Origin: Psammoneis japonica
Taxonomy: Eukaryota
Reading direction: 5' to 3'
Length of the DNA stretch: 64,000 bases
Assembly: GCA_008632985.1 (NCBI GenBank)
Contig: QPGO01000024.1
Coordinates: 372,001-436,000 of the forward strand
The position numbers and the translations under genes are program-made. The notes beneath the pieces were generated by a model that was not told the DNA's origin, made no database searches, and saw only the letters and a list, made by a program, of their open reading frames with translations. Positions 1 to 64,000 of this stretch are shown in pieces. How positions within the stretch are numbered: position 1 is the first letter of the stretch; each line of letters begins with the position of its first letter.

Positions 1-1275
1 TTGACGGTGTCACCGAAGCGGAACGCGATGAAATGAAGAGAATGGCTGACCAGTCAGGAGCTTTGAATCTTGCAAAGTCCATTCGAAACGAGAATTCTGA
101 GAGTCCGGTAAAGAAAGGTGACGCCTGTGGTGAACTCGTATTTACTGGCACAGGTTCCGCTATTCCGTGCAAGCACCGCAACGTAACAGGCATGTTCTTG
201 AGAATGGATAACGGAAATGCAATGCTACTGGACATAGGAGAAAACACAATCGGCCAGCTTCTTCGGGTGAAGCACCACCAGCATGACAAGGTCAACTCAA
301 ATGACGCGGACGGGCTAACTCTTTCGCAGGATATCGAGTTGCTTAGAAGTATCAAAGCCGTCTGGATATCTCATCCACACGCGGACCACCATCTAGGACT
401 ACTGCGGCTCTTGTCGGAGCGAAATAGTATTTGCGGCCCAGGTGTAGATCCCATTGTGCTCATGGCCCCGGTCAACATGTTTCGTTTCCTTTCGGAATAC
501 TCAATCGCCGACCCCCGCATCAAAGACAGCTACATTGCTTTGGATTGCAGTGATATGGTCCCGGGAAAACGTAACCCACTCGGAGACAAACTCTACAGTG
601 ATCTTGGGATCACGTATTGTGTATCCGTGCCAGTAGCGCATTGTGCCCATTCCTATGCGGTTGTGGTGGATGGTACACCATTCGGAAGAGTAACCTACAG
701 TGGTGATTGCCGTCCCTCTAACCGTTTCGCAGATGTTGGCATCCACGCAGACTTGCTGATTCATGAGGCCACGTTTGGTACGTTGATTCGTCTAGTATCA
801 CCGTTTTTCGTAGCGTTATATATGTGCAAATCATAATGTTTTTCATCTCACCCATGTCATCTCGCGAAACTCAAATGAAAAAGAGGACGGTATGGAAGAG
901 GATGCTGCGCTGAAAAGGCATTGCACCGTAAGCGAGGCGCTAGGGATAGGGCATCGAATGAATGCAAAAGCGGTTGTTCTCACTCACTTTTCTCAACGGT
1001 ATCCGCGAATTCCGCCCCTCAAAACCGACGACACTAATCTGCGGACACGTCACAACACTGACGGTGTTCCAGTTGTATTCGCTTTCGATTTCATGACATT
1101 GACGCCACAAACCGTGAAGGTCGCATCGCGTCTGACTCCGGCGCTTCGCCTTTTGTATCCTGAAAATTCGGACCAAGCAGGTGTTGAAAGCGCAAATGGT
1201 GTTGATGGAAGCGATATTACAGCTAAAGAGATCTTGTCAGTACCCGGGCTCTTTGCCAAAAGTGGATTCCTCTAA
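1..1275 (+). CDS. ELAC2: tRNase Z long form (ELAC2/Trz1), C-terminal part; 5' end outside window; intron 778-883
   Basis: Motifs FTGTGSAIP, LLDIGE, ISHPHADHH, YSGDCRP, HEATF|EDGM (joined across GT..AG intron 778-883), RHCT and LTHFSQRY are the metallo-beta-lactamase tRNase Z set. Confidence 0.92.
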
Positions 1276-1313
1276 CACGCCATTCTAAATAAATGGTTTT
1301 ACAGATCCATTTG

Positions 1314-2317
1314 CTACAGCTTCGAGTGTGGTAGCATATCATCAAAAGTTGCTTGAGTCTTACTCGAAGCTGCCATAAAAGACGAGACTAAATCGTCTGT
1401 CATGAGTGCGGCGGAATTGTGGGCAGCAATGTGCTCCAGTCCTTCACTCACAGCACGATCTCTAGAATAGTTGATGGACAATTTGGTGCCTACCACTGCA
1501 ACTGGGCTATTCAAAGCAATTTTTCGGCACAAGCCCAAAGCCTTTACCATCAGTTCGTTTGGATTGGGTGAAGGATTGTAACTCACAAATCCCATTCGTG
1601 CTCCCGTTGCGGCATTCCAGTCTTCACCTGTGAGACAGACTTGCCGCACCCAAGATCCATTGCCAACTATCGTTGGCAGTCTCTGAAGAGTACCAATATC
1701 AGCAGCTAGTCCCAAACGCACTTCCCGGACGCTAAACCAAGTGCCTTCCTCACACAGTCGAACATCCGCGCAGCATACCAAATCTACTCCCGCACCAATG
1801 CATGAACCATGAATGGCAGCGACAACTGGCACAGGGCAACTCTCCACTGCCGTGAAGCACTTTTGCATTTCAATAATCTGCGCTCGAAATGCAATTGCTT
1901 TCCTCGCGGTATCGGCAGTTTTGCTCTCAGAGTCACTCATCATCAACGATGTATCTGAAACATCAAGACCAGAGGAGAAGTTCTTGCCATTTCCCAACAA
2001 AAGAACACAACGACACCCGTCGCCCCTCGTACCCAATCGACTAAATAAATCGCCTATCTCTCGCCACATCTTTCACGAAAGAAACGGCAGCACACAGCAC
2101 AAATGAGAGGTGGCGCAGACTAGATAATCGTAAACATGATTCGGTCCCTCCGAAGCCATCGTACCTTGGCATTAATGGCGTTCCGCTTCCGAGGACGATC
2201 CAGACCTACAACGATGACGTGAGGACATTCATTCAGAGTAGAAACGGAGAGTGTTTCATATTTGTCGTTCAATGAATGAGGAGTCGTCAAAGCTGTACCA
2301 ATTTGGAGCGCCGCCAT
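1314..2317 (-). CDS. ECH1: Peroxisomal delta3,5-delta2,4-dienoyl-CoA isomerase (crotonase family); intron 2070-2164
   Basis: LDRPRKRNAINAK|MWREI, FSSGLD, PVVAAIHGSCIGAGVD, EVRLGLAADIGTLQRLP; C-terminal SKL (PTS1). Confidence 0.9.
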
Positions 2318-2399
2318 GGTGTCTCGATACCGTAAGCTGTGCCCTGTGCGAGGCGCGCGCGTGCGCCGCGATGCAGATACTGTATCGGACAAGACACAG

Positions 2400-2780
2400 A
2401 CGCGTCCTACAGTACCTGCCTATCCTCCTCGCCTGCCTGACTGCCTCTCTACAGTACTCTCTATGGCACCTGTCTCTCTCTACTCTCTAGCTACCGGTAC
2501 GTAGCTACTCTCTACTACTACTCTACTCTAGCTCTCTAGAGCTACTACTCTAGTAGTAGTAGTAGTCGCTATCTACAGTGCTCTCTCTCTCTACCGAGAG
2601 TAGAGAGCTAGAGCTAGCTAGAGCGCTCTAGAGTAGCTATCTCGCTCGGTCTCGCTCATCTCGCTCTATCTCTATGTACTGTACGGTACTCTGCCTGCTC
2701 TCTCTAACTTGGAAACTAGAGGGGCCTCTACTAGCTAGACTACTACTACTCTAGAGAGCTCTAGACTGCTAAACCTGGCA
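2400..2780. repeat. CTA/TAG/CTCTAGAG-rich low-complexity intergenic island
   Basis: Dense runs of ctcta, tagtagtag and ctagagctag with few TG/CA; smaller copies near 9840-9880, 33320-33500, 39270-39350, 48460-48520, 58995-59010. Confidence 0.8.
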
Positions 2781-2922
2781 CCAGAGCTATCCATTGAACA
2801 ACGTGTTCTTGGGAATGAACAACGGGTAAAGACAAAGTCCGGCGCTCTAGAGAGTTTACTCTACGGTGCACGGTGCCATAGTCCCACCAGCTTTTCAGAA
2901 CAGTCAGACAAACAAACCACGC

Positions 2923-3666
2923 CTAAAGCTCCTTCTTCTCCTCTTCAGCTGGAACTTCCCTATTTCCAAGGAAGGACAAGAAGATGTTGTACCCGATCTG
3001 GATGGTGTTGATGTACAACAAACGTTGCGACGGGGGGACAAACGCAAAGTTTCTGTGTAACAAAAGTGTTGCGAGGTTAGATTGGTGCATGAGCAGACGC
3101 TTAACTGACACATCATGAAACGAACAATAGACCTTGATCTTACATCGTATGCGCCGGAACCTGTTTAACCAAAGTGTTGCAAGGTGAGATTGGTGCATGA
3201 GCAGACGCTTAACTTATACATTATGAAACGAAACAATAGAACTTGAACTTACCCACACTGACCACGACCCTAGAACAGCGGTCTTCAGATCGTTCTTGAT
3301 CTTGTTTTGGTAGTCCTCGAAGGACTTGCCCTCCGTGATGTTGAGATATCCGAAGAACATGAGACCAAAGATGGGGTTCCAGATGGTCTGATCAATAGCG
3401 ACCTTGGTGGCTACGGTCGCGGGCTTAGTTCCTGGTAGTTTCGAGTCCAAGAATCCATAAAAGTAATGTCCCGTGGTTCCGTGGAGCAGAAATCCAAATG
3501 AACCCATTCGAATTGTACGAGAAACGTCGTACGGCTTGTCGCCGCCTTCAATGAAACTCTGGGCCAAAATGTCACCAATGGTAAATCCAGTCAAGGACGT
3601 GAGAGCCTTTGTTAAGAGAGGTTGAGCCTCCAACAAGGCGTTGTACCGAGCCCAAACTCCTGCCAT
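2923..3666 (-). CDS. Mpv17/PMP22 family membrane protein; exons 3666-3253, 3160-3144 (17-bp micro-exon), 3052-2923
   Basis: PLLTKALTS..GDILAQ, YDVSRT, KVAIDQTIWNP; spliced product reads WSVW|VPAHTI|NFAFVPPSQRLLYIN, the family C-terminal consensus. Confidence 0.92.
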
Positions 3667-4566
3667 ATTTATCCCTGTTAAGGTTGAACCCGAAAAAAAA
3701 AGAGTTAGAAAAAGTTGGAACATTTATGTGCCGGATGAGTCCAATAAAAGCAGAGACAAAATGTGCATTGTACATAATTGTGTCAAGCACCAAAGAGAAA
3801 GAGCACAAGACACACTCAAAGTGACAATACGAGTTTGTTTCGCGTCCAATAGTAAGAGAATATTCCACCACAAACATCCCAACCACGGTACCCGGTCGAA
3901 GAAAATTCACGTGATCGCTTCGAACCTCATCACCAAGTGGCAGTGGCTCAAGAAGCGTCCAACAAGCAAACTCTTCTGTCGGGTGTGATAAAGATGGACT
4001 GAGGATCTCTGTCGCAAGTATGAACGCTTGATCGGCAAAATGGATTTCAAACAGGATCCCAGAATCAAAGTGGAAAGATATGCGGAGATAGCTCCTCTCG
4101 CTTTCCTCCACCCGTTTCGATGAAGCAATCAAGAGCGCTTTACATAGTTACTCTCTGTTATTGTCATTGTGGGACTTTCCGCCCATAATGACAAAACACA
4201 TAAATGATACGGACTCCAACAAACACGAAATCGTTCGTCAAACAACATGCACCTCAAAGCGCGTGCAACTCTGTCAAAGCTGTTTCCGCAGGAAGAAATT
4301 CCAAACGCCCACACCACAAAGAAACCTATGTACAAGAAATGAGCTGAGGGACTGTTTCAGCACCAACGCAAGTCGATTGTAACTTACAGAGAGTCTTCTT
4401 TTCCTTGTTGTGGGTTGACGCGAGTTGCGGTTGTTCAATTGTGGTGTGTTGTCGTCTGCTTGCTGTTTCTGCAAGAGAGTTTGGTTGGCCGACGGCGTAT
4501 TTTCGCGCGCCAAGTTGAAGTTCCTGAAGCTCTTGGCGCGCGTCACGGAATCTTCATTCCGGGTTA

Positions 4567-6717
4567 CCCTGGCTGAAGTGCATTGAGTCGCATTAGTCAA
4601 TTATGCTGGCGGCACTCTCTGTGCAGAGAGCAGATCAAGAGGGCGTGCCGTTTTTTTGGATTCACGACACTGACCGACCATCTGCTGGGAGACGTGTTCG
4701 GCATCCAGAGTGCTGAAAAAAGTCTGCTCTGGCGTGTTTGGGTTTTCATGATTGCAACAAAAATTTTGTGCATGGCTGGAGCGAACATCCAACGGGGCGC
4801 ATCTGTCCAGCGCACTCTCGCCAAGACTCGCCCCACTTGCTGCCCCAACATGTTGAAAGACAGGCACGCATGTTGTGTGCCTTCTGTGGTTGGAATGGAG
4901 TGTGGTGCCAACCACCAATTCCTCTTTTGAGGAAGCTGTTCTTTGACATTGAACCAACTCAATCTCTCCCCCCCGGCCTGTTCCAGCTCCAGCAGGTGAC
5001 CCGCTTTTCATCACGCAAGAGGCCAATTTTCTGCACAGTTTGGCACATTAAACTCCTTCAATTTTGATTGTTTCAAAAATCGAAAGGCAAGTGCACACCC
5101 AAAAATGCATGCAAATGTGCGCTTGCCCCTCGATTTGGCAAAAAATGGATTTTGAAAAAGTTCAATGCGCCAAATGCACAAATTGTCAAATGATGGGAAT
5201 CAAACCTGTGCCGATCACCTGGAGCTGGAACAGGCCCCCCTGCTGCTGGCATTGAGCACCTTTCCCATGCACACAGAAAAATCAGGAGGCATGTGGAGTC
5301 AGGAGGGGAGGGAGCAACAACCTTGGATGTGCACAAACTTGTTCGCTGCTCTGTCATGGGAGCAACTCCCACCCAGCAGCAGCAGAGGGGAGGCATGTTT
5401 GCAGACTGTCAAGAAGCTCCTTGCTCTGTGGGACAGGCAGCGGCAGCTTGGTGACTGGGGACAGAGGCACATGGCGAGTGCTGGGGGAGGGGAGCTTGCT
5501 CTGCCACCATGGGAGACAGGACCTGGATGGGGTGCAACACAGGTTGCCTGAATTTTCTGAAAGGGAGCAAGGAGCCTGTGCATGAGCCAATTTTGGGGTT
5601 CATGGACCCCACTCCTCTGATGAGCCAGCAGCTTGCTGTGGAGTCATCTCAAGCAACACCAAGTTTTAGAGAAAGGCCCAAAGGAGAGCAGTTTTCTTTT
5701 GGCACTTTTTGACTCCAAATCCAGAGGTTCACAATGTGGAAAATCCACAACAAGTCAGCACACTCACACAGAATGTTCCTTTGTGGGGACGGTTGCAGTT
5801 GTCTGTGTTTGCAGCCTGGCTGGCACCCAGCTTGGACCATGGCACAAGTTGAGCAGCCCATCTGACTCAAGAGCTGTCATCAACTCAAACACCAACAGCA
5901 GCACCAAGCAAGAGAAAGATCTGTCTGAGTTCTCAACAGCTGACAGCACTGGGTTCACAGGGCAAAACATGACAAAGTGTTTCTCAGCTTGGCACAGCAG
6001 CCTGGCAGGCCTTGCTGGAGACTTGGCCAACACTTTGCCAAGCCAGCACAACTTGGGTGGAAAAGGGGTGGGCCATCTGTTGTGTTTGCAGCAGACAGTC
6101 ATGGACTCTCATAGAATGCGCTGCTTGCCATGGCTCTTCCAGCAGCCAGCAGCTGACACAGCAAGATGGGGCCAACGCAAGCAGAGTGGGACCCATGTGT
6201 TCTTGAAGCTGAGCATGTGAAAGTGACTGTCCCATGTGCCTGAAGCACACTGGGGCAGTGACTTGAGATTGGCCACAGCTTCTCCAGAGTGCCAAGATTT
6301 TCTGTTTGCATGCCTTGGACAAAAACTTGCTTCTTCTTGTTCCTTGCACGATTGCTCTGTTGTTGCCCCAGAGACTCTGTCCGACATTGGCGTCAACTTC
6401 CAATGAGAGCTGAGCAACACTCATGATTAAGTCAGGGTGGGGAGGTTGTCAAAAAAAGCCTTGAGCCTTTGATGGAAGACTGAGAGAAAGGTGCACATCT
6501 GAGCTTCTGGCAGTGTGTGGCACCCGAACATCAAAACCAACTCTTGCTGGTCACTTCACTGGCCAACAATGTGTCCCAGTCAGAAGCAACTCCCATGGTG
6601 GGTGCTGGATGGTGCAAATTTCTCCCTTTTCTCTGCCCACCCACCCCCAAAAGAGAGCGGGCGGAGCCACTCAGGAAGCCACTCGAGCCACTTGGCACCA
6701 CATGCAAGATAACAGGG
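4567..6717. mobile_element. Decayed repeat/insertion, TpA- and CpG-depleted tract 1
   Basis: Only a handful of TA in 2.1 kb, strong TG/CA excess, overlapping Cys/His-rich ORFs in all frames; edges coincide with TA|CCCTG...CAGGG|TA; family not identifiable. Confidence 0.6.
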
Positions 6718-6876
6718 TACAGTGGACACGACTGCCACTGCGGCGCAAGACAGTCATCGGCGCGCTCTGACACGCCCCGCGCACGCCCATCGAGGAGCTG
6801 GAGGCAGGTGGGGCTATCGGCGGCGCTCGGAAGTTTCAGCAGAAAGTTACAAGTAGTAGAGTTTGTTGCACCTTCG

Positions 6877-8043
6877 ATGTCCCCTGCAATTGGATCCTTC
6901 CGAAATTCTATGTCTTCCAGTGACACGTTATCGCGTGAGCCTAAACTCAAGTCCTCCAGCGGTAAAATCGAGAGTGGTACGGCGCCGTGCCCCTGCTGTG
7001 CTTTCTACTTGTCCGATTCTTTGTTTCTACCACAAGTGAATCAGAGACGCGAGGAAGAAGTGGTGGCACAACCGCAGAGTCCTGACGGGTTGCTAAGCCC
7101 CCAGGAGGCGTTGCATCGAATCCTTTCGGATTGCAACCAAGAGGGGAAAGCAGACAAGATTCTTTTGGTTGACACGCACGGACATGCCCATTTAGAAAGA
7201 TCGAGCCATGGCGAGTACAACTGTGGAGCGTTCTCTACCGATCAGATTGATGTGTTTTCTCTCAGTTGCGCCGTTGAACAATCTGATTGGCCGCAGGCGA
7301 TAGAGTATGCTTCTAGATCAAGTAGCATCATCTTTGGCCTGGGAGTTCACCCGTGGTATCTGGCGGACTTATCAGACACGTGGCTCCAAGATTTGGAATG
7401 CCTTTTGAAGCAACATCCAAAGGCTATCGTTGGAGAAATTGGATTGTGCAAAATGGCGCGGTTTGTTCGACAGCACCCCGATGGAAAAGCAGCGGCTTTG
7501 TTACTACAACGAAATGTTTTTATGGATCAAATGCGACTTGCGGCTAAACTGAAACGGCCTGTGTCTGTCCACTGTGTCAAACAACACGGTGTTTTCATGT
7601 CAGTCTTGAAGGAGCTAGCTGCCGAGGCGAATGCAATGGAGCATCCTTCCCTGCACGATGTGTTTCCCCCAGCTATTGGTATGCATTCCTTCACAGGGAC
7701 TGCCCACCACGTTAAGGAAATATTGAAGTTCGAAGAGGATTGGTTGAAGTCAAGTGATGTCGACGACCCCAAACAATGTAAGAAGTTGTTCTATTTTGGC
7801 TTTTCCCACTCTGTAAATGTTGCAATGTGCACCTCCGATAAGTCCAAGCGACAAGGGATTGCAGCAATTCAAGCCGTGCCTTTGGATAGGCTCATGGTTG
7901 AATCAGATGTCCATTCGACAAAAGACGTCGCAGCTGGTACAGCTGGGGCTCTTGCTTTGATATCGTCTGCGCTTTCTTTACCGTTGTGCCAGGTTGCTCA
8001 AATTTCTGCTACGAACGGTTTAGAGTTCTTGCAGAGATGTTAG
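6877..8043 (+). CDS. TatD-family DNase (amidohydrolase TIM barrel)
   Basis: DTHGH, GLGVHPW, VGEIGL, PVSVHCV, MHSF, ESD motifs; start placed at first ATG outside the depleted tract (6910 also possible). Confidence 0.85.
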   Translation: MSPAIGSFRNSMSSSDTLSREPKLKSSSGKIESGTAPCPCCAFYLSDSLFLPQVNQRREEEVVAQPQSPDGLLSPQEALHRILSDCNQEGKADKILLVDTHGHAHLERSSHGEYNCGAFSTDQIDVFSLSCAVEQSDWPQAIEYASRSSSIIFGLGVHPWYLADLSDTWLQDLECLLKQHPKAIVGEIGLCKMARFVRQHPDGKAAALLLQRNVFMDQMRLAAKLKRPVSVHCVKQHGVFMSVLKELAAEANAMEHPSLHDVFPPAIGMHSFTGTAHHVKEILKFEEDWLKSSDVDDPKQCKKLFYFGFSHSVNVAMCTSDKSKRQGIAAIQAVPLDRLMVESDVHSTKDVAAGTAGALALISSALSLPLCQVAQISATNGLEFLQRC

Positions 8044-8608
8044 TACCAATTGCACTTGGAGAAGAAGTAGACGATGTCACGCTACATACCTGCGAGAGTT
8101 GGTGTTTTCAACTGCATTCTCAACTTGAGACCCATAGGGGCTCTTCCAAGGCAAAGAATTTCCTTTCGTGTCTGCGGAAAGCTGAAAGCTGAGTGTCGCA
8201 GGGCAAACCATACTAGGTACCTAGAGTGACTGCGGCGATTCCGGCGTTGCGACGATTCCCTACCTCCTATGGCAAAAGCTTAAAACTTAGTTCAAGTAAA
8301 AACCTAATGTATTACAGTCCATAATATGTACGGTACAACAGTGGTCTCTTGTGACATGAATTTAACATTGTCAATTCGTTCTATCTTCTGTACCGGTAGG
8401 GCCTACGGTACAGCTGTGGTGACACGGTACTAACGGGTCTGTCCGTGCATCGTCCATCATCGTGGAAGCATGAAGCATGTATGAAGCATTGAGCTATCTC
8501 ATCTCTATTGGAAGACTATTTTTGTCGCTGTTCTATGAGAGTTGCCCCGAAAGTACGTTCTGAAGACTGTACGAAAGTAAAAATCACTTCAAAGTTCAAC
8601 TCAGGAAC

Positions 8609-9682
8609 ATGGCGACGAAAGACGTGTGGATTTATCATGAGCGGCAAGACGCTGCATTGTGTGGACAACACGCGTTGAACAACCTGCTTCAAACGAATGC
8701 TTTCTCGCCCGACAACTTAGCAGACATTGCGCATGACTTAGACAGGATGGAGCTAGCATACATGGCTGACAATAACGAGGGGGGCATTCACTCAAGAGAA
8801 TACTTGGAGCGCGTTGCGGAAGGCTCGCACAACGTCGACGACGATGGCAACTTCTCTATTCAAGTGTTGCGAGCCGCACTAAAGAACGCGTATGGGCTAG
8901 AACTGCGCAACATTCGTGAGCAAGGTGTTTTGGATGAGACGCAAGTGACAGAAATTGAAGGATTCATATGCAACAAATCGTCTCATTGGTTTGCAATTCG
9001 ATCTGTTAATGGACGGTATTGGAACTTGAACTCGACAGCCACGCAACCCCAGGTTATTTCTCATTTTCGTCTTGCTGCAGAGATTGAAGCTCTACAGGAG
9101 GAAGGATATTCTGTCTTTTGTATCGTGAAGGGGTTGCCATTTCCCAACCGGAAGGAGGCGGAGGAACGACGTGGGTTTGTGTCTGATTTTTGGTGGCGAG
9201 AAGCGGACCTTCTCAGTGGAACAAGCAGTCGCGACACTGCTCTGAATAAGGACCCGTGGGAAAATGTTGGAGCAGGAAACCGTCTAGATGGAAAACCAAC
9301 AACGATTCATGCAAGTAGCATGTCGGTAGAAGACATGTCGGAGGAAGAAATGATGCAAATGGCATTGGAGGCGAGCTTGCAGCAAGAGCGCAAACCGGAA
9401 ATATCGGAAGCAATGATTGTGCCGGAAGAACCCCCACAGAACACAGAGGGCGTGGTAAAAATTCAATTTAGATTGCCAAATGGCGACAGGGTTATTCGGC
9501 GCTTCCTCAAAACAGACTCGGTGGGACTCGTTTATGCTTTTGTCAGGCACGCGTCAAATGAGCATCACAAGGAGCTGGAGCTTCGGTGTGGTTTCCCACC
9601 TAAAGACCTAAGAGATCTCAAGAAGGAGTCGATAGAAACCGCCAAGCTCTCTGGAGAGATGATAACATGCCGCTTCTGTTAG
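8609..9682 (+). CDS. ATXN3: Ataxin-3-like deubiquitinase: Josephin + UIM + C-terminal UBX
   Basis: IYHERQDAALCGQHALNNLLQ, GNFSIQVL, HWFAIR, WNLNS (Cys-His triad motifs); UIM EEEMMQMALEASL; UBX IQFRLPNG..RRF..GFPPK. Confidence 0.9.
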   Translation: MATKDVWIYHERQDAALCGQHALNNLLQTNAFSPDNLADIAHDLDRMELAYMADNNEGGIHSREYLERVAEGSHNVDDDGNFSIQVLRAALKNAYGLELRNIREQGVLDETQVTEIEGFICNKSSHWFAIRSVNGRYWNLNSTATQPQVISHFRLAAEIEALQEEGYSVFCIVKGLPFPNRKEAEERRGFVSDFWWREADLLSGTSSRDTALNKDPWENVGAGNRLDGKPTTIHASSMSVEDMSEEEMMQMALEASLQQERKPEISEAMIVPEEPPQNTEGVVKIQFRLPNGDRVIRRFLKTDSVGLVYAFVRHASNEHHKELELRCGFPPKDLRDLKKESIETAKLSGEMITCRFC

Positions 9683-10137
9683 AATTCCTTCCCAGCGCGC
9701 AAAGACTTGAACAGAGTTGTTGTGAAGCTGGCGTTTGTATTGTGACGGTGTAGCCTACTACAGCATTATTATTTGTAAAAAGTCTTCGCCCTCTTTCTTC
9801 TTGTAGTCAACTGGGCAGTTGGGATCACCCTATCATACTCTCTAGCTAGCTCCACCAGGGTAGGGCCTAGAGTAGAGAGGGAGTACCTTGTCTCCGCTCC
9901 AAGCAACTAACGAACCGACTGAATGAACGTTCGAATGAACGAACGAACGGAACACCAACGCCCTCTCTTGAGGACGACTGCCCACATCTGATCGATGTAC
10001 AAGTATAATCAATCATTTTAAATACGTATAGTTTATTATCTACCGATGCGTGAAGCGTCGTGAAAGGAACAAGCGAGACGATGAGTGCTGAGTGAACGGC
10101 CGGCGATGATCCAGTCTGTGGTGTATTGTCCTCCTGG

Positions 10138-13041
10138 ATGTCGCTCAAGATGTTGCCTCATTCGCGGCCTTCATTATCCTCAATATCCTCTTCCCGACGG
10201 AAAAGCAAGAAAAGGCAGGGTTTAGTTTGCGTGGCGGCAAGTCTAGCAGCTGCGATTATTCTCTTTGGATGGTCTTTCCTTCTGAGAAGCACAAGTCGTA
10301 GCGGTGAAAGTCGGGGAGGGGCTGGATATTTGAAGCATCCTAGACGTAGACCTTTCCACCATACCAATGAAAAGAAGGGCGCCCATCGCATCGCTATAAT
10401 AATCCCTTTTGCGGGAACTGGTGTGGAATCCCTCCCTCCATATTTGGACTTATTTATATCGGCTGCAAATGGGTCTGCGGCCTTGGTGGATTTTATAATT
10501 GTACACAACGGCGCTATGAAGGACTACACTGAACCCTCGGACAATTCGAATGTGAAATTCGTTGATCTAGGATCGTCTGAGAACATGGCAAAATATTTAC
10601 TCCGCGTCATGGACAAAAGCAGCGAGACCAGTAAAATACCTCTGAAAAACCTGTCCGCCATGCTGGCACAACAAATAAGTCTGTACCCCTATGTACTGGT
10701 AGAATACAAACCAGCGCTCGGTCACATTTTTGCACAATATATTCCGAGAGAGAAGTACACTCATTGGGGATACTCGGATTTAGATATCATCATGGGCGAT
10801 CTGCCAAGATGGATCACACCCGATGAGCTGAATGATTTCGATGTCGTAACTTATGGCTATGGAGACCAGGACCGTGTCTACTTGCGCGGCCAATTCACTT
10901 TCCACAAGAATAATGACAAGGTTAATCAACTGTGGAGGGATTGCGAATACCTTTCCAGGATGGATGAACGTTTTGAAGGACTCTTGTCAAAGACGAATAA
11001 GAAAGGCTTCTCGTTAGAGTCAGCGGAGGGGTGTTATTCTGCTGCAATCCTCAGTAGATCCGATGTTTCAGTGAAGTATGCTGTTAAGGCATTCAATGAC
11101 ATATCTAAGGAAGATACAACGAATACCCATGGGGTCTATCTGGCGTTTGGGTCCGACCACAGTTCCTCCGTCATTTTCAAATACCACAGAAGTGGCCAAC
11201 ATACAACTCCACTTTTACCCTATGACTGGTTTGAACAACCAAACGATCCCTACCACAGCGATTCGCTGTTGCAAATGGAAATAGGTACAAGGACACAGTT
11301 GGTACTTACATCTGCAGAAAAGCAAAGAGGCGACGCCAAGAGCAAGAAGTCAAGGAAATGCATGTACTGGGCACAGGCTAAGTATCAAGAAGATATCTGT
11401 ATGACTGGCAAAATGAAATCGACAGATACGGTCTTTTGGGTCAATGGTAAAATGTACAAGCAGCCTTACCAAAACATGCTGCCGCAACGGGAGCATCACC
11501 CAAACGTGGAAACGGCGCCCTTTTTTCACTTTCAGGAGTGGAAACGTTACTATAGATCGATGCAGCTTTCATCTTGTCATCGACACGGCATGGCTGTTGC
11601 GTGCATGTTGACGAAGGAAGGCAGCATCCCGTTGTTTCCAGCAAGGCCAACGCCTCTAAGAAGTGGTATGTCGGCATCCCCGCGAACTTATCGTTTTTAC
11701 CGATGGAAAGGAGGAGAAAACGTACGAGAGCAGCTTCCTACAAGACAGTACTGTTTACAGTCGGCCCCGAGAAAGTATCCCCCAAAGCCACCATCATCAG
11801 AGTGTAAATGGTCGATATCTTGGCGGGACGTTGAACTTCTGAGCAACGCTCCCGCATGGAATCACATCGACGAATCGAAGGACATCACGCTTACCTTGAC
11901 ACTGCAAATTTCTAGTTTGGAAGCTAGCTCTCACGATTCGCTCAACAATGTGCTAGATGTATTGGTAGCAAATGCTGTCCAATGGCGAAAAGGGAAAAAG
12001 CCCTGCGTTGTCGTCATTCATGTGTCGGGCGCCACAGACGAAATAGTTGAGTCGGTTCGAGGTCGATTCGAGGAAAGTGGCGACTTATGGATCATGTCCC
12101 TGGTTGGTGTTATTTTCAGCGATGGTGAGGAAATGAGCAGTCGCAAGTCTCTTCTCAACATGGCGCGTGAGGCTGTACCGACGCGATGGATGATCACTGG
12201 CATTGAGCTTGAACGAGGCTTAGTTTTGTCAAGAGAAGCTTACCAGTTCAGTCATGCAAGTACTTCAATGTTCGATGATACACAAGGGACGATAATGATG
12301 ATCCCACAGTTCTCGGTGTCGTCTGAAGAAGACAGCAAGACTAGCAGCGATCAAGATGCGGTTCTCGGATCGTCCTTGTCCGTTTCTACTCTTCTGCAAC
12401 AACATGAGAAGGGCGGTGTTCGTGGACCGGATGTACTGAATTGTGGGTTCTGTGAAGATGGCGAAGGCAATACTCATGCTTCGATCGATAAATTATACGA
12501 CCTCTGGCATGTCATGACGTCAGATCAAACAGAGGGTGTACTGTCAGGCGAGGAGGAAGCGGCTTCTGTTGCATTGCAAATCGAGGAGTTTCAACAAACC
12601 ATCACCAGCTTCCTTGCTGTGGATGATCTAAAGGAAGTTGGCTTGATGAACATATCACCCATTATATTACTCGACAATGTGGGTCCACATGTCGGTATGC
12701 GCACAGTGGAGATGGCGCGGGAGGTTGAAGAGTTTGGAGGCATGAAATGCTACAACGGCTTGTGGCTTGCACAGCTTGTCACGTTGGGATACACTGTCCA
12801 ACTTCTGCCAGGAGCCTTTGCGGCATCGTCAGTTTCGTCAAGGCGTGTCGCCTGTAGGCGTTTGTCATCCGATGGAGTAGCTGGTACCTCTCGTTGTGAT
12901 GGATGTTTCATGTTTGACGAGGGCCATTCGAATATTTTGAACGCAATCGCACGAGATGAACGCATTAGACCTGCCAAAGCAGCAGTCTTGTTGCACGCGA
13001 CAGGAGCGACTTCAGCATTGTCACAGGATTATTATAGTTAA
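10138..13041 (+). CDS. Type II membrane putative glycosyltransferase (DUF6625-like N-terminal domain, possible degenerate second GT domain)
   Basis: Basic N-tail plus one TM helix; IAIIIPF, EYKPALG, YTHWGYSDLDIIMGDL (DxD); 2.9-kb uninterrupted ORF. Confidence 0.65.
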   Translation: MSLKMLPHSRPSLSSISSSRRKSKKRQGLVCVAASLAAAIILFGWSFLLRSTSRSGESRGGAGYLKHPRRRPFHHTNEKKGAHRIAIIIPFAGTGVESLPPYLDLFISAANGSAALVDFIIVHNGAMKDYTEPSDNSNVKFVDLGSSENMAKYLLRVMDKSSETSKIPLKNLSAMLAQQISLYPYVLVEYKPALGHIFAQYIPREKYTHWGYSDLDIIMGDLPRWITPDELNDFDVVTYGYGDQDRVYLRGQFTFHKNNDKVNQLWRDCEYLSRMDERFEGLLSKTNKKGFSLESAEGCYSAAILSRSDVSVKYAVKAFNDISKEDTTNTHGVYLAFGSDHSSSVIFKYHRSGQHTTPLLPYDWFEQPNDPYHSDSLLQMEIGTRTQLVLTSAEKQRGDAKSKKSRKCMYWAQAKYQEDICMTGKMKSTDTVFWVNGKMYKQPYQNMLPQREHHPNVETAPFFHFQEWKRYYRSMQLSSCHRHGMAVACMLTKEGSIPLFPARPTPLRSGMSASPRTYRFYRWKGGENVREQLPTRQYCLQSAPRKYPPKPPSSECKWSISWRDVELLSNAPAWNHIDESKDITLTLTLQISSLEASSHDSLNNVLDVLVANAVQWRKGKKPCVVVIHVSGATDEIVESVRGRFEESGDLWIMSLVGVIFSDGEEMSSRKSLLNMAREAVPTRWMITGIELERGLVLSREAYQFSHASTSMFDDTQGTIMMIPQFSVSSEEDSKTSSDQDAVLGSSLSVSTLLQQHEKGGVRGPDVLNCGFCEDGEGNTHASIDKLYDLWHVMTSDQTEGVLSGEEEAASVALQIEEFQQTITSFLAVDDLKEVGLMNISPIILLDNVGPHVGMRTVEMAREVEEFGGMKCYNGLWLAQLVTLGYTVQLLPGAFAASSVSSRRVACRRLSSDGVAGTSRCDGCFMFDEGHSNILNAIARDERIRPAKAAVLLHATGATSALSQDYYS

Positions 13042-16000
13042 GGTATTCAATACGAAGCGTCATTGGAAGGTCGAGGGTCGACCAGAACTTATAATGTAAG
13101 TAACAAAGAGAATAGAAGATAGAGAAAATCAGTTTTAGATGAACATGGCTCCTGCTTACTCAAGACCCGAGCTATTAAAATGAACGATCGATCTATAATC
13201 TACAATCAAACAAGACCTTTCCTTGAAACCTGGCCGAGCTACCTAATGTGAATGGTCAATTCACGACGCGACTCCCGCAAGAATCATCGCCCCCTCCCGC
13301 ATTTCCCCCCGTTTCTTTCTTCAAGATTTATCGTGACCAAGCTCAAAAATTCGTCAACCAGCTAACACCGAGCTCTTTCAACAGCTCTTCGTGAGAAACC
13401 ACACTTAAACTGAGGTCTTTGTCAACAACTGGAGAATGCATGATGGAAGCTCCACGAGCTTGCAGCGGGGGGGGGGGGGGGGGGGCTTGTCAAGTGACTC
13501 CTCCTCTTCCTCCTCTTGATTCAGCACATCATGGACCCTGGAACTGAATGTTGCCTCCTCAATGAAATGCTTTTCTCCAAAGCCACTGTTGCAGCTCCAC
13601 CAGAAAATGGCCAGAGCATCACCAAACATCCAACTTGTCATTGAAATGAAGCTGTGGAAACATCGGCCAGCTCTAAACAGTCTTTGTCAAGAACAAGTGG
13701 GCTTCATCTTGTGTCTGAAAGAAGAGCAGCAAAGAACGGGACTCTGTCCACAAGAACAACAGGTGCAAAGTTGGGTGCTGCAAGGCATTTTCTTCCCACA
13801 AAAACATGGTGCCAACACAAGAGGTGGTCAAAGTCATGGTCTTGACCAAAGTCAGCATCGTTTGCTTCCCACCGTGTGCCACAAAAACACATGCCCTTGA
13901 CTCACTGCAACTGGAGTGCTGTTAAGAATTGACTCATTTGAGACACATGGACAAACATTCTGACATTGTTCTGCAGCCCACCCACCAGTCAAAAGACTTG
14001 CAAGTCCTTGCCTTTTGTTGACAACTGCCCCAAAGACATTTTTGATGAGAGGAAGAGCACATCATGGAAGAACAAGATTGCATCTTTCCATGGCAAGTGC
14101 TGATGAAGGTTCAGTGCATGATTGATGGCAATGTGAGTTTGTGGCAATGAGAGCAAGAAGACAAGAAATAAAAAGAAGGCACAAGAAATGTGGCCAAATG
14201 TGTGCAGTCCAGCACCTGCACTGTCTTGTGCACACAAAAAATGGTTTTGGGTCACTCTCAAATTCACAACATTTTCAGTGTTGTGTGTGGTGGAATGGCA
14301 TGAAATCAAAGGTGTTCATCATGCCTCATCATCCAACACGCACCACTCTGATTTTTGCATGGTGAGACCAAACCAGGTTTGCAAACCTTTGCATGTGAAT
14401 CATTGCACTTGTTGTGTCATCTCTGATGATGCCGAACAGCCCATGTCAAAACATCCATGTCCAACAATGAAAGAAAAAACTTTGTGCTTGTTGTCAAATG
14501 ATGCCAGCACAAGATTTTGTGAGCATTTGCTGCTGCAGTGTGAGCCCCACCCTGGTGTGTTGCCCACCTCACAAAGCAGTGCTGGAGCAGTGCCAACCCA
14601 TGTTGAGTCCAAACCAAGTGCTGCCTGCAGGGCCTGTGGCAATGGCGTGTTGACGGTGCTTCTTTGTCTGGGAAATGTTGTGGCTCTTGTTCAGAGTTCA
14701 TGTTTGCTTGACAAGAATGCTGTGTTCTTAACAAGTGCCAATTGATCATCATGTGCAAAGCATCTTTGACAATTGTTTTGTGACCTTCCAAGCAGGGTTC
14801 AATGCTTGGAACAAATGAGTCCAGCTCTTTGTTCAATCTTGACAAGATTGCAACCACAATGATTTTGAAAATGATTTGGCTCACATCTGCAATTAAAGTG
14901 ACCTTCCAAGCAGGAAACAACAATGAATGAAACTTGTGACTTGCAATTGTTTGTTCTTGACAAGGGTGCAATTGCGACTGCTTTCTAACACATTGCTCAT
15001 TTCTGACAATGACAACATTCATTTGTCTCATTGAGATGCTTGCACATTTGCTGTGTGCTGCTTGTGATGTGATTTGTGCCAGATGTGTTTTGATCATTTC
15101 TGTGGTGAACGTGTTTTTGCTCCCCGTTTCCTGCTCTTCCCTCCTTGGCTTTGTCCTGTCTCCTGCCAGTGCTCCCATGCCACAGCAACGGTGTGACATT
15201 TCACTCATTGTGCTGTCCCTTGCAGCTGCTCTTGCTCACCACAACCATGTTGTTTGTTCCATGTTGTGACCCTGTCTCTTTTGCTTGTTTTGTGTGCCAG
15301 ATTGCCAAAGCTTTGCCTGCAAAGAAGAGAAAAGAGCTTGCAAAAGATCAGAGCATTGCATGTGTTTTGTTTTGAATGGGTTTGGCTTGGTGCAAACTGT
15401 GTTTCTGCTCACCTTTGTGCGCGACCTTGTCTCTTTTGCATTTTGCACTGATTTGCTAAAGCATTGCCTGCAAAGAAGAGAAAAGAGCATGCAACAGATG
15501 GGAGCATTGTGTGTGTTTTGTTTTGAATGTGCTTGGTGTGCAATTGCTGTTTCTGCTCACCTTTGCATGGCCCCTTCAGGGTCATTTTTCCTTCTGGCTC
15601 CCCTCACATGTCAACATGTCTGAGTGGAAAGATTGGCAAAAGTGTCAGTTGTTTGCATTGTTGCCCAAGCTCTGTGCACTTGCTGACTCAGTCCTGCCTC
15701 TCTCTCACCTTGTGCTCTGCATTGTGCTCCTTTCCCCCTCTGCTCTTCTGTTGCCTTCCCTCACAGCTGCCATTGTCACAGTGTTGGATGAGTCTTGTGT
15801 TTTGTGTTTGTGTCTTGTGAGGAAATGATGATTTGTGCTTTTGCAGCAATGTTGAGCCCATCTGCCTGGTGATTCCTGTCAGCATTGCTTTTTGGTGCCA
15901 ATCGCATCAGATGCCCGTTTGCAGTTTTGGATGTGGGCCGCAATTTTTTTCAAATCTTCAACAACAGAGATGATTGGTGAACAGACCCCACAGTCAAATT

Positions 16001-16859
16001 CTCCACACACCCAAAAACACAGGAATCAACACTTCAGCTGTTTGAAAAAGACCCACTGGTTGTTGTGGTGGCCTCTAAAATGTGCTTGCATTTTCATGCA
16101 ATTTTTTGCCAATTTCTCCCTCCACCATGGCGGACCCGACGGCTGGCCCCACCAGGGAAGGACATTCATTCCAACAACCTTGGATGCCTCACAACATCAT
16201 TGGGGAAATGCAAGATGCATCAGAGTTGCTTGCAGTGACAACAGACATGCCTTTTTTGCCTGTTCAAGACATGCCACAAAATGCAGTGTCACAGTCTGCT
16301 GCCAAAGCATCATCTGTTCAGGCACATGACCCCCCTCCAAGTCTTCCTGCTGTGGACAGCTGCCAGTGGTCAAGAGAGCTCAAGTGTGGCTCAGCTTTGC
16401 CTCTTGCCCAGTCTGCCCTTTTTGGGTCTCATTCAAGGGGCACTCTTGGAACGCAACAAGAAAGATTGATTGTGCATTGGTCTTTGGGAAAGGACAGTGC
16501 AGTGTTGATGTTCAGCAGCAACTTTGGGTTTGTTGTTGTTTGGATTGTGTCACATCCCTCCTTTCCAACATTGATTTTTCCCACAAAAAAAAAAACAACA
16601 AAAAAGCTTTGTTTTGTGAGAATTGAGGCCAATTTGCAGCCCACAAGAGCCCAGCAGGAGGAGCCCTCAGAGAAACCAAGACTCTGCCACTGGAGCTGCT
16701 GCAGCACCGGCTGACAATCCCAACCCAGCAACTGCTGCCACTGCCACTGCCTCCATCAACAATGAAGCTGCTGCCCACCAGGCCAATGTGGACGGTGTCT
16801 CCTGCTCTCCAGCCACTCCACCCAAAATCTTGAATTTCTCCTCATGCATTGGCACAAAA

Positions 16860-18980
16860 TTCCCATGATTGTTGTTGCATCCCCTCCTGGCACCCAATGG
16901 AATCTTCCATGGCCTTGCAAGACAACTGATCACTTGTGCTGTCACACAGATGGCTCCCTGGTCTCTGTGCAGGTGTGGTGGCTGGGCCAAAGCCAGTCAT
17001 GTCAGAAAGAAAAGGACCACATTGACACAAAACAAGGCCTTTGCTCCCCAACCAAGGTTGTTGTCTCCCCTGGGACACAATGGAGTCACCCAAGGCCATC
17101 CAAAGATGACAACTGGGCACTTGCACTGTCACACAGAAGGCTCCCTTGTCTCTGCAGGTGGGGTGGCCAGGCCAAAGCAAGCAACAAATCACATCAGAAA
17201 GAAAAGGGGTTGCATCATTGGCCCAAGACAAGGCTTTTCCTTCCAAGCCATTGATGTTGTTGCCTCCTCAGGGACCCCATGGAGTCTCTTGTGCCCATCC
17301 CAAGACAGCTGAGTGCTTGCACTGCTGCGCGAAGATGGCTCCCTTGTTTTTCATGCAGGTTGGTTCTTGGCTGGGCCAACCCAGTTGTGTCAGAGAGACA
17401 AGGTGCCACATTGACACAAGACAAGGCCTTTGCTTCCCAGCCATTGTTGTTGTTGTTGTTGTTGTGTCCTCTGGGACCCAATGGAGTCATCAAAAGCCAT
17501 CCTAAGACAACTGAGCACTTGCGCTGTTGCACATGCAGTTTTCTCGTCTCTGCAGATGGGGTGGATGGGCCAAAGAACCCAGCTGTGTCAGAGAGACAAC
17601 GGCTGCATGGACAAAAGACAAGGCCTTTGTTGCTTCCCAGCCATTGTTGTTGTTGGCTCCCCTGGGATCCAATGGAGTCATCAAAAGCCATTCCAAGACA
17701 ACTGAGCACTCACACTGTTGCACAGATGGTTTTCTTGTCTCTGCAGGTGTGAGGCGGCTGCAACAAACCCAGTCATGTGAGAGGGACAAGGTGCTGCGTT
17801 CACAAGACAAGGTCTTTGCTTCCCAGCCATTGTCATTGTCGGCTCTTCTGGGACACGACAGAGTCACCAAAAGCCATGCAAGACAACTGAGCACTTGCGC
17901 CATTGCACAAATGTTTTTTTTGTCTCTGCAGGTGGGGTGGCTGTGCCAAACTTAGTTGCGTCAGAAAGACAAAGGGCTGTGTGGACACAAGACAAGGCCT
18001 TTGCTTCCCAACATTGTTGTTGTTGCATCTCTGGGATTCCATGGTGCCATCCCAAGACAACTGAGCACTTGCACTCTGTTGCACAGATGGTTTTTTGTCT
18101 CTGCAAGTGGGGTGGCTGGGTCAAACCCAGTCATGTCAGAGAGACAAGCTTCTGCATTGACACAAGACAAGGCCTTTGCTTCCCAACCATTGTTGTTGTT
18201 GCATCTCTGGGACCCAAAGGGAGTTCTCCAAGGCCATCCCAAGACAATGGAGCACTTGCACTGTCACACAGATGGTTCCCTTGTCTCTGCAGGTTGGCTG
18301 GCTGAGCCAAAGCCAGCCATGTCAGATGTCAGAGAGACAAGAAGGTGCTGCACTGACACAAGACAAGGCTTTTGCTTCCCAGCCATTGTTGTTGTTGCAT
18401 TTCTGGGACCCAATGGAGTCATTCAAGGCCATCTCAAGACAACTGAGTGCTTGCTCTGTCACACAGATGGTTCCCTTGTCTCTTGTCTCTGCAGGTTGGC
18501 TGGCTGAGCCAAAGCCAGTCATGTCAGAGAGACAAGAAGGTGCTGCGTTGACACAAGACAAGGTCTTTTGCTTCCCAGCCATTGTTGTTGTTGCATTTCT
18601 GGGACCCAACGGAGTTGTCCAAGGCCATCCCAAGACAACTGAGTGCTTGCACTGTCACACAGATGGCTTGGCTCCCTTTTTGTCTCTGCAGGTTGGCTGG
18701 CTGGGCCAAAGCCAGTCATGTCAGAGAGAGACAAGGTGCTGTGTTGACACAAGAAGAGGCCTTTGCTCCCCAACCATGGTTGTTGGCATGCCCCTGGCAA
18801 CCCACTGGACTCCTCCAATGCCACACCCATCCCAAGACAACTGCACACCTCCTTTGCTGTGTCTGTGGGCCTGATGCTTCCACACCTTGTGCAGGCAGCT
18901 GGGCATCTTCTTCTTGTTTGTGGAGGAATCACACAAGGGACTGCTGCTGCTGCTGCTGCCCAAGACAAGGCTTGTGGCTT
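16860..18980. repeat. Tandem array of ~175-197 bp units, about 11 copies
   Basis: Anchor acaagacaaggcctttgcttcccagccattgttgttg recurs near 17030, 17225, 17420, 17615, 17805, 17990, 18165, 18360, 18555, 18750 and partially 18960. Confidence 0.9.
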
Positions 18981-21261
18981 CCCAAATCAAAAATGCAAAG
19001 ATTCCGCCATTGGGCCAACCCACTCAACAATGCAGACTGAGTGCATTTGGGGTGCATGTCACACAGGCAGCAACTCAAACCAATGTGCATTGATGGTGAT
19101 GGCAATGATCTGGCTTGGCATTTGGCAAATGTTTGCTGGGACATGGGGACACAACCACCACATGCTCCATTTTAGTTTCTCAGGTGATGCTGGCTTGTGC
19201 ATCATGCACCGTCCACCTGGCAAGCCTGTTGCTTTCATTGGAGACACCAAGGCATGTGTCATCAAACTCACCACCAGAACAAGCCCCTTGGAACTGAGGA
19301 TGTGCAGCTGTGCAGACAAACTCTGGCCATTGCTTTCATTTGCAGTGATGGTGACAGGGAAGAAGACAAAACATTCTTCCCAGTCTCTGTCATTTGGCGA
19401 TGGCTTTCCAAGCAGCCATGCCATTGCTCACTTCATGAGATGCAAAGACCATGCCTTGGTGGTGAGTTTAAATCCAAGCAACTCTTCCTGCTGTTCCCGG
19501 TGCAGCACTGGGGGTGTGCTTGCCGAAGTTGCAATCAGGGCTCAGGTCAAAATGGAGAAAGAAGAGCACTGCAAATGCCTTTGAAAACATCTTTGGAGAG
19601 CACACTTCTTGTTTTTGTCATTGTCACACATCCAACCATGACACCAACAAAGTGAGTTGCAATGACAGGGGTGCGCCATTGTTGTTGGCAGTGCATGTCA
19701 GATTGGAGGATGTGACAACAAAGTGGATTGCAACAGGGGTGCACCATTGTTGTTGGTGGATGTTAGATTGGAGGATGAGTTGCACAGTGTCCAGCAGGAA
19801 AAAAGGACAGGTGCAGCAGCAGAGACACAGCAAAACAAAGGCAGAGAGCTGACAAATGGAAGGAAAAGGAAACAAGTGAAGCTGTTCTTGAGAGGTTTAA
19901 AATGAGGACAAAATGAGCCACACATGCAACTCAAACAAAGAGAGAGATCTCATGAACAAATGAAGCTGTTCTTGACAAGAGTTCAAAATGAGGACCAAAT
20001 GAGCCACACAGGTGACTCAACATGATGCTTTTGGGTCACGTCCATGCACAGCCATTTCTGTGATTTTTGACAAAAATGCTCACAACCCACAAAATCAATT
20101 CTTTTTTTTTCCAAGATGCAGACACAAGATGCAACTCAAGTTGACCATGGGGTCAGTTGTGGTGGCAACAATGTTTGACACCAAGTGCAAGAAACACCTG
20201 GAGAGTGTGTCAAAGCATCATTGTGATCACAAGGTGTGTTTCCTGAAGAAAGGCATCTTCACTCAATGCACTGAATTTCGTTTCTTCTGCATCTGACACT
20301 GCAGCAAATGTTTTGAAGGTCCAAAGTGGAGTGCACTCTGTGGACACCCATGACTTTGACAATGCATTTGACAAAGATGACAGAGAAAGGCATGCTCTCT
20401 TTCTTTGGTTTTGTTTTCCATGTCAAAAACAAAAGCAAGTGCAGAAATCCTTGCTTGTCACAAGGATCATCTGCAACAATCAAATTCACTCAATGTCTGT
20501 GTGTCAATCCATCCAAAAGCGTCAATCAATGGCTCAAATGCCACACCCTCTGTGACTTGATGAGACTTTCCTGGGCAGTTGTCAGGTGTCAAAAGTTTGT
20601 GCAAAAGTTCCCAAGGAGTCGCAAGCAGTTGGACATCAGATCCTGCAAACATGCCAGCTCTGGCCAAATTGATTGGGAGCATGGCTTGAACTGTTCATGT
20701 TGTCTGCAAAGAGGCATTTTCAAGTGGTCTCTGCTTGAAAGATTGGGTTCAAACTGCAAAAAATGCCACTGGTGACAATCAAATGACATGGCTGGCCAGA
20801 GCCCTTCTGTTGCACACCCACTTTCATTTTGTTTTGCACGCACTGAAGAATGTGCAGTTTGTTGACAATGTGGGTTGAATGCTGCACAATTGTCAGGAAG
20901 CATTTGCTGCACAAAAGGACATTGAATGTGAGCAATCACAAGAGTTGACAAGCACAATCAGTGCCATTTGACCACAAAAGGTGGGTTTGAGGACTTGGTG
21001 AGTGCACAGGCAGTTCTCTCTGCTGGGCTCCAAGCACTGGAGATCATTGCTGGGCCAGTGCTTGCAATGGCCAGCTGCAACTGGGAATCCTCTCCCATCT
21101 TGCAAATTGTCTGCTGTGACTGACCCACCCAACAAGAGAATCTGCAGTGCAGTCATTGGACCCCCTTCTGCTGCAATCTCCAAAAAGTGTGTGCATTGAA
21201 GGTCCAAGCACTGTGAGCATCATCCACATGCTGGAGAAGTCAAAAAAGCCAATGAGCATGA

Positions 21262-22180
21262 GACTTGTTCCAGACTTAGGTGCACTCACGCGCGAAAAAA
21301 TGACCCTTTTTGCATGAAACGCGCGGTCCACACTTGCGGTACCATTTTCGATAGTAAAAACATAACAATTTACAAATGTGTTGTTATGGGTACATACAGA
21401 ATTGTCTTGTGCGTGTACCCCATGTATTCGAAACTGTTGATGGACTCGGTTGTTAGTCGCTAAATTGTACCGTAAGTTGAGAGCTCGAATTTTCCGATGA
21501 GCGATTTATATATGCCTAAATGTAACAAGAAACATATAAAATAAAATTAATATATATAAATTAAGTCTTTGACATAGCATAATTAATATTTTGTTTATAT
21601 ACGCAAATACGAGTTACACTCAACGGATCGAATAAAGCATACGTTGATTAATAAGTTTAGGACGACGTGAGAAGAAGTGTAGCTCAGCCCACGCAATGGC
21701 GTCGACTTCGGACCATTTTTCACGGTTTAAAAGGCATAAACGATTGATACACTTGAATCAGTCGAATATATTGAGGAAATATACATGGTAATAGAAAAGA
21801 AATGGTCCTTAGAGGCAAATTGTGAGTGAATAGAGGCTCAATTGTTGTTGCTGACAGATTTAGCATTATTGTGCCGCGCTGCAGCCTTCAACAAGCATTT
21901 TCACTATTGTTGTTGATGACACAGACTATATCAAATACGGAGATCCTGGTCATGACATTCAATTTTCCATAAGGCTGAAAAAAGTGGGCCGTCATGGTCA
22001 CTGAAAAGCCATGGCCGGTTTGGCTGTTTGTTTGTTCGAGTTTATTCTGTTTATTTTACTTAGAAGCCATTGATATGATCAATTTTATTAAATATGTACG
22101 GTGTTCAATAAAGCATTTTAAAAAATTATTTTTTCTGCGAAAAGGGGCATGTGCGCGCCCACCTAAGTCTGGAACAAGTC
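21262..22180. mobile_element. Non-autonomous TIR DNA transposon (MITE-like), 919 bp
   Basis: Perfect 21-bp TIRs GACTTGTTCCAGACTTAGGTG (21262-21282 and 22160-22180), 4-bp direct repeat ATGA on both sides (21258-21261, 22181-22184), subterminal similarity, AT-rich interior with no transposase ORF. Confidence 0.9.
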
Positions 22181-24968
22181 ATGAATCAACTGACCTGCAC
22201 CACACATCCCTTCTCACCAACATTTACCTTGACTGCTGTTCCCCATAAAATCTGGTGTCTGGAGACCAGCCTTCCAGCATTGAAGTGGTGGCCTCAATTT
22301 TGTTTGCACTGCCAAGGCCTGTGATGATTGTCCACATCATGTGTGAGAGGGAAGCCACCCAAAAGAGTTCACACTTCATCCAAGAAATTCTGATGAACTT
22401 GCAAGCAAGGATCTCATGCTCAAAAGTGCAAGAAAGTGATCAATCCATCTGTCAAGCCAAAAGGACACGGTGCCTGCACCAAATGAAACAAGCAATGCCT
22501 GTGAGCATGTGCTGCATTGTGAAAAGTTCTGTGATGACAAATGACCTTTTCACACTTGCCTTGGTTGTTTCCCACATTGCCATCACTGAAGCTCTCCTGG
22601 CAGACCTGGAAAAGAGCACACAACATGTTGGTGCTTTAACCATGATCTCCTGACTGATTGATGCAATGACTTTGCCTGCAACACTCTCTCACACAACAAC
22701 CAAAGCAAAAATGCTGTGTCTCAAGAGTCTTGTCAACTGGCGCATGGTGCAAAGCTCACTCGAGTGCCTTTCAGAAACATGTTGCCAAGCTCACTTCTCT
22801 TTGCCATGACAGATTGAACCAGCAAAGTGCAGCACACAGAGAGGCTTGCACACAACAACCAAAGTAAAAACACTGTGTTTCCAGCTGATGCATGGTGTGA
22901 AGCTCACTTGAGTGCCTTTCAGAAACATGTCACCAAGCTCACTTCCTTTTGCCAAGACAGACTGAACCAGCAAACTGCAGCACACAGAGAAAACACACAT
23001 GTGAGCTGCACAGGCCACTTGAACAAAAGCAGAGTTCTGACGCATGGAAGGAAAAAACACATGAGACTGTTCTTGACAAGTGTTTAAATGTGGACAGAAT
23101 GAGCCACACAGATGGCTTAAAATGAAAAACAAAGATTCAATCATTTGTGACTTGATGACTGCCAAGAAACAAAATTGACAAAATTGCGTTAATTGAAGAC
23201 ATGTGGACATGATCAGCATGCATGTGAAAATTTTAATTGTCAACAAGTTGTGCTCTTGTCAAGCACAGAAACATGTCACAGATGTTGGCACCATCAGACG
23301 GGGTTGTTTTGAGGCTGCACAAACAAGAACAATGGCATTGCTCCTGGGTGTCAAAGACTGAGGAAAGATCTCCAAGCAGAGGTGTGGTCTCTGACATCTC
23401 CAGAAAGCCAGCATGTGGAGCTCTTTCCACACATGTCCTGCCCATGCAGAGAGGTTGCTGACATGCCCTCCGTTGCTGATCTGCTGTTTTCAAAATGGCA
23501 AATCACAAGGCAGTTGTTTGGCAGGGCAGGTGTGCAGCAGCACCCACCAGCCACCAGCCTTGCTGGCAGGTGCATCATCCCCCCAAGGGGGTGGGCTGGC
23601 AACACCTGAAGCATGTCCCTGGTGACAATTTTTTGGGCTTCCTGCACAGGTCTTGGACCACAAAGAAGCTGAGTGTGTCAGCATGTCTTGAGTGCTTCTT
23701 TGGGGCATGCGGGCTGACAATCATCTTTTCATCACCAGCACACCACAATGAAACATTTAGAAGAGAAGGAGGCTCATGTTGAGGCATGCCTCCCTGAGCT
23801 TGGCTCAACCACAAGACAGAGTGCAGGTGTGCAATGCTTGCAAGCACAGAACATGGCTTCAGCAGAACTTGCAGAAACACTTTGAGCTTGCACACCGCCA
23901 ACAAGTGTGGCTGGGCACCAACGACAAGGGTTTGCTCATGTGCCCACTGCTGGCACAGCGCTGGCAGCACAGCGGCTCTTTGGGGAGAGGGTTGCATTGG
24001 ACACAGGGGAAGGGGAAATTCAAGACATCTTCAAGCTTCTCAAAAAGATGAGGCAGAGGACCAGATTGACACAGGGCTGTCATTCTTGCAGGCCACAAAC
24101 ACAAATCTCCCCCTGGCTCAACAAAGGTGTCTCACAACTCACTCCCAAGAAAGCAGAAAATGTGTTGCAACAGAATGCCCAAAGTTGAGTCTGCAGCTGG
24201 CTGGCACAGGCAAATGACATCTCTCGCCAAGAGGGGGGGAGGGCAGGGAGAGAGCAGAGGAACAAGAAAGAGAAAACTTTCGGGCATGCTTGACTTCTCA
24301 CAATGCAGAGCCAACAATGGACAAACACAACTTTGTTGAGGCATGTTCACAGTTTGGGAAGCAGCATCATTGAAAGTGGCATCGGGCTCTTGGGGTGTGT
24401 CCCTTCCATGAGTTGCTGAGAGCGTGTGTGTTGCCAGTGTGGCATGGTGTCACAGGTCAACGACAACAAGGCACAGTCCATTTGAAGTTTGAAGTGCACA
24501 TCAGTTTCATCAAACCCGGTCAACAGCTCAAGGTCATTGAAAGGAGGAGAGTCCTCATTCTTAAGCTGAAGAGATTTTACCAATGGAATCAAGATCTCGT
24601 CATGGCGATGTTTTTATGCCCACACGGCGGGTCGTTGCTGCTGGGAGAGATGGCCCACTTTACGGCCGGCACCGGCCGGCCGGTAAATGCCACCCTGCGC
24701 GAGCGCGGTACGTACAGTACATCGTCCGTCTTACAGTGTACCATACTGTACGTCCGAGTCCGGATCGGATGGAGAGGCTTGCTGACTTTTACTGTATTAC
24801 AAAGGACACGAACAAAACACCACAAAAACCGAAAACAATAACATTCAACATCAACAACAGCGAAGCGTTGGTTGTGGTTTCATAGTATTTCGTTTGGGAG
24901 CCCAGGCCCAGGGAGCCTTCTTTCTAGTTATCTGGTGATCGATACCGATTTAAGGGTGATAGCATCTC

Positions 24969-26732
24969 ATGAGCAGCAAGGAGTCTGACGAGAGGCCGCC
25001 GGTGTCAAATGGCAAAGACGATGAGTGTTCTTTGGATCGAACATTTGTCTACCAAAACAAATTAACGGGTCAGCCGTCCACCGTGACTCTCTCTACACGC
25101 CAGCTGTGCCGCATTCTCTGTCCTACGTCTTCTGGAAACGCTGTCGTTGTTGGCAGAAATATTCAAGGTACTACGCTTGTTCTGGGCTTCGATCCTTCGA
25201 CCGGCAAGTATGATGAAAAGGGATGGATGCCAGCAAATCAAGTTCCAGTCTTGAAGGAAGCTTGTTCTCAATGGTACTATTGTTCCACAGAACAACAACA
25301 AAAGGTGGAGGGACCGGTATCGTGTAATGAAATGGAAAAATTGATAAAGGAAGGTTCAATAGATCCTACAACGACCAAAGTTGTATCCGCAGCTACTGAA
25401 AACAAATGGAGATTTCTTCGGGAAGCCATGTGTCTGCTGTCGGCACTGGATGCATTCGACACGCCTCAAACACCTCCTTCGTTGCACATTAAGAAACTTT
25501 CTACAGGAAAGACGGCCAAAATCACATCTGCACCAGAGAATGCTCTAGAATCGCAGCAACAACAATATGATGAGTGTCTCATGACGTTTGACGCAGACAC
25601 GCAGAATGGACCAAAGGACGAAACTGCGACGGGGAAAGAAAAAGAGATCCAGGATGAATTGGAAGCGTTTCTATCATCCACTACTGGTGACTCTCACATA
25701 AGAGAAGAGGAAGAAGAGGAGTACGTAAGCGATGGCGGCACAGTTTACGGCAAGTGTCCACGAACTGGAAATTGGGTTCACTCCGATCTAATTGCAATGG
25801 CGCCAGCCACACAGCACAAGCGACCAGCATCATCCGCAAAGCCACAAGATGCAGTACCAAAAACTAAGAAACGCAAAAAGCCAAAGTTCGCTGCTAAGAA
25901 TGCTAAATGCTGGGTCTATGTGACGGGTTTGCCTAACGATTGTTCAGAAGCCGAGGTTGCCAAGTTCTTCTCTCGTGTCGGTATTTTGGATTTGAATCCC
26001 GAAACCCAAGCACCAAAAATCAAGCTCTATCGCGATAAGAAAAATGGCGGCGGACTCAAAGGCGATGCTTCGGTGTGCTTTGCAAGGCCAGAGTCTGTGG
26101 ACTTGGCCATTAACATTTTGGACGAGACACCCTTTCGTATAGAAACTCCCAACGACCATTTGGTCAAAATCCAGCAAGCGAAATTTGAGCAGCATGGCGA
26201 CGTCTTTGAGCGTAAAGGCGCTATTTCTAATGCGAAGCGCAAGGTTGCTAAACTAGCAGCCATCCAAGCCATGGACTGGGATGATGAGGGAGCCAATGGA
26301 CGGATCTCGGGAGGACGAAAGGGACTGTGTATTATTGTGCTCAAACACATGTTTGACCCGTCCCTACTCGACGAGAAGAGAGAAGATGAAACTTTACACC
26401 GCTTGGAGCGGGAGGTTAAGCAGACCTGTGAAGCATGGGGAACGGTTGAGAAGATAACAGTATTCTCAAAGCACCCTGAGGGTGTTGTCATTGTGAAATT
26501 CAGCCAGCCTACCGCAGCAAGTGAAGCTATTAAAGAATACAGCGGAAAAGTGAGAAATATTGGTTCAAAGGTCAACATTGAAGCTAGTTTCTGGGATGGT
26601 GTTACAGACTACACAGTACGGGACGAAGCGAGGGAGAAACAAGAGGAAGAGAAGCGAATAGATGAGTTTGGATCGTGGCTTGAGAATCAGGAGATCCCGG
26701 ACGAGTTAAAGCTGCAAGTTGAGGCAAGTTGA
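24969..26732 (+). CDS. HTATSF1: Tat-SF1/Cus2 U2 snRNP-associated splicing factor with N-terminal GYF-like domain
   Basis: RRM WVYVTGLP..KIKLYRD..KGDASVCF..ESVDLA; UHM IIVLKHMF..HPEGVVIVKF..FWDG; WYY..VEGPVS GYF_2-like segment. Confidence 0.88.
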   Translation: MSSKESDERPPVSNGKDDECSLDRTFVYQNKLTGQPSTVTLSTRQLCRILCPTSSGNAVVVGRNIQGTTLVLGFDPSTGKYDEKGWMPANQVPVLKEACSQWYYCSTEQQQKVEGPVSCNEMEKLIKEGSIDPTTTKVVSAATENKWRFLREAMCLLSALDAFDTPQTPPSLHIKKLSTGKTAKITSAPENALESQQQQYDECLMTFDADTQNGPKDETATGKEKEIQDELEAFLSSTTGDSHIREEEEEEYVSDGGTVYGKCPRTGNWVHSDLIAMAPATQHKRPASSAKPQDAVPKTKKRKKPKFAAKNAKCWVYVTGLPNDCSEAEVAKFFSRVGILDLNPETQAPKIKLYRDKKNGGGLKGDASVCFARPESVDLAINILDETPFRIETPNDHLVKIQQAKFEQHGDVFERKGAISNAKRKVAKLAAIQAMDWDDEGANGRISGGRKGLCIIVLKHMFDPSLLDEKREDETLHRLEREVKQTCEAWGTVEKITVFSKHPEGVVIVKFSQPTAASEAIKEYSGKVRNIGSKVNIEASFWDGVTDYTVRDEAREKQEEEKRIDEFGSWLENQEIPDELKLQVEAS

Positions 26733-26754
26733 GTAGTAAGAAATAGATCCACGG

Positions 26755-27567
26755 TTAAGGCAGTGATGTGTCTTTTTCGTTGGACGCATCGCATCGCGTT
26801 CCCTCGTCTGCCATTGCTTCTGAGAGTTTGATAAACATTTTGGGCGATAATTCAAACCCAACAGCAGGAAATAGCATGGACATCCAACTCAACAAAGTGC
26901 AACCATTATTGTAACTAGAACTTGCAAGTAATCGCAATCGCGTCTTCGATTCACAGGGATGAATAAAGAAGCAAGGGGTGCCAGTTACCGGATGCTCGTC
27001 CTGTGACACGAAGTCCCAGCTGTCCAGTAAACTGTCGTCTTTCGTGGGGGAAGATGACATTAAAATCTCAACTATCTGAGAGCGCAAGCACGGAGACCCG
27101 TCATGCCAGTGGACGCTGAAATATAAAACCGGCGTCTCCCACGTGTCGCTGTAGACTATGCTGAACTTCCACTCTGTCAATTGCTTTCTTTCTGTGTGTA
27201 CAACGCCATCATCTTTGATTAGGGTATAGTCGATGAGCTCGTCCTCGTTATCTTCGCTTGTATCGCCATTGACTCTTTTCTGCATTGATACATATTTAAG
27301 CACGGGTGGGTGATTGAGATAGACCCACTGATTCTTGTTCTTAAGCGAGTCGTCGTCGCCATTCTCAGGTGACAGGTGCCAATTATCAAGAACCGGCCAA
27401 TGTTGGCACAACTCTCGTTTAGATCGATGGATACCGTCAAAGTGCTCCAGCGCCCTAAGGAAAGATCGGGCTTCCTTCGCAAATTCGGCTCGATTGATTC
27501 TCATGCTGGAAGGCCTTCCTTTGTTAGTTGATCCTGTATCTCCGGACTGGGACGCGTGAACGTTCAT
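26755..27567 (-). CDS. ATG10: Autophagy E2-like enzyme Atg10
   Basis: IVYSDTWETPVLYF and VSQDEHPVTGTPCFFIHPC (catalytic HPC); start uncertain (27567 or 27504). Confidence 0.8.
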   Translation of the reverse strand: MNVHASQSGDTGSTNKGRPSSMRINRAEFAKEARSFLRALEHFDGIHRSKRELCQHWPVLDNWHLSPENGDDDSLKNKNQWVYLNHPPVLKYVSMQKRVNGDTSEDNEDELIDYTLIKDDGVVHTERKQLTEWKFSIVYSDTWETPVLYFSVHWHDGSPCLRSQIVEILMSSSPTKDDSLLDSWDFVSQDEHPVTGTPCFFIHPCESKTRLRLLASSSYNNGCTLLSWMSMLFPAVGFELSPKMFIKLSEAMADEGTRCDASNEKDTSLP

Positions 27568-27849
27568 GGTCGCAACTGCATCGCACGTCGAACAAACATG
27601 AGGCGACACCGGTATGGGCCCTATTTTAATTGTAATACATGTACCGGTAGATCGAGAACGATGAGCAAAAATCAAAAATGCGCGAGAAACGAGAATCTGA
27701 AAACGGCGGTGTCTGGTGGTCTGGCCTTCTCTCTTGACGCATGCGTCATTTTCGTTCAAAACATTGTGATGTGCGATGAGATGAGTGCGATCTGGCGATG
27801 GTGAAGCATCAAATCAACAACCTGAGAGCGAAGTATTCTTGTGATTACA

Positions 27850-29918
27850 ATGCTGTCTGCCGTGTCAAAAAGACTCGGGCTTCGTTCTTGGAGAAGACAA
27901 GCGGTTTCCCAACCCGCTGCACGAAAATTGAGTGGGAAAGACTTGGATGAATACGCTCCTGAAGCTGTTCCAACCGAAGGAGAATGGGCTGGGTGTTCTC
28001 GTAGGTTCATGGAACCCGTGAGAATCTCCGTTCGCGGTGCGGATATCTTGACAGCTCCACTTTTTAATAAGGGAACCGCTTTCAAAAGCGGTGAGCGAGA
28101 TCGCTTACGTTTTCGTGGTTGCTTCCACCTCGAAAGATGAACATAATGTTGCAAAAGGAACAATTCTTGCGTGAGATGCGTAAGCTGGATAGTAATATTC
28201 GAAAGAACGTAATGCTGGAGGACTTGCATGATCGAAACGAAACTCTGTACCACCGAGTGTTGGTGGATCACATAGAGGAGATGGCCCCTTTGATTTACAC
28301 CCCAACAGTCGGTCAAGCCTGTTCTGAGTTTGCAAATCTCTTTCGCCGTCCTCGGGGAATGTACTTTACCGAGGAAGATCGGGGTCAAATGGCTGCCAGT
28401 AAGTTTGCGTCAAAGCTTTTCTTGATTCGAGAACTTTTTGATCGGTGTCCTCACCTATTGTTACCCACAGTGGTTTACAACTGGCCGTCATCGGACGTTC
28501 ATGTCATTGTGGTCACTGACGGATCCCGAATTTTAGGACTTGGCGATCTCGGTGCTAACGGCATGGGAATACCCATTGGAAAGCTTTCGCTGTATTGTGC
28601 AGCTGGGGGCATTGCGCCTCATCGAGTCTTACCAGTGGTGCTCGATGTAGGCACTGACAATGAGGAGCTTCTGAATGATCCTTTTTATCTTGGAGTTCAA
28701 AAGAAACGACTGACAGGTAAAGAGTACTATCACTTAGTGGATGAGTTTATGCAAGCTGTGCGATACAGATGGCCAAAGGTGATGGTCCAGTTTGAAGATT
28801 TTTCGAGTGACAAGGCACAGGTACGTGATTGGGTGATCCTTTTGAATTTGCACGCAACACAATTCGCAACTTTTGACTTCTTCGTCTTTGAAACAGAAAT
28901 TGCTAAACAAGTACCGGAATGAGCATCTCTGTTTCAATGATGATATCCAGGGAACTGGCGCTACTACGCTAGCGGGTGTTCTTGGAGGAATTCGAGCCAA
29001 GGGAGGAGATGTTAGCACTCTAGGAGACGAACGGATTCTTATTGCTGGAGCGGGAAGTGCCGGTATCGGTGTCGCTCAGGTTTTGATGCAAGCCATGGTT
29101 GAACAAGGGCGTAGCGAGGATGATGCTCGAAGTGCGTTTTTTATTGCCGATCAAGACGGTCTACTGAGCGCTGACCGACTTGATGAGTTGTCTCCTGAAC
29201 AGGCGGTGTTTGCACGAAGCACTGATGGCGGCATGCCCTTGTTGGAGATTGTGAAAAATTACAAACCGACAATTTTGTTGGGTATGACGACCGTTGGTGG
29301 ACTCTTTACAGAAGAACTTGTTACTGAAATGCATAAGAATTGTGACAGGCCCATTATTTTTCCGCTCAGCAACCCAACGACTAAAGCTGAGTGCACGGCA
29401 GAACAAGCGTTTGAGTGGACTGACGGTAAATGCATATTTGCAGCAGGAAGCCCCTTTGATCCTGTCACTATGGATGATGGAAGAGTGTTCTATCCTACTC
29501 AATGTAACAACAGTAAGTGTTTCGTGTACTCGGGTGTGACTTCCGTTCCCTTTTTAACGGCCACTCGTTAACGTGCGTTCTTTTTTCTGTCACAGTGTAT
29601 GTTTTTCCCGGAATTGGTTTGGGCGCCACACTTTGCGGGGCTAGAAGTGTAACGGACCGCATGCTCTATATTGCGGCAGAAGCCCTGGCCAACTTTGTTT
29701 CGCACGACGAACTGGCTGAGGGTAAGGTATTCCCGCACATTTCCAAGATCCGCGAGGTATCTCATCGTGTTGCCGTGGCGGTTGTCAAGGAGGCAGTGAG
29801 CAGTGGTCAAGCCACCTCTCCCATTCCAGAGGATAAGACAGTGGAAGAGTTTGTCGCGGACAAAATGTATTACCCTGAATACACTCCTCTTGTGGAGAAA
29901 CGAGCGATATCTATCTAA
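27850..29918 (+). CDS. Malic enzyme, probably mitochondrial; introns ~28399-28470, 28821-28897, 29513-29595; apparent 1-nt deletion at ~28119
   Basis: FNKGTAF, PLIYTPTVG, VVTDGSRILGLGDLG, QFEDF, FNDDIQGTG, GAGSAGIG, PLSNPT, QCNN; Arg/Ser-rich N-terminal presequence. Confidence 0.93.
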
Positions 29919-29944
29919 AACCTAGAGAGTATACATTGTCTAAT

Positions 29945-30527
29945 TTATATGCGAGGAACAATAGCAAATGTGCACTGTTCGTAGGTGGTGCAGCAAATAT
30001 CTTGACATTCTGATAAGCATTCTTCTCTGGACTTGGCAAATCCATCTGGTCCGGCAATGTTTTCGCATTGATTCTGTGTAATAGAGGAAAACGAAAAAGC
30101 ATAATGTTAAGACGAAATATCGTTGGCAAAGTAGTGTTTACCCTTTTTCCTAGTAGTAATGCACTTACTTTGCAATCCGAGACTGAACGTAGGAATTTGG
30201 GTCCTTCCGCGTCCCCGGACCATCCTTTTTCGCCGCGTCCGACTTGCCTGGAATTTTCGGTGGCTTCCCAGAAAGCCAAATGGTTTTTTCTTCCGCCGCA
30301 CTAGCCGCAGCGCCTTTCATTAGCAGTGAACCTACAACACAACTCGCCATTTTCTTAATCGCCAGCCTTCGCGATTCTTTGATGTCCTGATCACCTTGTT
30401 GTGTTGCTAGCAAGTGCATGCTACTTTTGCGATTCGTAGACAAGACTGAATGAGGATATGGTGTGAAACCCGCAACCACCTCGAGGATACAGCATAGTAG
30501 AGCTGCCCATAACATCAACCGCGACAT
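29945..30527 (-). CDS. Small Cys-rich plastid (probably lumen) targeted protein; one intron (~30074-30168); 1-nt deletion at ~30195
   Basis: Signal peptide ending VAG-F, RR and AASA-A; restored frame GTRKDPxFLRSVSDCK|NQCE..ECLSECQDICCTTYEQCTF. Confidence 0.65.
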
Positions 30528-30978
30528 GATGGACCTTCTCCAATGTCGACTACGTGCGATTACAGTACCGTACACACACAACAACGACAACTATCGATGA
30601 ATGATGAATGATGTGATGTGATGATGATGATGGGTGCGATTGATGTGTCGAGGATGGATGTGCGCGCGCGCGGGTCCGTTGCGGGATGCGTCGTCACAAC
30701 TTGAAACTGACACACTCAGCTGGACACACTGACAGACGCCAGAAGTTCCTTTCTCTGATAGCGGATGACAGCAAGACGCACATTCCTCGTACGCATGGAG
30801 GGCAATAAGTATTCAAGCAGCTGTTCTCTCATTACATATGGAACTTCAACACCTACATCACTGTGACATGGAAATCCAATCCAGATCTTTCGCCCGCCCA
30901 GCAGCCATCAGGAAGACTCCTCGCTTTGCTCGGCGTCGGCTTCTTGTCGTCATTGATTGCGTGATTGATCTTGCAACC

Positions 30979-31847
30979 ATGAAGGCTTACCGTGCCGTTG
31001 TGCTCCTGACGACAGTCACCGCCGTCTCGGCGTTCGTTCCCTCGACGACGAAGAAGACGGTCGCCGCCTTGAAGATGTCGTCGATTGGGTTTCCCGATGA
31101 CTACAGCGATAAGCCTCTGCATCAGCCGCAGAAGAGCACGACACCAGTTCCCGCCAAGCCCGTCAATTGGCTCCAGAAACAAGCTCAGGGCACCGTGGTG
31201 ATTGATCCTGACTATTATCTTACTTGGGCTTTTGCTCTCGTCGGTGCTCTCATCATGTGGTATCATCCATGTAAGCTGTACATATTATGCACGATCGGAT
31301 CTTTGCGTTGCTCGATATCATGCTTCTACAGTATAATGTATTCACTTAAATCGTTATGCTGACGTCTCTCTCTCTCTCTCCTCTCTCTTCTCGTACTGCA
31401 GCCTACGCCGCCGATGGCTCTCCGTCGTTGATTGGCATCTTTGGAGGTGGCTTCCACATTCTGTTTGCGGGTTTGTTGTACTCGCAGACTTCTCGCGTGC
31501 GTTGTGTCTTTGAGAAAGATTCGTTTGAGTTCTACAACCTCAAGGGCCGTGGTGAAAACGCCAAGCTAGTTCCCAAACCTGACAATTACGTCAGTGGCAC
31601 TCGCAACCGCTGGAAGTACGACAAGATTATCAACTGGGGATTCTTCCCCTCTTTGGAGTATCCCGTTATTTGCTACTTTAAGGAGACCGAAACACCCGAG
31701 TCGCAGTGGAACCAGTGGTTTGCGGCATTTGACTCTTATGGAAGGGGACAGCCGCACTTCTTCCCCGGTATTTGCAACGCCAGGCAATTCAAGAAGCAAA
31801 TGGAAGCTCGCGGCGTCAAGAAGAAGCCGCTTCCAAAGAAGGATTAG
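30979..31847 (+). CDS. DUF3119-family plastid membrane protein; intron 31271-31401
   Basis: Signal peptide with VSA-FVP heterokont plastid motif; RVRCVF, NRWKYDKIINW, YFKETET, QPHFFP; strong codon bias. Confidence 0.8.
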
Positions 31848-32061
31848 AATATCCCACGCCAATCATTTTCTCATCCATCGTCTCGAGGGAGACACAGAGG
31901 AAAGAGTATCGGAGCAGACATGGTGTGCGAGGTGCGAGAACGTTACACATGGCATAATATTATATGTACGCATTGAGCCACCATACTAGATAATTTTTAC
32001 CATAAATCATTAGTACCGTCTAAAAATCATAGCATGGAAGCTCACAACCGACTCTCCAATC

Positions 32062-32960
32062 CTACTTTTTCTTGAGACTGTCCAAATAATTTCCAATGGT
32101 TTCTTGTACAGAATCTTGCTTTATCGTGTTGCAAAAGAGATCGATATCTTCTTGTCGGGTTGCAAAAGCCGGTCGAGATGCTGTTTTCGTGATGACAGTT
32201 TACTCGCGTGCCGAGCGGAAGCAGGAACCAAGTTCCACCTTGACGCCTCTTGCTGAGCTCTCGCAATCACGTCGTCTTCATCCACAATGTCATCAACCAG
32301 TCCGATTCCTAAAGCCTCGTTTGAGGAAAACAACAATCCCAAGGACAAGCCCATTTCAGCTTGGCGGTGACCAATCGTTGACACGAAAAGCTGCCCAATC
32401 CACGGTGTCGGCACAATTCCCAGTTTTGTTTCGTTCAACCCAATCTTCAACTTGGAATTAGAAGACATGATGCGATAATCACACGATAGGGTCATAATAC
32501 ATCCACCAGCAACGGCGTGTCCCTCAATGGCTGCAATACAGGCCAGCCGCGAACTGTACAAATCTAAATGAAGCTGTTGAAAGGCTTCCCAGAAAAGCCT
32601 AAGACGGTCGTGGTCCGGGTTGTACATTTCGAGAATATCAAGTCCAGCTGAAAAGACTGTTGGCAATGCGGATGCTAACACCAATGTAGTGATTTTCTTT
32701 TCCTTTTCGATATCCTTGATCGACTTGGAAACAGCTCTGCACATTTCCAGGGACAACGAATTTACTGGGGGCTTATCCATACGGAGCGTTGCAACACCCG
32801 AGTCATGATTGATTTCTGTCAAAACCAAATCAGATGCCCTTGTTGAAAAATATGATTTTGGTCGGGAACACCCGAGCATGCTTTTCGAACCTTGGCTACA
32901 AAAGTTACAAAACGCCGACGGTGCAAGCCTCATCAGCATTTCCTTGTTCATGACTTCCAT
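32062..32960 (-). CDS. ECI1: Mitochondrial enoyl-CoA delta isomerase (crotonase family); 1-nt deletion at ~32163
   Basis: MDKPPVNSLSLE, FSAGLDI, AAIEGHAVAGGC, IGLNETKLGI; restoring one base gives ATRQEDIDLFC..YLDSLKKK*. Confidence 0.85.
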
Positions 32961-33663
32961 CGTGTTGGCACGTCGTTGACAAAACGAAATCTTTTTCTGG
33001 CTGTCGTTGCGGAACGGCTACAGTGGCACGGGGTCTATGGTGAGGAAAGCTACTGAAGTGACTACACTTGACTTGCTTTTGGTAATGGTGGCCTTGATAT
33101 TCTGTGTGGCGGCGACAAACCCGGCCATCATCATTGTCTTTGACATTTTTTTTACTGGAGAAAAAAAGAGCTCGTCAAATACTTCACCTTGAGTCACGAT
33201 TTGGCGGGACTCGCGGGCATGGATCGAGTCGTCCACGCGCACGTACCGGTACATTCTATCTGGTACCTACAAAAAAAGATGTTTGTGATTTTTTTTTCAA
33301 TCATAAAAAATCGATAAACCGGAACAGTAGGCTAGAGAGATAACTCTCTTTGCTCTCTACTCTAGAGCTAGAGAGGAACCTCTAGAGTAGTAGTAGCCCT
33401 ACTCTAGCTAGAGTAGCTAAAGAGATTGCGGTAGCTCTATAATGCAGCTAGCTAGAGCAGAAGGCCCTACAGTAGACTACAGTCAGTAGAGAGTCGTAGC
33501 TACTGCGTAGGACCGTGAGGAAAAATACAAATACAAGGTGTTCGAGGACATTGTTTTTGTGTTGCGATGGTTGTGTGATGTACTTCTAGTTAGCACATTC
33601 CGTACCGTAGAGTGAAAGTGAGAGACGTAAACCTATACATAATGAAATGCCGAGAGCCATAAT

Positions 33664-35768
33664 CTACTTTTTCTGCTGTTTCGCTAGCCTAAGTGTTCTC
33701 TCTCGTATTCTCTCTTTTGCTGACTTCTTATCCTTCTTCTGAGCCGCAGCCTTTCTCTGCTGTTCAGCCAGCTCTTTCGCTTCCGCTTCTTCGTCCTCCT
33801 TGCATCGAACGCAAAGTCTGCTAACATTGGTGTTACGATCTACATAGCATGGTACATCAGGAGGTTGGAGCTTGGGAGGCGGCTGCTCGGGAGGAGGTGG
33901 AGACCACCACGAAGGGGGAGGCACATAGCGTTTGGAGATATGCTTGCACACCATCTCGACGTAGTCAAGGAGCGCAGACCGCGCAACGTACTTCTCGTAG
34001 AACCTCTTCGCGTTCTCTCCAATCTTACGGCACTTTTCATCATTGTTACGGCACCAACGGATCTTCTCTTCAAGATCAGATAAGTCAGCCTTGACTGGAA
34101 CGTGATCGACAAATGGTTTCAGCAAATCAAAATACCACATTCGATCGGCTACCTGGCGCGGAGCCACTTTCAGGATGACAGATCCCAATCTCATCATGAA
34201 GCCATAACGACAAGCAGCGCAGTGACCGTCAACATACACGAGATATTTGTATTTCGACTGCTCATAAATGGGCGTAAAGTGATGACGGCCAGCAGTAAAT
34301 TCGAAGTCGCTCTGTCGCAAAAATGTCATGGGAGTATTCGATTCTTTCTTGTCTCTCAAGTTCCAGCCGACAATAGCGGCATCCAGGAAAGTTCGTCTCC
34401 ACCCTTTTCCTCGTCATCTTTCCACTTATGGCTAAGGTAAGCTACTTTGAGTCGCTGGTTGTTCTCGATAGTTGTACCTCCGCCCGTCGCGGTGCCACGA
34501 AAAAACGCAGTCGCAACTCGTCCATCATCCCATTTTCTTTCGAATTTGCGAAAGTTTGCTTCGGTGAACAAGTCACGAGGACTTTAACAGTACAGCAACA
34601 AAAAGTGAGCACAGGCTATCAGGCCTCCTCAAAGCAAAACATCAAGGAAAACTTACTTGGATCCAAATGCCACATTGCCCAATTCATCCCGTTCATGAAT
34701 AAAGGTTTGGGGAAAGACTAGACCACAGGCTGCTTCCCAATCTTCTGACGATGGCCACGGTATGTCCGAGAAACGCCTTGGCGATGCTGCATAAAAGCTA
34801 ACAATTGGTGCATAGGTTAAGAACTTGTGTTCGTCGACCAAATCAACATCTTGTTCGGGGTCACGATCATCCTTGTCAAATATAAAGCCATATGGCTCCA
34901 CTGGAATTCCTCCCCGAGGAATATTGACCTTCAGTTGAGGGTAATCGCGTTTGTTGAGGAAGAACTCGCAGTCCGGCATTTCTCGTTCGCGACAGGCTTC
35001 GCCCAACATATCGCGGAGCGGTGCTAGGAAGTGATCGCCCCAGTACTGCATCTTGTCTTTGTCTTCCTCCTTGGTAAGCTCATTACAAATAATGTTCCCG
35101 TTCGCCCACCATTTTGACTTGTCCTTTTCGACGTTTTCTTCTCGGTATAGGCCCGACTTTTTGGTGTAATAAGAATCGATCGACCCGTCGCCCTCGAGTG
35201 TAAGATGATCACCCCACGTGTTACGATAGTCGGAATTGACGAATGGGCAAAATATGCGTAGCTTTCCGTCTCGTATCATGACGTAAATACCACACTTCAT
35301 GTGAAAGAATAGATACTTGAGCGTATTGATAGTAGAAGCCGGTGTCGTGCTCCTATGAATGGGTAAATCCAAACGGAAGGAGACATCCCGAATGATATTG
35401 TATGCATCATCTTGCTCGTAGACATTGGAGGAGGATGTATCCTGCTGCACGTCTGGCCTCAAGTAGTCCTGAGGAACCTTCTTGGCGCACGAGGGCTCCT
35501 TTCGAGCCTTGGCAATGTTTGGCAGAAGAATTTCTTCGATCTGTTTCCAGGACACCAACATGGTAAAGATGTGCATTAGCTGAGGATAGTCGGGGTTGGA
35601 TCCGCCATTGTACTGGTTGTAGTCTTTCATGAACTCCAGACACTCCTGCTTGGATTCAAATCGAGGAACGCCATTCGGGAATTTTCCGACAGCATCTAAC
35701 CAATTCAGTGAGTCTCCTTTGCCACCAAACAGACCACGAAATTCAGGCGGTGGATTCGCAGCACTCAT
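33664..35768 (-). CDS. Glycosyltransferase family 90 (CAP10/KDELC-like); intron 34582-34656; 1-nt deletion at ~34388
   Basis: PDCEFFLNKRDYP, SDIPWP, AFFRGTATG, KYKYLVYVDG, WYFDLLKPFVDHVPV, DLEEKIRW; no obvious signal peptide. Confidence 0.8.
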
Positions 35769-37669
35769 AGTTTTGTTTTAATGTATATGCAAGCGTCGAA
35801 TGTGGTGGTATTGTTGAGGGATGAGGCGAACGACGGAAGGCGAACTAGAACGGCGTTATACTGCTAGCAACCAAACCTGGTGCTTTGGTTTTACCGGCAG
35901 TATGGTCTTCGAGTGTATGGTAGCTTTTGAGTGTCTTCGGTCTGTGTATTGGTACCGGTATGTGTGTTTGCTTCACCAGTTTATTGTCCGTGTTGAGTGT
36001 ATTCATGCTCATGGTGCCATGTGCGCCGCCGCGCGCGTTTGAGTCTGTTGTGAGCGCAGGAGCTGATGTGAGCTGTGAGTTTCAAGTTGCGTGATGTGTG
36101 TGTTGTGTGGCCAACGTTGGCCATTAAATATTGGGCGATCCTTACAATGTAGTTTTCCCGGCGATGTCAGTGTCATCTTGCAGATTCAGGCAGAAAGAGT
36201 AGAGTCTTGTTATTCGTTTGACTTACTATGTACCGGTACGCTAGAGAAAAGAACGTGCAGCCGTTCCTCTACCTCCTACCCTTCAACCTTCAGTGAGTTT
36301 CTCTCGTACTGTCTGTCTGCAATGTACCGGTACTCAAACCTGCTATGGCACTATTACTGTGCATGCTGCAAACCGAGATGAACGTGAAGACCACTCCAAC
36401 ATGATGTGATTAGCTCATGAGCGCTATATCAAATAAACTTCTGATTCGTCAAGTCAACCCATTAGCGCTGTTTTGCGTTGTCGTCGTCCTGGTTCATCCA
36501 TTCTCTGACATCTAACACGTTTCGTTCGCCGATCTCTCCATGCCTAGCAGCGTATTTGCGCACAAGAAGCATGGCTCATGATGTGAATAAAGGTATTGTA
36601 AAACTTTCCAACAGGCAACAGGTGAGTTGCTATGCTGCGACTTGATCTCGTGGCTCGCGGAGTAGCTCCAACGCTCCGTCATCTGGTTTTGAAAGGACGA
36701 AATGAGAAGGATTCGGATTCCCCTTCTTGATGCTGTTCTTGTTCATCGACAGTGCAGTGATATGATGATTCACATCTCGATTATTCTGATCAAAACCCTT
36801 GTGAGCATGAGAATGAAGATGCGATATTAAAGCTTTGGACCGAAGCAAACTTGAGGGTGCGAAGGGGTGCATGCGTTTCGATGTATTATCGTACTCATTT
36901 CTCCTTCCCCCGTTTTGCGGTGATGGGCCTTGTCATAGTTACACTGACTCATGTTGCGTTGTGCTTCCCTGCTTCCCTATTGACGTTCTGTCGTCACTTT
37001 TCAAGTGTACCTCATAATGCCTCGAGTTCGTTTCTTCGCCTACTTCTTTCCATCGTGCAGTCACATCCATCAAAACAACAAGTGCATACCAGTACGGTGA
37101 GTTCCGATACAGCCAGTGTAAAAAAACGCAGGAAATGTTCATATCGAAATGATTTACCTCCTTGAGTGGATGCCGCCCCAGTCTGATGGACCAGTGAAGA
37201 GAAACATTCAAGTAAATTTATTCCATGATCGTTGAACTTGTCTTGATTCTTGACTCCGATTTGTGACAATTATGATGTTTTCGTTGCCTTACACGTCTCT
37301 GTCCCATTCCTTCTATGGCCCTAGGTCCAACAGCACACTCTTTCTGCATGTACAAATTCCCAGGGTTTCTTCAAGAGGTAAGGCGCGCTCGCTCGAGTTT
37401 CGTGTCGGCGTATCGTTGCCCTGAAAGCCTTGTCGCCCGTAATGACGATACCTTACCCAGCTCACTACGAGTCAAAATGGCAATGTAGAAAATTTTTGTT
37501 TTCCTGTTTATTTCTTATCTGAACGAACGCAAGGCCTGGGTGTTGGCTGTCAGTCATCTTTCTTTTAAAATTTATTCTCGTATCTTCTCCAACACCCTTT
37601 TTCCGCTCTCCTGCAGAATACACTACAACGTTGACTGTTCTGATGTAATTTTTTGAAGATTACAGCCTG

Positions 37670-38887
37670 CTACCACTCTCCTTTCCGTAGGTCGACCATA
37701 TTTGTGCAACCGTTGCACAAGGGGTCTAGAACGTTTTTTCTTAGCTCATTCATCAGACGACTCCAGTTGCTCCCCGTTGTTAAGACAAAATCATCCGCTT
37801 CCATCGCTAACAAGAGAGAACCAAGAGCGACTAAACCCGCTCTACCTTTTGTTTGCTTTGACGTTCGCTGCCCTTGGTTATAAACATCTTCAGTCTCTCG
37901 AAACTCCAACATGTCGACGTAGTACTGATCAACGTACACCTTCCAGTTTGGAGGAGCTTTCGCTTTCAACTCCTCCACCGCCTTTGGGTCCTCAGTTGCC
38001 AAGTAGATAGAAACCGGGTTGTCATTTGTACGATTGCCTCTTCTCTGTAGAATGGTGTGCACTGCTTCGATATACTTTTCCATTGATACCAGCTTCATCT
38101 CCTTCTTTTTATCTCCCCACCTCACGTGGAGAGTGATAAGTTGTTGTGGTACTCCATTCGGAAAAACAAGTTTGAGTTGCCGTTCGGCTTCTCGGATAAC
38201 CAGAGACGAAACGCTCTGGAACATGAACTCCAGCCCAGCTGCACGAACGTGCGGAATATCGAATTCTTTCAAAATGCTGTCACATGAGATATGAATGCTA
38301 TGTCTCGTTGGATGGCTTAGGTGCTGATCAATCGATCCATCTGTAATAGCAACATGATCATCCTTACACTTTAGCTCAGACTCGGGAAAGTAGCAAAGCA
38401 TGGAGGAATAGTTCGCGGTACGTGAATCGCAAGCCATCTCGTCTAGCCAGATCCACGGTGAAATTGAGCGAACTCGAAGTCTGTTCTCCATGCCGTTGCA
38501 TAAAGCCTGGGTCCAAAGATGGAGGTCTGATCCCAGTCCGTAGCGGTTTCGGTACCCAAAATTGGCCAATGGTAATGAGCAGTTTGACTGATGCAATGCC
38601 ATTCGTCGTGCCAATTCTGATTGAGGCGGCATGTGTTCCCAGTTGTATCGCAAAAGGCCTTCTGGTTCTGCTTTCTTTCGAGCAGCCTTAACCCTGGGCG
38701 CGGGCGGTGCCGATGCTTCATGAAACGATGCATAATAACTACTGGTGTCGGTTTGGGCCAAACGAAGGTTGACCCATGAAATGAACAAAGTGGACGTTAC
38801 AATAAGAACCAACAAAAGATAGCGAAAGCTCAACCGACGGTCGGCTTGTTGGCGCGGCATACAATAACGGTGAGCCTCAATCATCAT
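37670..38887 (-). CDS. Type II membrane fucosyltransferase-like protein (GT23/GT11-like fold)
   Basis: N-terminal TM; GLGSDL, ITLHVRWGDK, IYLATED, FVLTTGSNWSRL. Confidence 0.78.
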   Translation of the reverse strand: MMIEAHRYCMPRQQADRRLSFRYLLLVLIVTSTLFISWVNLRLAQTDTSSYYASFHEASAPPAPRVKAARKKAEPEGLLRYNWEHMPPQSELARRMALHQSNCSLPLANFGYRNRYGLGSDLHLWTQALCNGMENRLRVRSISPWIWLDEMACDSRTANYSSMLCYFPESELKCKDDHVAITDGSIDQHLSHPTRHSIHISCDSILKEFDIPHVRAAGLEFMFQSVSSLVIREAERQLKLVFPNGVPQQLITLHVRWGDKKKEMKLVSMEKYIEAVHTILQRRGNRTNDNPVSIYLATEDPKAVEELKAKAPPNWKVYVDQYYVDMLEFRETEDVYNQGQRTSKQTKGRAGLVALGSLLLAMEADDFVLTTGSNWSRLMNELRKNVLDPLCNGCTNMVDLRKGEW

Positions 38888-39347
38888 ACTCGGAGTAGGA
38901 TTGACGAGAACGTGCCGTCACTGCTCTTTGCGTGATGATGAATGATGATTGATGTCTGAATGCATGCTGGATAATGTGGTGCCGGTAGATGGTACAGTAG
39001 GACACTAGGGCCCTACCGGTAGACTCTAGATAGACGAAAGGTCCGTCGTGAAAAGAGCCCGTCGACATACACTTTTCTTCTAAAAATGCAGACATGAATT
39101 TGTTCATTGTAGGGTACAGTATTATGTTAACGTCAAATTTATATATAGAAATACGGCTCCTAAGTGATTGTAAATGCTTATTCAAATTTGAAAAAGAAAC
39201 ATATGTACGACTGTAATAGCAAAACTGTATCATAGTACTGATAGTTGTATGACCACTAATAACACTTCTCTCCTTAGAGCTACTGTAGTCAGCCCAAAAA
39301 TCAAATGGTTGCATCTCTAGAGGGACTATTCAGACTTGCTACAGTAG

Positions 39348-42300
39348 CTAGCCTGCCGGTGCTTGCAATGTCCAATGAGGTTCGACACGTGGTTCAACAT
39401 CGTGCAAAAAGTTCACGACACGACCATATCCTCGTGGCTGCTCATCGCGTAATATTCGCTTCAAACCCTTGTTGAAAGACATGAAACTGGTCTCAAACGC
39501 ACTCGCCAAATCAACGCTATCCTTGTAAGTGAAGAGATTGATGTCGATGTGCGCCCTTCCGTCCCACAGAACGACAACATCCCCTCCATCCAGAAAGCCG
39601 AAAACACGGATCCTTCGCCAAGACTGGTAAATTCCTCCACCACTGCGTCCGCCGCACCCTCAGATTCAATCGCTCCAAGTGCGTTCTGTACACCCCCCTT
39701 TACTTGATCTGACGTGACCGACCCCGAAGAACGCTGAAGCTCAATCTGAAAAACAGTTTGAAGTCCAAGAGGTTGTTGTGACTTCCACTGCTTCAACGGT
39801 GCAGTTTGGTCGTAATCGGATGGCTTGAAAAATTGAGTGGGTGTGAACAAGTCTTGGAACGTCCAGAGGCCGCCTTGAATCTCCCGTACGTCTGATTCCA
39901 GACCGGTCCGACTTTCAATCTCAGCAACAACGGCGTTAAGATGCTCAATAAAAAGAATATCTCCGGAGGATACAACCCCCATCTCCATACTGCTATCAGA
40001 GCTGTTGAAGAGAACCTGAAAAAAGAAAGAAACTGCTGTGAGCACCTGCAAAATGTCAAATGTTGCCGATTGAGCTAAGTGATACTCACTTCTGATCTAA
40101 AAACCGGCTCCCAACGTACTACATCCCTACGAAACCTCTCCAAGAAATTCCTCCTCCAAGTTTCATTGCTGTTGGTCGTCGTCGCCAAAACCATCACGTC
40201 CGAAGCTAAAAAGCGCTGCTTATTCATCTGGCTGGAGAAGATGGAGTGCATAATTTGAACCATCGAGAATGAGGCGATGGGATCAATGACAAGAACTCGG
40301 ACTTTCTTTTCTTCGGTCATTGCTCCCTTGAGCTTCTTCAGGGTAGCCTTTTCACACTCAAACTGAAGCCCGGCATTGCTCTCGACGTCTGGGCAACTCC
40401 ACAGAGCAATCACGTTTCGAACTTTGCTGATCTTTTTCATCCTGTCGAGATGACTGCATGGGTCTGATGCCTTTCCACAGACAACTACTGCAAGGATACC
40501 TTCGTCGTGGACAAGAGCCATACTCTCGTCTACCACCGTATCAATGGCGGCCTGTTCGGTAGGAATGCTTCGCTTGGTCTCGTCCATAGGATCGCACAAT
40601 TGCGTAACGCGAGGACCACGATTCTTCTCGTCTTCTTTCCATGTACTCACTCCGAACATTCCTCCTGCAACAATGCGGTACGATGACGAGGACACGATGT
40701 TTGCTTTAAACGTGTTGATCAACGCCTTTTTTATGTCTTCATGCTTCTCGAAAGCACTCCACAGATGAATATCAAAAGCACAGTAGTGATTGTCAGGCCA
40801 AGTGCGGGCGACTACATAGCCTTCCTGCAAAACCACAACGGCCATGCCTTTTTCGCCGTCGGGTTCGTGTAAAACAATAGAAACGACATGGAGCTTCGCC
40901 CCGTTGAGCGCCTTCGTCAGCAACTCCTTAACCTTGCTCGGGGGACGAAGAGGAGCACTAACATCTTCAGCCTCGACGATCATAATAATACCCGGGCTGT
41001 TCTCTTGTGTCTCCGGCTCTTTGATCTGTTCTTCTTTTTCGTTACAATACTTTCGAATGTCACGCTTTCGAAAATCATGGACGACTTCGTACCTATCGGA
41101 TATTTCATCGAGCGGCTTGACAAACAGGGTTTCTACATTGTGTTCTGTGAGTTCGCGATGTAAAAAGTTGACCTTGTTACTTCCCAATATTAAGCATTGG
41201 GAGCACACGACCGGGCAATCATAAAAATGTATTTGATATGTGTAGTCGAAGATCTCGCTCAATTTCTCGAGGTACATTTCGTTCTTCACGAAAATTCCTT
41301 CAGGCTTGAGAAGAAGAGACAGTGCTTCCAACACGTCCAGCTCTTCTGTGACTTTGAAGGACACTGAGAGACGAACAACAAACAAGGTGAGATTTGCAAA
41401 GCATTGCAGAGAACCAGACAGAAAAGAGCAATAGAACGTACTGACTGTCTCGGACAAATCCACCAGAACCAGGTCGAAAGAGCCAAAATATTCTTCTGGG
41501 AGCATGAGAAGGCTCTTTGTGGCATCCCCGTACCACCATTGAATATTGTCGTTATCGTAGCGAGGCTCCGTGCCAAAGTGCTTGAAACTGTTCCTTGTCA
41601 CCTTCTGGTCCAACTCAAGTCCAACCGCAAGCTCGAGGTTGGGGTATTTGACAATTTCGTGCAACAGCATGGAATCGCCTCCACCTACCCATACGACCCT
41701 TCGTATGTCCTTGAGGAAACGCGCCGTATTGTGAACCACCATCTCGTGATAATGAGGACGATAGCTGCTGCAAATCTGTACAATTCCGTCCAAGCGGAAA
41801 CACGTATCCAGGGTTTCGGGAGATTGAAAAAAGAACATATCTTGGTATGGTGAATATGGTCTATCAATGATTTCGTACCCGGTAAACGCAAACGTGCGGT
41901 CAACATCACAGGTTTCCGAGTCACGAGTAACGTGATCCTCTTGTTCTTCCAGCTCATCGTATCGCTGATAAAAAGCTGAGCAAGTGCCATCCTCTTGGTT
42001 GCAAACTTCGCTTGAGTCACCCGCCACGGCCTTTACGGCATGCGTCATTGCGACTACCAGCGCTTCGTGATACTGCCGTATCACATCACCCTCGTTCTTG
42101 GGAATTGCATCATTCGGCGGATCTAACTCAAGTTCTTTGATATGCTGCAGACGTTGGAGCTGCTCTTGAAGATAAGTGAGAATGTTATTGACATTCCCTG
42201 CTGCATAATACGGCATGGACTGCTGGGACTCTCCATTGACCAGAAACGAAAAGTTGAGTTCACCAGTTCCCGAGCCGTCCTCGGTGTAGACTTCATCAAT

Positions 42301-43368
42301 CTCAAACCCCAAACCGATTGCATCAAAGAACCACCGTTGCGGATACTGTTCAACGAATCCATAGTCTCGAAGAATTTCGGGGGTGCCGTAATGACTCTTT
42401 CTACCTCCACAGTCATTGCACATATTGTACGACATGTAAATCTCTTCTCCAGTTGTGATTTTGCGGGACGCTTTGACCTCAACGGTTCCCCCATTGGCAA
42501 AAACATCACTGTTGAGCCAGCGTCCATTGCGATGGCTTATCATGTCATATACAGGGACGAGGACGTCATCCCAGCCGCGTTGAACAACCATTAAGGCGGC
42601 GTTCTCGTCGAAAGGATCGTGTTTCCCCTTACAAGTAGTGTAGAATGCTTCATCCAACCACACGACAGCCGACTCGGGGGGAAGAATGTTTCGATGACTG
42701 TCAGGAATAAGCCCATCTGATAATTCTCGATCGCGCCGCCCCAATATCTCCATGAGAAGCGCTTTTCCGGCGTCAGACCACGCACTCGGCAACTGCCCAT
42801 ACTCCTGCGTCAAGAGGTAGTTCACGTATGCAGAATAGACCGAGTCGTTTCCCAGCTTCATTTCTCTAATTAGATTCTCAACCGTCAAACAGTCCATTGC
42901 ACCACTTTTTCGATGCGGTGGGCGAATTCGATGCGGCTCTACATTGTCCTCGACATCGCTGTCGTCGTATTCAACAAAGAAAGTGCCGTCCGGGTTTTCG
43001 GCTTGCACAGTTCCTGGATACCAATCTCCTTCGCCTAAGTAGTTGGCTTCGATATGGTCTCCGACTTGAATATGACATTCTGACTTTTTCTCTTTTATCG
43101 TATCTGAGTGAATAAGACATTCACGAGGAACAGAAAAGAGTATTTCGCTCTCCTCGATGTCGCCCTTTGCGAAGATGCCGAGTCTTGAAGATTTCTGCGT
43201 AGAAGTAGGATCGACCGTCCTGATCTCGAGCTTCGAGCTGAACGTTCCACCTTTGGAACGCAACCAATCTACTAGTTCTGTTACATGGTTCACCGATGCA
43301 CCGGAAGTCAAGGCAGGGACGGCCACCACCGATGTGAGCCAACAATGCCATACTCGTCGACCCGTCAT
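39348..43368 (-). CDS. Signal peptide + SET (Tudor insert) + spermidine-synthase-like aminopropyltransferase + AdoMetDC-like multidomain fusion; introns 41364-41441 and 40016-40089; 1-nt deletion at ~39588
   Basis: LGIFAKGDI, Tudor VGDHIEANY..WYPGTV..VEYDD, SET VPVYDMISH..EEIYMSY, HYHEMVVH and VVWVGGGD, GYVVARTWP..CAFDI; restored tail DEQPRGYGRVVNF. Confidence 0.85.
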
Positions 43369-43931
43369 TGTCTTGATTTGACTGTGGCGGATACTCTTTC
43401 ATTCGAATGCATGCAGCATGACCATCTACAGCATGAATATTGTTTATGATAGGGCACCACTGTACGTAAAAGAATACATACATACCGGTACAGGTATAGC
43501 CTACTCCCCATCGTTTATCGCAAGGATTTTTCCAGTCGTGAAACGAACCTGGCGACACCCTGACTACGACCTGACGACACCCCTGACGACATTCGATATC
43601 GCGTGTTTTTGCGCGATAGATGTCACAGTTGGTCACAGACGGTCACTCGAAAGTCACGGTCGTGAAGGTCAGAATTTTTTGGAACTTGAACGATGAGAAG
43701 TGCATTTTTAAAATGTTGTTTATCAAGTACTTAATAAAATAAAACCTGGCAGCCTCGCCCGAAAGGCGCCACTGCTACAGTGTGATACTGGTTGTACAGT
43801 ATGTACCGTACAGTACGTAGACGAAGTTTTGTTTGAATGAAAGCAATGACAAACAACGGGACAACCGAACCAACAACACACAACGCCAAAGCATACAAGT
43901 ACGGTAGCAGAGCGGAGAGCGGAGAGCGACC

Positions 43932-46900
43932 ATGCCAACAGAAGATAACCCAAGATCCCAAGAGAAGCAGGAGCGGGAGAGTATTTTGCAAGAGGAACGC
44001 CGAGAACGTGAAAGGCTGGAGAAGGAGGAGGAAGCGATGCGCAAACGGGAGCAAAACAGGATCTACAAGCAACGCAGTCGGCAGAACCCAGAGCAGGTCG
44101 AGCGGGAGAAAGTCGCTCGAATCGCCCGTCGAGAACGTAAAAAGCTGGAGAAGCAGGAGATGCAGGAGAAGCAGGAACGCCAACGAGAGCAAAACCGGTT
44201 GCGCAAACAGAGGAGTCGAGAACGGCAGCGCGAGGCATCAGTCATGGCCGACGGCAACGACGCCACGACCAACGGCAACACGCAGCGCAACGTGAACACG
44301 GGTGTTGCTCGAGCACCCCGACACAGTCCTGGTGATGAAGAAGTAAGTGATCGAAGATGGAAGAAAGTATCATTCCCCACACACGAACGCTCACATCATT
44401 ATTATTTCACTCTTCTTGCACTTCTGTTCGTCAACACACAGCATCAACCGATCAACAGCGGGGGCGACAACACCCAACGCCCAGTCAGTGCCGCCCGGGC
44501 CGCTACAGTTCTACGAGTTCCCGATCTACGAGTTACTCCGACGATACAAGAAGTCCTTTCTCATGGATGCTCCTCTTCCAATGTTGCGGACTTTGCTCGC
44601 CACTATGGTCAGATGGAGATGCAAGGCAATATGTATGAGCGACTGCTTGCAAGTAAGGACGAGGCAGCCAAAGCAAAGGACGAGGCAGCCAAAGAAAAGG
44701 ATGAGGCAGCAAAAGCAAAGCACGAGTTGCAAGGCAATATGTATGAGCGACTGCTTGCAAGTAAGGACGAGGCAGCCAAAAAAAGAAAAAAAAAAGCAAG
44801 CAAATGTAGAGCGACTGCTTGCAAGTAAGGACGAGGCAGCCAAAGCAAAGGACGAGGCAGCCAAAGCAAAGGACGAGGCAGCCAAAGCAAAGGACGAGGC
44901 AGCCAAAGCAAAAGATGACCACATCAACACGCTCAAGGAGCAGCGAAATGTGACGGAGGATGGTGGCGGCAATAAGGGTGGTTCCAATAGCAACAACGCC
45001 GGTAGTGGGACGCCCGAGTACTATCGTCGAATCGAGGGAAAGCTTGACGACGTGCGCACTATGCAGGGCCGACAGGGCCAGCAGCTGAGCGAACAGGTCA
45101 CGGGTTTGGGCGAACAAGTGTCGCAACAAACGAAAACCGTTCTGCAGTCCATGCAGCGTCCCGGTCCCTCGAGCAATCCGTCTCGTACCCCTGTGTCTCC
45201 TGGCGTAGGCAAGACGTTGGATCATATTTTCGCACAAGAAGACCCCCTGGAGAACGACCAGCGCAAAGTTTGCGAAGACTCCACCTCGTGGGACACAACC
45301 GAGCAAAATACGGCTAAGATCCAACACCGCGTCAAACTCATGGAGCAGCTTCGTAATGAGGGTTTCGTAGCTCCCCGGGAAGTCAAAATTCCTATCAAGG
45401 ACCTCGTTGAGGAGGAACTTGATCTAAAAGGTTTACTCCAGAAGATCAGCAAGGCAGTGGTTCGTACGTCCGATAACTGCTTGATGTTGCTCTTGGATCC
45501 CGATGACCTTCCCGGTGTAGAAAAACTTGCGGTTCCCTCCGATCACTACGACTACTACGAGTACGTTGACAAAATAATTGCTACGTACTTCCCCGCATCT
45601 GGTTTTGCATGCGAGTACAGCCTGGAGGCCAAGGTTGTTCTCGGTGATGCCAAGCACGAAGTAGATGTCACTGTCGCGGCTACTGGTGAGGAAGCAGCTA
45701 CGGCTACCGTACAAACGATTTGTGAGATATTTGGACGTACACGCGATGTCCAGGCATTCAGCGTGGAGGGCCCCCACTCCGAATCACGCCCATTCCTCAA
45801 GGGCAGCTTGCATTTTTTGAAGCAGATAGCCATCGGTTTGAAGAAAGAAAAACGCAACATGGTGGTGAAACTTGCCAAGTTCAGATTTTGGCACGAACAG
45901 GTTGACGCTCTGCTGGCTCTTGCTGACGACGGTCTGACAGTTGAGTTTCCCAATTGTGTTTCGAGGACGGCGAAGAAATTCCTCACACGGAGGAGGAGCA
46001 CTCACATATGAAAGAGGAGGACGACTCGCAGTCAGACGACGACAGCCCGCTGGTGGATCTTTGGGCACAGTGCAGCCTTGGCCAGAACAAACGCCGCTGC
46101 ATCGGCTGCAAGTTGGAGATTGACGAAGACCCTCCGTGTAAATATTGCAACTGCCTGTGCAAAGAAGATGCCGACAACCTAGACTGCCCTGCCCATTTCA
46201 AACAGTGTTGTGAGTGTTCGGAGCGGGTTGTGGCGGACTCCAATGCCTGTGATCGTTGTGGCTGCAAACTGTTTGACAAGCTTCTTGCGGCTGCAGCGGC
46301 TGCAGATGGTCGGCCCAGCGCCAAAGGCGATGCAGTCAACGCGGTTGGTGCTGGATCAGCTCCAGCGGGAAAAGGCAAGGAGGTCGTCAAAAGCCCAATG
46401 TTTGCCGGCAAGGGTGTCACTACTGTCGCCTCAAATGGGAGTTCTTTCTCCTTCGGTTTTGCAGCCCCTGCTTCAGATTCCACCCAAGGCTTGGAAGCCG
46501 AAGCGGCGGCTCCTACAGCAGCAAGCAAGGAAAGCTCCAAGACCTCAGCCGCCAGCCGCCAGGCTGCCACCAACAGTTTCTCCTTTGGTTTTGCAGCCCC
46601 TGATTCCGAGTCCGCCCAAGGCTCGGAAGCCGAAGCGGCGGCTCCTACAGCAGCAAGCAAGGAAAGCTCCAAGACCTCAGCCGCCAGGCTGCCACCAACA
46701 GTTTCTCCTTTGGTTTTGCAGCCCCTGATTCCGAGTCCGCCCAAGGCTCGGAAGCCGAAGCGGCGGCTCTGGCAGCAGCAAGCAAGGAAAACTCCCAGAC
46801 TTCAGCTGCCACCAACAGGCAACCAACTCGCCGAGTCAAAGGCCGCACTGCTGCACGCGCAGCCTCACTTCAGATGCCTGTTCGCCGAGTCACCACTCGC

Positions 46901-47096
46901 AGCATGGCGGCTCATCGCGAAGCTGAATCGCGTCCAACCACTCGCAGCTCAACTCGCAAGCATGGCAAGAGCAACAAGTCTGGGGATGTCTAACTTGCCA
47001 ACCGTGAACAGGGGTGTTGCGTTCAGCTGGGAAGTTGGTAGAAGAGGAAAAGAAGTGTTTCGCGCAGCATGCAGCAGTCAGGGAAAGAACGCATAA
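43932..47096 (+). CDS. Orphan repeat-rich protein (charged coil, KDEAAKA heptads, Cys cluster, FSFG repeats); in-frame intron 44343-44441; frameshifts near 44780-44795, ~45950 and ~46685
   Basis: Three consecutive overlapping + strand ORFs with coding-like composition; function unknown. Confidence 0.55.
44620..44915 (+). repeat. 21-bp coding repeat AAGGACGAGGCAGCCAAAGCA nested in three larger GAGCGACTGCTTGCAAGT blocks
   Basis: Direct inspection; encodes ERLLAS(KDEAAKA)n. Confidence 0.9.
46440..46820 (+). repeat. Three ~125-bp coding tandem repeats (FSFGFAAP..EAEAAAPTAASKESSKT)
   Basis: tttctcctttggttttgcagcccctg recurs at ~46445, 46577, 46702. Confidence 0.9.
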
Positions 47097-47524
47097 AATT
47101 AGTAGCATTGGCATTGATGTATTTCGTATTTCGCACAGTGCAACCCATCTGTCATGATGCTGTAGCTACAGCAGTCATCAAGAACGGGATTTGACGTTGT
47201 CAGTTCGACACGAGTTGCTCCTCCGCCGCATTACTTCCGGGGAAAACTGGCTAACTGTGAACAAACTGCTGGCAACAATAGAACGCTTTAGTTCTTAACA
47301 GCTCTGACGCATCAACTGCATTACAGATTTGTACACAAAGCTTGTCTGAAATGCGAAAGCAAGCAACACGTTGACTTGGTCTGTCGCGATTCTCCCGGTT
47401 GCCACTTTCGTCGACGAGGCGCAATCTCGGTTGGAATCGGAGCAGCTGCAGCTAGATGAACATCGAGACCAGCTTCCTTACGAACTGTAGCATCGACTTT
47501 CCACACATTTTGAGAATCATCCAT

Positions 47525-48470
47525 TCATTTTGTTGATTGTTTGATGACAATACGGATATTATGGGTGCAAAATCGTTTCGATTGTTGGTCGGAGTGTGTC
47601 ACGAGAATGATAGGAATGCCGGAATCAATGAGGGTCGTTTCCACCAATGATGAAGTTTTTTTGTCGAGTGCTCCCATGCATTCATCCAAGAGCAGAACTG
47701 TTGGTTTTAACGAACGTGCAATTGCAAGTGAGGCACGTTACGCTTCCCCTCCCAATAAGGTGGACCAAGGTTGATCCAAGGCGCTTGGATCTAAGTTCCC
47801 ACTGGAGGCAATGCTGGTCGGGAAAAAGCTCTTTTCTTTCTCGTTCTTCATTCGTCGGCTTTTGTAAACTTGTACTTCGTCGAAACATATTCTTGGAGTT
47901 CCATCGAGTGTCGGTTTATCCTGCGGTAACTAAGATCCCATGGATCGCCATTGGGCAAGAATAGCTATGTGAAACAGTGCCGTTCAACGAGATTTGTTTG
48001 TGGTTTCTATCACGCCATACCTCAAACGCAGCAAGAGTTCTCAACAGCTGCCTCTTTCCTGATCCACGTGGGTTCTTTTACCTCTACAACCGGCATATCT
48101 CTGCGGTCTATTTTATCCGGAGTGCTAGTCACCATCGCCTTTATAATGAGAACATTTTCGAATGAAGGCACTGACAATCTCTCTGATGAAGCCTTGGATG
48201 ACTTCAGTCGAGTTTGTTTAGGATCTGCTGATAATCGAATACCATCAATCGATGCTACAAGTAGTCTCCATACGGAAGCAAACCTAGCCGGGTGTGATTT
48301 GTCGAAGGTCTTTGCCTTGTTTGCTGCCCATGTTTACCGAACAAGTCAAAGTGAACGTTTCGCTACCAAACATATCACGCATTACCAAATGACAAAGGAC
48401 AAGAAGCATTGCGCTTGATGAGCGACTGTCCCACCAACATTTGCCCCGATAGCATGCCAGGTATGGCTAG
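47525..48470 (-). pseudogene. Decayed FetB/YbbM membrane domain-FetA/YbbL ABC ATPase fusion, 5' truncated
   Basis: Manual minus-strand translation: AIPGMLSGQML, Walker A remnant GSGKRQLLRTLA, Q-loop LPQDKPTLDGTP, signature STLLGGEA*RASLAIA, Walker B VLLLDECMGALD, H-loop ILVTHS; stops and frameshifts. Confidence 0.8.
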
Positions 48471-48656
48471 CTACTAGAGAGTGAAGAGGGCCTCTACTCT
48501 AGGGCGCGGGCCCTACTACGAAGTAAAATAACAAAGTATCGCAGTACCTAAGTCCATAGAAGTAGCAAGCGAGATATTTTATAAGTAGGGCGAGAGAGCA
48601 CTACTACATGAAATTGACCCTTTATTTCTCTTGCTGAGAAAATACTTCTATCTCTA

Positions 48657-51600
48657 CTAGAGCGTGATGAAATTTCTCGCGGCGACGCGGAAGGCAGTGA
48701 GTTTCTGGGTGAATCGATCGCGATTGGCGTTATCCAAGCTCCTGTTCACGTCCTGTAAGAGAGTGTTGAGCGCATCATTGAGCTTGGTTTGGTTCTCCGG
48801 GGTTTGAGAGTTTAGGAGGTGATCCTTGTACGCAGAAAAGCTAGATTCACTTGCCAGCATGAGACTTAGCATCGGGCGCATAACGGCCCAATGGTTCTGA
48901 GGTGGACCAAACAACAACAAATTGAACAAAGTCGCCGTCAAACTTGAAAACAAATTCGGTTGAGCCGAAAGATGCTATAGTGATAGATAGACAATTAGAT
49001 GATGAGCCGGATAGATGAAACATAAGGCGTGTCACAACCCCAAGGGCTTCTTTTCTTTTGCTTACCTTTGTGAGGTTGTGGACTTCGGGTTTGTCCTTAC
49101 CCTGTTCGGTAAAGTAAAAGCTCGCCAAATGATCAATGGCATTGGCACAAAGGGAGCTCAGCGTCGCGTCACTCGACTGCAGACCTTCATGCACAGCCGT
49201 CATGAGCTGCATAAACACAGTAGTATCTAAAGCCATCACGGTTGCCCTGTGTCCTCGAAAGAGAATCTCGATGAAGCCGTAGAAGGCCTTGCTGAGCTTG
49301 GGATACGCTACCACGTCGTCTAGAGGAACGCTCATTGCCATTTGCAAAGCAATGTCCAAAGCATTCTCTAGTGCGGGATCGTTGTAGAGAGAAAAGACAC
49401 CAAAGCAAACGTAATTGCCTGAAAGAGCTGAATTGAGAACATTGAGGGTCAGCGCCATTCCCTTGTATCGTAGCTTATATAGGTCAAGGCCGTTGGCACT
49501 TGGAATGGGCGTCGCCATGAGTCTTCTTCCATACGCGCACACCACGTTGCTCGTGGCTCGGAACAAGAGGATGCCGTTGGGGCTGCTCTGATCAAAATTG
49601 ACTCGATTCGCCTTGTTGTGAGTAAATTCATGAAGAAAGCGTAGCAAACTAATCGAGACTTCTGGTTGGTCATGCCAAACGTCTGCTACTTTCGAGAGCA
49701 ATGACAAGTGCTGCGGATGCAATATTTCGAACAACGAGCAATACGTTCTTCTATTGTTGAGGCTCGCGGTGATGCCCCGCAAATCTCGAAAGACTCCCAC
49801 CAACGGCTGTCGACAATTCTCACTTCGCAAATCTGTCGCCGACAGAGACTCTAGTTGCGCCATCGTCGTTACGATAGGCTCAAGAAACTGTTCGAACGTG
49901 AGTCCAAGCTTGTCCTCTCCGCCAGGAGATAGCAACAAGCGAGTCAATGTCGAATGAAAGGTTGTTCGGTGACGCGCGTTGGCAGGGACCGTGAGAAAAG
50001 GAAAGTGGTCTCCGGTGTGATGGCGAGCAAGAAACCGGACCGTTTCAAGAGTAAGTAAAAGCTTCGAACTACTGTATCCACCAGCCATATCATGCAAAAG
50101 ATCGAGTGTCTTCCCGATAATTTCATTGTCATCAGGCCAAAACTTTAGGTTGTTTCCCATTTTGGTGACAATCATATTCGCTACCACGGTGTTGTCACCC
50201 ATTCCCAAATGATCGAACATGCGCTGATAGACCTTTTGTTTCATGGAAGGTGCCGACGAGTCCAACTTGGCCGACATCATTCCCACCACTGATACGACAC
50301 TTCCCGACGAAGAAGAACCGGATACCTGATCCCACATGAACATGTACACTCGGCGGAAGTTCTGGAAGTAGTACAAGAGGGAGCACTCCAGTTTGGAAGA
50401 CGCCCGTCCGACCCCGTTAGACGAAGTAAGACGATAGTCTATCCCCTGCGCTAGTTCTAACGCCCGTCTACTGAGACTTGCATCAATGGTCTCCTCACCG
50501 TCATTCATGCGGGCAGATGACCAGCTGTGCCCTCCAACAATACTTCCCACCATGTATGTAAGCCACGTTAGCTGACCTTCAACGATGGCAACCCTCTGCT
50601 GAAGATCGGGTGGTGCGTTGTCAGTGCTGGACGCTCCCAACCGTTGCATCTCATCTCGGTATTGAGAAAGAAGAGGGTCAAACTTTTCAAGCAACTTGTG
50701 AGCAATAGGGTTGTACTGAAAACGGCAAATCACTGGGAGACGGTCTAGTTGCTCTCTAAGAGACCCTTCGTCGTCAAGAGGATCATCGAGTGCACCATCA
50801 CTTCGAAGGACGGTTTCCACCGACCCCAACATGCTTTCTATATAGGTTTCTACCACCAACAAAACCTGCTTCTCTAGTTGCTGAACATGTCCTCGGGCTC
50901 CGGTTTCTGGGCGGACATAAGGGACTGCCGCAACTAATCTTCCCCAGAGAGCAAGAAGGTAGTGTATGGAGTTCGTGCTGTACTGCCAATTCTGGATGGA
51001 CTGCACCGTGAAGGACGCGGCAAGGTCTAACCAGTCGAGGTACCCATCCGCTTTCACAAGCTCGCTTAGTTGATAGTTTGCCTTCAAACGTCCGAGCAGC
51101 CGACAGAACTGATGGTAATTGTCTTGATGTTGAAGCCCCGTTTGCTTCGACAGCAACTCCCGGATCCCTGATATGAGCCTACCCAGAAAGGCTCCTCGAT
51201 CTTTGTCGGTGGGAAAGATAGAGCGTCGGACGGATGACATGAGAATGACAGCTTCCATTGCTTTGGACGATCGTGGTGGGTCCGTATTCGCATAAAAGTG
51301 GAATAGAAGCTCCACAGTCGCTGGATCCTGGATCACGCTTCTCCATGATGTTGGTGCTTGGATCGTGCCGACGTCTTCAGTGGACTCGTCAGGGTTCGTC
51401 CCAATGAAGTCAAAGCTGAGACAACGAACTGTCAACGACAGTGCTTGTTCGCCCAAAATAGCTTGTTGACGAGGATCAGCAGCTGGAGAAATAGACGGGA
51501 ATAGCGGTTTCGGTTGTGAGATGAAACACAGTTAGCAACAGCACTAAGGGGAATGTAATGTAATGTAACTCACAAATGGCTCCAGTTTGCAATTGCTTCA

Positions 51601-52198
51601 GCGTCGTCAGTCCCAACTGAAACACCTGAAAGAGACACACGTCTCGGAAGCTCACGCTTGTCTTTCGATGTTGCGAAAGAGTCCGACCAGTCGTAGGAAT
51701 ATTGAGTTCGTCAACCAGCTGGTTGAGAATCTTGAGCCCCAGAATTGCGTGATCCACTGTGGCCTGTAAGAACTTGGTAACATCGTCTGCCAGTTCCCGG
51801 TGCGTCGCGTCATCAAACCACCCCAGCTTGGTGATGCGGCACACTAGCTTTATGAGACTCATGACAACGAAGTCTTGAAGGGTGGGTCCCTGATTGGCGA
51901 CATATCCCAATACGTAATTGCGAATGTCAATCCGCTGCGGCACCGTGAAATTGTTCCAATGCTGCGTAATCAATTGGGTCAAGCTGTTGGACGCCACGAG
52001 ACGCGCGTATTGCGACGAGGAGTGGTCCAGTATATACTGACATTGTGGTATGTATTCTGCTGATGATTGCAGGCTGAGCAGTCGCGCCTGAGCGTCTTGG
52101 CGTGTTACTGGCGGTTTGCCGGCCTCCGTGGTGGACGGCGCTCCGGTATAAAGGGTCTCACACAGAGCCTCGACTTGAGCGAGCTGTGCTGCGTCCAT
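48657..52198 (-). CDS. XPO7: Exportin-7 (RanBP16/17 family); introns 51483-51573 and 48975-49065
   Basis: CRITKLGWFD, HRKTSVSFRD, CLSFDFIGT..DES.ED.GT.Q.P..WR, RLKANYQLSELV, NRVNFDQSSPNGILLFR, GNYVCFGVF, NRDRFTQ. Confidence 0.95.
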
Positions 52199-52479
52199 GT
52201 CTCGGTGTTTTTCTATGATCGACTGTATAGAGTAGCTAAGGAAACGTGGCTTCAGCTAGCGCAATGCTCTGTTCTTCTTAAGCCGCGTCCGCCTTATAGT
52301 ATTGCGATTAGTAGCAAGCGCGGGCGGCGAATCGGCGAAAGCCACTGAACGGACCCGAATTGAAATCGCAAGTCCCACAAACTGCACTATCTGCAGCGCA
52401 ACACTGAGGTGTAGACACAACTATAAAACGTCCTGGTATAGGTTACCGGCTTAGATCCGTCCACAGTGGTCTATTGGGA

Positions 52480-55400
52480 TCACCGCTTCGGAGAATGCGA
52501 GCATTGTGAACACCGCGGCGCCGCCCGACGGACAGCGGATGTCGTCGTCTTCATTCGAAAGATCCTGCTGGTGAGCGCGCGATGATGTGCGGGAACTTTG
52601 TTCTGTCCGTTGTAGGTTGCAGCGCTGGTCGGTGTGCTGTTTCGCTGTTCGTGTGAGCCGAGGGGCTCGAGAGCCAGGTAAACTGCATCACTTGAATGGT
52701 TCGCGGAGCTCAAGCTGCCACCACCACCACCAACCAGAGCTAAGAGCACACATGTCTGTGTGCAACAACCAAATGCAGTGTGCAACAAATTGCACACAAC
52801 TGAAATCCTGTGCAAATCCTGCGGCACTGTGCGTGGGCAAGAAAACAAAACAACTTCCTGGACTCCTCGCTGTGGTGTGATGCCAGGGGTCAAAACTCAC
52901 CAAGCAATCCAGGAGAGCTCAGATTTCAAAGAAGGTGCAATGGCAAGGGGTGGGGCAACTGCTCCTGAGAAAGACAGAGAAAAATTGCCTTTTCCCCGTC
53001 ACAAAGCGCTGAGCCCCTGCCTTGGCGAAACTCAAGAGATGTGTGGCATGCAGGACTTGAGCAGGTGCATCAACAAGATTTTGGAGAGCAAATGTCATGC
53101 CACACAAATCCACACACCATGGTCCATGAGGCTGCTCACTTTGCTGCAGATGAGCAGAAAAGACTTTGTTGATTTTTGGAAGAGCACAGCCACCCATTTG
53201 ACAGCACTCCAGGCAGGTGGAGCAGTCGTCATCTGACCAGATTTCCAACTTTGAGAAGGAGCAAAATCACTTCATGCCACAAACTGCATCCATGCCTCAT
53301 CCACTGAAGGCACCAGCTCAAAAGGAAGTTGATCGCTCATGCAAAACAGGTGTCTTGCAAAAATGACAAAACACCACTCCAGCTCTTGTCTGACTTTTCT
53401 GAGCTGGGCAAGTGCATCAAAGGAGAGCCACACCTGCTGCCAAAGACACAGGATCCACTTTAGAAACTGGGGGTGGGCTCACACATGCTGCAACTTTGGA
53501 CCTCTTGACACAGCGAATGTCGCCATGTGTCAGCTCAACACTGCATGCTCAATGGCTGTGAGCTGTCATTTTGCTCTGTGTGGAGAGTGCAAGCATTTTT
53601 GTCTGTCTGAGGAAGTGCTCAGCTTTCCTGACATTGTTTGCCTTTTCTGGAGTGAACATCAGAAATTGTGAGAGGGGCACAAGAGAATCAAGAAAGCTGG
53701 TTTGGAAGTCAGTGCTGAGAAAGTGCTCTTTGAAAAGCCTGGGGTGGATCACTTGGGGCTTCAAAGTGCTGCCAGAGACATGCAAAGAACAGCACAGCAC
53801 TCTTTGCTGGAGTTGTTGTTGGTCTTTGCCATGATGTGTGTGACCACAAAGACACGGCCACATGTTTCAGCAGATTTTGTTGCAAGCCATTTGATGTTTG
53901 ATGTTCGCACTGATGTGAGTTGCACACAAGCAACTTGGTGTGGCAACATTGCAAGATGACCAGCCAGCTGCACTTTGTTTGTGGAAGCTGAGTGGTGCAC
54001 AAACACAGCACACAACTGCTGAAAGAGAGGTGCTGCTGTTGATTGTGGAAACACTTTAGAACAATGGGTCATTGGAGTGAGGTCAATTTTGTCCAGAGTT
54101 TGTTGCTGGGTGCTGGAGTTTTTACCCACACGTGCACCAGGAAATGTGAGGGAGACCTGGAGTTCTTTTGCATGGCAAATTGCACTGCCCCCCCCCCCCC
54201 CCCCAACTGGGAATCATTGCTGAAAAATGCTGCAGCTTCAGAAGCAACACTTGAGAAAGTCTGATGCTTGTGCTGGCTGAGAAAATTTGACTTTGTTCAA
54301 AATGTCCCCCAATTTGCACATGATCTGCACATGCCAGCCTGTGGCCAGCAGCACAATCTCAGCTGCGCAATCCCAGATGAACTCACCCATCAGTTGGTTT
54401 TTTCTTGCATGCTGGCAGCAACATTTCACTCAATCATCTGCTGAGCCAACAACTGCCACAAAACTTGCCCATCAGCTGGGTTCTGCATCGTTTGAACCTT
54501 CCCAACCTGGTGCTTTTGTGAAAGAATGTCCCAAGTCATTGAACAGATTAAACAGCATCCTGTCCGTGGCGGCAGCATGTTTTGACATGGTGAGCTGCTG
54601 GTTCATCACTTGCATTGCAGCTTTGGCTGTGGGTTGGAGCTTCCATCTTTTGCCAGCCAATCTGCACATGTTCCCTGATGATGGTGCCTCCAACAATTCT
54701 GACAGCAGCTCCATGCCTCCAGCAGAGGAGATGTTCCATGGAGGAAGATTTGATGAATCCTCTGACACACCTGCTCCCACATGTGTCACAATGAACAACA
54801 ACTTCTCTCAGCCCAGCTGTGCAGCCCCTGGTCTTTTCAATCAAGGCTGTCACCCCTGGTGAAGTCACTGAGTTGAGTTTTCCTGACAACAATTCTTTCC
54901 ATGTTGTTGGCACCAACTCCAATGCTGAAGCTAATGTTGGTGTGTGTTTTGCTCACACCCTGGGCCTCAGTTTCTCACTGCCCCCCCCCCCCCCCCCAAA
55001 AAAAAAAATGGGTGCCCACCTCCCAAGGCCAAGGGTGATGGCTCAACCAGCAGAGTTGGAAGGGCCAAAGTCATTCCTTGCCTGGGGATTCTAGAAACAC
55101 AGAGAAGCTCTTCATTTTGCTCAGCAACAGCAGCAGAGGCAGCAGCAACAGCAGCAGTGGCGGCAATGACAGCCCTCCAACTTGCTCCAACCCCACCATT
55201 GCCACCTGCTTCTCCTGCTCCTGGATCCAGTTTGAGCAGCAACAAGAGTGAAGGCAGCTCCTCTGGCTCAAACAGCAGCAAGAGCAAAGAGGAGGGTGTG
55301 CTGGACCCAGCAACAAGAGTGAGAACAGCTCATCTGGCTTGAGCAGCAAGAGAAAGGGTGGCTCAAGTTCAAGCAGTCATTCATCCTCCTTCTCAAGTCA

Positions 55401-57255
55401 TGACTTTGGCAGCAGCAGCATGTCATCCAACTTGTTGTTGTCTTCCAGCAGCTCACTGCCATCAGGGATTTAGTGGGACTGAAAGGGATTGAGTCTTGAC
55501 CATGGACGAAGGACCCAAGTTCAAATTGGGGCTGAAGTCAAAGAAGAAAAATGGGTGAGTTCAAGGGAAAAGCATTTGGCAAAGTGCTTTGGTGGATTGA
55601 TTTGACAAGATTGAGAAAAGAGAATGAGCTGACTGCATCATGATTTGGTGAGAGAGGGATTTGACAATTGCAACTGCCTGTGGCACTGAATTTGCCATGC
55701 TGTCAAGCGAGCATTGGCTGCACCTGTCATTGGGTTGTGCAACAAGGGGGAATGATGAACCCCAAGATTGTGGATGAGCAGGAATTGGTGGATCCCGCAT
55801 GCACTCCTGGAGACAAAATCAAGGAAAAGTTTCATCTTTCTTGCCCTCAATCATCACCTTAACAGTTGAAGAAAACAACACGGCCTGCGGCAGGTTCATC
55901 ACGGAGCACCCTCTGTCTTTTTTCACACATGGGGTGTTGGACAATGATGCACTGCAATGGATGGTCAAGCAGCATCTGTCATGATCAATGTCCCAAATGG
56001 GGCTGGCAGTGCTCCAGAAAGCAACAAATCAGTTTGCAGTTTGTGCAAATTGAAAATGTACGATGAACAAGCTGGAGAAAGCAAATGTTCTCAAAACATT
56101 TGCAACAGGTTCAAATTTTGTCCTGCATGACTCTGCCTTGCTCGCCTGCAGTCATTGTTCTGGTCTTTCACAGCTGCTTTGGCAATTGAGTCCCCAATTG
56201 CATCTTTCTAATTTTGCTTGCCCTCTGCCATTGACAAGTCATCATTTGTTGACACCCTGCAAACCATCATGATTTTGTTCTTCCACTTGTTGAACCTCTC
56301 TTTAAAGAGATCTCTGGCTTTTCATGTGAAGTTTTGTTGTTGAGTTTCAAGAGGGCATGGCTGTCTTTGCTCAGCTCTGTGACTTGAGTTTCAGCCATGT
56401 TGTCCACAAGATTGCCTCTCTTGGCTGAGAAGGCAAGGGCATGGTGTGGCCTGTTGCCAGGTTTTGGATCTGTGAGTTTCAACAAGACAAAAAAGAGCCC
56501 ACTCTTCTGATGGATGCAGCTTGCTGTGTCTGTCACTGCCAGTCAACTGATCCATGGAAAATCCTTTCTGTTTGAATGGAGCTTTCACGTCCCCCACTTT
56601 AACCCACCCATCATCATCACTGGGAAGCTCTTCTCCAAAAGACTCCACCAAAATGTTCAAACCTTTTCTCTGGGCTTCCGGGTGGCTCACAAGTTGGCAT
56701 GCTTTGAGCTCTCAGAAAAGATTGCACACGGTTGGATCCGTGAACGAATTGACAATTACGTGGAAAAGTTGAGGAGTGAAATGACTCCCAGCAACATTGA
56801 GTTGGAACTGATCAGGCGCGCGCATCACGCACATTTTGAAGTTTCTCGATTGCGCATCTGGTGTGTCGAACGCGCTCCGCCACATGAAAGATGAGTGGAG
56901 CATCAGCCAGGCATCCCATCAATGTGTGGGACCATCCGTCATCAGAGATCATAACACCGGCATCCCTGAGGATGCAAGCGAGCATTGGTCGATCATTCCA
57001 ACTGGAGAGACGCCTGCTCATTCGTCATCCCCATGCGTGCGTCTCGCAGTGAGCGGCAGGAGTGTGTCGGAGCAAGTTGTCACGGGTGTTAGAGAACCCG
57101 GAATCAATTGAAGTTCATGGATTTTTGTCTCCTGATGTGGACGATGACGGTGCAATTCTTTGTCATCGCACTGCGTCCCCGAAAGAAGTGATCTCACTCT
57201 TTAGAGTGAATCATCTGGTGTGTCAACTGTTGTTGTCGGTGCTGAGAAGCATCTG
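52480..57255. mobile_element. Decayed repeat/insertion, TpA-depleted tract 3 (CpG lost in core, retained at edges)
   Basis: Very few TA over 4.8 kb, TG/CA excess, poly-C runs at 54187 and 54981, relic minus-strand ORF at 56391-56903; boundaries approximate. Confidence 0.65.
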
Positions 57256-57614
57256 TTAAAATCAAATCTATTTAATCTACGAAGTTACATTGTTTAATCT
57301 TCAAGGCAAACCATAGCCGCACAAGCAGCCAGGACGAGTATAACGAGAGCGGAGGAAGCTTTACAAGATTCCCGTTTGCCGCCATAAACTTGTCGGTTCA
57401 ACACCCATGGCCAGGAGTCAATGGTGGCACAACCCAAAAATGACCAAGGCAATTGAATTTTATAATAAATTTTGTTCTGTTCGGTATGTTATATAAAATA
57501 TATTAGCGGTCATGCATTATATACAAAACTCGATACAAAGACTGCAAACGAACACCTGTCATTTTGAAAGCGATCATCTGGCACGTCGAATCGACTAAAC
57601 TTTGAAGAATCTCA

Positions 57615-58346
57615 ATGCATTACCATAGTGACATCGGCGAAAGTTTGCAGATCCGTTCACATTCATATTACATAGCAAACGTTCCGGCCATGCTGGATTC
57701 GTTTTGGTACATGTTGGTGTATCTGGTGGTCATGATATTTGCTGTTTGGTTCCTGGTGTGCATGTATTGCGCCTGCAAATCCAGATTCAACGACGACGAC
57801 ATGCTGCTGCCGCCAATACCTGTTATCGAACCAATACACCGTACTGAAGAACGACTCTCTCCACAAGAGCTCCGAGAATACATTGAACATATTATTGTCT
57901 CCAAGATAATCACAACAAATAAGAGCAACGGAACTAAAAATACCAGTCATCAGAAAATACAAATCAAGCAGAGAAGCAAGGACGGAAAGGAAAGTCAGCC
58001 CAGTGACAGTCAGGACAGATCAGAAACTGCAAACGACGTTATGACTCATCCTTTGCAAGACGCAGACTTAGAATCTGCTGTTTCGCAGAAAGAAGAGGAG
58101 CTTGAGCATACCGAAAAAGATACGATTATGCTCGAGGAAATGGATCCGAACTTGTGCGAGATTTGCTTAAGCGAATACTGCATCGGTGATGTGGTTTCAT
58201 CCAGTTTGAATCCGACTTGCACTCATTCGTTTCACAAGGATTGCATTGTCGAATGGCTCACAAGAACTGCTGCCACTGGAGAAAGGCAACAGAACGAAAT
58301 GACCTGTCCTTGCTGCCGAAGAGATTACTTACATACCAATAGCTGA
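57615..58346 (+). CDS. Transmembrane RING-H2 E3 ligase (ATL-like)
   Basis: Hydrophobic TM segment then CEICL..C.HSFHKDCIVEWL..CPCCR. Confidence 0.85.
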   Translation: MHYHSDIGESLQIRSHSYYIANVPAMLDSFWYMLVYLVVMIFAVWFLVCMYCACKSRFNDDDMLLPPIPVIEPIHRTEERLSPQELREYIEHIIVSKIITTNKSNGTKNTSHQKIQIKQRSKDGKESQPSDSQDRSETANDVMTHPLQDADLESAVSQKEEELEHTEKDTIMLEEMDPNLCEICLSEYCIGDVVSSSLNPTCTHSFHKDCIVEWLTRTAATGERQQNEMTCPCCRRDYLHTNS

Positions 58347-59367
58347 TTCTTCTTCAAGTCATTGAGACGATTTCCAAATGAATTACGGAGAATTAGCCAC
58401 CTTGGTGTTTGAGGCCGATCCCTGATAACCCTGGCGTATTTTGACGATTTTGTTCAGAATCGAAGCAGCAGGTTGCATCGGTAAGACCCGTTGTCGTAAA
58501 TTATTCAACAGATATGATGGATGGCTTTATCGTGAGCTTGACTCTCTTTGGTGGATCGATGATCGCCGTGTGACATTGATGGAGTTGAGAGCCTTGCAAA
58601 ACAGCAAGGCCGACCAATTTCCTGGAGAGCAGGCAACAAATTAAAAGTGTATCTGCCGATTTGTCACGCTACTCAGTTGGGCGGAGTGTGGAGAAGGCTG
58701 TCACTATGATTATGGAGGCTGGTGCTGTTGCCTGCTGGCTAGAGGGCCTCTTCTAGGGGGCTACAGCATCGGAGAAACGTGCACACTCACTTCTTGCTCG
58801 GCCGCGCGAGTGGCTAGACTCGTTTAGTCACCGGTACCAACGCCCAGGAAGTACCACGTGAGTCTGAGAACTTATCAGATGTCATCGACGATGTTGCAAG
58901 TTGGGAGCTGTCAGTGCAACAACGCTTCTACTCGTCGGCTTGCCCATTGACGACCAAGACTACACTATTCATAGCGACAGAGGCATCCTCCAATAGCTAG
59001 AGTCTAGAGAAAGCAATGCACCTTGGCTCACAGTCAGAACAGACTACCACTCACGGATTACGGGGAACTGCTCATGGATTACACGACCACAGGGAGTCTG
59101 TTCATAAACGATAGTGAAAGCCCAGATAAAGGCGAGTATTGTATGGATCGTGGCTAACGAAGCATCAATTACGGCTATTTTCATTACAATCCTGTAATCT
59201 AGAATACCGTCAATCCCCTCATCAATGAGAGAAACGTCGTCCGTGATTGGTATTTTCCTCACAAGGCAGTTCGCAATAAATGAATCCAGAGTGTTGCAGA
59301 TCGAAAAGGGCCGCCGTCGTCTGTGCCCCGAACAGCAGTCCTGTGTTTCTGTACTCATACCTCATGC

Positions 59368-64000: not shown

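What the first reader, a model, noticed from the sequence alone, without database searches (positions are those of the whole stretch)
3053..3252. Twin near-identical introns flanking a 17-bp micro-exon: recent intron copy event
Seen: introns 3161-3252 (92 bp) and 3053-3143 (91 bp) align end to end with about 10 differences (~89%), sharing gttaagcgtctgctcatgcaccaatct. They are in different phases (0 and 2) and the exon sequence is not duplicated; the spliced protein is the intact Mpv17 motif WVPAHTINFAFVP. The other introns I compared do not resemble them. Established: simple tandem duplication would also copy exon bases, and clear intron transposition cases outside introner families are rare. 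Inference: local intron transposition (reverse splicing) or an introner family.
Basis: partly seen in the sequence, partly recalled or inferred. Interest (0 to 1): 0.75.

Follow-up and report, generated by a model that had tools for sequence, protein, structure and literature searches.

The report
Copied intron in diatom intron hotspot
A diatom membrane-protein gene carries two nearly identical introns only 17 bases apart, at a spot where other diatoms place a single intron at many different neighbouring positions, so it may be a snapshot of how an intron is copied and moves along a gene.

Summary
Confirmed. A minus-strand Mpv17/SYM1 gene has two GT-AG introns (92 and 91 nt, 82 of 92 columns identical) around a 17-nt exon. 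Similarity stops at the splice sites and the genome search finds only these two copies. A transcript-like contig of the same sample lacks both introns and keeps the micro-exon. Introner and single tandem duplication are not supported. It is a non-segmental same-gene intron duplication, a known rare class; this scan noted four more in this genome and two in other diatom genomes (unchecked). New here: among diatom orthologues 15 of the 27 positions from -8 to +18 nt around the upstream intron are used, 13 inferred from protein read-through and 2 seen only in DNA. Both twin sites occur singly in other diatoms, so which copy is the parent is open. A paralogue keeps one fixed site (55 of 64). Best reading: whole-intron local copy (about 0.8), by a splicing-guided route (0.45) or DNA templating (0.33). 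Boldest reading: the intermediate of intron walking by copy-and-loss (0.35).

The parts
3253..3666 (-). Coding exon 1 of an Mpv17/PMP22 (SYM1-type) gene, codons 1-138
   Evidence: (diatom homologues 78-88% identical)
3161..3252 (-). Intron B, 92 nt, phase 0 after Trp138; GT-AG, branch-point-like TCTCAC; sits in a G|GT...AG|GT proto-splice context
   Evidence: absent from the X2 contig
3144..3160 (-). 17-nt micro-exon encoding Val139-Thr143 and two bases of Ile144
   Evidence: Kept in the X2 contig between the two skipped introns; fills Pfam positions 31-36
3053..3143 (-). Intron A, 91 nt, phase 2 in Ile144; GT-AG, branch-point-like TCTAAC; T|GT...AG|A context, no target-site duplication
   Evidence: absent from the X2 contig
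2923..3052 (-). Coding part of exon 3, last base of Ile144 to the stop codon

Best explanation
One intron was copied whole, from its GT to its AG, into the coding sequence 17 nt from itself, in the same orientation, cutting out a micro-exon that must now be spliced in (shown: exact ends, two copies, spliced product; copy event about 0.8). The most likely route is splicing-guided (inferred): the excised intron was put back at a nearby site of its own gene, either straight into the gene's DNA while the parent stayed, or into the mRNA and then by cDNA recombination to give a 'moved' allele that recombined with the original inside the 17-nt exon. The copies have since drifted about 0.11 substitutions per site apart. 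The event fell in a stretch where diatom orthologues carry one intron at many neighbouring sites, so the twin is probably a passing state that ends with loss of one copy (inferred). Which copy is the parent is not settled; B is mildly favoured.
For: Ends of the repeat are exactly the splice sites, no exon base copied. Only two copies: DNA search and a 22-nt pattern with up to 2 mismatches. No microhomology or target-site duplication at either junction of A (sequence). Both spliced in the X2 contig. Differences lie along the whole length; the 28-nt identical run is not unusual (P about 0.11 for a run of 27 or more, simulated with 11 differences). B sits in a proto-splice context and its site is the commoner in relatives (5 against 1 of 211). 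Same-gene pairs were ascribed to reverse splicing in Oikopleura (passage of PMC3879977); insertion into R-loop DNA is argued in PMC10996645 (passages).
Against: Exact ends are also what selection would leave of sloppy DNA-level insertions in a motif whose length does not vary (157 of 211 homologues intact). [quoted passage not shown] If B is the new copy, its junctions carry 1-2 nt of microhomology and a 3-nt GGT repeat, which fits DNA repair as well. The codon split by A is ATA, the only ATA of 14 Ile codons in the gene and 1 of 34 Ile codons at that site in orthologues (13% in long ORFs of the sample), which may mean a base changed at insertion. No close relative was found to polarise the event (best 88% protein identity; tree unresolved).
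Confidence: 0.45

Rival explanations
1. DNA-level local copy: a break in the exon was repaired by template switching onto the neighbouring intron, or a tandem duplication of intron plus 17 nt (viable at first by exon skipping) was followed by exact loss of the spare 17 nt. Selection kept only the product that splices cleanly.
For: Very short distance between copies; parent retained without needing a crossover in 17 nt; 2-nt and 1-nt microhomology if B is the new copy (flanks); segmental local duplications are common here (95 of 100 repeat pairs in 864 kb); unchecked scan notes describe boundary-crossing tandem copies in diatoms.
Against: A single tandem duplication cannot give this: neither intron carries the 17-nt exon as prefix or suffix and both have the same length. 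No microhomology if A is new. Both ends must hit the splice sites by chance.
Confidence: 0.33
2. Two older, separately gained introns at B and A were made alike by gene conversion about 0.1 substitutions per site ago.
For: Both sites are occupied in other diatoms: B in P0015, P0067, P0130, P0133, P0168; A in P0210. A site 1 nt from A is also common (6 of 211).
Against: No relative seen with both: P0133 (B) runs in one block through codons 139-171 and P0210 (A) reads through B; four other B holders have tails too short or unalignable to tell. With 15 of 27 neighbouring positions used, sharing a site is expected. Conversion needs prior homology and would have to span both introns end to end.
Confidence: 0.12
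3. Two insertions of a low-copy or extinct introner family into one hotspot.
For: Introners can land within 15 nt of sites used by other introns (PMC4457414 passages); B has a 3-nt GGT repeat at its ends; the genome search gives lower bounds only.
Against: No third copy; none among 416 intron-like candidates in 464 kb; no terminal inverted repeat; folding weaker than shuffles, z +1.1 and +1.2; ordinary length. Two of two copies in one gene is not what a dispersing element gives.
Confidence: 0.05
4. Assembly artefact, or the micro-exon is not used.
For: X1 may be the source of the window's DNA and X2 is the same sample; X2 is not on record as RNA.
Against: Copies differ at 10 places; X1 spans the locus in one contig at word depth 58 with no variant; the X2 contig has both junctions; only the fully spliced model keeps the invariant motif.
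Confidence: 0.02

Closest known systems
Same-gene duplications (SGD) of near-identical introns, non-segmental half (Collemare et al. 2013, PMC3609843; parts 1-2 of 3 read)
   Same: Near-identical introns confined to one gene, flanking exons not duplicated, ordinary length and folding energy.
   Different: Described in fungi (82 introns in 24 species, half segmental); the text read gives no spacing. Here the copies are 17 nt apart, create a micro-exon and lie in a dense cloud of orthologous intron sites.
Nearly identical intron pairs of Oikopleura dioica (Denoeud et al. 2010, not read; known from a passage of PMC3879977)
   Same: Pairs within one gene, ascribed to reverse splicing; four pairs among about 75,000 introns.
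   Different: Animal genome; the passage gives no micro-exon spacing or link to near intron positions.
Near intron pairs / intron sliding (Lehmann et al. 2010, PMC2891723, passages; Rogozin et al. 2012, PMC3488318, passages; Bocco and Csuros 2016, PMC5010894, abstract)
   Same: Two intron positions under 32 nt apart in orthologous genes.
   Different: [quoted passage not shown] Here both members coexist, are spliced and are homologous in sequence, and 15 of 27 adjacent positions are used.
Introners and introner-like elements (PMC12130899 passages; PMC3609843; PMC4457414 passages)
   Same: New introns recognisable by sequence identity; can cluster near existing intron sites.
   Different: No copies in unrelated genes, no terminal repeats, no stable structure.
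Mpv17/PMP22 family, yeast SYM1-type (Pfam PF04117)
   Same: The host gene; 86% identical over exon 1 to a protein named SYM1 from Seminavis robusta.
   Different: Nothing unusual in the protein; only the gene structure is.

Membership tests
Same-gene duplication (SGD), non-segmental | Near-identical introns found only within one gene | tested here: met
   82 of 92 columns; two matches in the 91-Mb genome (lower bounds)
Same-gene duplication (SGD), non-segmental | Flanking exon sequence not duplicated | tested here: met
   flank local scores 4 and 7 of 30
Same-gene duplication (SGD), non-segmental | Length and folding energy like ordinary introns | tested here: met
   91-92 nt; z +1.13 and +1.16 against shuffles
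Spliceosomal (U2-type) intron | GT-AG ends, branch point, removed from the transcript | tested here: met
   Sequence; both absent from the X2 contig, whose RNA origin is inferred, one sample
Introner / introner-like element | [quoted passage not shown] | tested here: not met
Introner / introner-like element | Terminal inverted repeats or stable secondary structure | tested here: not met
   Best terminal repeat 6 nt with 1 mismatch
Introner / introner-like element | Target-site duplication | tested here: inconclusive
   3-nt GGT at B, which is also the plain proto-splice pattern; none at A
Near intron pair | Two positions under 32 nt apart in orthologous genes | tested here: met
   17 nt; B alone in P0133, A alone in P0210; inferred from protein read-through
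Near intron pair | The two introns exclude each other within one gene | tested here: not met
   Both present and spliced here
Intron gain by tandem duplication of a proto-splice site | New intron resembles neighbouring exon sequence | tested here: not met
   The introns resemble each other, not the exons
Intron transposition by reverse splicing | RNA intermediate; known parent and empty ancestral site | not testable with these tools
   No close relative, no RNA on record, tree unresolved
Mpv17/PMP22 (PF04117) | Pfam domain match | tested here: met
   Exon 3 33.1 bits above the cut-off of 27; exon 1 part 19.1 bits; full-length homologues 76 bits

The most novel reading that the evidence does not exclude
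Diatom introns walk. An intron is copied a few bases from itself and one copy is later lost, and repeated rounds have scattered one intron of the SYM1-type gene over at least 15 of 27 adjacent positions, nearly all 3-29 nt downstream of the site that the PXMP2-type paralogue still keeps. This window would be the missing intermediate of long-range intron sliding, with both members of a near intron pair present, spliced and still 89% alike; near intron pairs in diatoms would then not be mutually exclusive markers, and part of the 'rampant intron gain' of diatoms would be relocation.
Probability: 0.35. Interest if true: 0.8.

Novelty: new variant of a known kind. Interest (0 to 1): 0.58.

Why it matters
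How new spliceosomal introns arise outside introner bursts, and whether introns move more than one base, are long-standing open questions. A spliced, two-copy, exact-ended twin is a clean natural case of intron copying. Its place inside a dense cluster of orthologous intron sites ties two separate literatures together (same-gene duplications and near intron pairs) and gives a testable model in a group with many genomes and transformable species. On its own the twin is one more example of a known rare class that this scan has met several times.

Tried and rejected
No RNA holder was listed for the locus. X3 (small share) gave three short unrelated or distant pieces and X4 nothing; not used. Pfam on exon 1 alone at E 0.001 gave nothing because the domain straddles the introns. 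First reading of read-through tails put 8 proteins at site B and seemed to polarise B to A on the tree; re-reading showed that WVR(K/E) is Pro140 phase 1 (site confirmed in DNA in L074) and WVPYV is Pro140 phase 2, so that argument was dropped. 'Site A is unique' was dropped when P0210 appeared. The protein tree is a quick tree on 128 columns with 62 of 114 inner branches open and settles nothing. The strict intron screen missed intron B, its own positive control, and was replaced by a looser one that recovers the pair. That screen found no further clean twin in 80 stretches of 10 kb: of 100 repeat pairs 95 were segmental, and the 5 others were this pair (twice, once per strand reading) and three pieces of larger repeats. 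A and B show no similarity to introns of six related loci. Metagenome loci are biased to intronless or transcript contigs (69 of 80 without an intron). Paper searches for this combination; none listed a paper on twin introns or intron-site clouds in diatoms, but most subscription papers are not in the library and no supplements were read (lists of fungal SGDs there may hold closely spaced pairs).

Full report
What is there. The gene lies on the minus strand, ATG at 3666, stop at 2923-2925. Exon 1 (3253-3666) is followed by intron B (3161-3252, 92 nt, phase 0), a 17-nt exon (3144-3160), intron A (3053-3143, 91 nt, phase 2) and exon 3. The introns differ by 9 substitutions and 1 indel, 82 of 92 columns; the global score is 70 against a maximum of 9 in 2000 shuffles. 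The match begins at GT, ends at AG and does not enter the exons. Only the model with both introns removed gives the 186-residue protein; exon 1 and exon 3 cover Pfam PF04117 positions 2-30 and 37-62, and the gap is the six residues of the micro-exon. The named homologues are diatom proteins, 78-88% identical over exon 1, so the host is a diatom or close kin (inference).

Is it real and spliced. Run X1 holds the whole stretch in one 8.7-kb contig with no other letters; it may be the source of the window. Run X2, same sample, has a 741-nt contig that joins 3052 to 3251 with 15 letters between; these and two ambiguous letters make up the micro-exon. The tool guesses X2 is DNA and has no library record. 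I read it as a transcriptome because it has 63,789 contigs of 29.9 million letters, the contig runs from about 200 nt past the stop to 22 nt short of the ATG, and the genome search found no second, intronless copy (9 matches, next best 49%). This is one sample, and an inference.

Copy number and anatomy. DNA search and a 22-nt pattern with up to two mismatches find two places in 91 Mb, both here; these searches give lower bounds. There is no terminal inverted repeat and both introns fold less well than shuffles. B lies in a G|GT...AG|GT context; A lies in T|GT...AG|A with no repeat or microhomology at either end. A single tandem duplication would leave the 17-nt exon as a prefix or suffix of one intron or twice in the mRNA; neither is seen. 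The corrected distance is 0.106; with the laboratory rate of 2.3e-7 per site per year quoted in PMC12130899 (passage) that is about 0.2 million years, longer if cells divide more slowly in nature (inference).

How common. A screen for look-alike GT-AG pairs in the window and 80 stretches of 10 kb (864 kb, 0.9% of the genome) recovered this pair and no other clean twin; 95 of 100 repeat pairs were segmental and the rest were this pair twice and three pieces of larger repeats. About 397 strong-consensus intron-like candidates lay in that DNA, a rough denominator. The scan's notes list four more twin-intron findings in this genome (spacers 8, 8 and 21 nt, and a RAD5-like gene) and two in other diatom genomes; I did not check those loci.

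Intron positions in relatives. Of 80 metagenome loci, 69 had no intron (many are transcripts; several are long genomic contigs) and 11 had introns at codon/phase 24/0, 33/2, 76/2, 79/1, 121/0, 137/2, 140/1 and 141/0, none at B (138/0) or A (144/2). Proteins called from raw DNA run off into introns, and their tails show the site. Of 211 SYM1-type proteins were intact, 41 had tails assigned to 17 sites in codons 128-149, and 13 were left over (7 read as earlier introns, 6 unclear). From 8 nt before to 18 nt after B, 13 sites come from tails (36 proteins) and 2 more from DNA: 15 of 27 positions. Of 27 tails tested, 10 rejoin the downstream exon in one block, in or out of frame, near the predicted site; 9 were too short and 8 gave no clear match. 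To remove the bias of the first query, a second search was scored on residues 1-72 only (120 listed of 279): 19 distinct sites in codons 73-175, 10 of them within 25 nt and none in 150-175; scan probabilities under uniform placement ran from 5e-6 to 0.001 for 25-nt windows and up to 0.02 for 50-nt windows with three unclear sites added and the range cut. Among 67 cluster members, 13 had assigned breaks, all in codons 130-144, so late breaks do not seem hidden by clustering. The sites are not independent draws and most are inferred from protein, not DNA.

Control. For the paralogue L005 (PXMP2-type), scored on its N-terminal part only (120 listed of 519), 56 proteins were intact, 55 broke at one site (Trp135 phase 1 in my numbering, also held by paralogues L005 and L008) and 9 otherwise; four of those nine read up to or through that site and break within about 15 nt of it, one at the equivalent of site B. 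So the method shows a fixed intron as fixed, and the SYM1-type cloud is not an artefact of it. No SYM1-type protein broke at 135/1 (0 of 211). It also shows that scatter is not general, even in this family.

Polarity. Site B is seen in 5 of 211 proteins and site A in 1 (P0210, which reads through B); P0133 has B and no A. The tree is too weak to place them. B is mildly favoured as parent by its proto-splice context and commoner use. The codon split by A is ATA, rare at this site (1 of 34 Ile codons in orthologues; 1 of 14 in this gene; 13% in long ORFs), unexplained.

How it most likely works. Shown: two homologous, exact-ended, spliced introns, no third copy. Inferred: one was copied from the other in place (about 0.8). 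I put the splicing-guided route first (0.45) because it explains exact ends, orientation, confinement to the own gene and the lack of microhomology at A, and because the same step without keeping the parent would move an intron by a few bases, as relatives show. Against it, reverse splicing into DNA is unproven (PMC10996645 passages) and cDNA recombination should erase the parent (PMC3443670 passages). DNA templating filtered by selection is close behind (0.33). Conversion between two old introns (0.12) and an introner relic (0.05) are weaker.

Comparison with what is known. It meets the tested features of non-segmental same-gene duplications (PMC3609843, parts 1-2 of 3 read) and resembles the four Oikopleura pairs (passage of PMC3879977; the original was not read). 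It fails the introner tests. It is a near intron pair by distance, but such pairs are described as very unlikely to coexist in one gene (PMC2891723 passages), and sliding beyond one base is described as unsupported or accidental (PMC3488318 passages; PMC5010894 abstract). The main rival for the cloud is independent gain at an attractive stretch, as argued for fungal ILEs within 15 nt of other introns (PMC4457414 passages); the many intronless orthologues and the lack of similarity between this intron and those of six related loci leave that open. Eight paper searches listed nothing on twin introns or such clouds in diatoms; the library lacks most subscription papers and no supplements were read.

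Verdict. Observation confirmed; interpretation partly supported. A clean example of a known rare class, made more interesting by the spliced 17-nt exon and by lying in a cluster of 15 orthologous intron sites. Interest 0.58; new variant of a known kind. Most novel reading, intron walking by copy-and-loss with this as the intermediate: probability 0.35, interest 0.8.

Noticed in passing
SYM1-type orthologues, codons 136-144 (window 3144-3260 equivalent): 15 of 27 adjacent positions carry an intron in one diatom or another, none seen in codons 150-175.
   Followed up: yes
L005:1930-2010 and L008 (paralogues on contigs C135, C32): Both PXMP2-type paralogues hold an intron at Trp135 phase 1, 11 nt upstream of site B; 55 of 64 non-intact L005 homologues share it and a few have a nearby site instead.
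   Followed up: partly
window 61907-63004 (+): ORF with a Pfam PF12255 (TcdB_toxin_midC) match at its start, next to a stretch of raised GC (0.60 at 60-62 kb).
   Followed up: no
window 16800-19000: Degenerate tandem array of about 190-200-nt units, ten or more copies, poor in TA steps by eye.
   Followed up: no
window 2440-2760: Low-complexity CTAG/CTCT/TAG-rich intergenic stretch just downstream of the gene; a related piece near 33357.
   Followed up: no
window 40078-43398 (-): 1107-residue ORF joining SET, Agenet, spermine/spermidine synthase and AdoMet decarboxylase domain matches.
   Followed up: no
window 44616-44940 and 46421-46802: Coding tandem repeats of 21 nt and of about 125-132 nt.
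   Followed up: no
L092:6500-8300 (contig C1) and L116: Repeated-domain genes whose introns were duplicated together with their exons, the segmental kind of same-gene duplication.
   Followed up: no
window 3052 and 3144-3145: The Ile codon split by intron A is ATA, the only one of 14 Ile codons in the gene.
   Followed up: partly

Follow-up and report, generated by a model that had tools for sequence, protein, structure and literature searches.

What has removed the dinucleotide TA almost completely from several bounded stretches of a diatom chromosome, and is the agent the one that has removed CG? The question is raised by a window of 64,000 nucleotides from Psammoneis japonica (assembly GCA_008632985.1, contig QPGO01000024.1, positions 372,001 to 436,000 of the forward strand), the host being a diatom, i.e. 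a stramenopile. Observed-to-expected ratios for TA, CG, TG and CA were calculated per 500-base bin over the whole window, and the tracts below were delimited by composition. The features, in window coordinates, are as follows.

4520 to 6720: tract 1, with a core at 5001-6650 without TA and CG and a left edge (4520-5000) that is TA-poor with normal CG
13410 to 21261: left part of tract 2, non-coding, free of TA and CG
13467 to 13485, plus strand: G homopolymer, 19 nt long, on the left border of tract 2
16869 to 18785, plus strand: tandem array inside tract 2, ten copies of a 196-base unit, 75% alike
21262 to 22180: non-autonomous TIR element of 919 bases with perfect 21-nt inverted ends and ATGA at each flank
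22181 to 24560: right part of tract 2, TA absent up to 24561, CG recovering gradually from about 24200
52480 to 57255: tract 3, with a core at 52760-56580 without TA and CG
60870 to 64000: foreign-looking mosaic, TA-poor and CG-normal, running off the end of the window
61907 to 63150, plus strand: fragment of a toxin-complex gene (TcB/TcC type) that retains about 415 of some 2,500 residues and carries one frameshift near 62990

In the bins of 13501-21000 and 22501-24500, TA stands at 0.00-0.10 and CG at 0.00-0.28 of expectation, with TG at 1.54-2.34 and CA at 1.55-2.16; approximately 4501-6500 and 52501-57000 are alike in composition, and bins flanking the tracts have TA mostly at 0.4-0.9 and CG at about 0.8-1.2. 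Four cores (5001-6650, 13470-21260, 22190-24500 and 52760-56580, together 15,573 bases) were pooled and set against the remaining 42,741 bases. The cores hold 38 TA (observed/expected 0.04) and 107 CG (0.12), the rest 1804 TA (0.62) and 2395 CG (0.97), and the TG and CA of the cores, 1763 (1.84) and 1760 (1.78), are nearly equal in number. The near-total loss of TA with excess TG and CA described in the initial annotation is thus borne out, and so is its count of 2 TA at 16861-18840, where it expected about 120: even composition predicts 124 and the segment's own base content 115, and CG there numbers 13 against 132 expected. No bin with TA below 0.2 occurs among 63 environmental diatom loci (453,995 bases; 500-base bins, step 250). 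Outside the cores a mild shortage of TA (0.62) extends throughout the window. DNA free of TA lacks TAA and TAG stops and so carries long false open frames, which may mislead gene callers.

Pyrimidine-purine steps (the sum of TA, CG, TG and CA) account for 23.6% of all dinucleotides within the cores and for 24.2% outside them, with TA plus CG down by 8.9 points and TG plus CA up by 8.3. As the total is nearly constant, TA and CG became TG or CA. It is hardly credible that the loss reflects selection against TA as a site attacked by transposons or nucleases, synthesis by a Pol eta-type polymerase at WA, or GC-biased gene conversion. The mildly low TA across the window (0.62) could be read in favor of such causes, but selection could not plausibly have cleared some 600 TA out of 15 kb of non-coding sequence, and conversion of CG to TG or CA runs opposite to a GC bias. 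The WA hotspot of Pol eta, one of the mechanisms first put forward, fits poorly, as does any general W-to-S conversion, since the cores have an excess of AA and TT (1.25) rather than a deficit, and their AT is reduced only slightly (0.76).

The direction of change can be read where a protein-coding relic has been affected. Following a stretch of 72% G+C at 60870-61830, with a bacterial-looking open frame interrupted by a frameshift, the fragment at 61907-63150 matches Pfam TcdB_toxin_midC (PF12255) at E 4.8e-14 (score 53 bits, cut-off 25) and the solved chains of TcdB1 and TcdB2-TccC3 at E 4e-4 to 8e-4. It has 2265 homologues, the best at 52% identity, and covers only residues ~971-1400 of these proteins of about 2,500 residues; with no full-length open gene comprising the N-terminal and shell-forming parts, it is a dead remnant. 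The frame at 61907-63007 was aligned to 143 homologues, a tyrosine column being one with tyrosine in at least 60% of them. At the 11 such columns the window has cysteine seven times, histidine twice, and phenylalanine and tyrosine once each, and arginine is kept at 10 of 13 arginine columns. Tyrosine and cysteine make up 4.4% and 0.4% of residues in the homologues but 0.8% and 4.1% in the window frame, and this tyrosine-poor, cysteine-rich make-up is seen in none of the 150 homologues listed for the fragment. There are 38 mismatches in 140 conserved columns: 20 correspond to one TA to TG or CA change, 3 to one CG to TG or CA change and 7 to another single change, with 8 having no single-step path. 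The replacement of tyrosine by cysteine or histidine relative to the homologues gives the direction as TpA to TpG or CpA, a demonstration that, as judged from these alignments, applies to 61907-63150 only and not to 13410-24560.

TA and CG are not lost over the same ground. The TA borders are sharp, as first described, with the change occurring within about 50 bases at 13410-13470 and at 24561, and the loss stops at gene borders and not at repeat borders; tract 3 starts about 225 bases upstream of the exportin-7 gene. At both edges of tract 3 (52480-52760 and 56581-57200) TA is lost and CG kept; pooled with 4520-5000 these edges have TA at 0.13 and CG at 0.84, and the corresponding values at 60870-64000 are 0.20 and 0.91. 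As loss of TA spreads past loss of CG, two processes are called for. A single machine, such as a bifunctional ADAT2/3-like deaminase acting on C and A and collapsing all CG and TA to TG and CA, is unlikely. Both dinucleotides are indeed lost in all four cores, with equal gains of TG and CA, and ADAT2 enzymes with activity towards A and C are cited, from amphioxus and Trypanosoma, in the available text of a preprint (bioRxiv 10.64898/2026.01.13.699255). However, the two losses separate at the edges and at 60870-64000, changes in the toxin fragment number 20 at TA against 3 at CG with most arginines intact, and decay of CG is already explained by the DNMT5a-dependent CG methylation of transposons described for diatoms in the accessible part of PMC9998398.

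A Pfam search of the tracts gave no credible family, no transposon or viral domain and no reverse transcriptase remnant. Their repeat status was read from the summed depth of contigs from a public DNA run (X1), a depth that is not equivalent to copy number. On this measure the interior of tract 2 from about 14.6 kb is repeated in the genome (240-2450 against ~55-60 over genes). At 13.4-14.6, 23.3-24.5 and 5.3-6.6 kb depth is that of single-copy DNA and the TA purge is as complete as in the repeats. The TIR element within tract 2 has normal TA (0.85) and CG (1.31) at a summed depth of about 4150, where single-copy DNA has about 58, again with depth not to be taken as copy number. This repeated element being untouched, the process is either inactive now, or not regional, or not aimed at all repeats. 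Two things underlie the description of the targets as repeats and foreign DNA: contig depth, with the same reservation about copy number, and a single fragment of bacterial type. Thus of the tracts first delimited, 13410-24560 is purged as claimed except for the TIR element, and the tract edges and 60870-64000 keep their CG. The RIP-like trigger by repetition that was part of the original proposal finds no support, a repeated element being spared and parts at single-copy depth being purged. The proposed second process, taking TpA to TpG or CpA in bounded, gene-free DNA, stands on the direction seen in the toxin fragment, its distinctness from CG loss, and evidence for change in place.

That last evidence comes from repeat copies. 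Twelve pairs within the tracts (1999 aligned bases, 316 mismatches) show 30 coupled differences in which TG in one copy faces CA in the other; other double transitions are CC/TT (7), AT/GC (4), CT/TC (3), AC/GT (2), AA/GG (1), AG/GA (1) and TA/CG (0). Four pairs outside the tracts (431 bases) have no double transition of any class. The TG/CA swaps mark change in place, after duplication, and within 13410-24560 they fit an ancestor with TA or one with CG alike. They also bear on the possibility that the sequences were free of TA and CG before they arrived or multiplied, nothing having acted at the locus. Two observations are in keeping with it: the whole 196-base array is without TA (0 of 10 copies), and among the differences listed (40 of 108) none in a multi-copy X1 contig restores TA, so that other copies seem TA-free and the purge may partly predate their spread. 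Yet single-copy-depth stretches are purged as fully as repeated ones, swaps between copies arose after duplication, the toxin fragment has changed from TA to TG or CA relative to its 143 homologues, and the loss ends with gene borders. Inheritance of the composition is accordingly improbable, and even if it were true a purge somewhere would still be required.

The X1 contigs also address whether misread modified bases, or another sequencing or assembly artefact, could have produced the pattern. Asked whether accurate reads show normal TA, the contigs on the tracts answer with the same TA-free sequence and few differences from the window, keeping in mind that X1 may be the sample behind the window assembly and so is weak as independent support. 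Contigs of single-copy depth differ from the window 21 times within 5.6 kb of tract and once within 6.7 kb of genes, and 13 of the 20 differences that are listed fall at pyrimidine-purine steps, including 2 TG/CA swaps and 3 sites with TA in X1 and CA in the window. In the contig covering 5172-9525 the 8 differences all fall within the tract 1 part, and its 2.8 kb of genes are free of them. Contigs break at the run of 19 G, one ending at 13485 and another starting at 13467. An artefact could be suspected from the concentration of differences in the tracts, but X1 contigs of normal depth (~58) are TA-free over kilobases with 0 to 8 differences each, those at CG go both ways (CG in X1 against TG or CA in the window, and the reverse), and the tyrosine to cysteine or histidine replacements are heritable coding change; this explanation can practically be set aside.

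The placement of TG versus CA within the tracts shows no strand-wise runs (runs test z -0.4 to -1.3), and thus no trace of a processive single-strand enzyme. ADAR enzymes prefer a 5′ U. That preference, and a tract interior repeated by contig depth, would suit A-to-I hyperediting of transcripts by an ADAR-like enzyme, fixed through reverse transcription of retroelements. Such an origin at the RNA level is nonetheless very unlikely: editing of a single RNA strand would yield predominantly TG or predominantly CA and not 1763 TG against 1760 CA without strand runs, the Pfam search of the tracts found no reverse transcriptase remnant, and the changes extend to single-copy flanks and to a gene fragment of bacterial type.

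The favored reading, with a probability of roughly 70%, is that gene-free diatom DNA has been hit by two context-specific mutation processes, one of them a targeted TpA to TpG/CpA hypermutation like that of Bigelowiella natans. The tracts would be gene-free chromosome stretches of decayed repeats and inserted foreign DNA on which both processes have probably run nearly to completion. The first would change A to G at an A after T on either strand, acting at the DNA level and equally on both strands, in sharply bounded domains that end a few hundred bases before genes. The second would be ordinary decay of methylated CpG to TpG or CpA, with a slightly narrower footprint. We infer that the first is targeted hypermutation of the kind measured in B. 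natans mutation-accumulation lines, the candidate agent being an ADAT2/TadA-type adenine deaminase that would act on DNA and be drawn to chromatin that is silenced or foreign. ADAT2/TadA enzymes act on tRNA A34, directly after the invariant U33, so a T-A context is natural for them; their A to I chemistry (read as G) and U-A context fit the footprint, making them candidates only, and the 64-kb window has no ADAT2/ADAT3/TadA-type gene. Amphioxus BjADAT2 edits DNA, as cited in the available text of bioRxiv 10.64898/2026.01.13.699255. Genome defence may be the role of the process, because loss of TA erases tyrosine codons, TAA and TAG stops and TA-rich signals.

The initial annotation knew of no described system of this kind, but the 2026 preprint of Mettrop et al. 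(bioRxiv 10.64898/2026.01.13.699255) reports one, TpA to TpG/CpA hypermutation of integrated viral and foreign DNA in B. natans. According to its accessible text, of 231 mutations newly arisen in two viral inserts 230 were A to G or T to C, all of these at TpA, the local de novo rate was up ~1000-fold in some lines only, and the genome has 124 TpA-poor, CpA+TpG-rich clusters, with an ADAT2 homologue as candidate enzyme. The likeness extends to the products, TpG or CpA depending on the strand, to bounded regions, and perhaps to a viral, transposon or bacterial origin of the affected sequences, most of them without annotation. The host there is a chlorarachniophyte (rhizarian) and here a diatom, and the cluster cut-offs used there, 0.43 and 1.52, are far surpassed by the diatom cores (TA 0.04, TG 1.84, CA 1.78), the giant-virus insert of B. 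natans having a Rho of 0.45. Loss of TA here coincides with loss of CpG, a term with no occurrence in the available preprint text, and mutation rates were measured in B. natans, the one hint of a raised local rate in the diatom being the 21 differences in tract against 1 in genes between the window and X1. As to targets, those hit here include a bacterial-type fragment, a stretch of 72% G+C and a tract interior that is repeated by depth, and a repeated TIR element is spared. The process is thus supported but not undescribed, being known otherwise from one 2026 preprint on one unrelated alga; a literature search found no report of TpA hypermutation in diatoms.

RIP of Neurospora and other fungi also defends the genome by hypermutation, degrading repeated or foreign DNA through transitions; its dinucleotide footprint is strong, and flanking sequence can be affected as well. 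RIP, however, changes C to T mainly at CpA and makes TpA, the opposite of tracts that lose TpA and gain CpA, and dependence on duplication is not seen here, single-copy-depth stretches being purged and the repeated TIR element not. Decay of methylated CpG, CG methylation in diatom transposons being dependent on DNMT5a (PMC9998398, as far as its available text goes), accounts for the CG loss of the cores (0.12) and part of their TG and CA gain, but cannot remove TA, which is lost where CG is intact. The APOBEC and ADAR enzymes that restrict animal viruses and retroelements are likewise deaminases leaving context-specific clusters of transitions, but they act on single-stranded DNA or RNA intermediates with strand bias, and here both strands are equal.

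A broader proposal, which is tentative and for now somewhat doubtful, is that diatoms and chlorarachniophytes share an old dedicated defence in which a guided DNA adenine deaminase eliminates TpA from both strands without dependence on cytosine methylation, a mirror-image counterpart of fungal RIP that would be widespread in marine protists. If true, the shared deaminase pathway could act as a filter on bacterial and viral genes gained by horizontal transfer as well. Operation of the same process in a diatom, and at saturation, would mean that it is not peculiar to a single lineage. Diatoms would then allow direct tests of the enzyme and of how it is targeted, with their known methylation biology and CRISPR-amenable species, knockout being reported for Phaeodactylum tricornutum in the accessible part of PMC9998398. 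As loss of TA removes tyrosine codons and TA-rich signals, the process, if real, would also be relevant to the control that diatoms exert over transposons and over bacterial DNA acquired horizontally.

A 500-b sliding count finds TA and CG near nil, and TG and CA approximately doubled, in four blocks at ~4501-6500, ~13501-21000, ~22501-24500 and ~52501-57000. Pooled over the cores, the parts where both TA and CG are lost (15,573 b), there are 38 TA (observed/expected 0.04) and 107 CG (0.12), together with 1763 TG (1.84) and 1760 CA (1.78); in the 42,741 b of the window outside the cores the corresponding ratios are 0.62 for TA and 0.97 for CG. The initial annotation had described TA-purged tracts here, an observation that is confirmed, and its spot count of 2 TA in 16861-18840, where 115-124 are expected, is right. 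Runs devoid of any TA or CG reach 587 b in the tracts, the TA borders of which are abrupt and resolved to ~50 b. In 453,995 b of environmental diatom sequence (63 loci) there is no 500-b window with TA below 0.2. The initial annotation would have been refuted by normal TA in short reads, and this did not come about: ordinary-depth contigs of X1, a public DNA run that is possibly from the same sample, recover the TA-free sequence over kilobases, an example being a 4,359-b contig that covers 5172-9525 with 8 differences.

Features in and around the TA-poor tracts (window positions)
4520-6720: tract 1 (core 5001-6650)
13410-24560: tract 2 (cores 13470-21260 and 22190-24500); left border ~370 b past the end of a DUF6625 gene, right border ~400 b ahead of an RRM gene
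Within tract 2: tandem array, unit of 196 b, 10 copies, 75% alike
21262-22180: non-autonomous terminal inverted repeat (TIR) element, 919 b, perfect 21-nt inverted ends, ATGA flanking either side, 37% G+C
40075-43368, minus strand: fusion of SET, Agenet, spermine/spermidine synthase and AdoMet decarboxylase in a single 1097-aa frame
52480-57255: tract 3 (core 52760-56580); left border ~225 b upstream of exportin-7
59368-60867: MatE gene, adjoining 60870-61830 in the assembly
60870-64000: TA-poor end block
61907-63150: remnant of a toxin-complex gene of bacterial type (TcB/TcC; Pfam TcdB_toxin_midC, E 4.8e-14), dead

Two other stretches have a composition of their own. The plus-strand frame at 46008-47096 is TA-poor (0.19), rich in Ala, Ser and Gly, and carries a 125-b tandem repeat as well as repeats of the FG type (SFSFGFAAP); it is probably a nucleoporin-like gene, an ordinary cause of low TA, and no purged tract. 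At the opposite extreme from the tracts is 2440-2790, an intergenic low-complexity block of CT, AG and TA with many CTAG and TAC units, where TA is at 1.48 and AT at 0.36.

The genes flanking the tracts are intron-poor and tightly packed, and the tracts occupy intergenic space, ending a few hundred bases short of the adjacent genes. A run of 19 G (13467-13485) lies exactly on the left border of tract 2, and X1 contigs start or stop there. The best matches of the exportin-7 frame are 72-83% identical and come from diatom transcriptomes and genomes (e.g. Cylindrotheca, Nitzschia, Pseudo-nitzschia and Epithemia); the fusion at 40075-43368 fits a diatom too, resembling the polyamine-synthesis fusions of diatoms. 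In a synteny comparison with the 63 environmental diatom loci the exportin-7 exons are the sole match, and because of this the tracts could not be demonstrated to be insertions. As to expression, no RNA run is listed for this stretch, and contigs of a second run, X2, lie on the gene bodies of 6858-13169 only with almost no tract cover; neither outcome is given any weight. The window as a whole has no Rfam or tRNA match.

Several comparisons bear on how the tracts came to lack TA. Pyrimidine-purine (Y-R) steps sum to 23.6% of dinucleotides in the cores versus 24.2% elsewhere, with TG and CA up by 8.3 points and TA and CG down by 8.9, a balance that is the outcome expected from transitions within Y-R steps. 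Twelve intra-tract repeat pairs (1999 aligned b, 316 mismatches) have 30 coupled swaps between TG and CA, with 0-7 in each of the other seven double-transition classes; no coupled double of any class occurs in the 431 b of four pairs from non-tract DNA. TG opposite CA is what results when two copies separately resolve a common TA or CG, and the change therefore took place in situ after duplication. Among the tandem copies, column-wise mixing of TG and CA (16 versus 1-9 in controls) is unnormalised and weak beside the repeat-pair test, and the ratio of transitions to transversions, 152:87, is not telling. Comparison of the window with single-copy X1 contigs gives 21 differences in 5.6 kb of tract and 1 in 6.7 kb of genes; 13 of the 20 tract differences listed are at Y-R steps, and these include 2 swaps between TG and CA, 3 sites with TA in X1 and CA in the window, and 6 gains or losses of CG.

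The direction of change can be read in the Tc-type fragment at 61907-63150, which has 2265 homologues (top identity 52%) and spans residues ~971-1400 of ~2,500 with one frameshift. At 11 columns that are mostly Tyr in 143 homologues it reads Cys seven times, His twice, and Phe and Tyr once each, and conserved non-Tyr residues are mostly retained, with Arg at 10 of 13 columns. A single change of TA to TG or CA accounts for 20 of its 38 mismatches at 140 conserved columns, CG to TG or CA for 3 and another single change for 7, with the remaining 8 explained by no single change. None of the 150 homologues listed shares its Tyr-poor, Cys-rich make-up. The fragment fixes the direction as TA to TG/CA, with the proof holding for itself rather than for 13410-24560. 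When genome contigs were scanned with the Tc-like sequence, one distant bacterial relative was found, in a Bryobacterales MAG (L064; 33% identical). The neighboring 60870-61830 is 72% G+C in a genome of 48% G+C, and contains a bacterial-looking open frame whose start resembles that of a secreted protein of bacteria; the frame is interrupted by a frameshift near 61200 and gives no Pfam match. The window end appears to be a mosaic of bacterial DNA that was acquired and is now dead.

Loss of TA and loss of CG do not fully coincide. The tract edges 4520-5000, 52480-52760 and 56581-57200 (1,382 b in all) have TA at 0.13 with CG at 0.84, and 60870-64000 has TA at 0.20 with CG at 0.91. As TA is low where CG is intact, its loss is wider than that of CG and is possible without it, and there is a good chance that two separate processes act. 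Methylated transposon DNA is expected to lose CG, and the CG loss in the cores would be decay of that type; in diatoms, transposon CG is methylated through DNMT5a (PMC9998398). One edge zone, 56511-57200, is TA-poor, CG-normal and coding-like, with a 127-aa frame and a negative homologue search; a dead gene or an exon that has been purged may lie here.

No coding content can be recognised in the tracts. Their many long open frames arise because TA loss removes TAA and TAG stops. Stop-to-stop frames that reach 70 aa number 169, and a Pfam search of the 146 that lie outside 60870-64000 found no credible family, three weak matches being read as chance: C1-set (22.1 bits, no stretch passing alone), DUF7919, and Mannosyl_trans2, the last of these below its cut-off. 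A six-frame Pfam scan of 18790-21276 that read through stops as X gave 0 families, and neither the tract frame 18748-19581 nor the edge-zone frame 56511-56891 has a homologue in a large protein collection. Inside the window there is no DNA similarity between one tract and another, and when it was searched at the purine/pyrimidine level for sequence elsewhere that is related to the tracts but unpurged, the only find was the tandem array itself. Over 4601-24600 the X1 depth of genes and outer tract parts is ~55-64; for the tract 2 interior, 14.6-23.3 kb, 1,539 X1 contigs have a summed depth of 240-4150, a measure that the tool itself warns is not copy number, and the sole inference drawn from it is that this interior comprises repeated families. 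X1 contigs connect 19858 to 23045 and 19875 to 23066, omitting ~3.19 kb; the segment is therefore absent from other genomic copies, which points to nested insertions in tract 2.

The TIR element at 21262-22180 has normal TA (0.85) and CG (1.31) though it is inside tract 2, and by the contig-depth measure it is repeated (~4150 versus ~58). Its sparing may mean that the process is episodic, or aimed at particular DNA and not at a region, or that the insertion is very recent. Repetition as a trigger of the type known from RIP, as had been proposed for these tracts, is not supported, since this repeated element is spared and the outer tract parts are at gene-like depth.

With TG and CA at 1763 and 1760 in the cores and no strand-wise runs of one or the other in the tracts (z -0.4 to -1.3), action on both DNA strands, not on one RNA strand, is argued for. 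AA and TT are enriched in the cores (1.25). The enrichment speaks against general GC-biased conversion, and mutagenesis of the Pol eta type at WA, one of the candidates in the initial annotation, is likewise disfavoured by it. The simplest chemistry for TpA loss would be deamination of an A that is preceded by T, and the U-A context is natural to ADAT2/TadA enzymes, making an enzyme of this type a candidate. The 64-kb window contains no deaminase candidate gene.

Fungal RIP creates TpA, and the Psammoneis tracts, which lose it, are its mirror image. The TpA to TpG/CpA process is real and is already known from one organism, Bigelowiella natans. A 2026 preprint (Mettrop et al., bioRxiv 10.64898/2026.01.13.699255) reports that in mutation-accumulation lines of B. 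natans two integrated viral regions mutate ~1000 times as much as the rest of the genome, that 230 of the 231 new mutations in them are A to G or T to C, every one on TpA, and that the genome has 124 TpA-poor, CpA- and TpG-rich clusters in which domains of transposons, viruses and bacteria are over-represented; an ADAT2 homologue is the enzyme its authors propose. The suggestion that no such system had been described is contradicted by this work; the original interpretation is partly supported, in that the process and its direction stand, the novelty does not, and the repeat trigger and the mechanism lack support. TpA loss or hypermutation in diatoms was the subject of no report found in full-text literature outside subscription journals, and 'TpA' is absent from the part seen of a P. 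tricornutum mutation-accumulation paper (PMC6604790). In contrast to B. natans the host here is a diatom, the TpA depletion is saturated, and TA loss coincides with CpG decay, 'CpG' occurring 0 times in the preprint text available. The diatom tracts are probably a further case of the kind just described in Bigelowiella natans.
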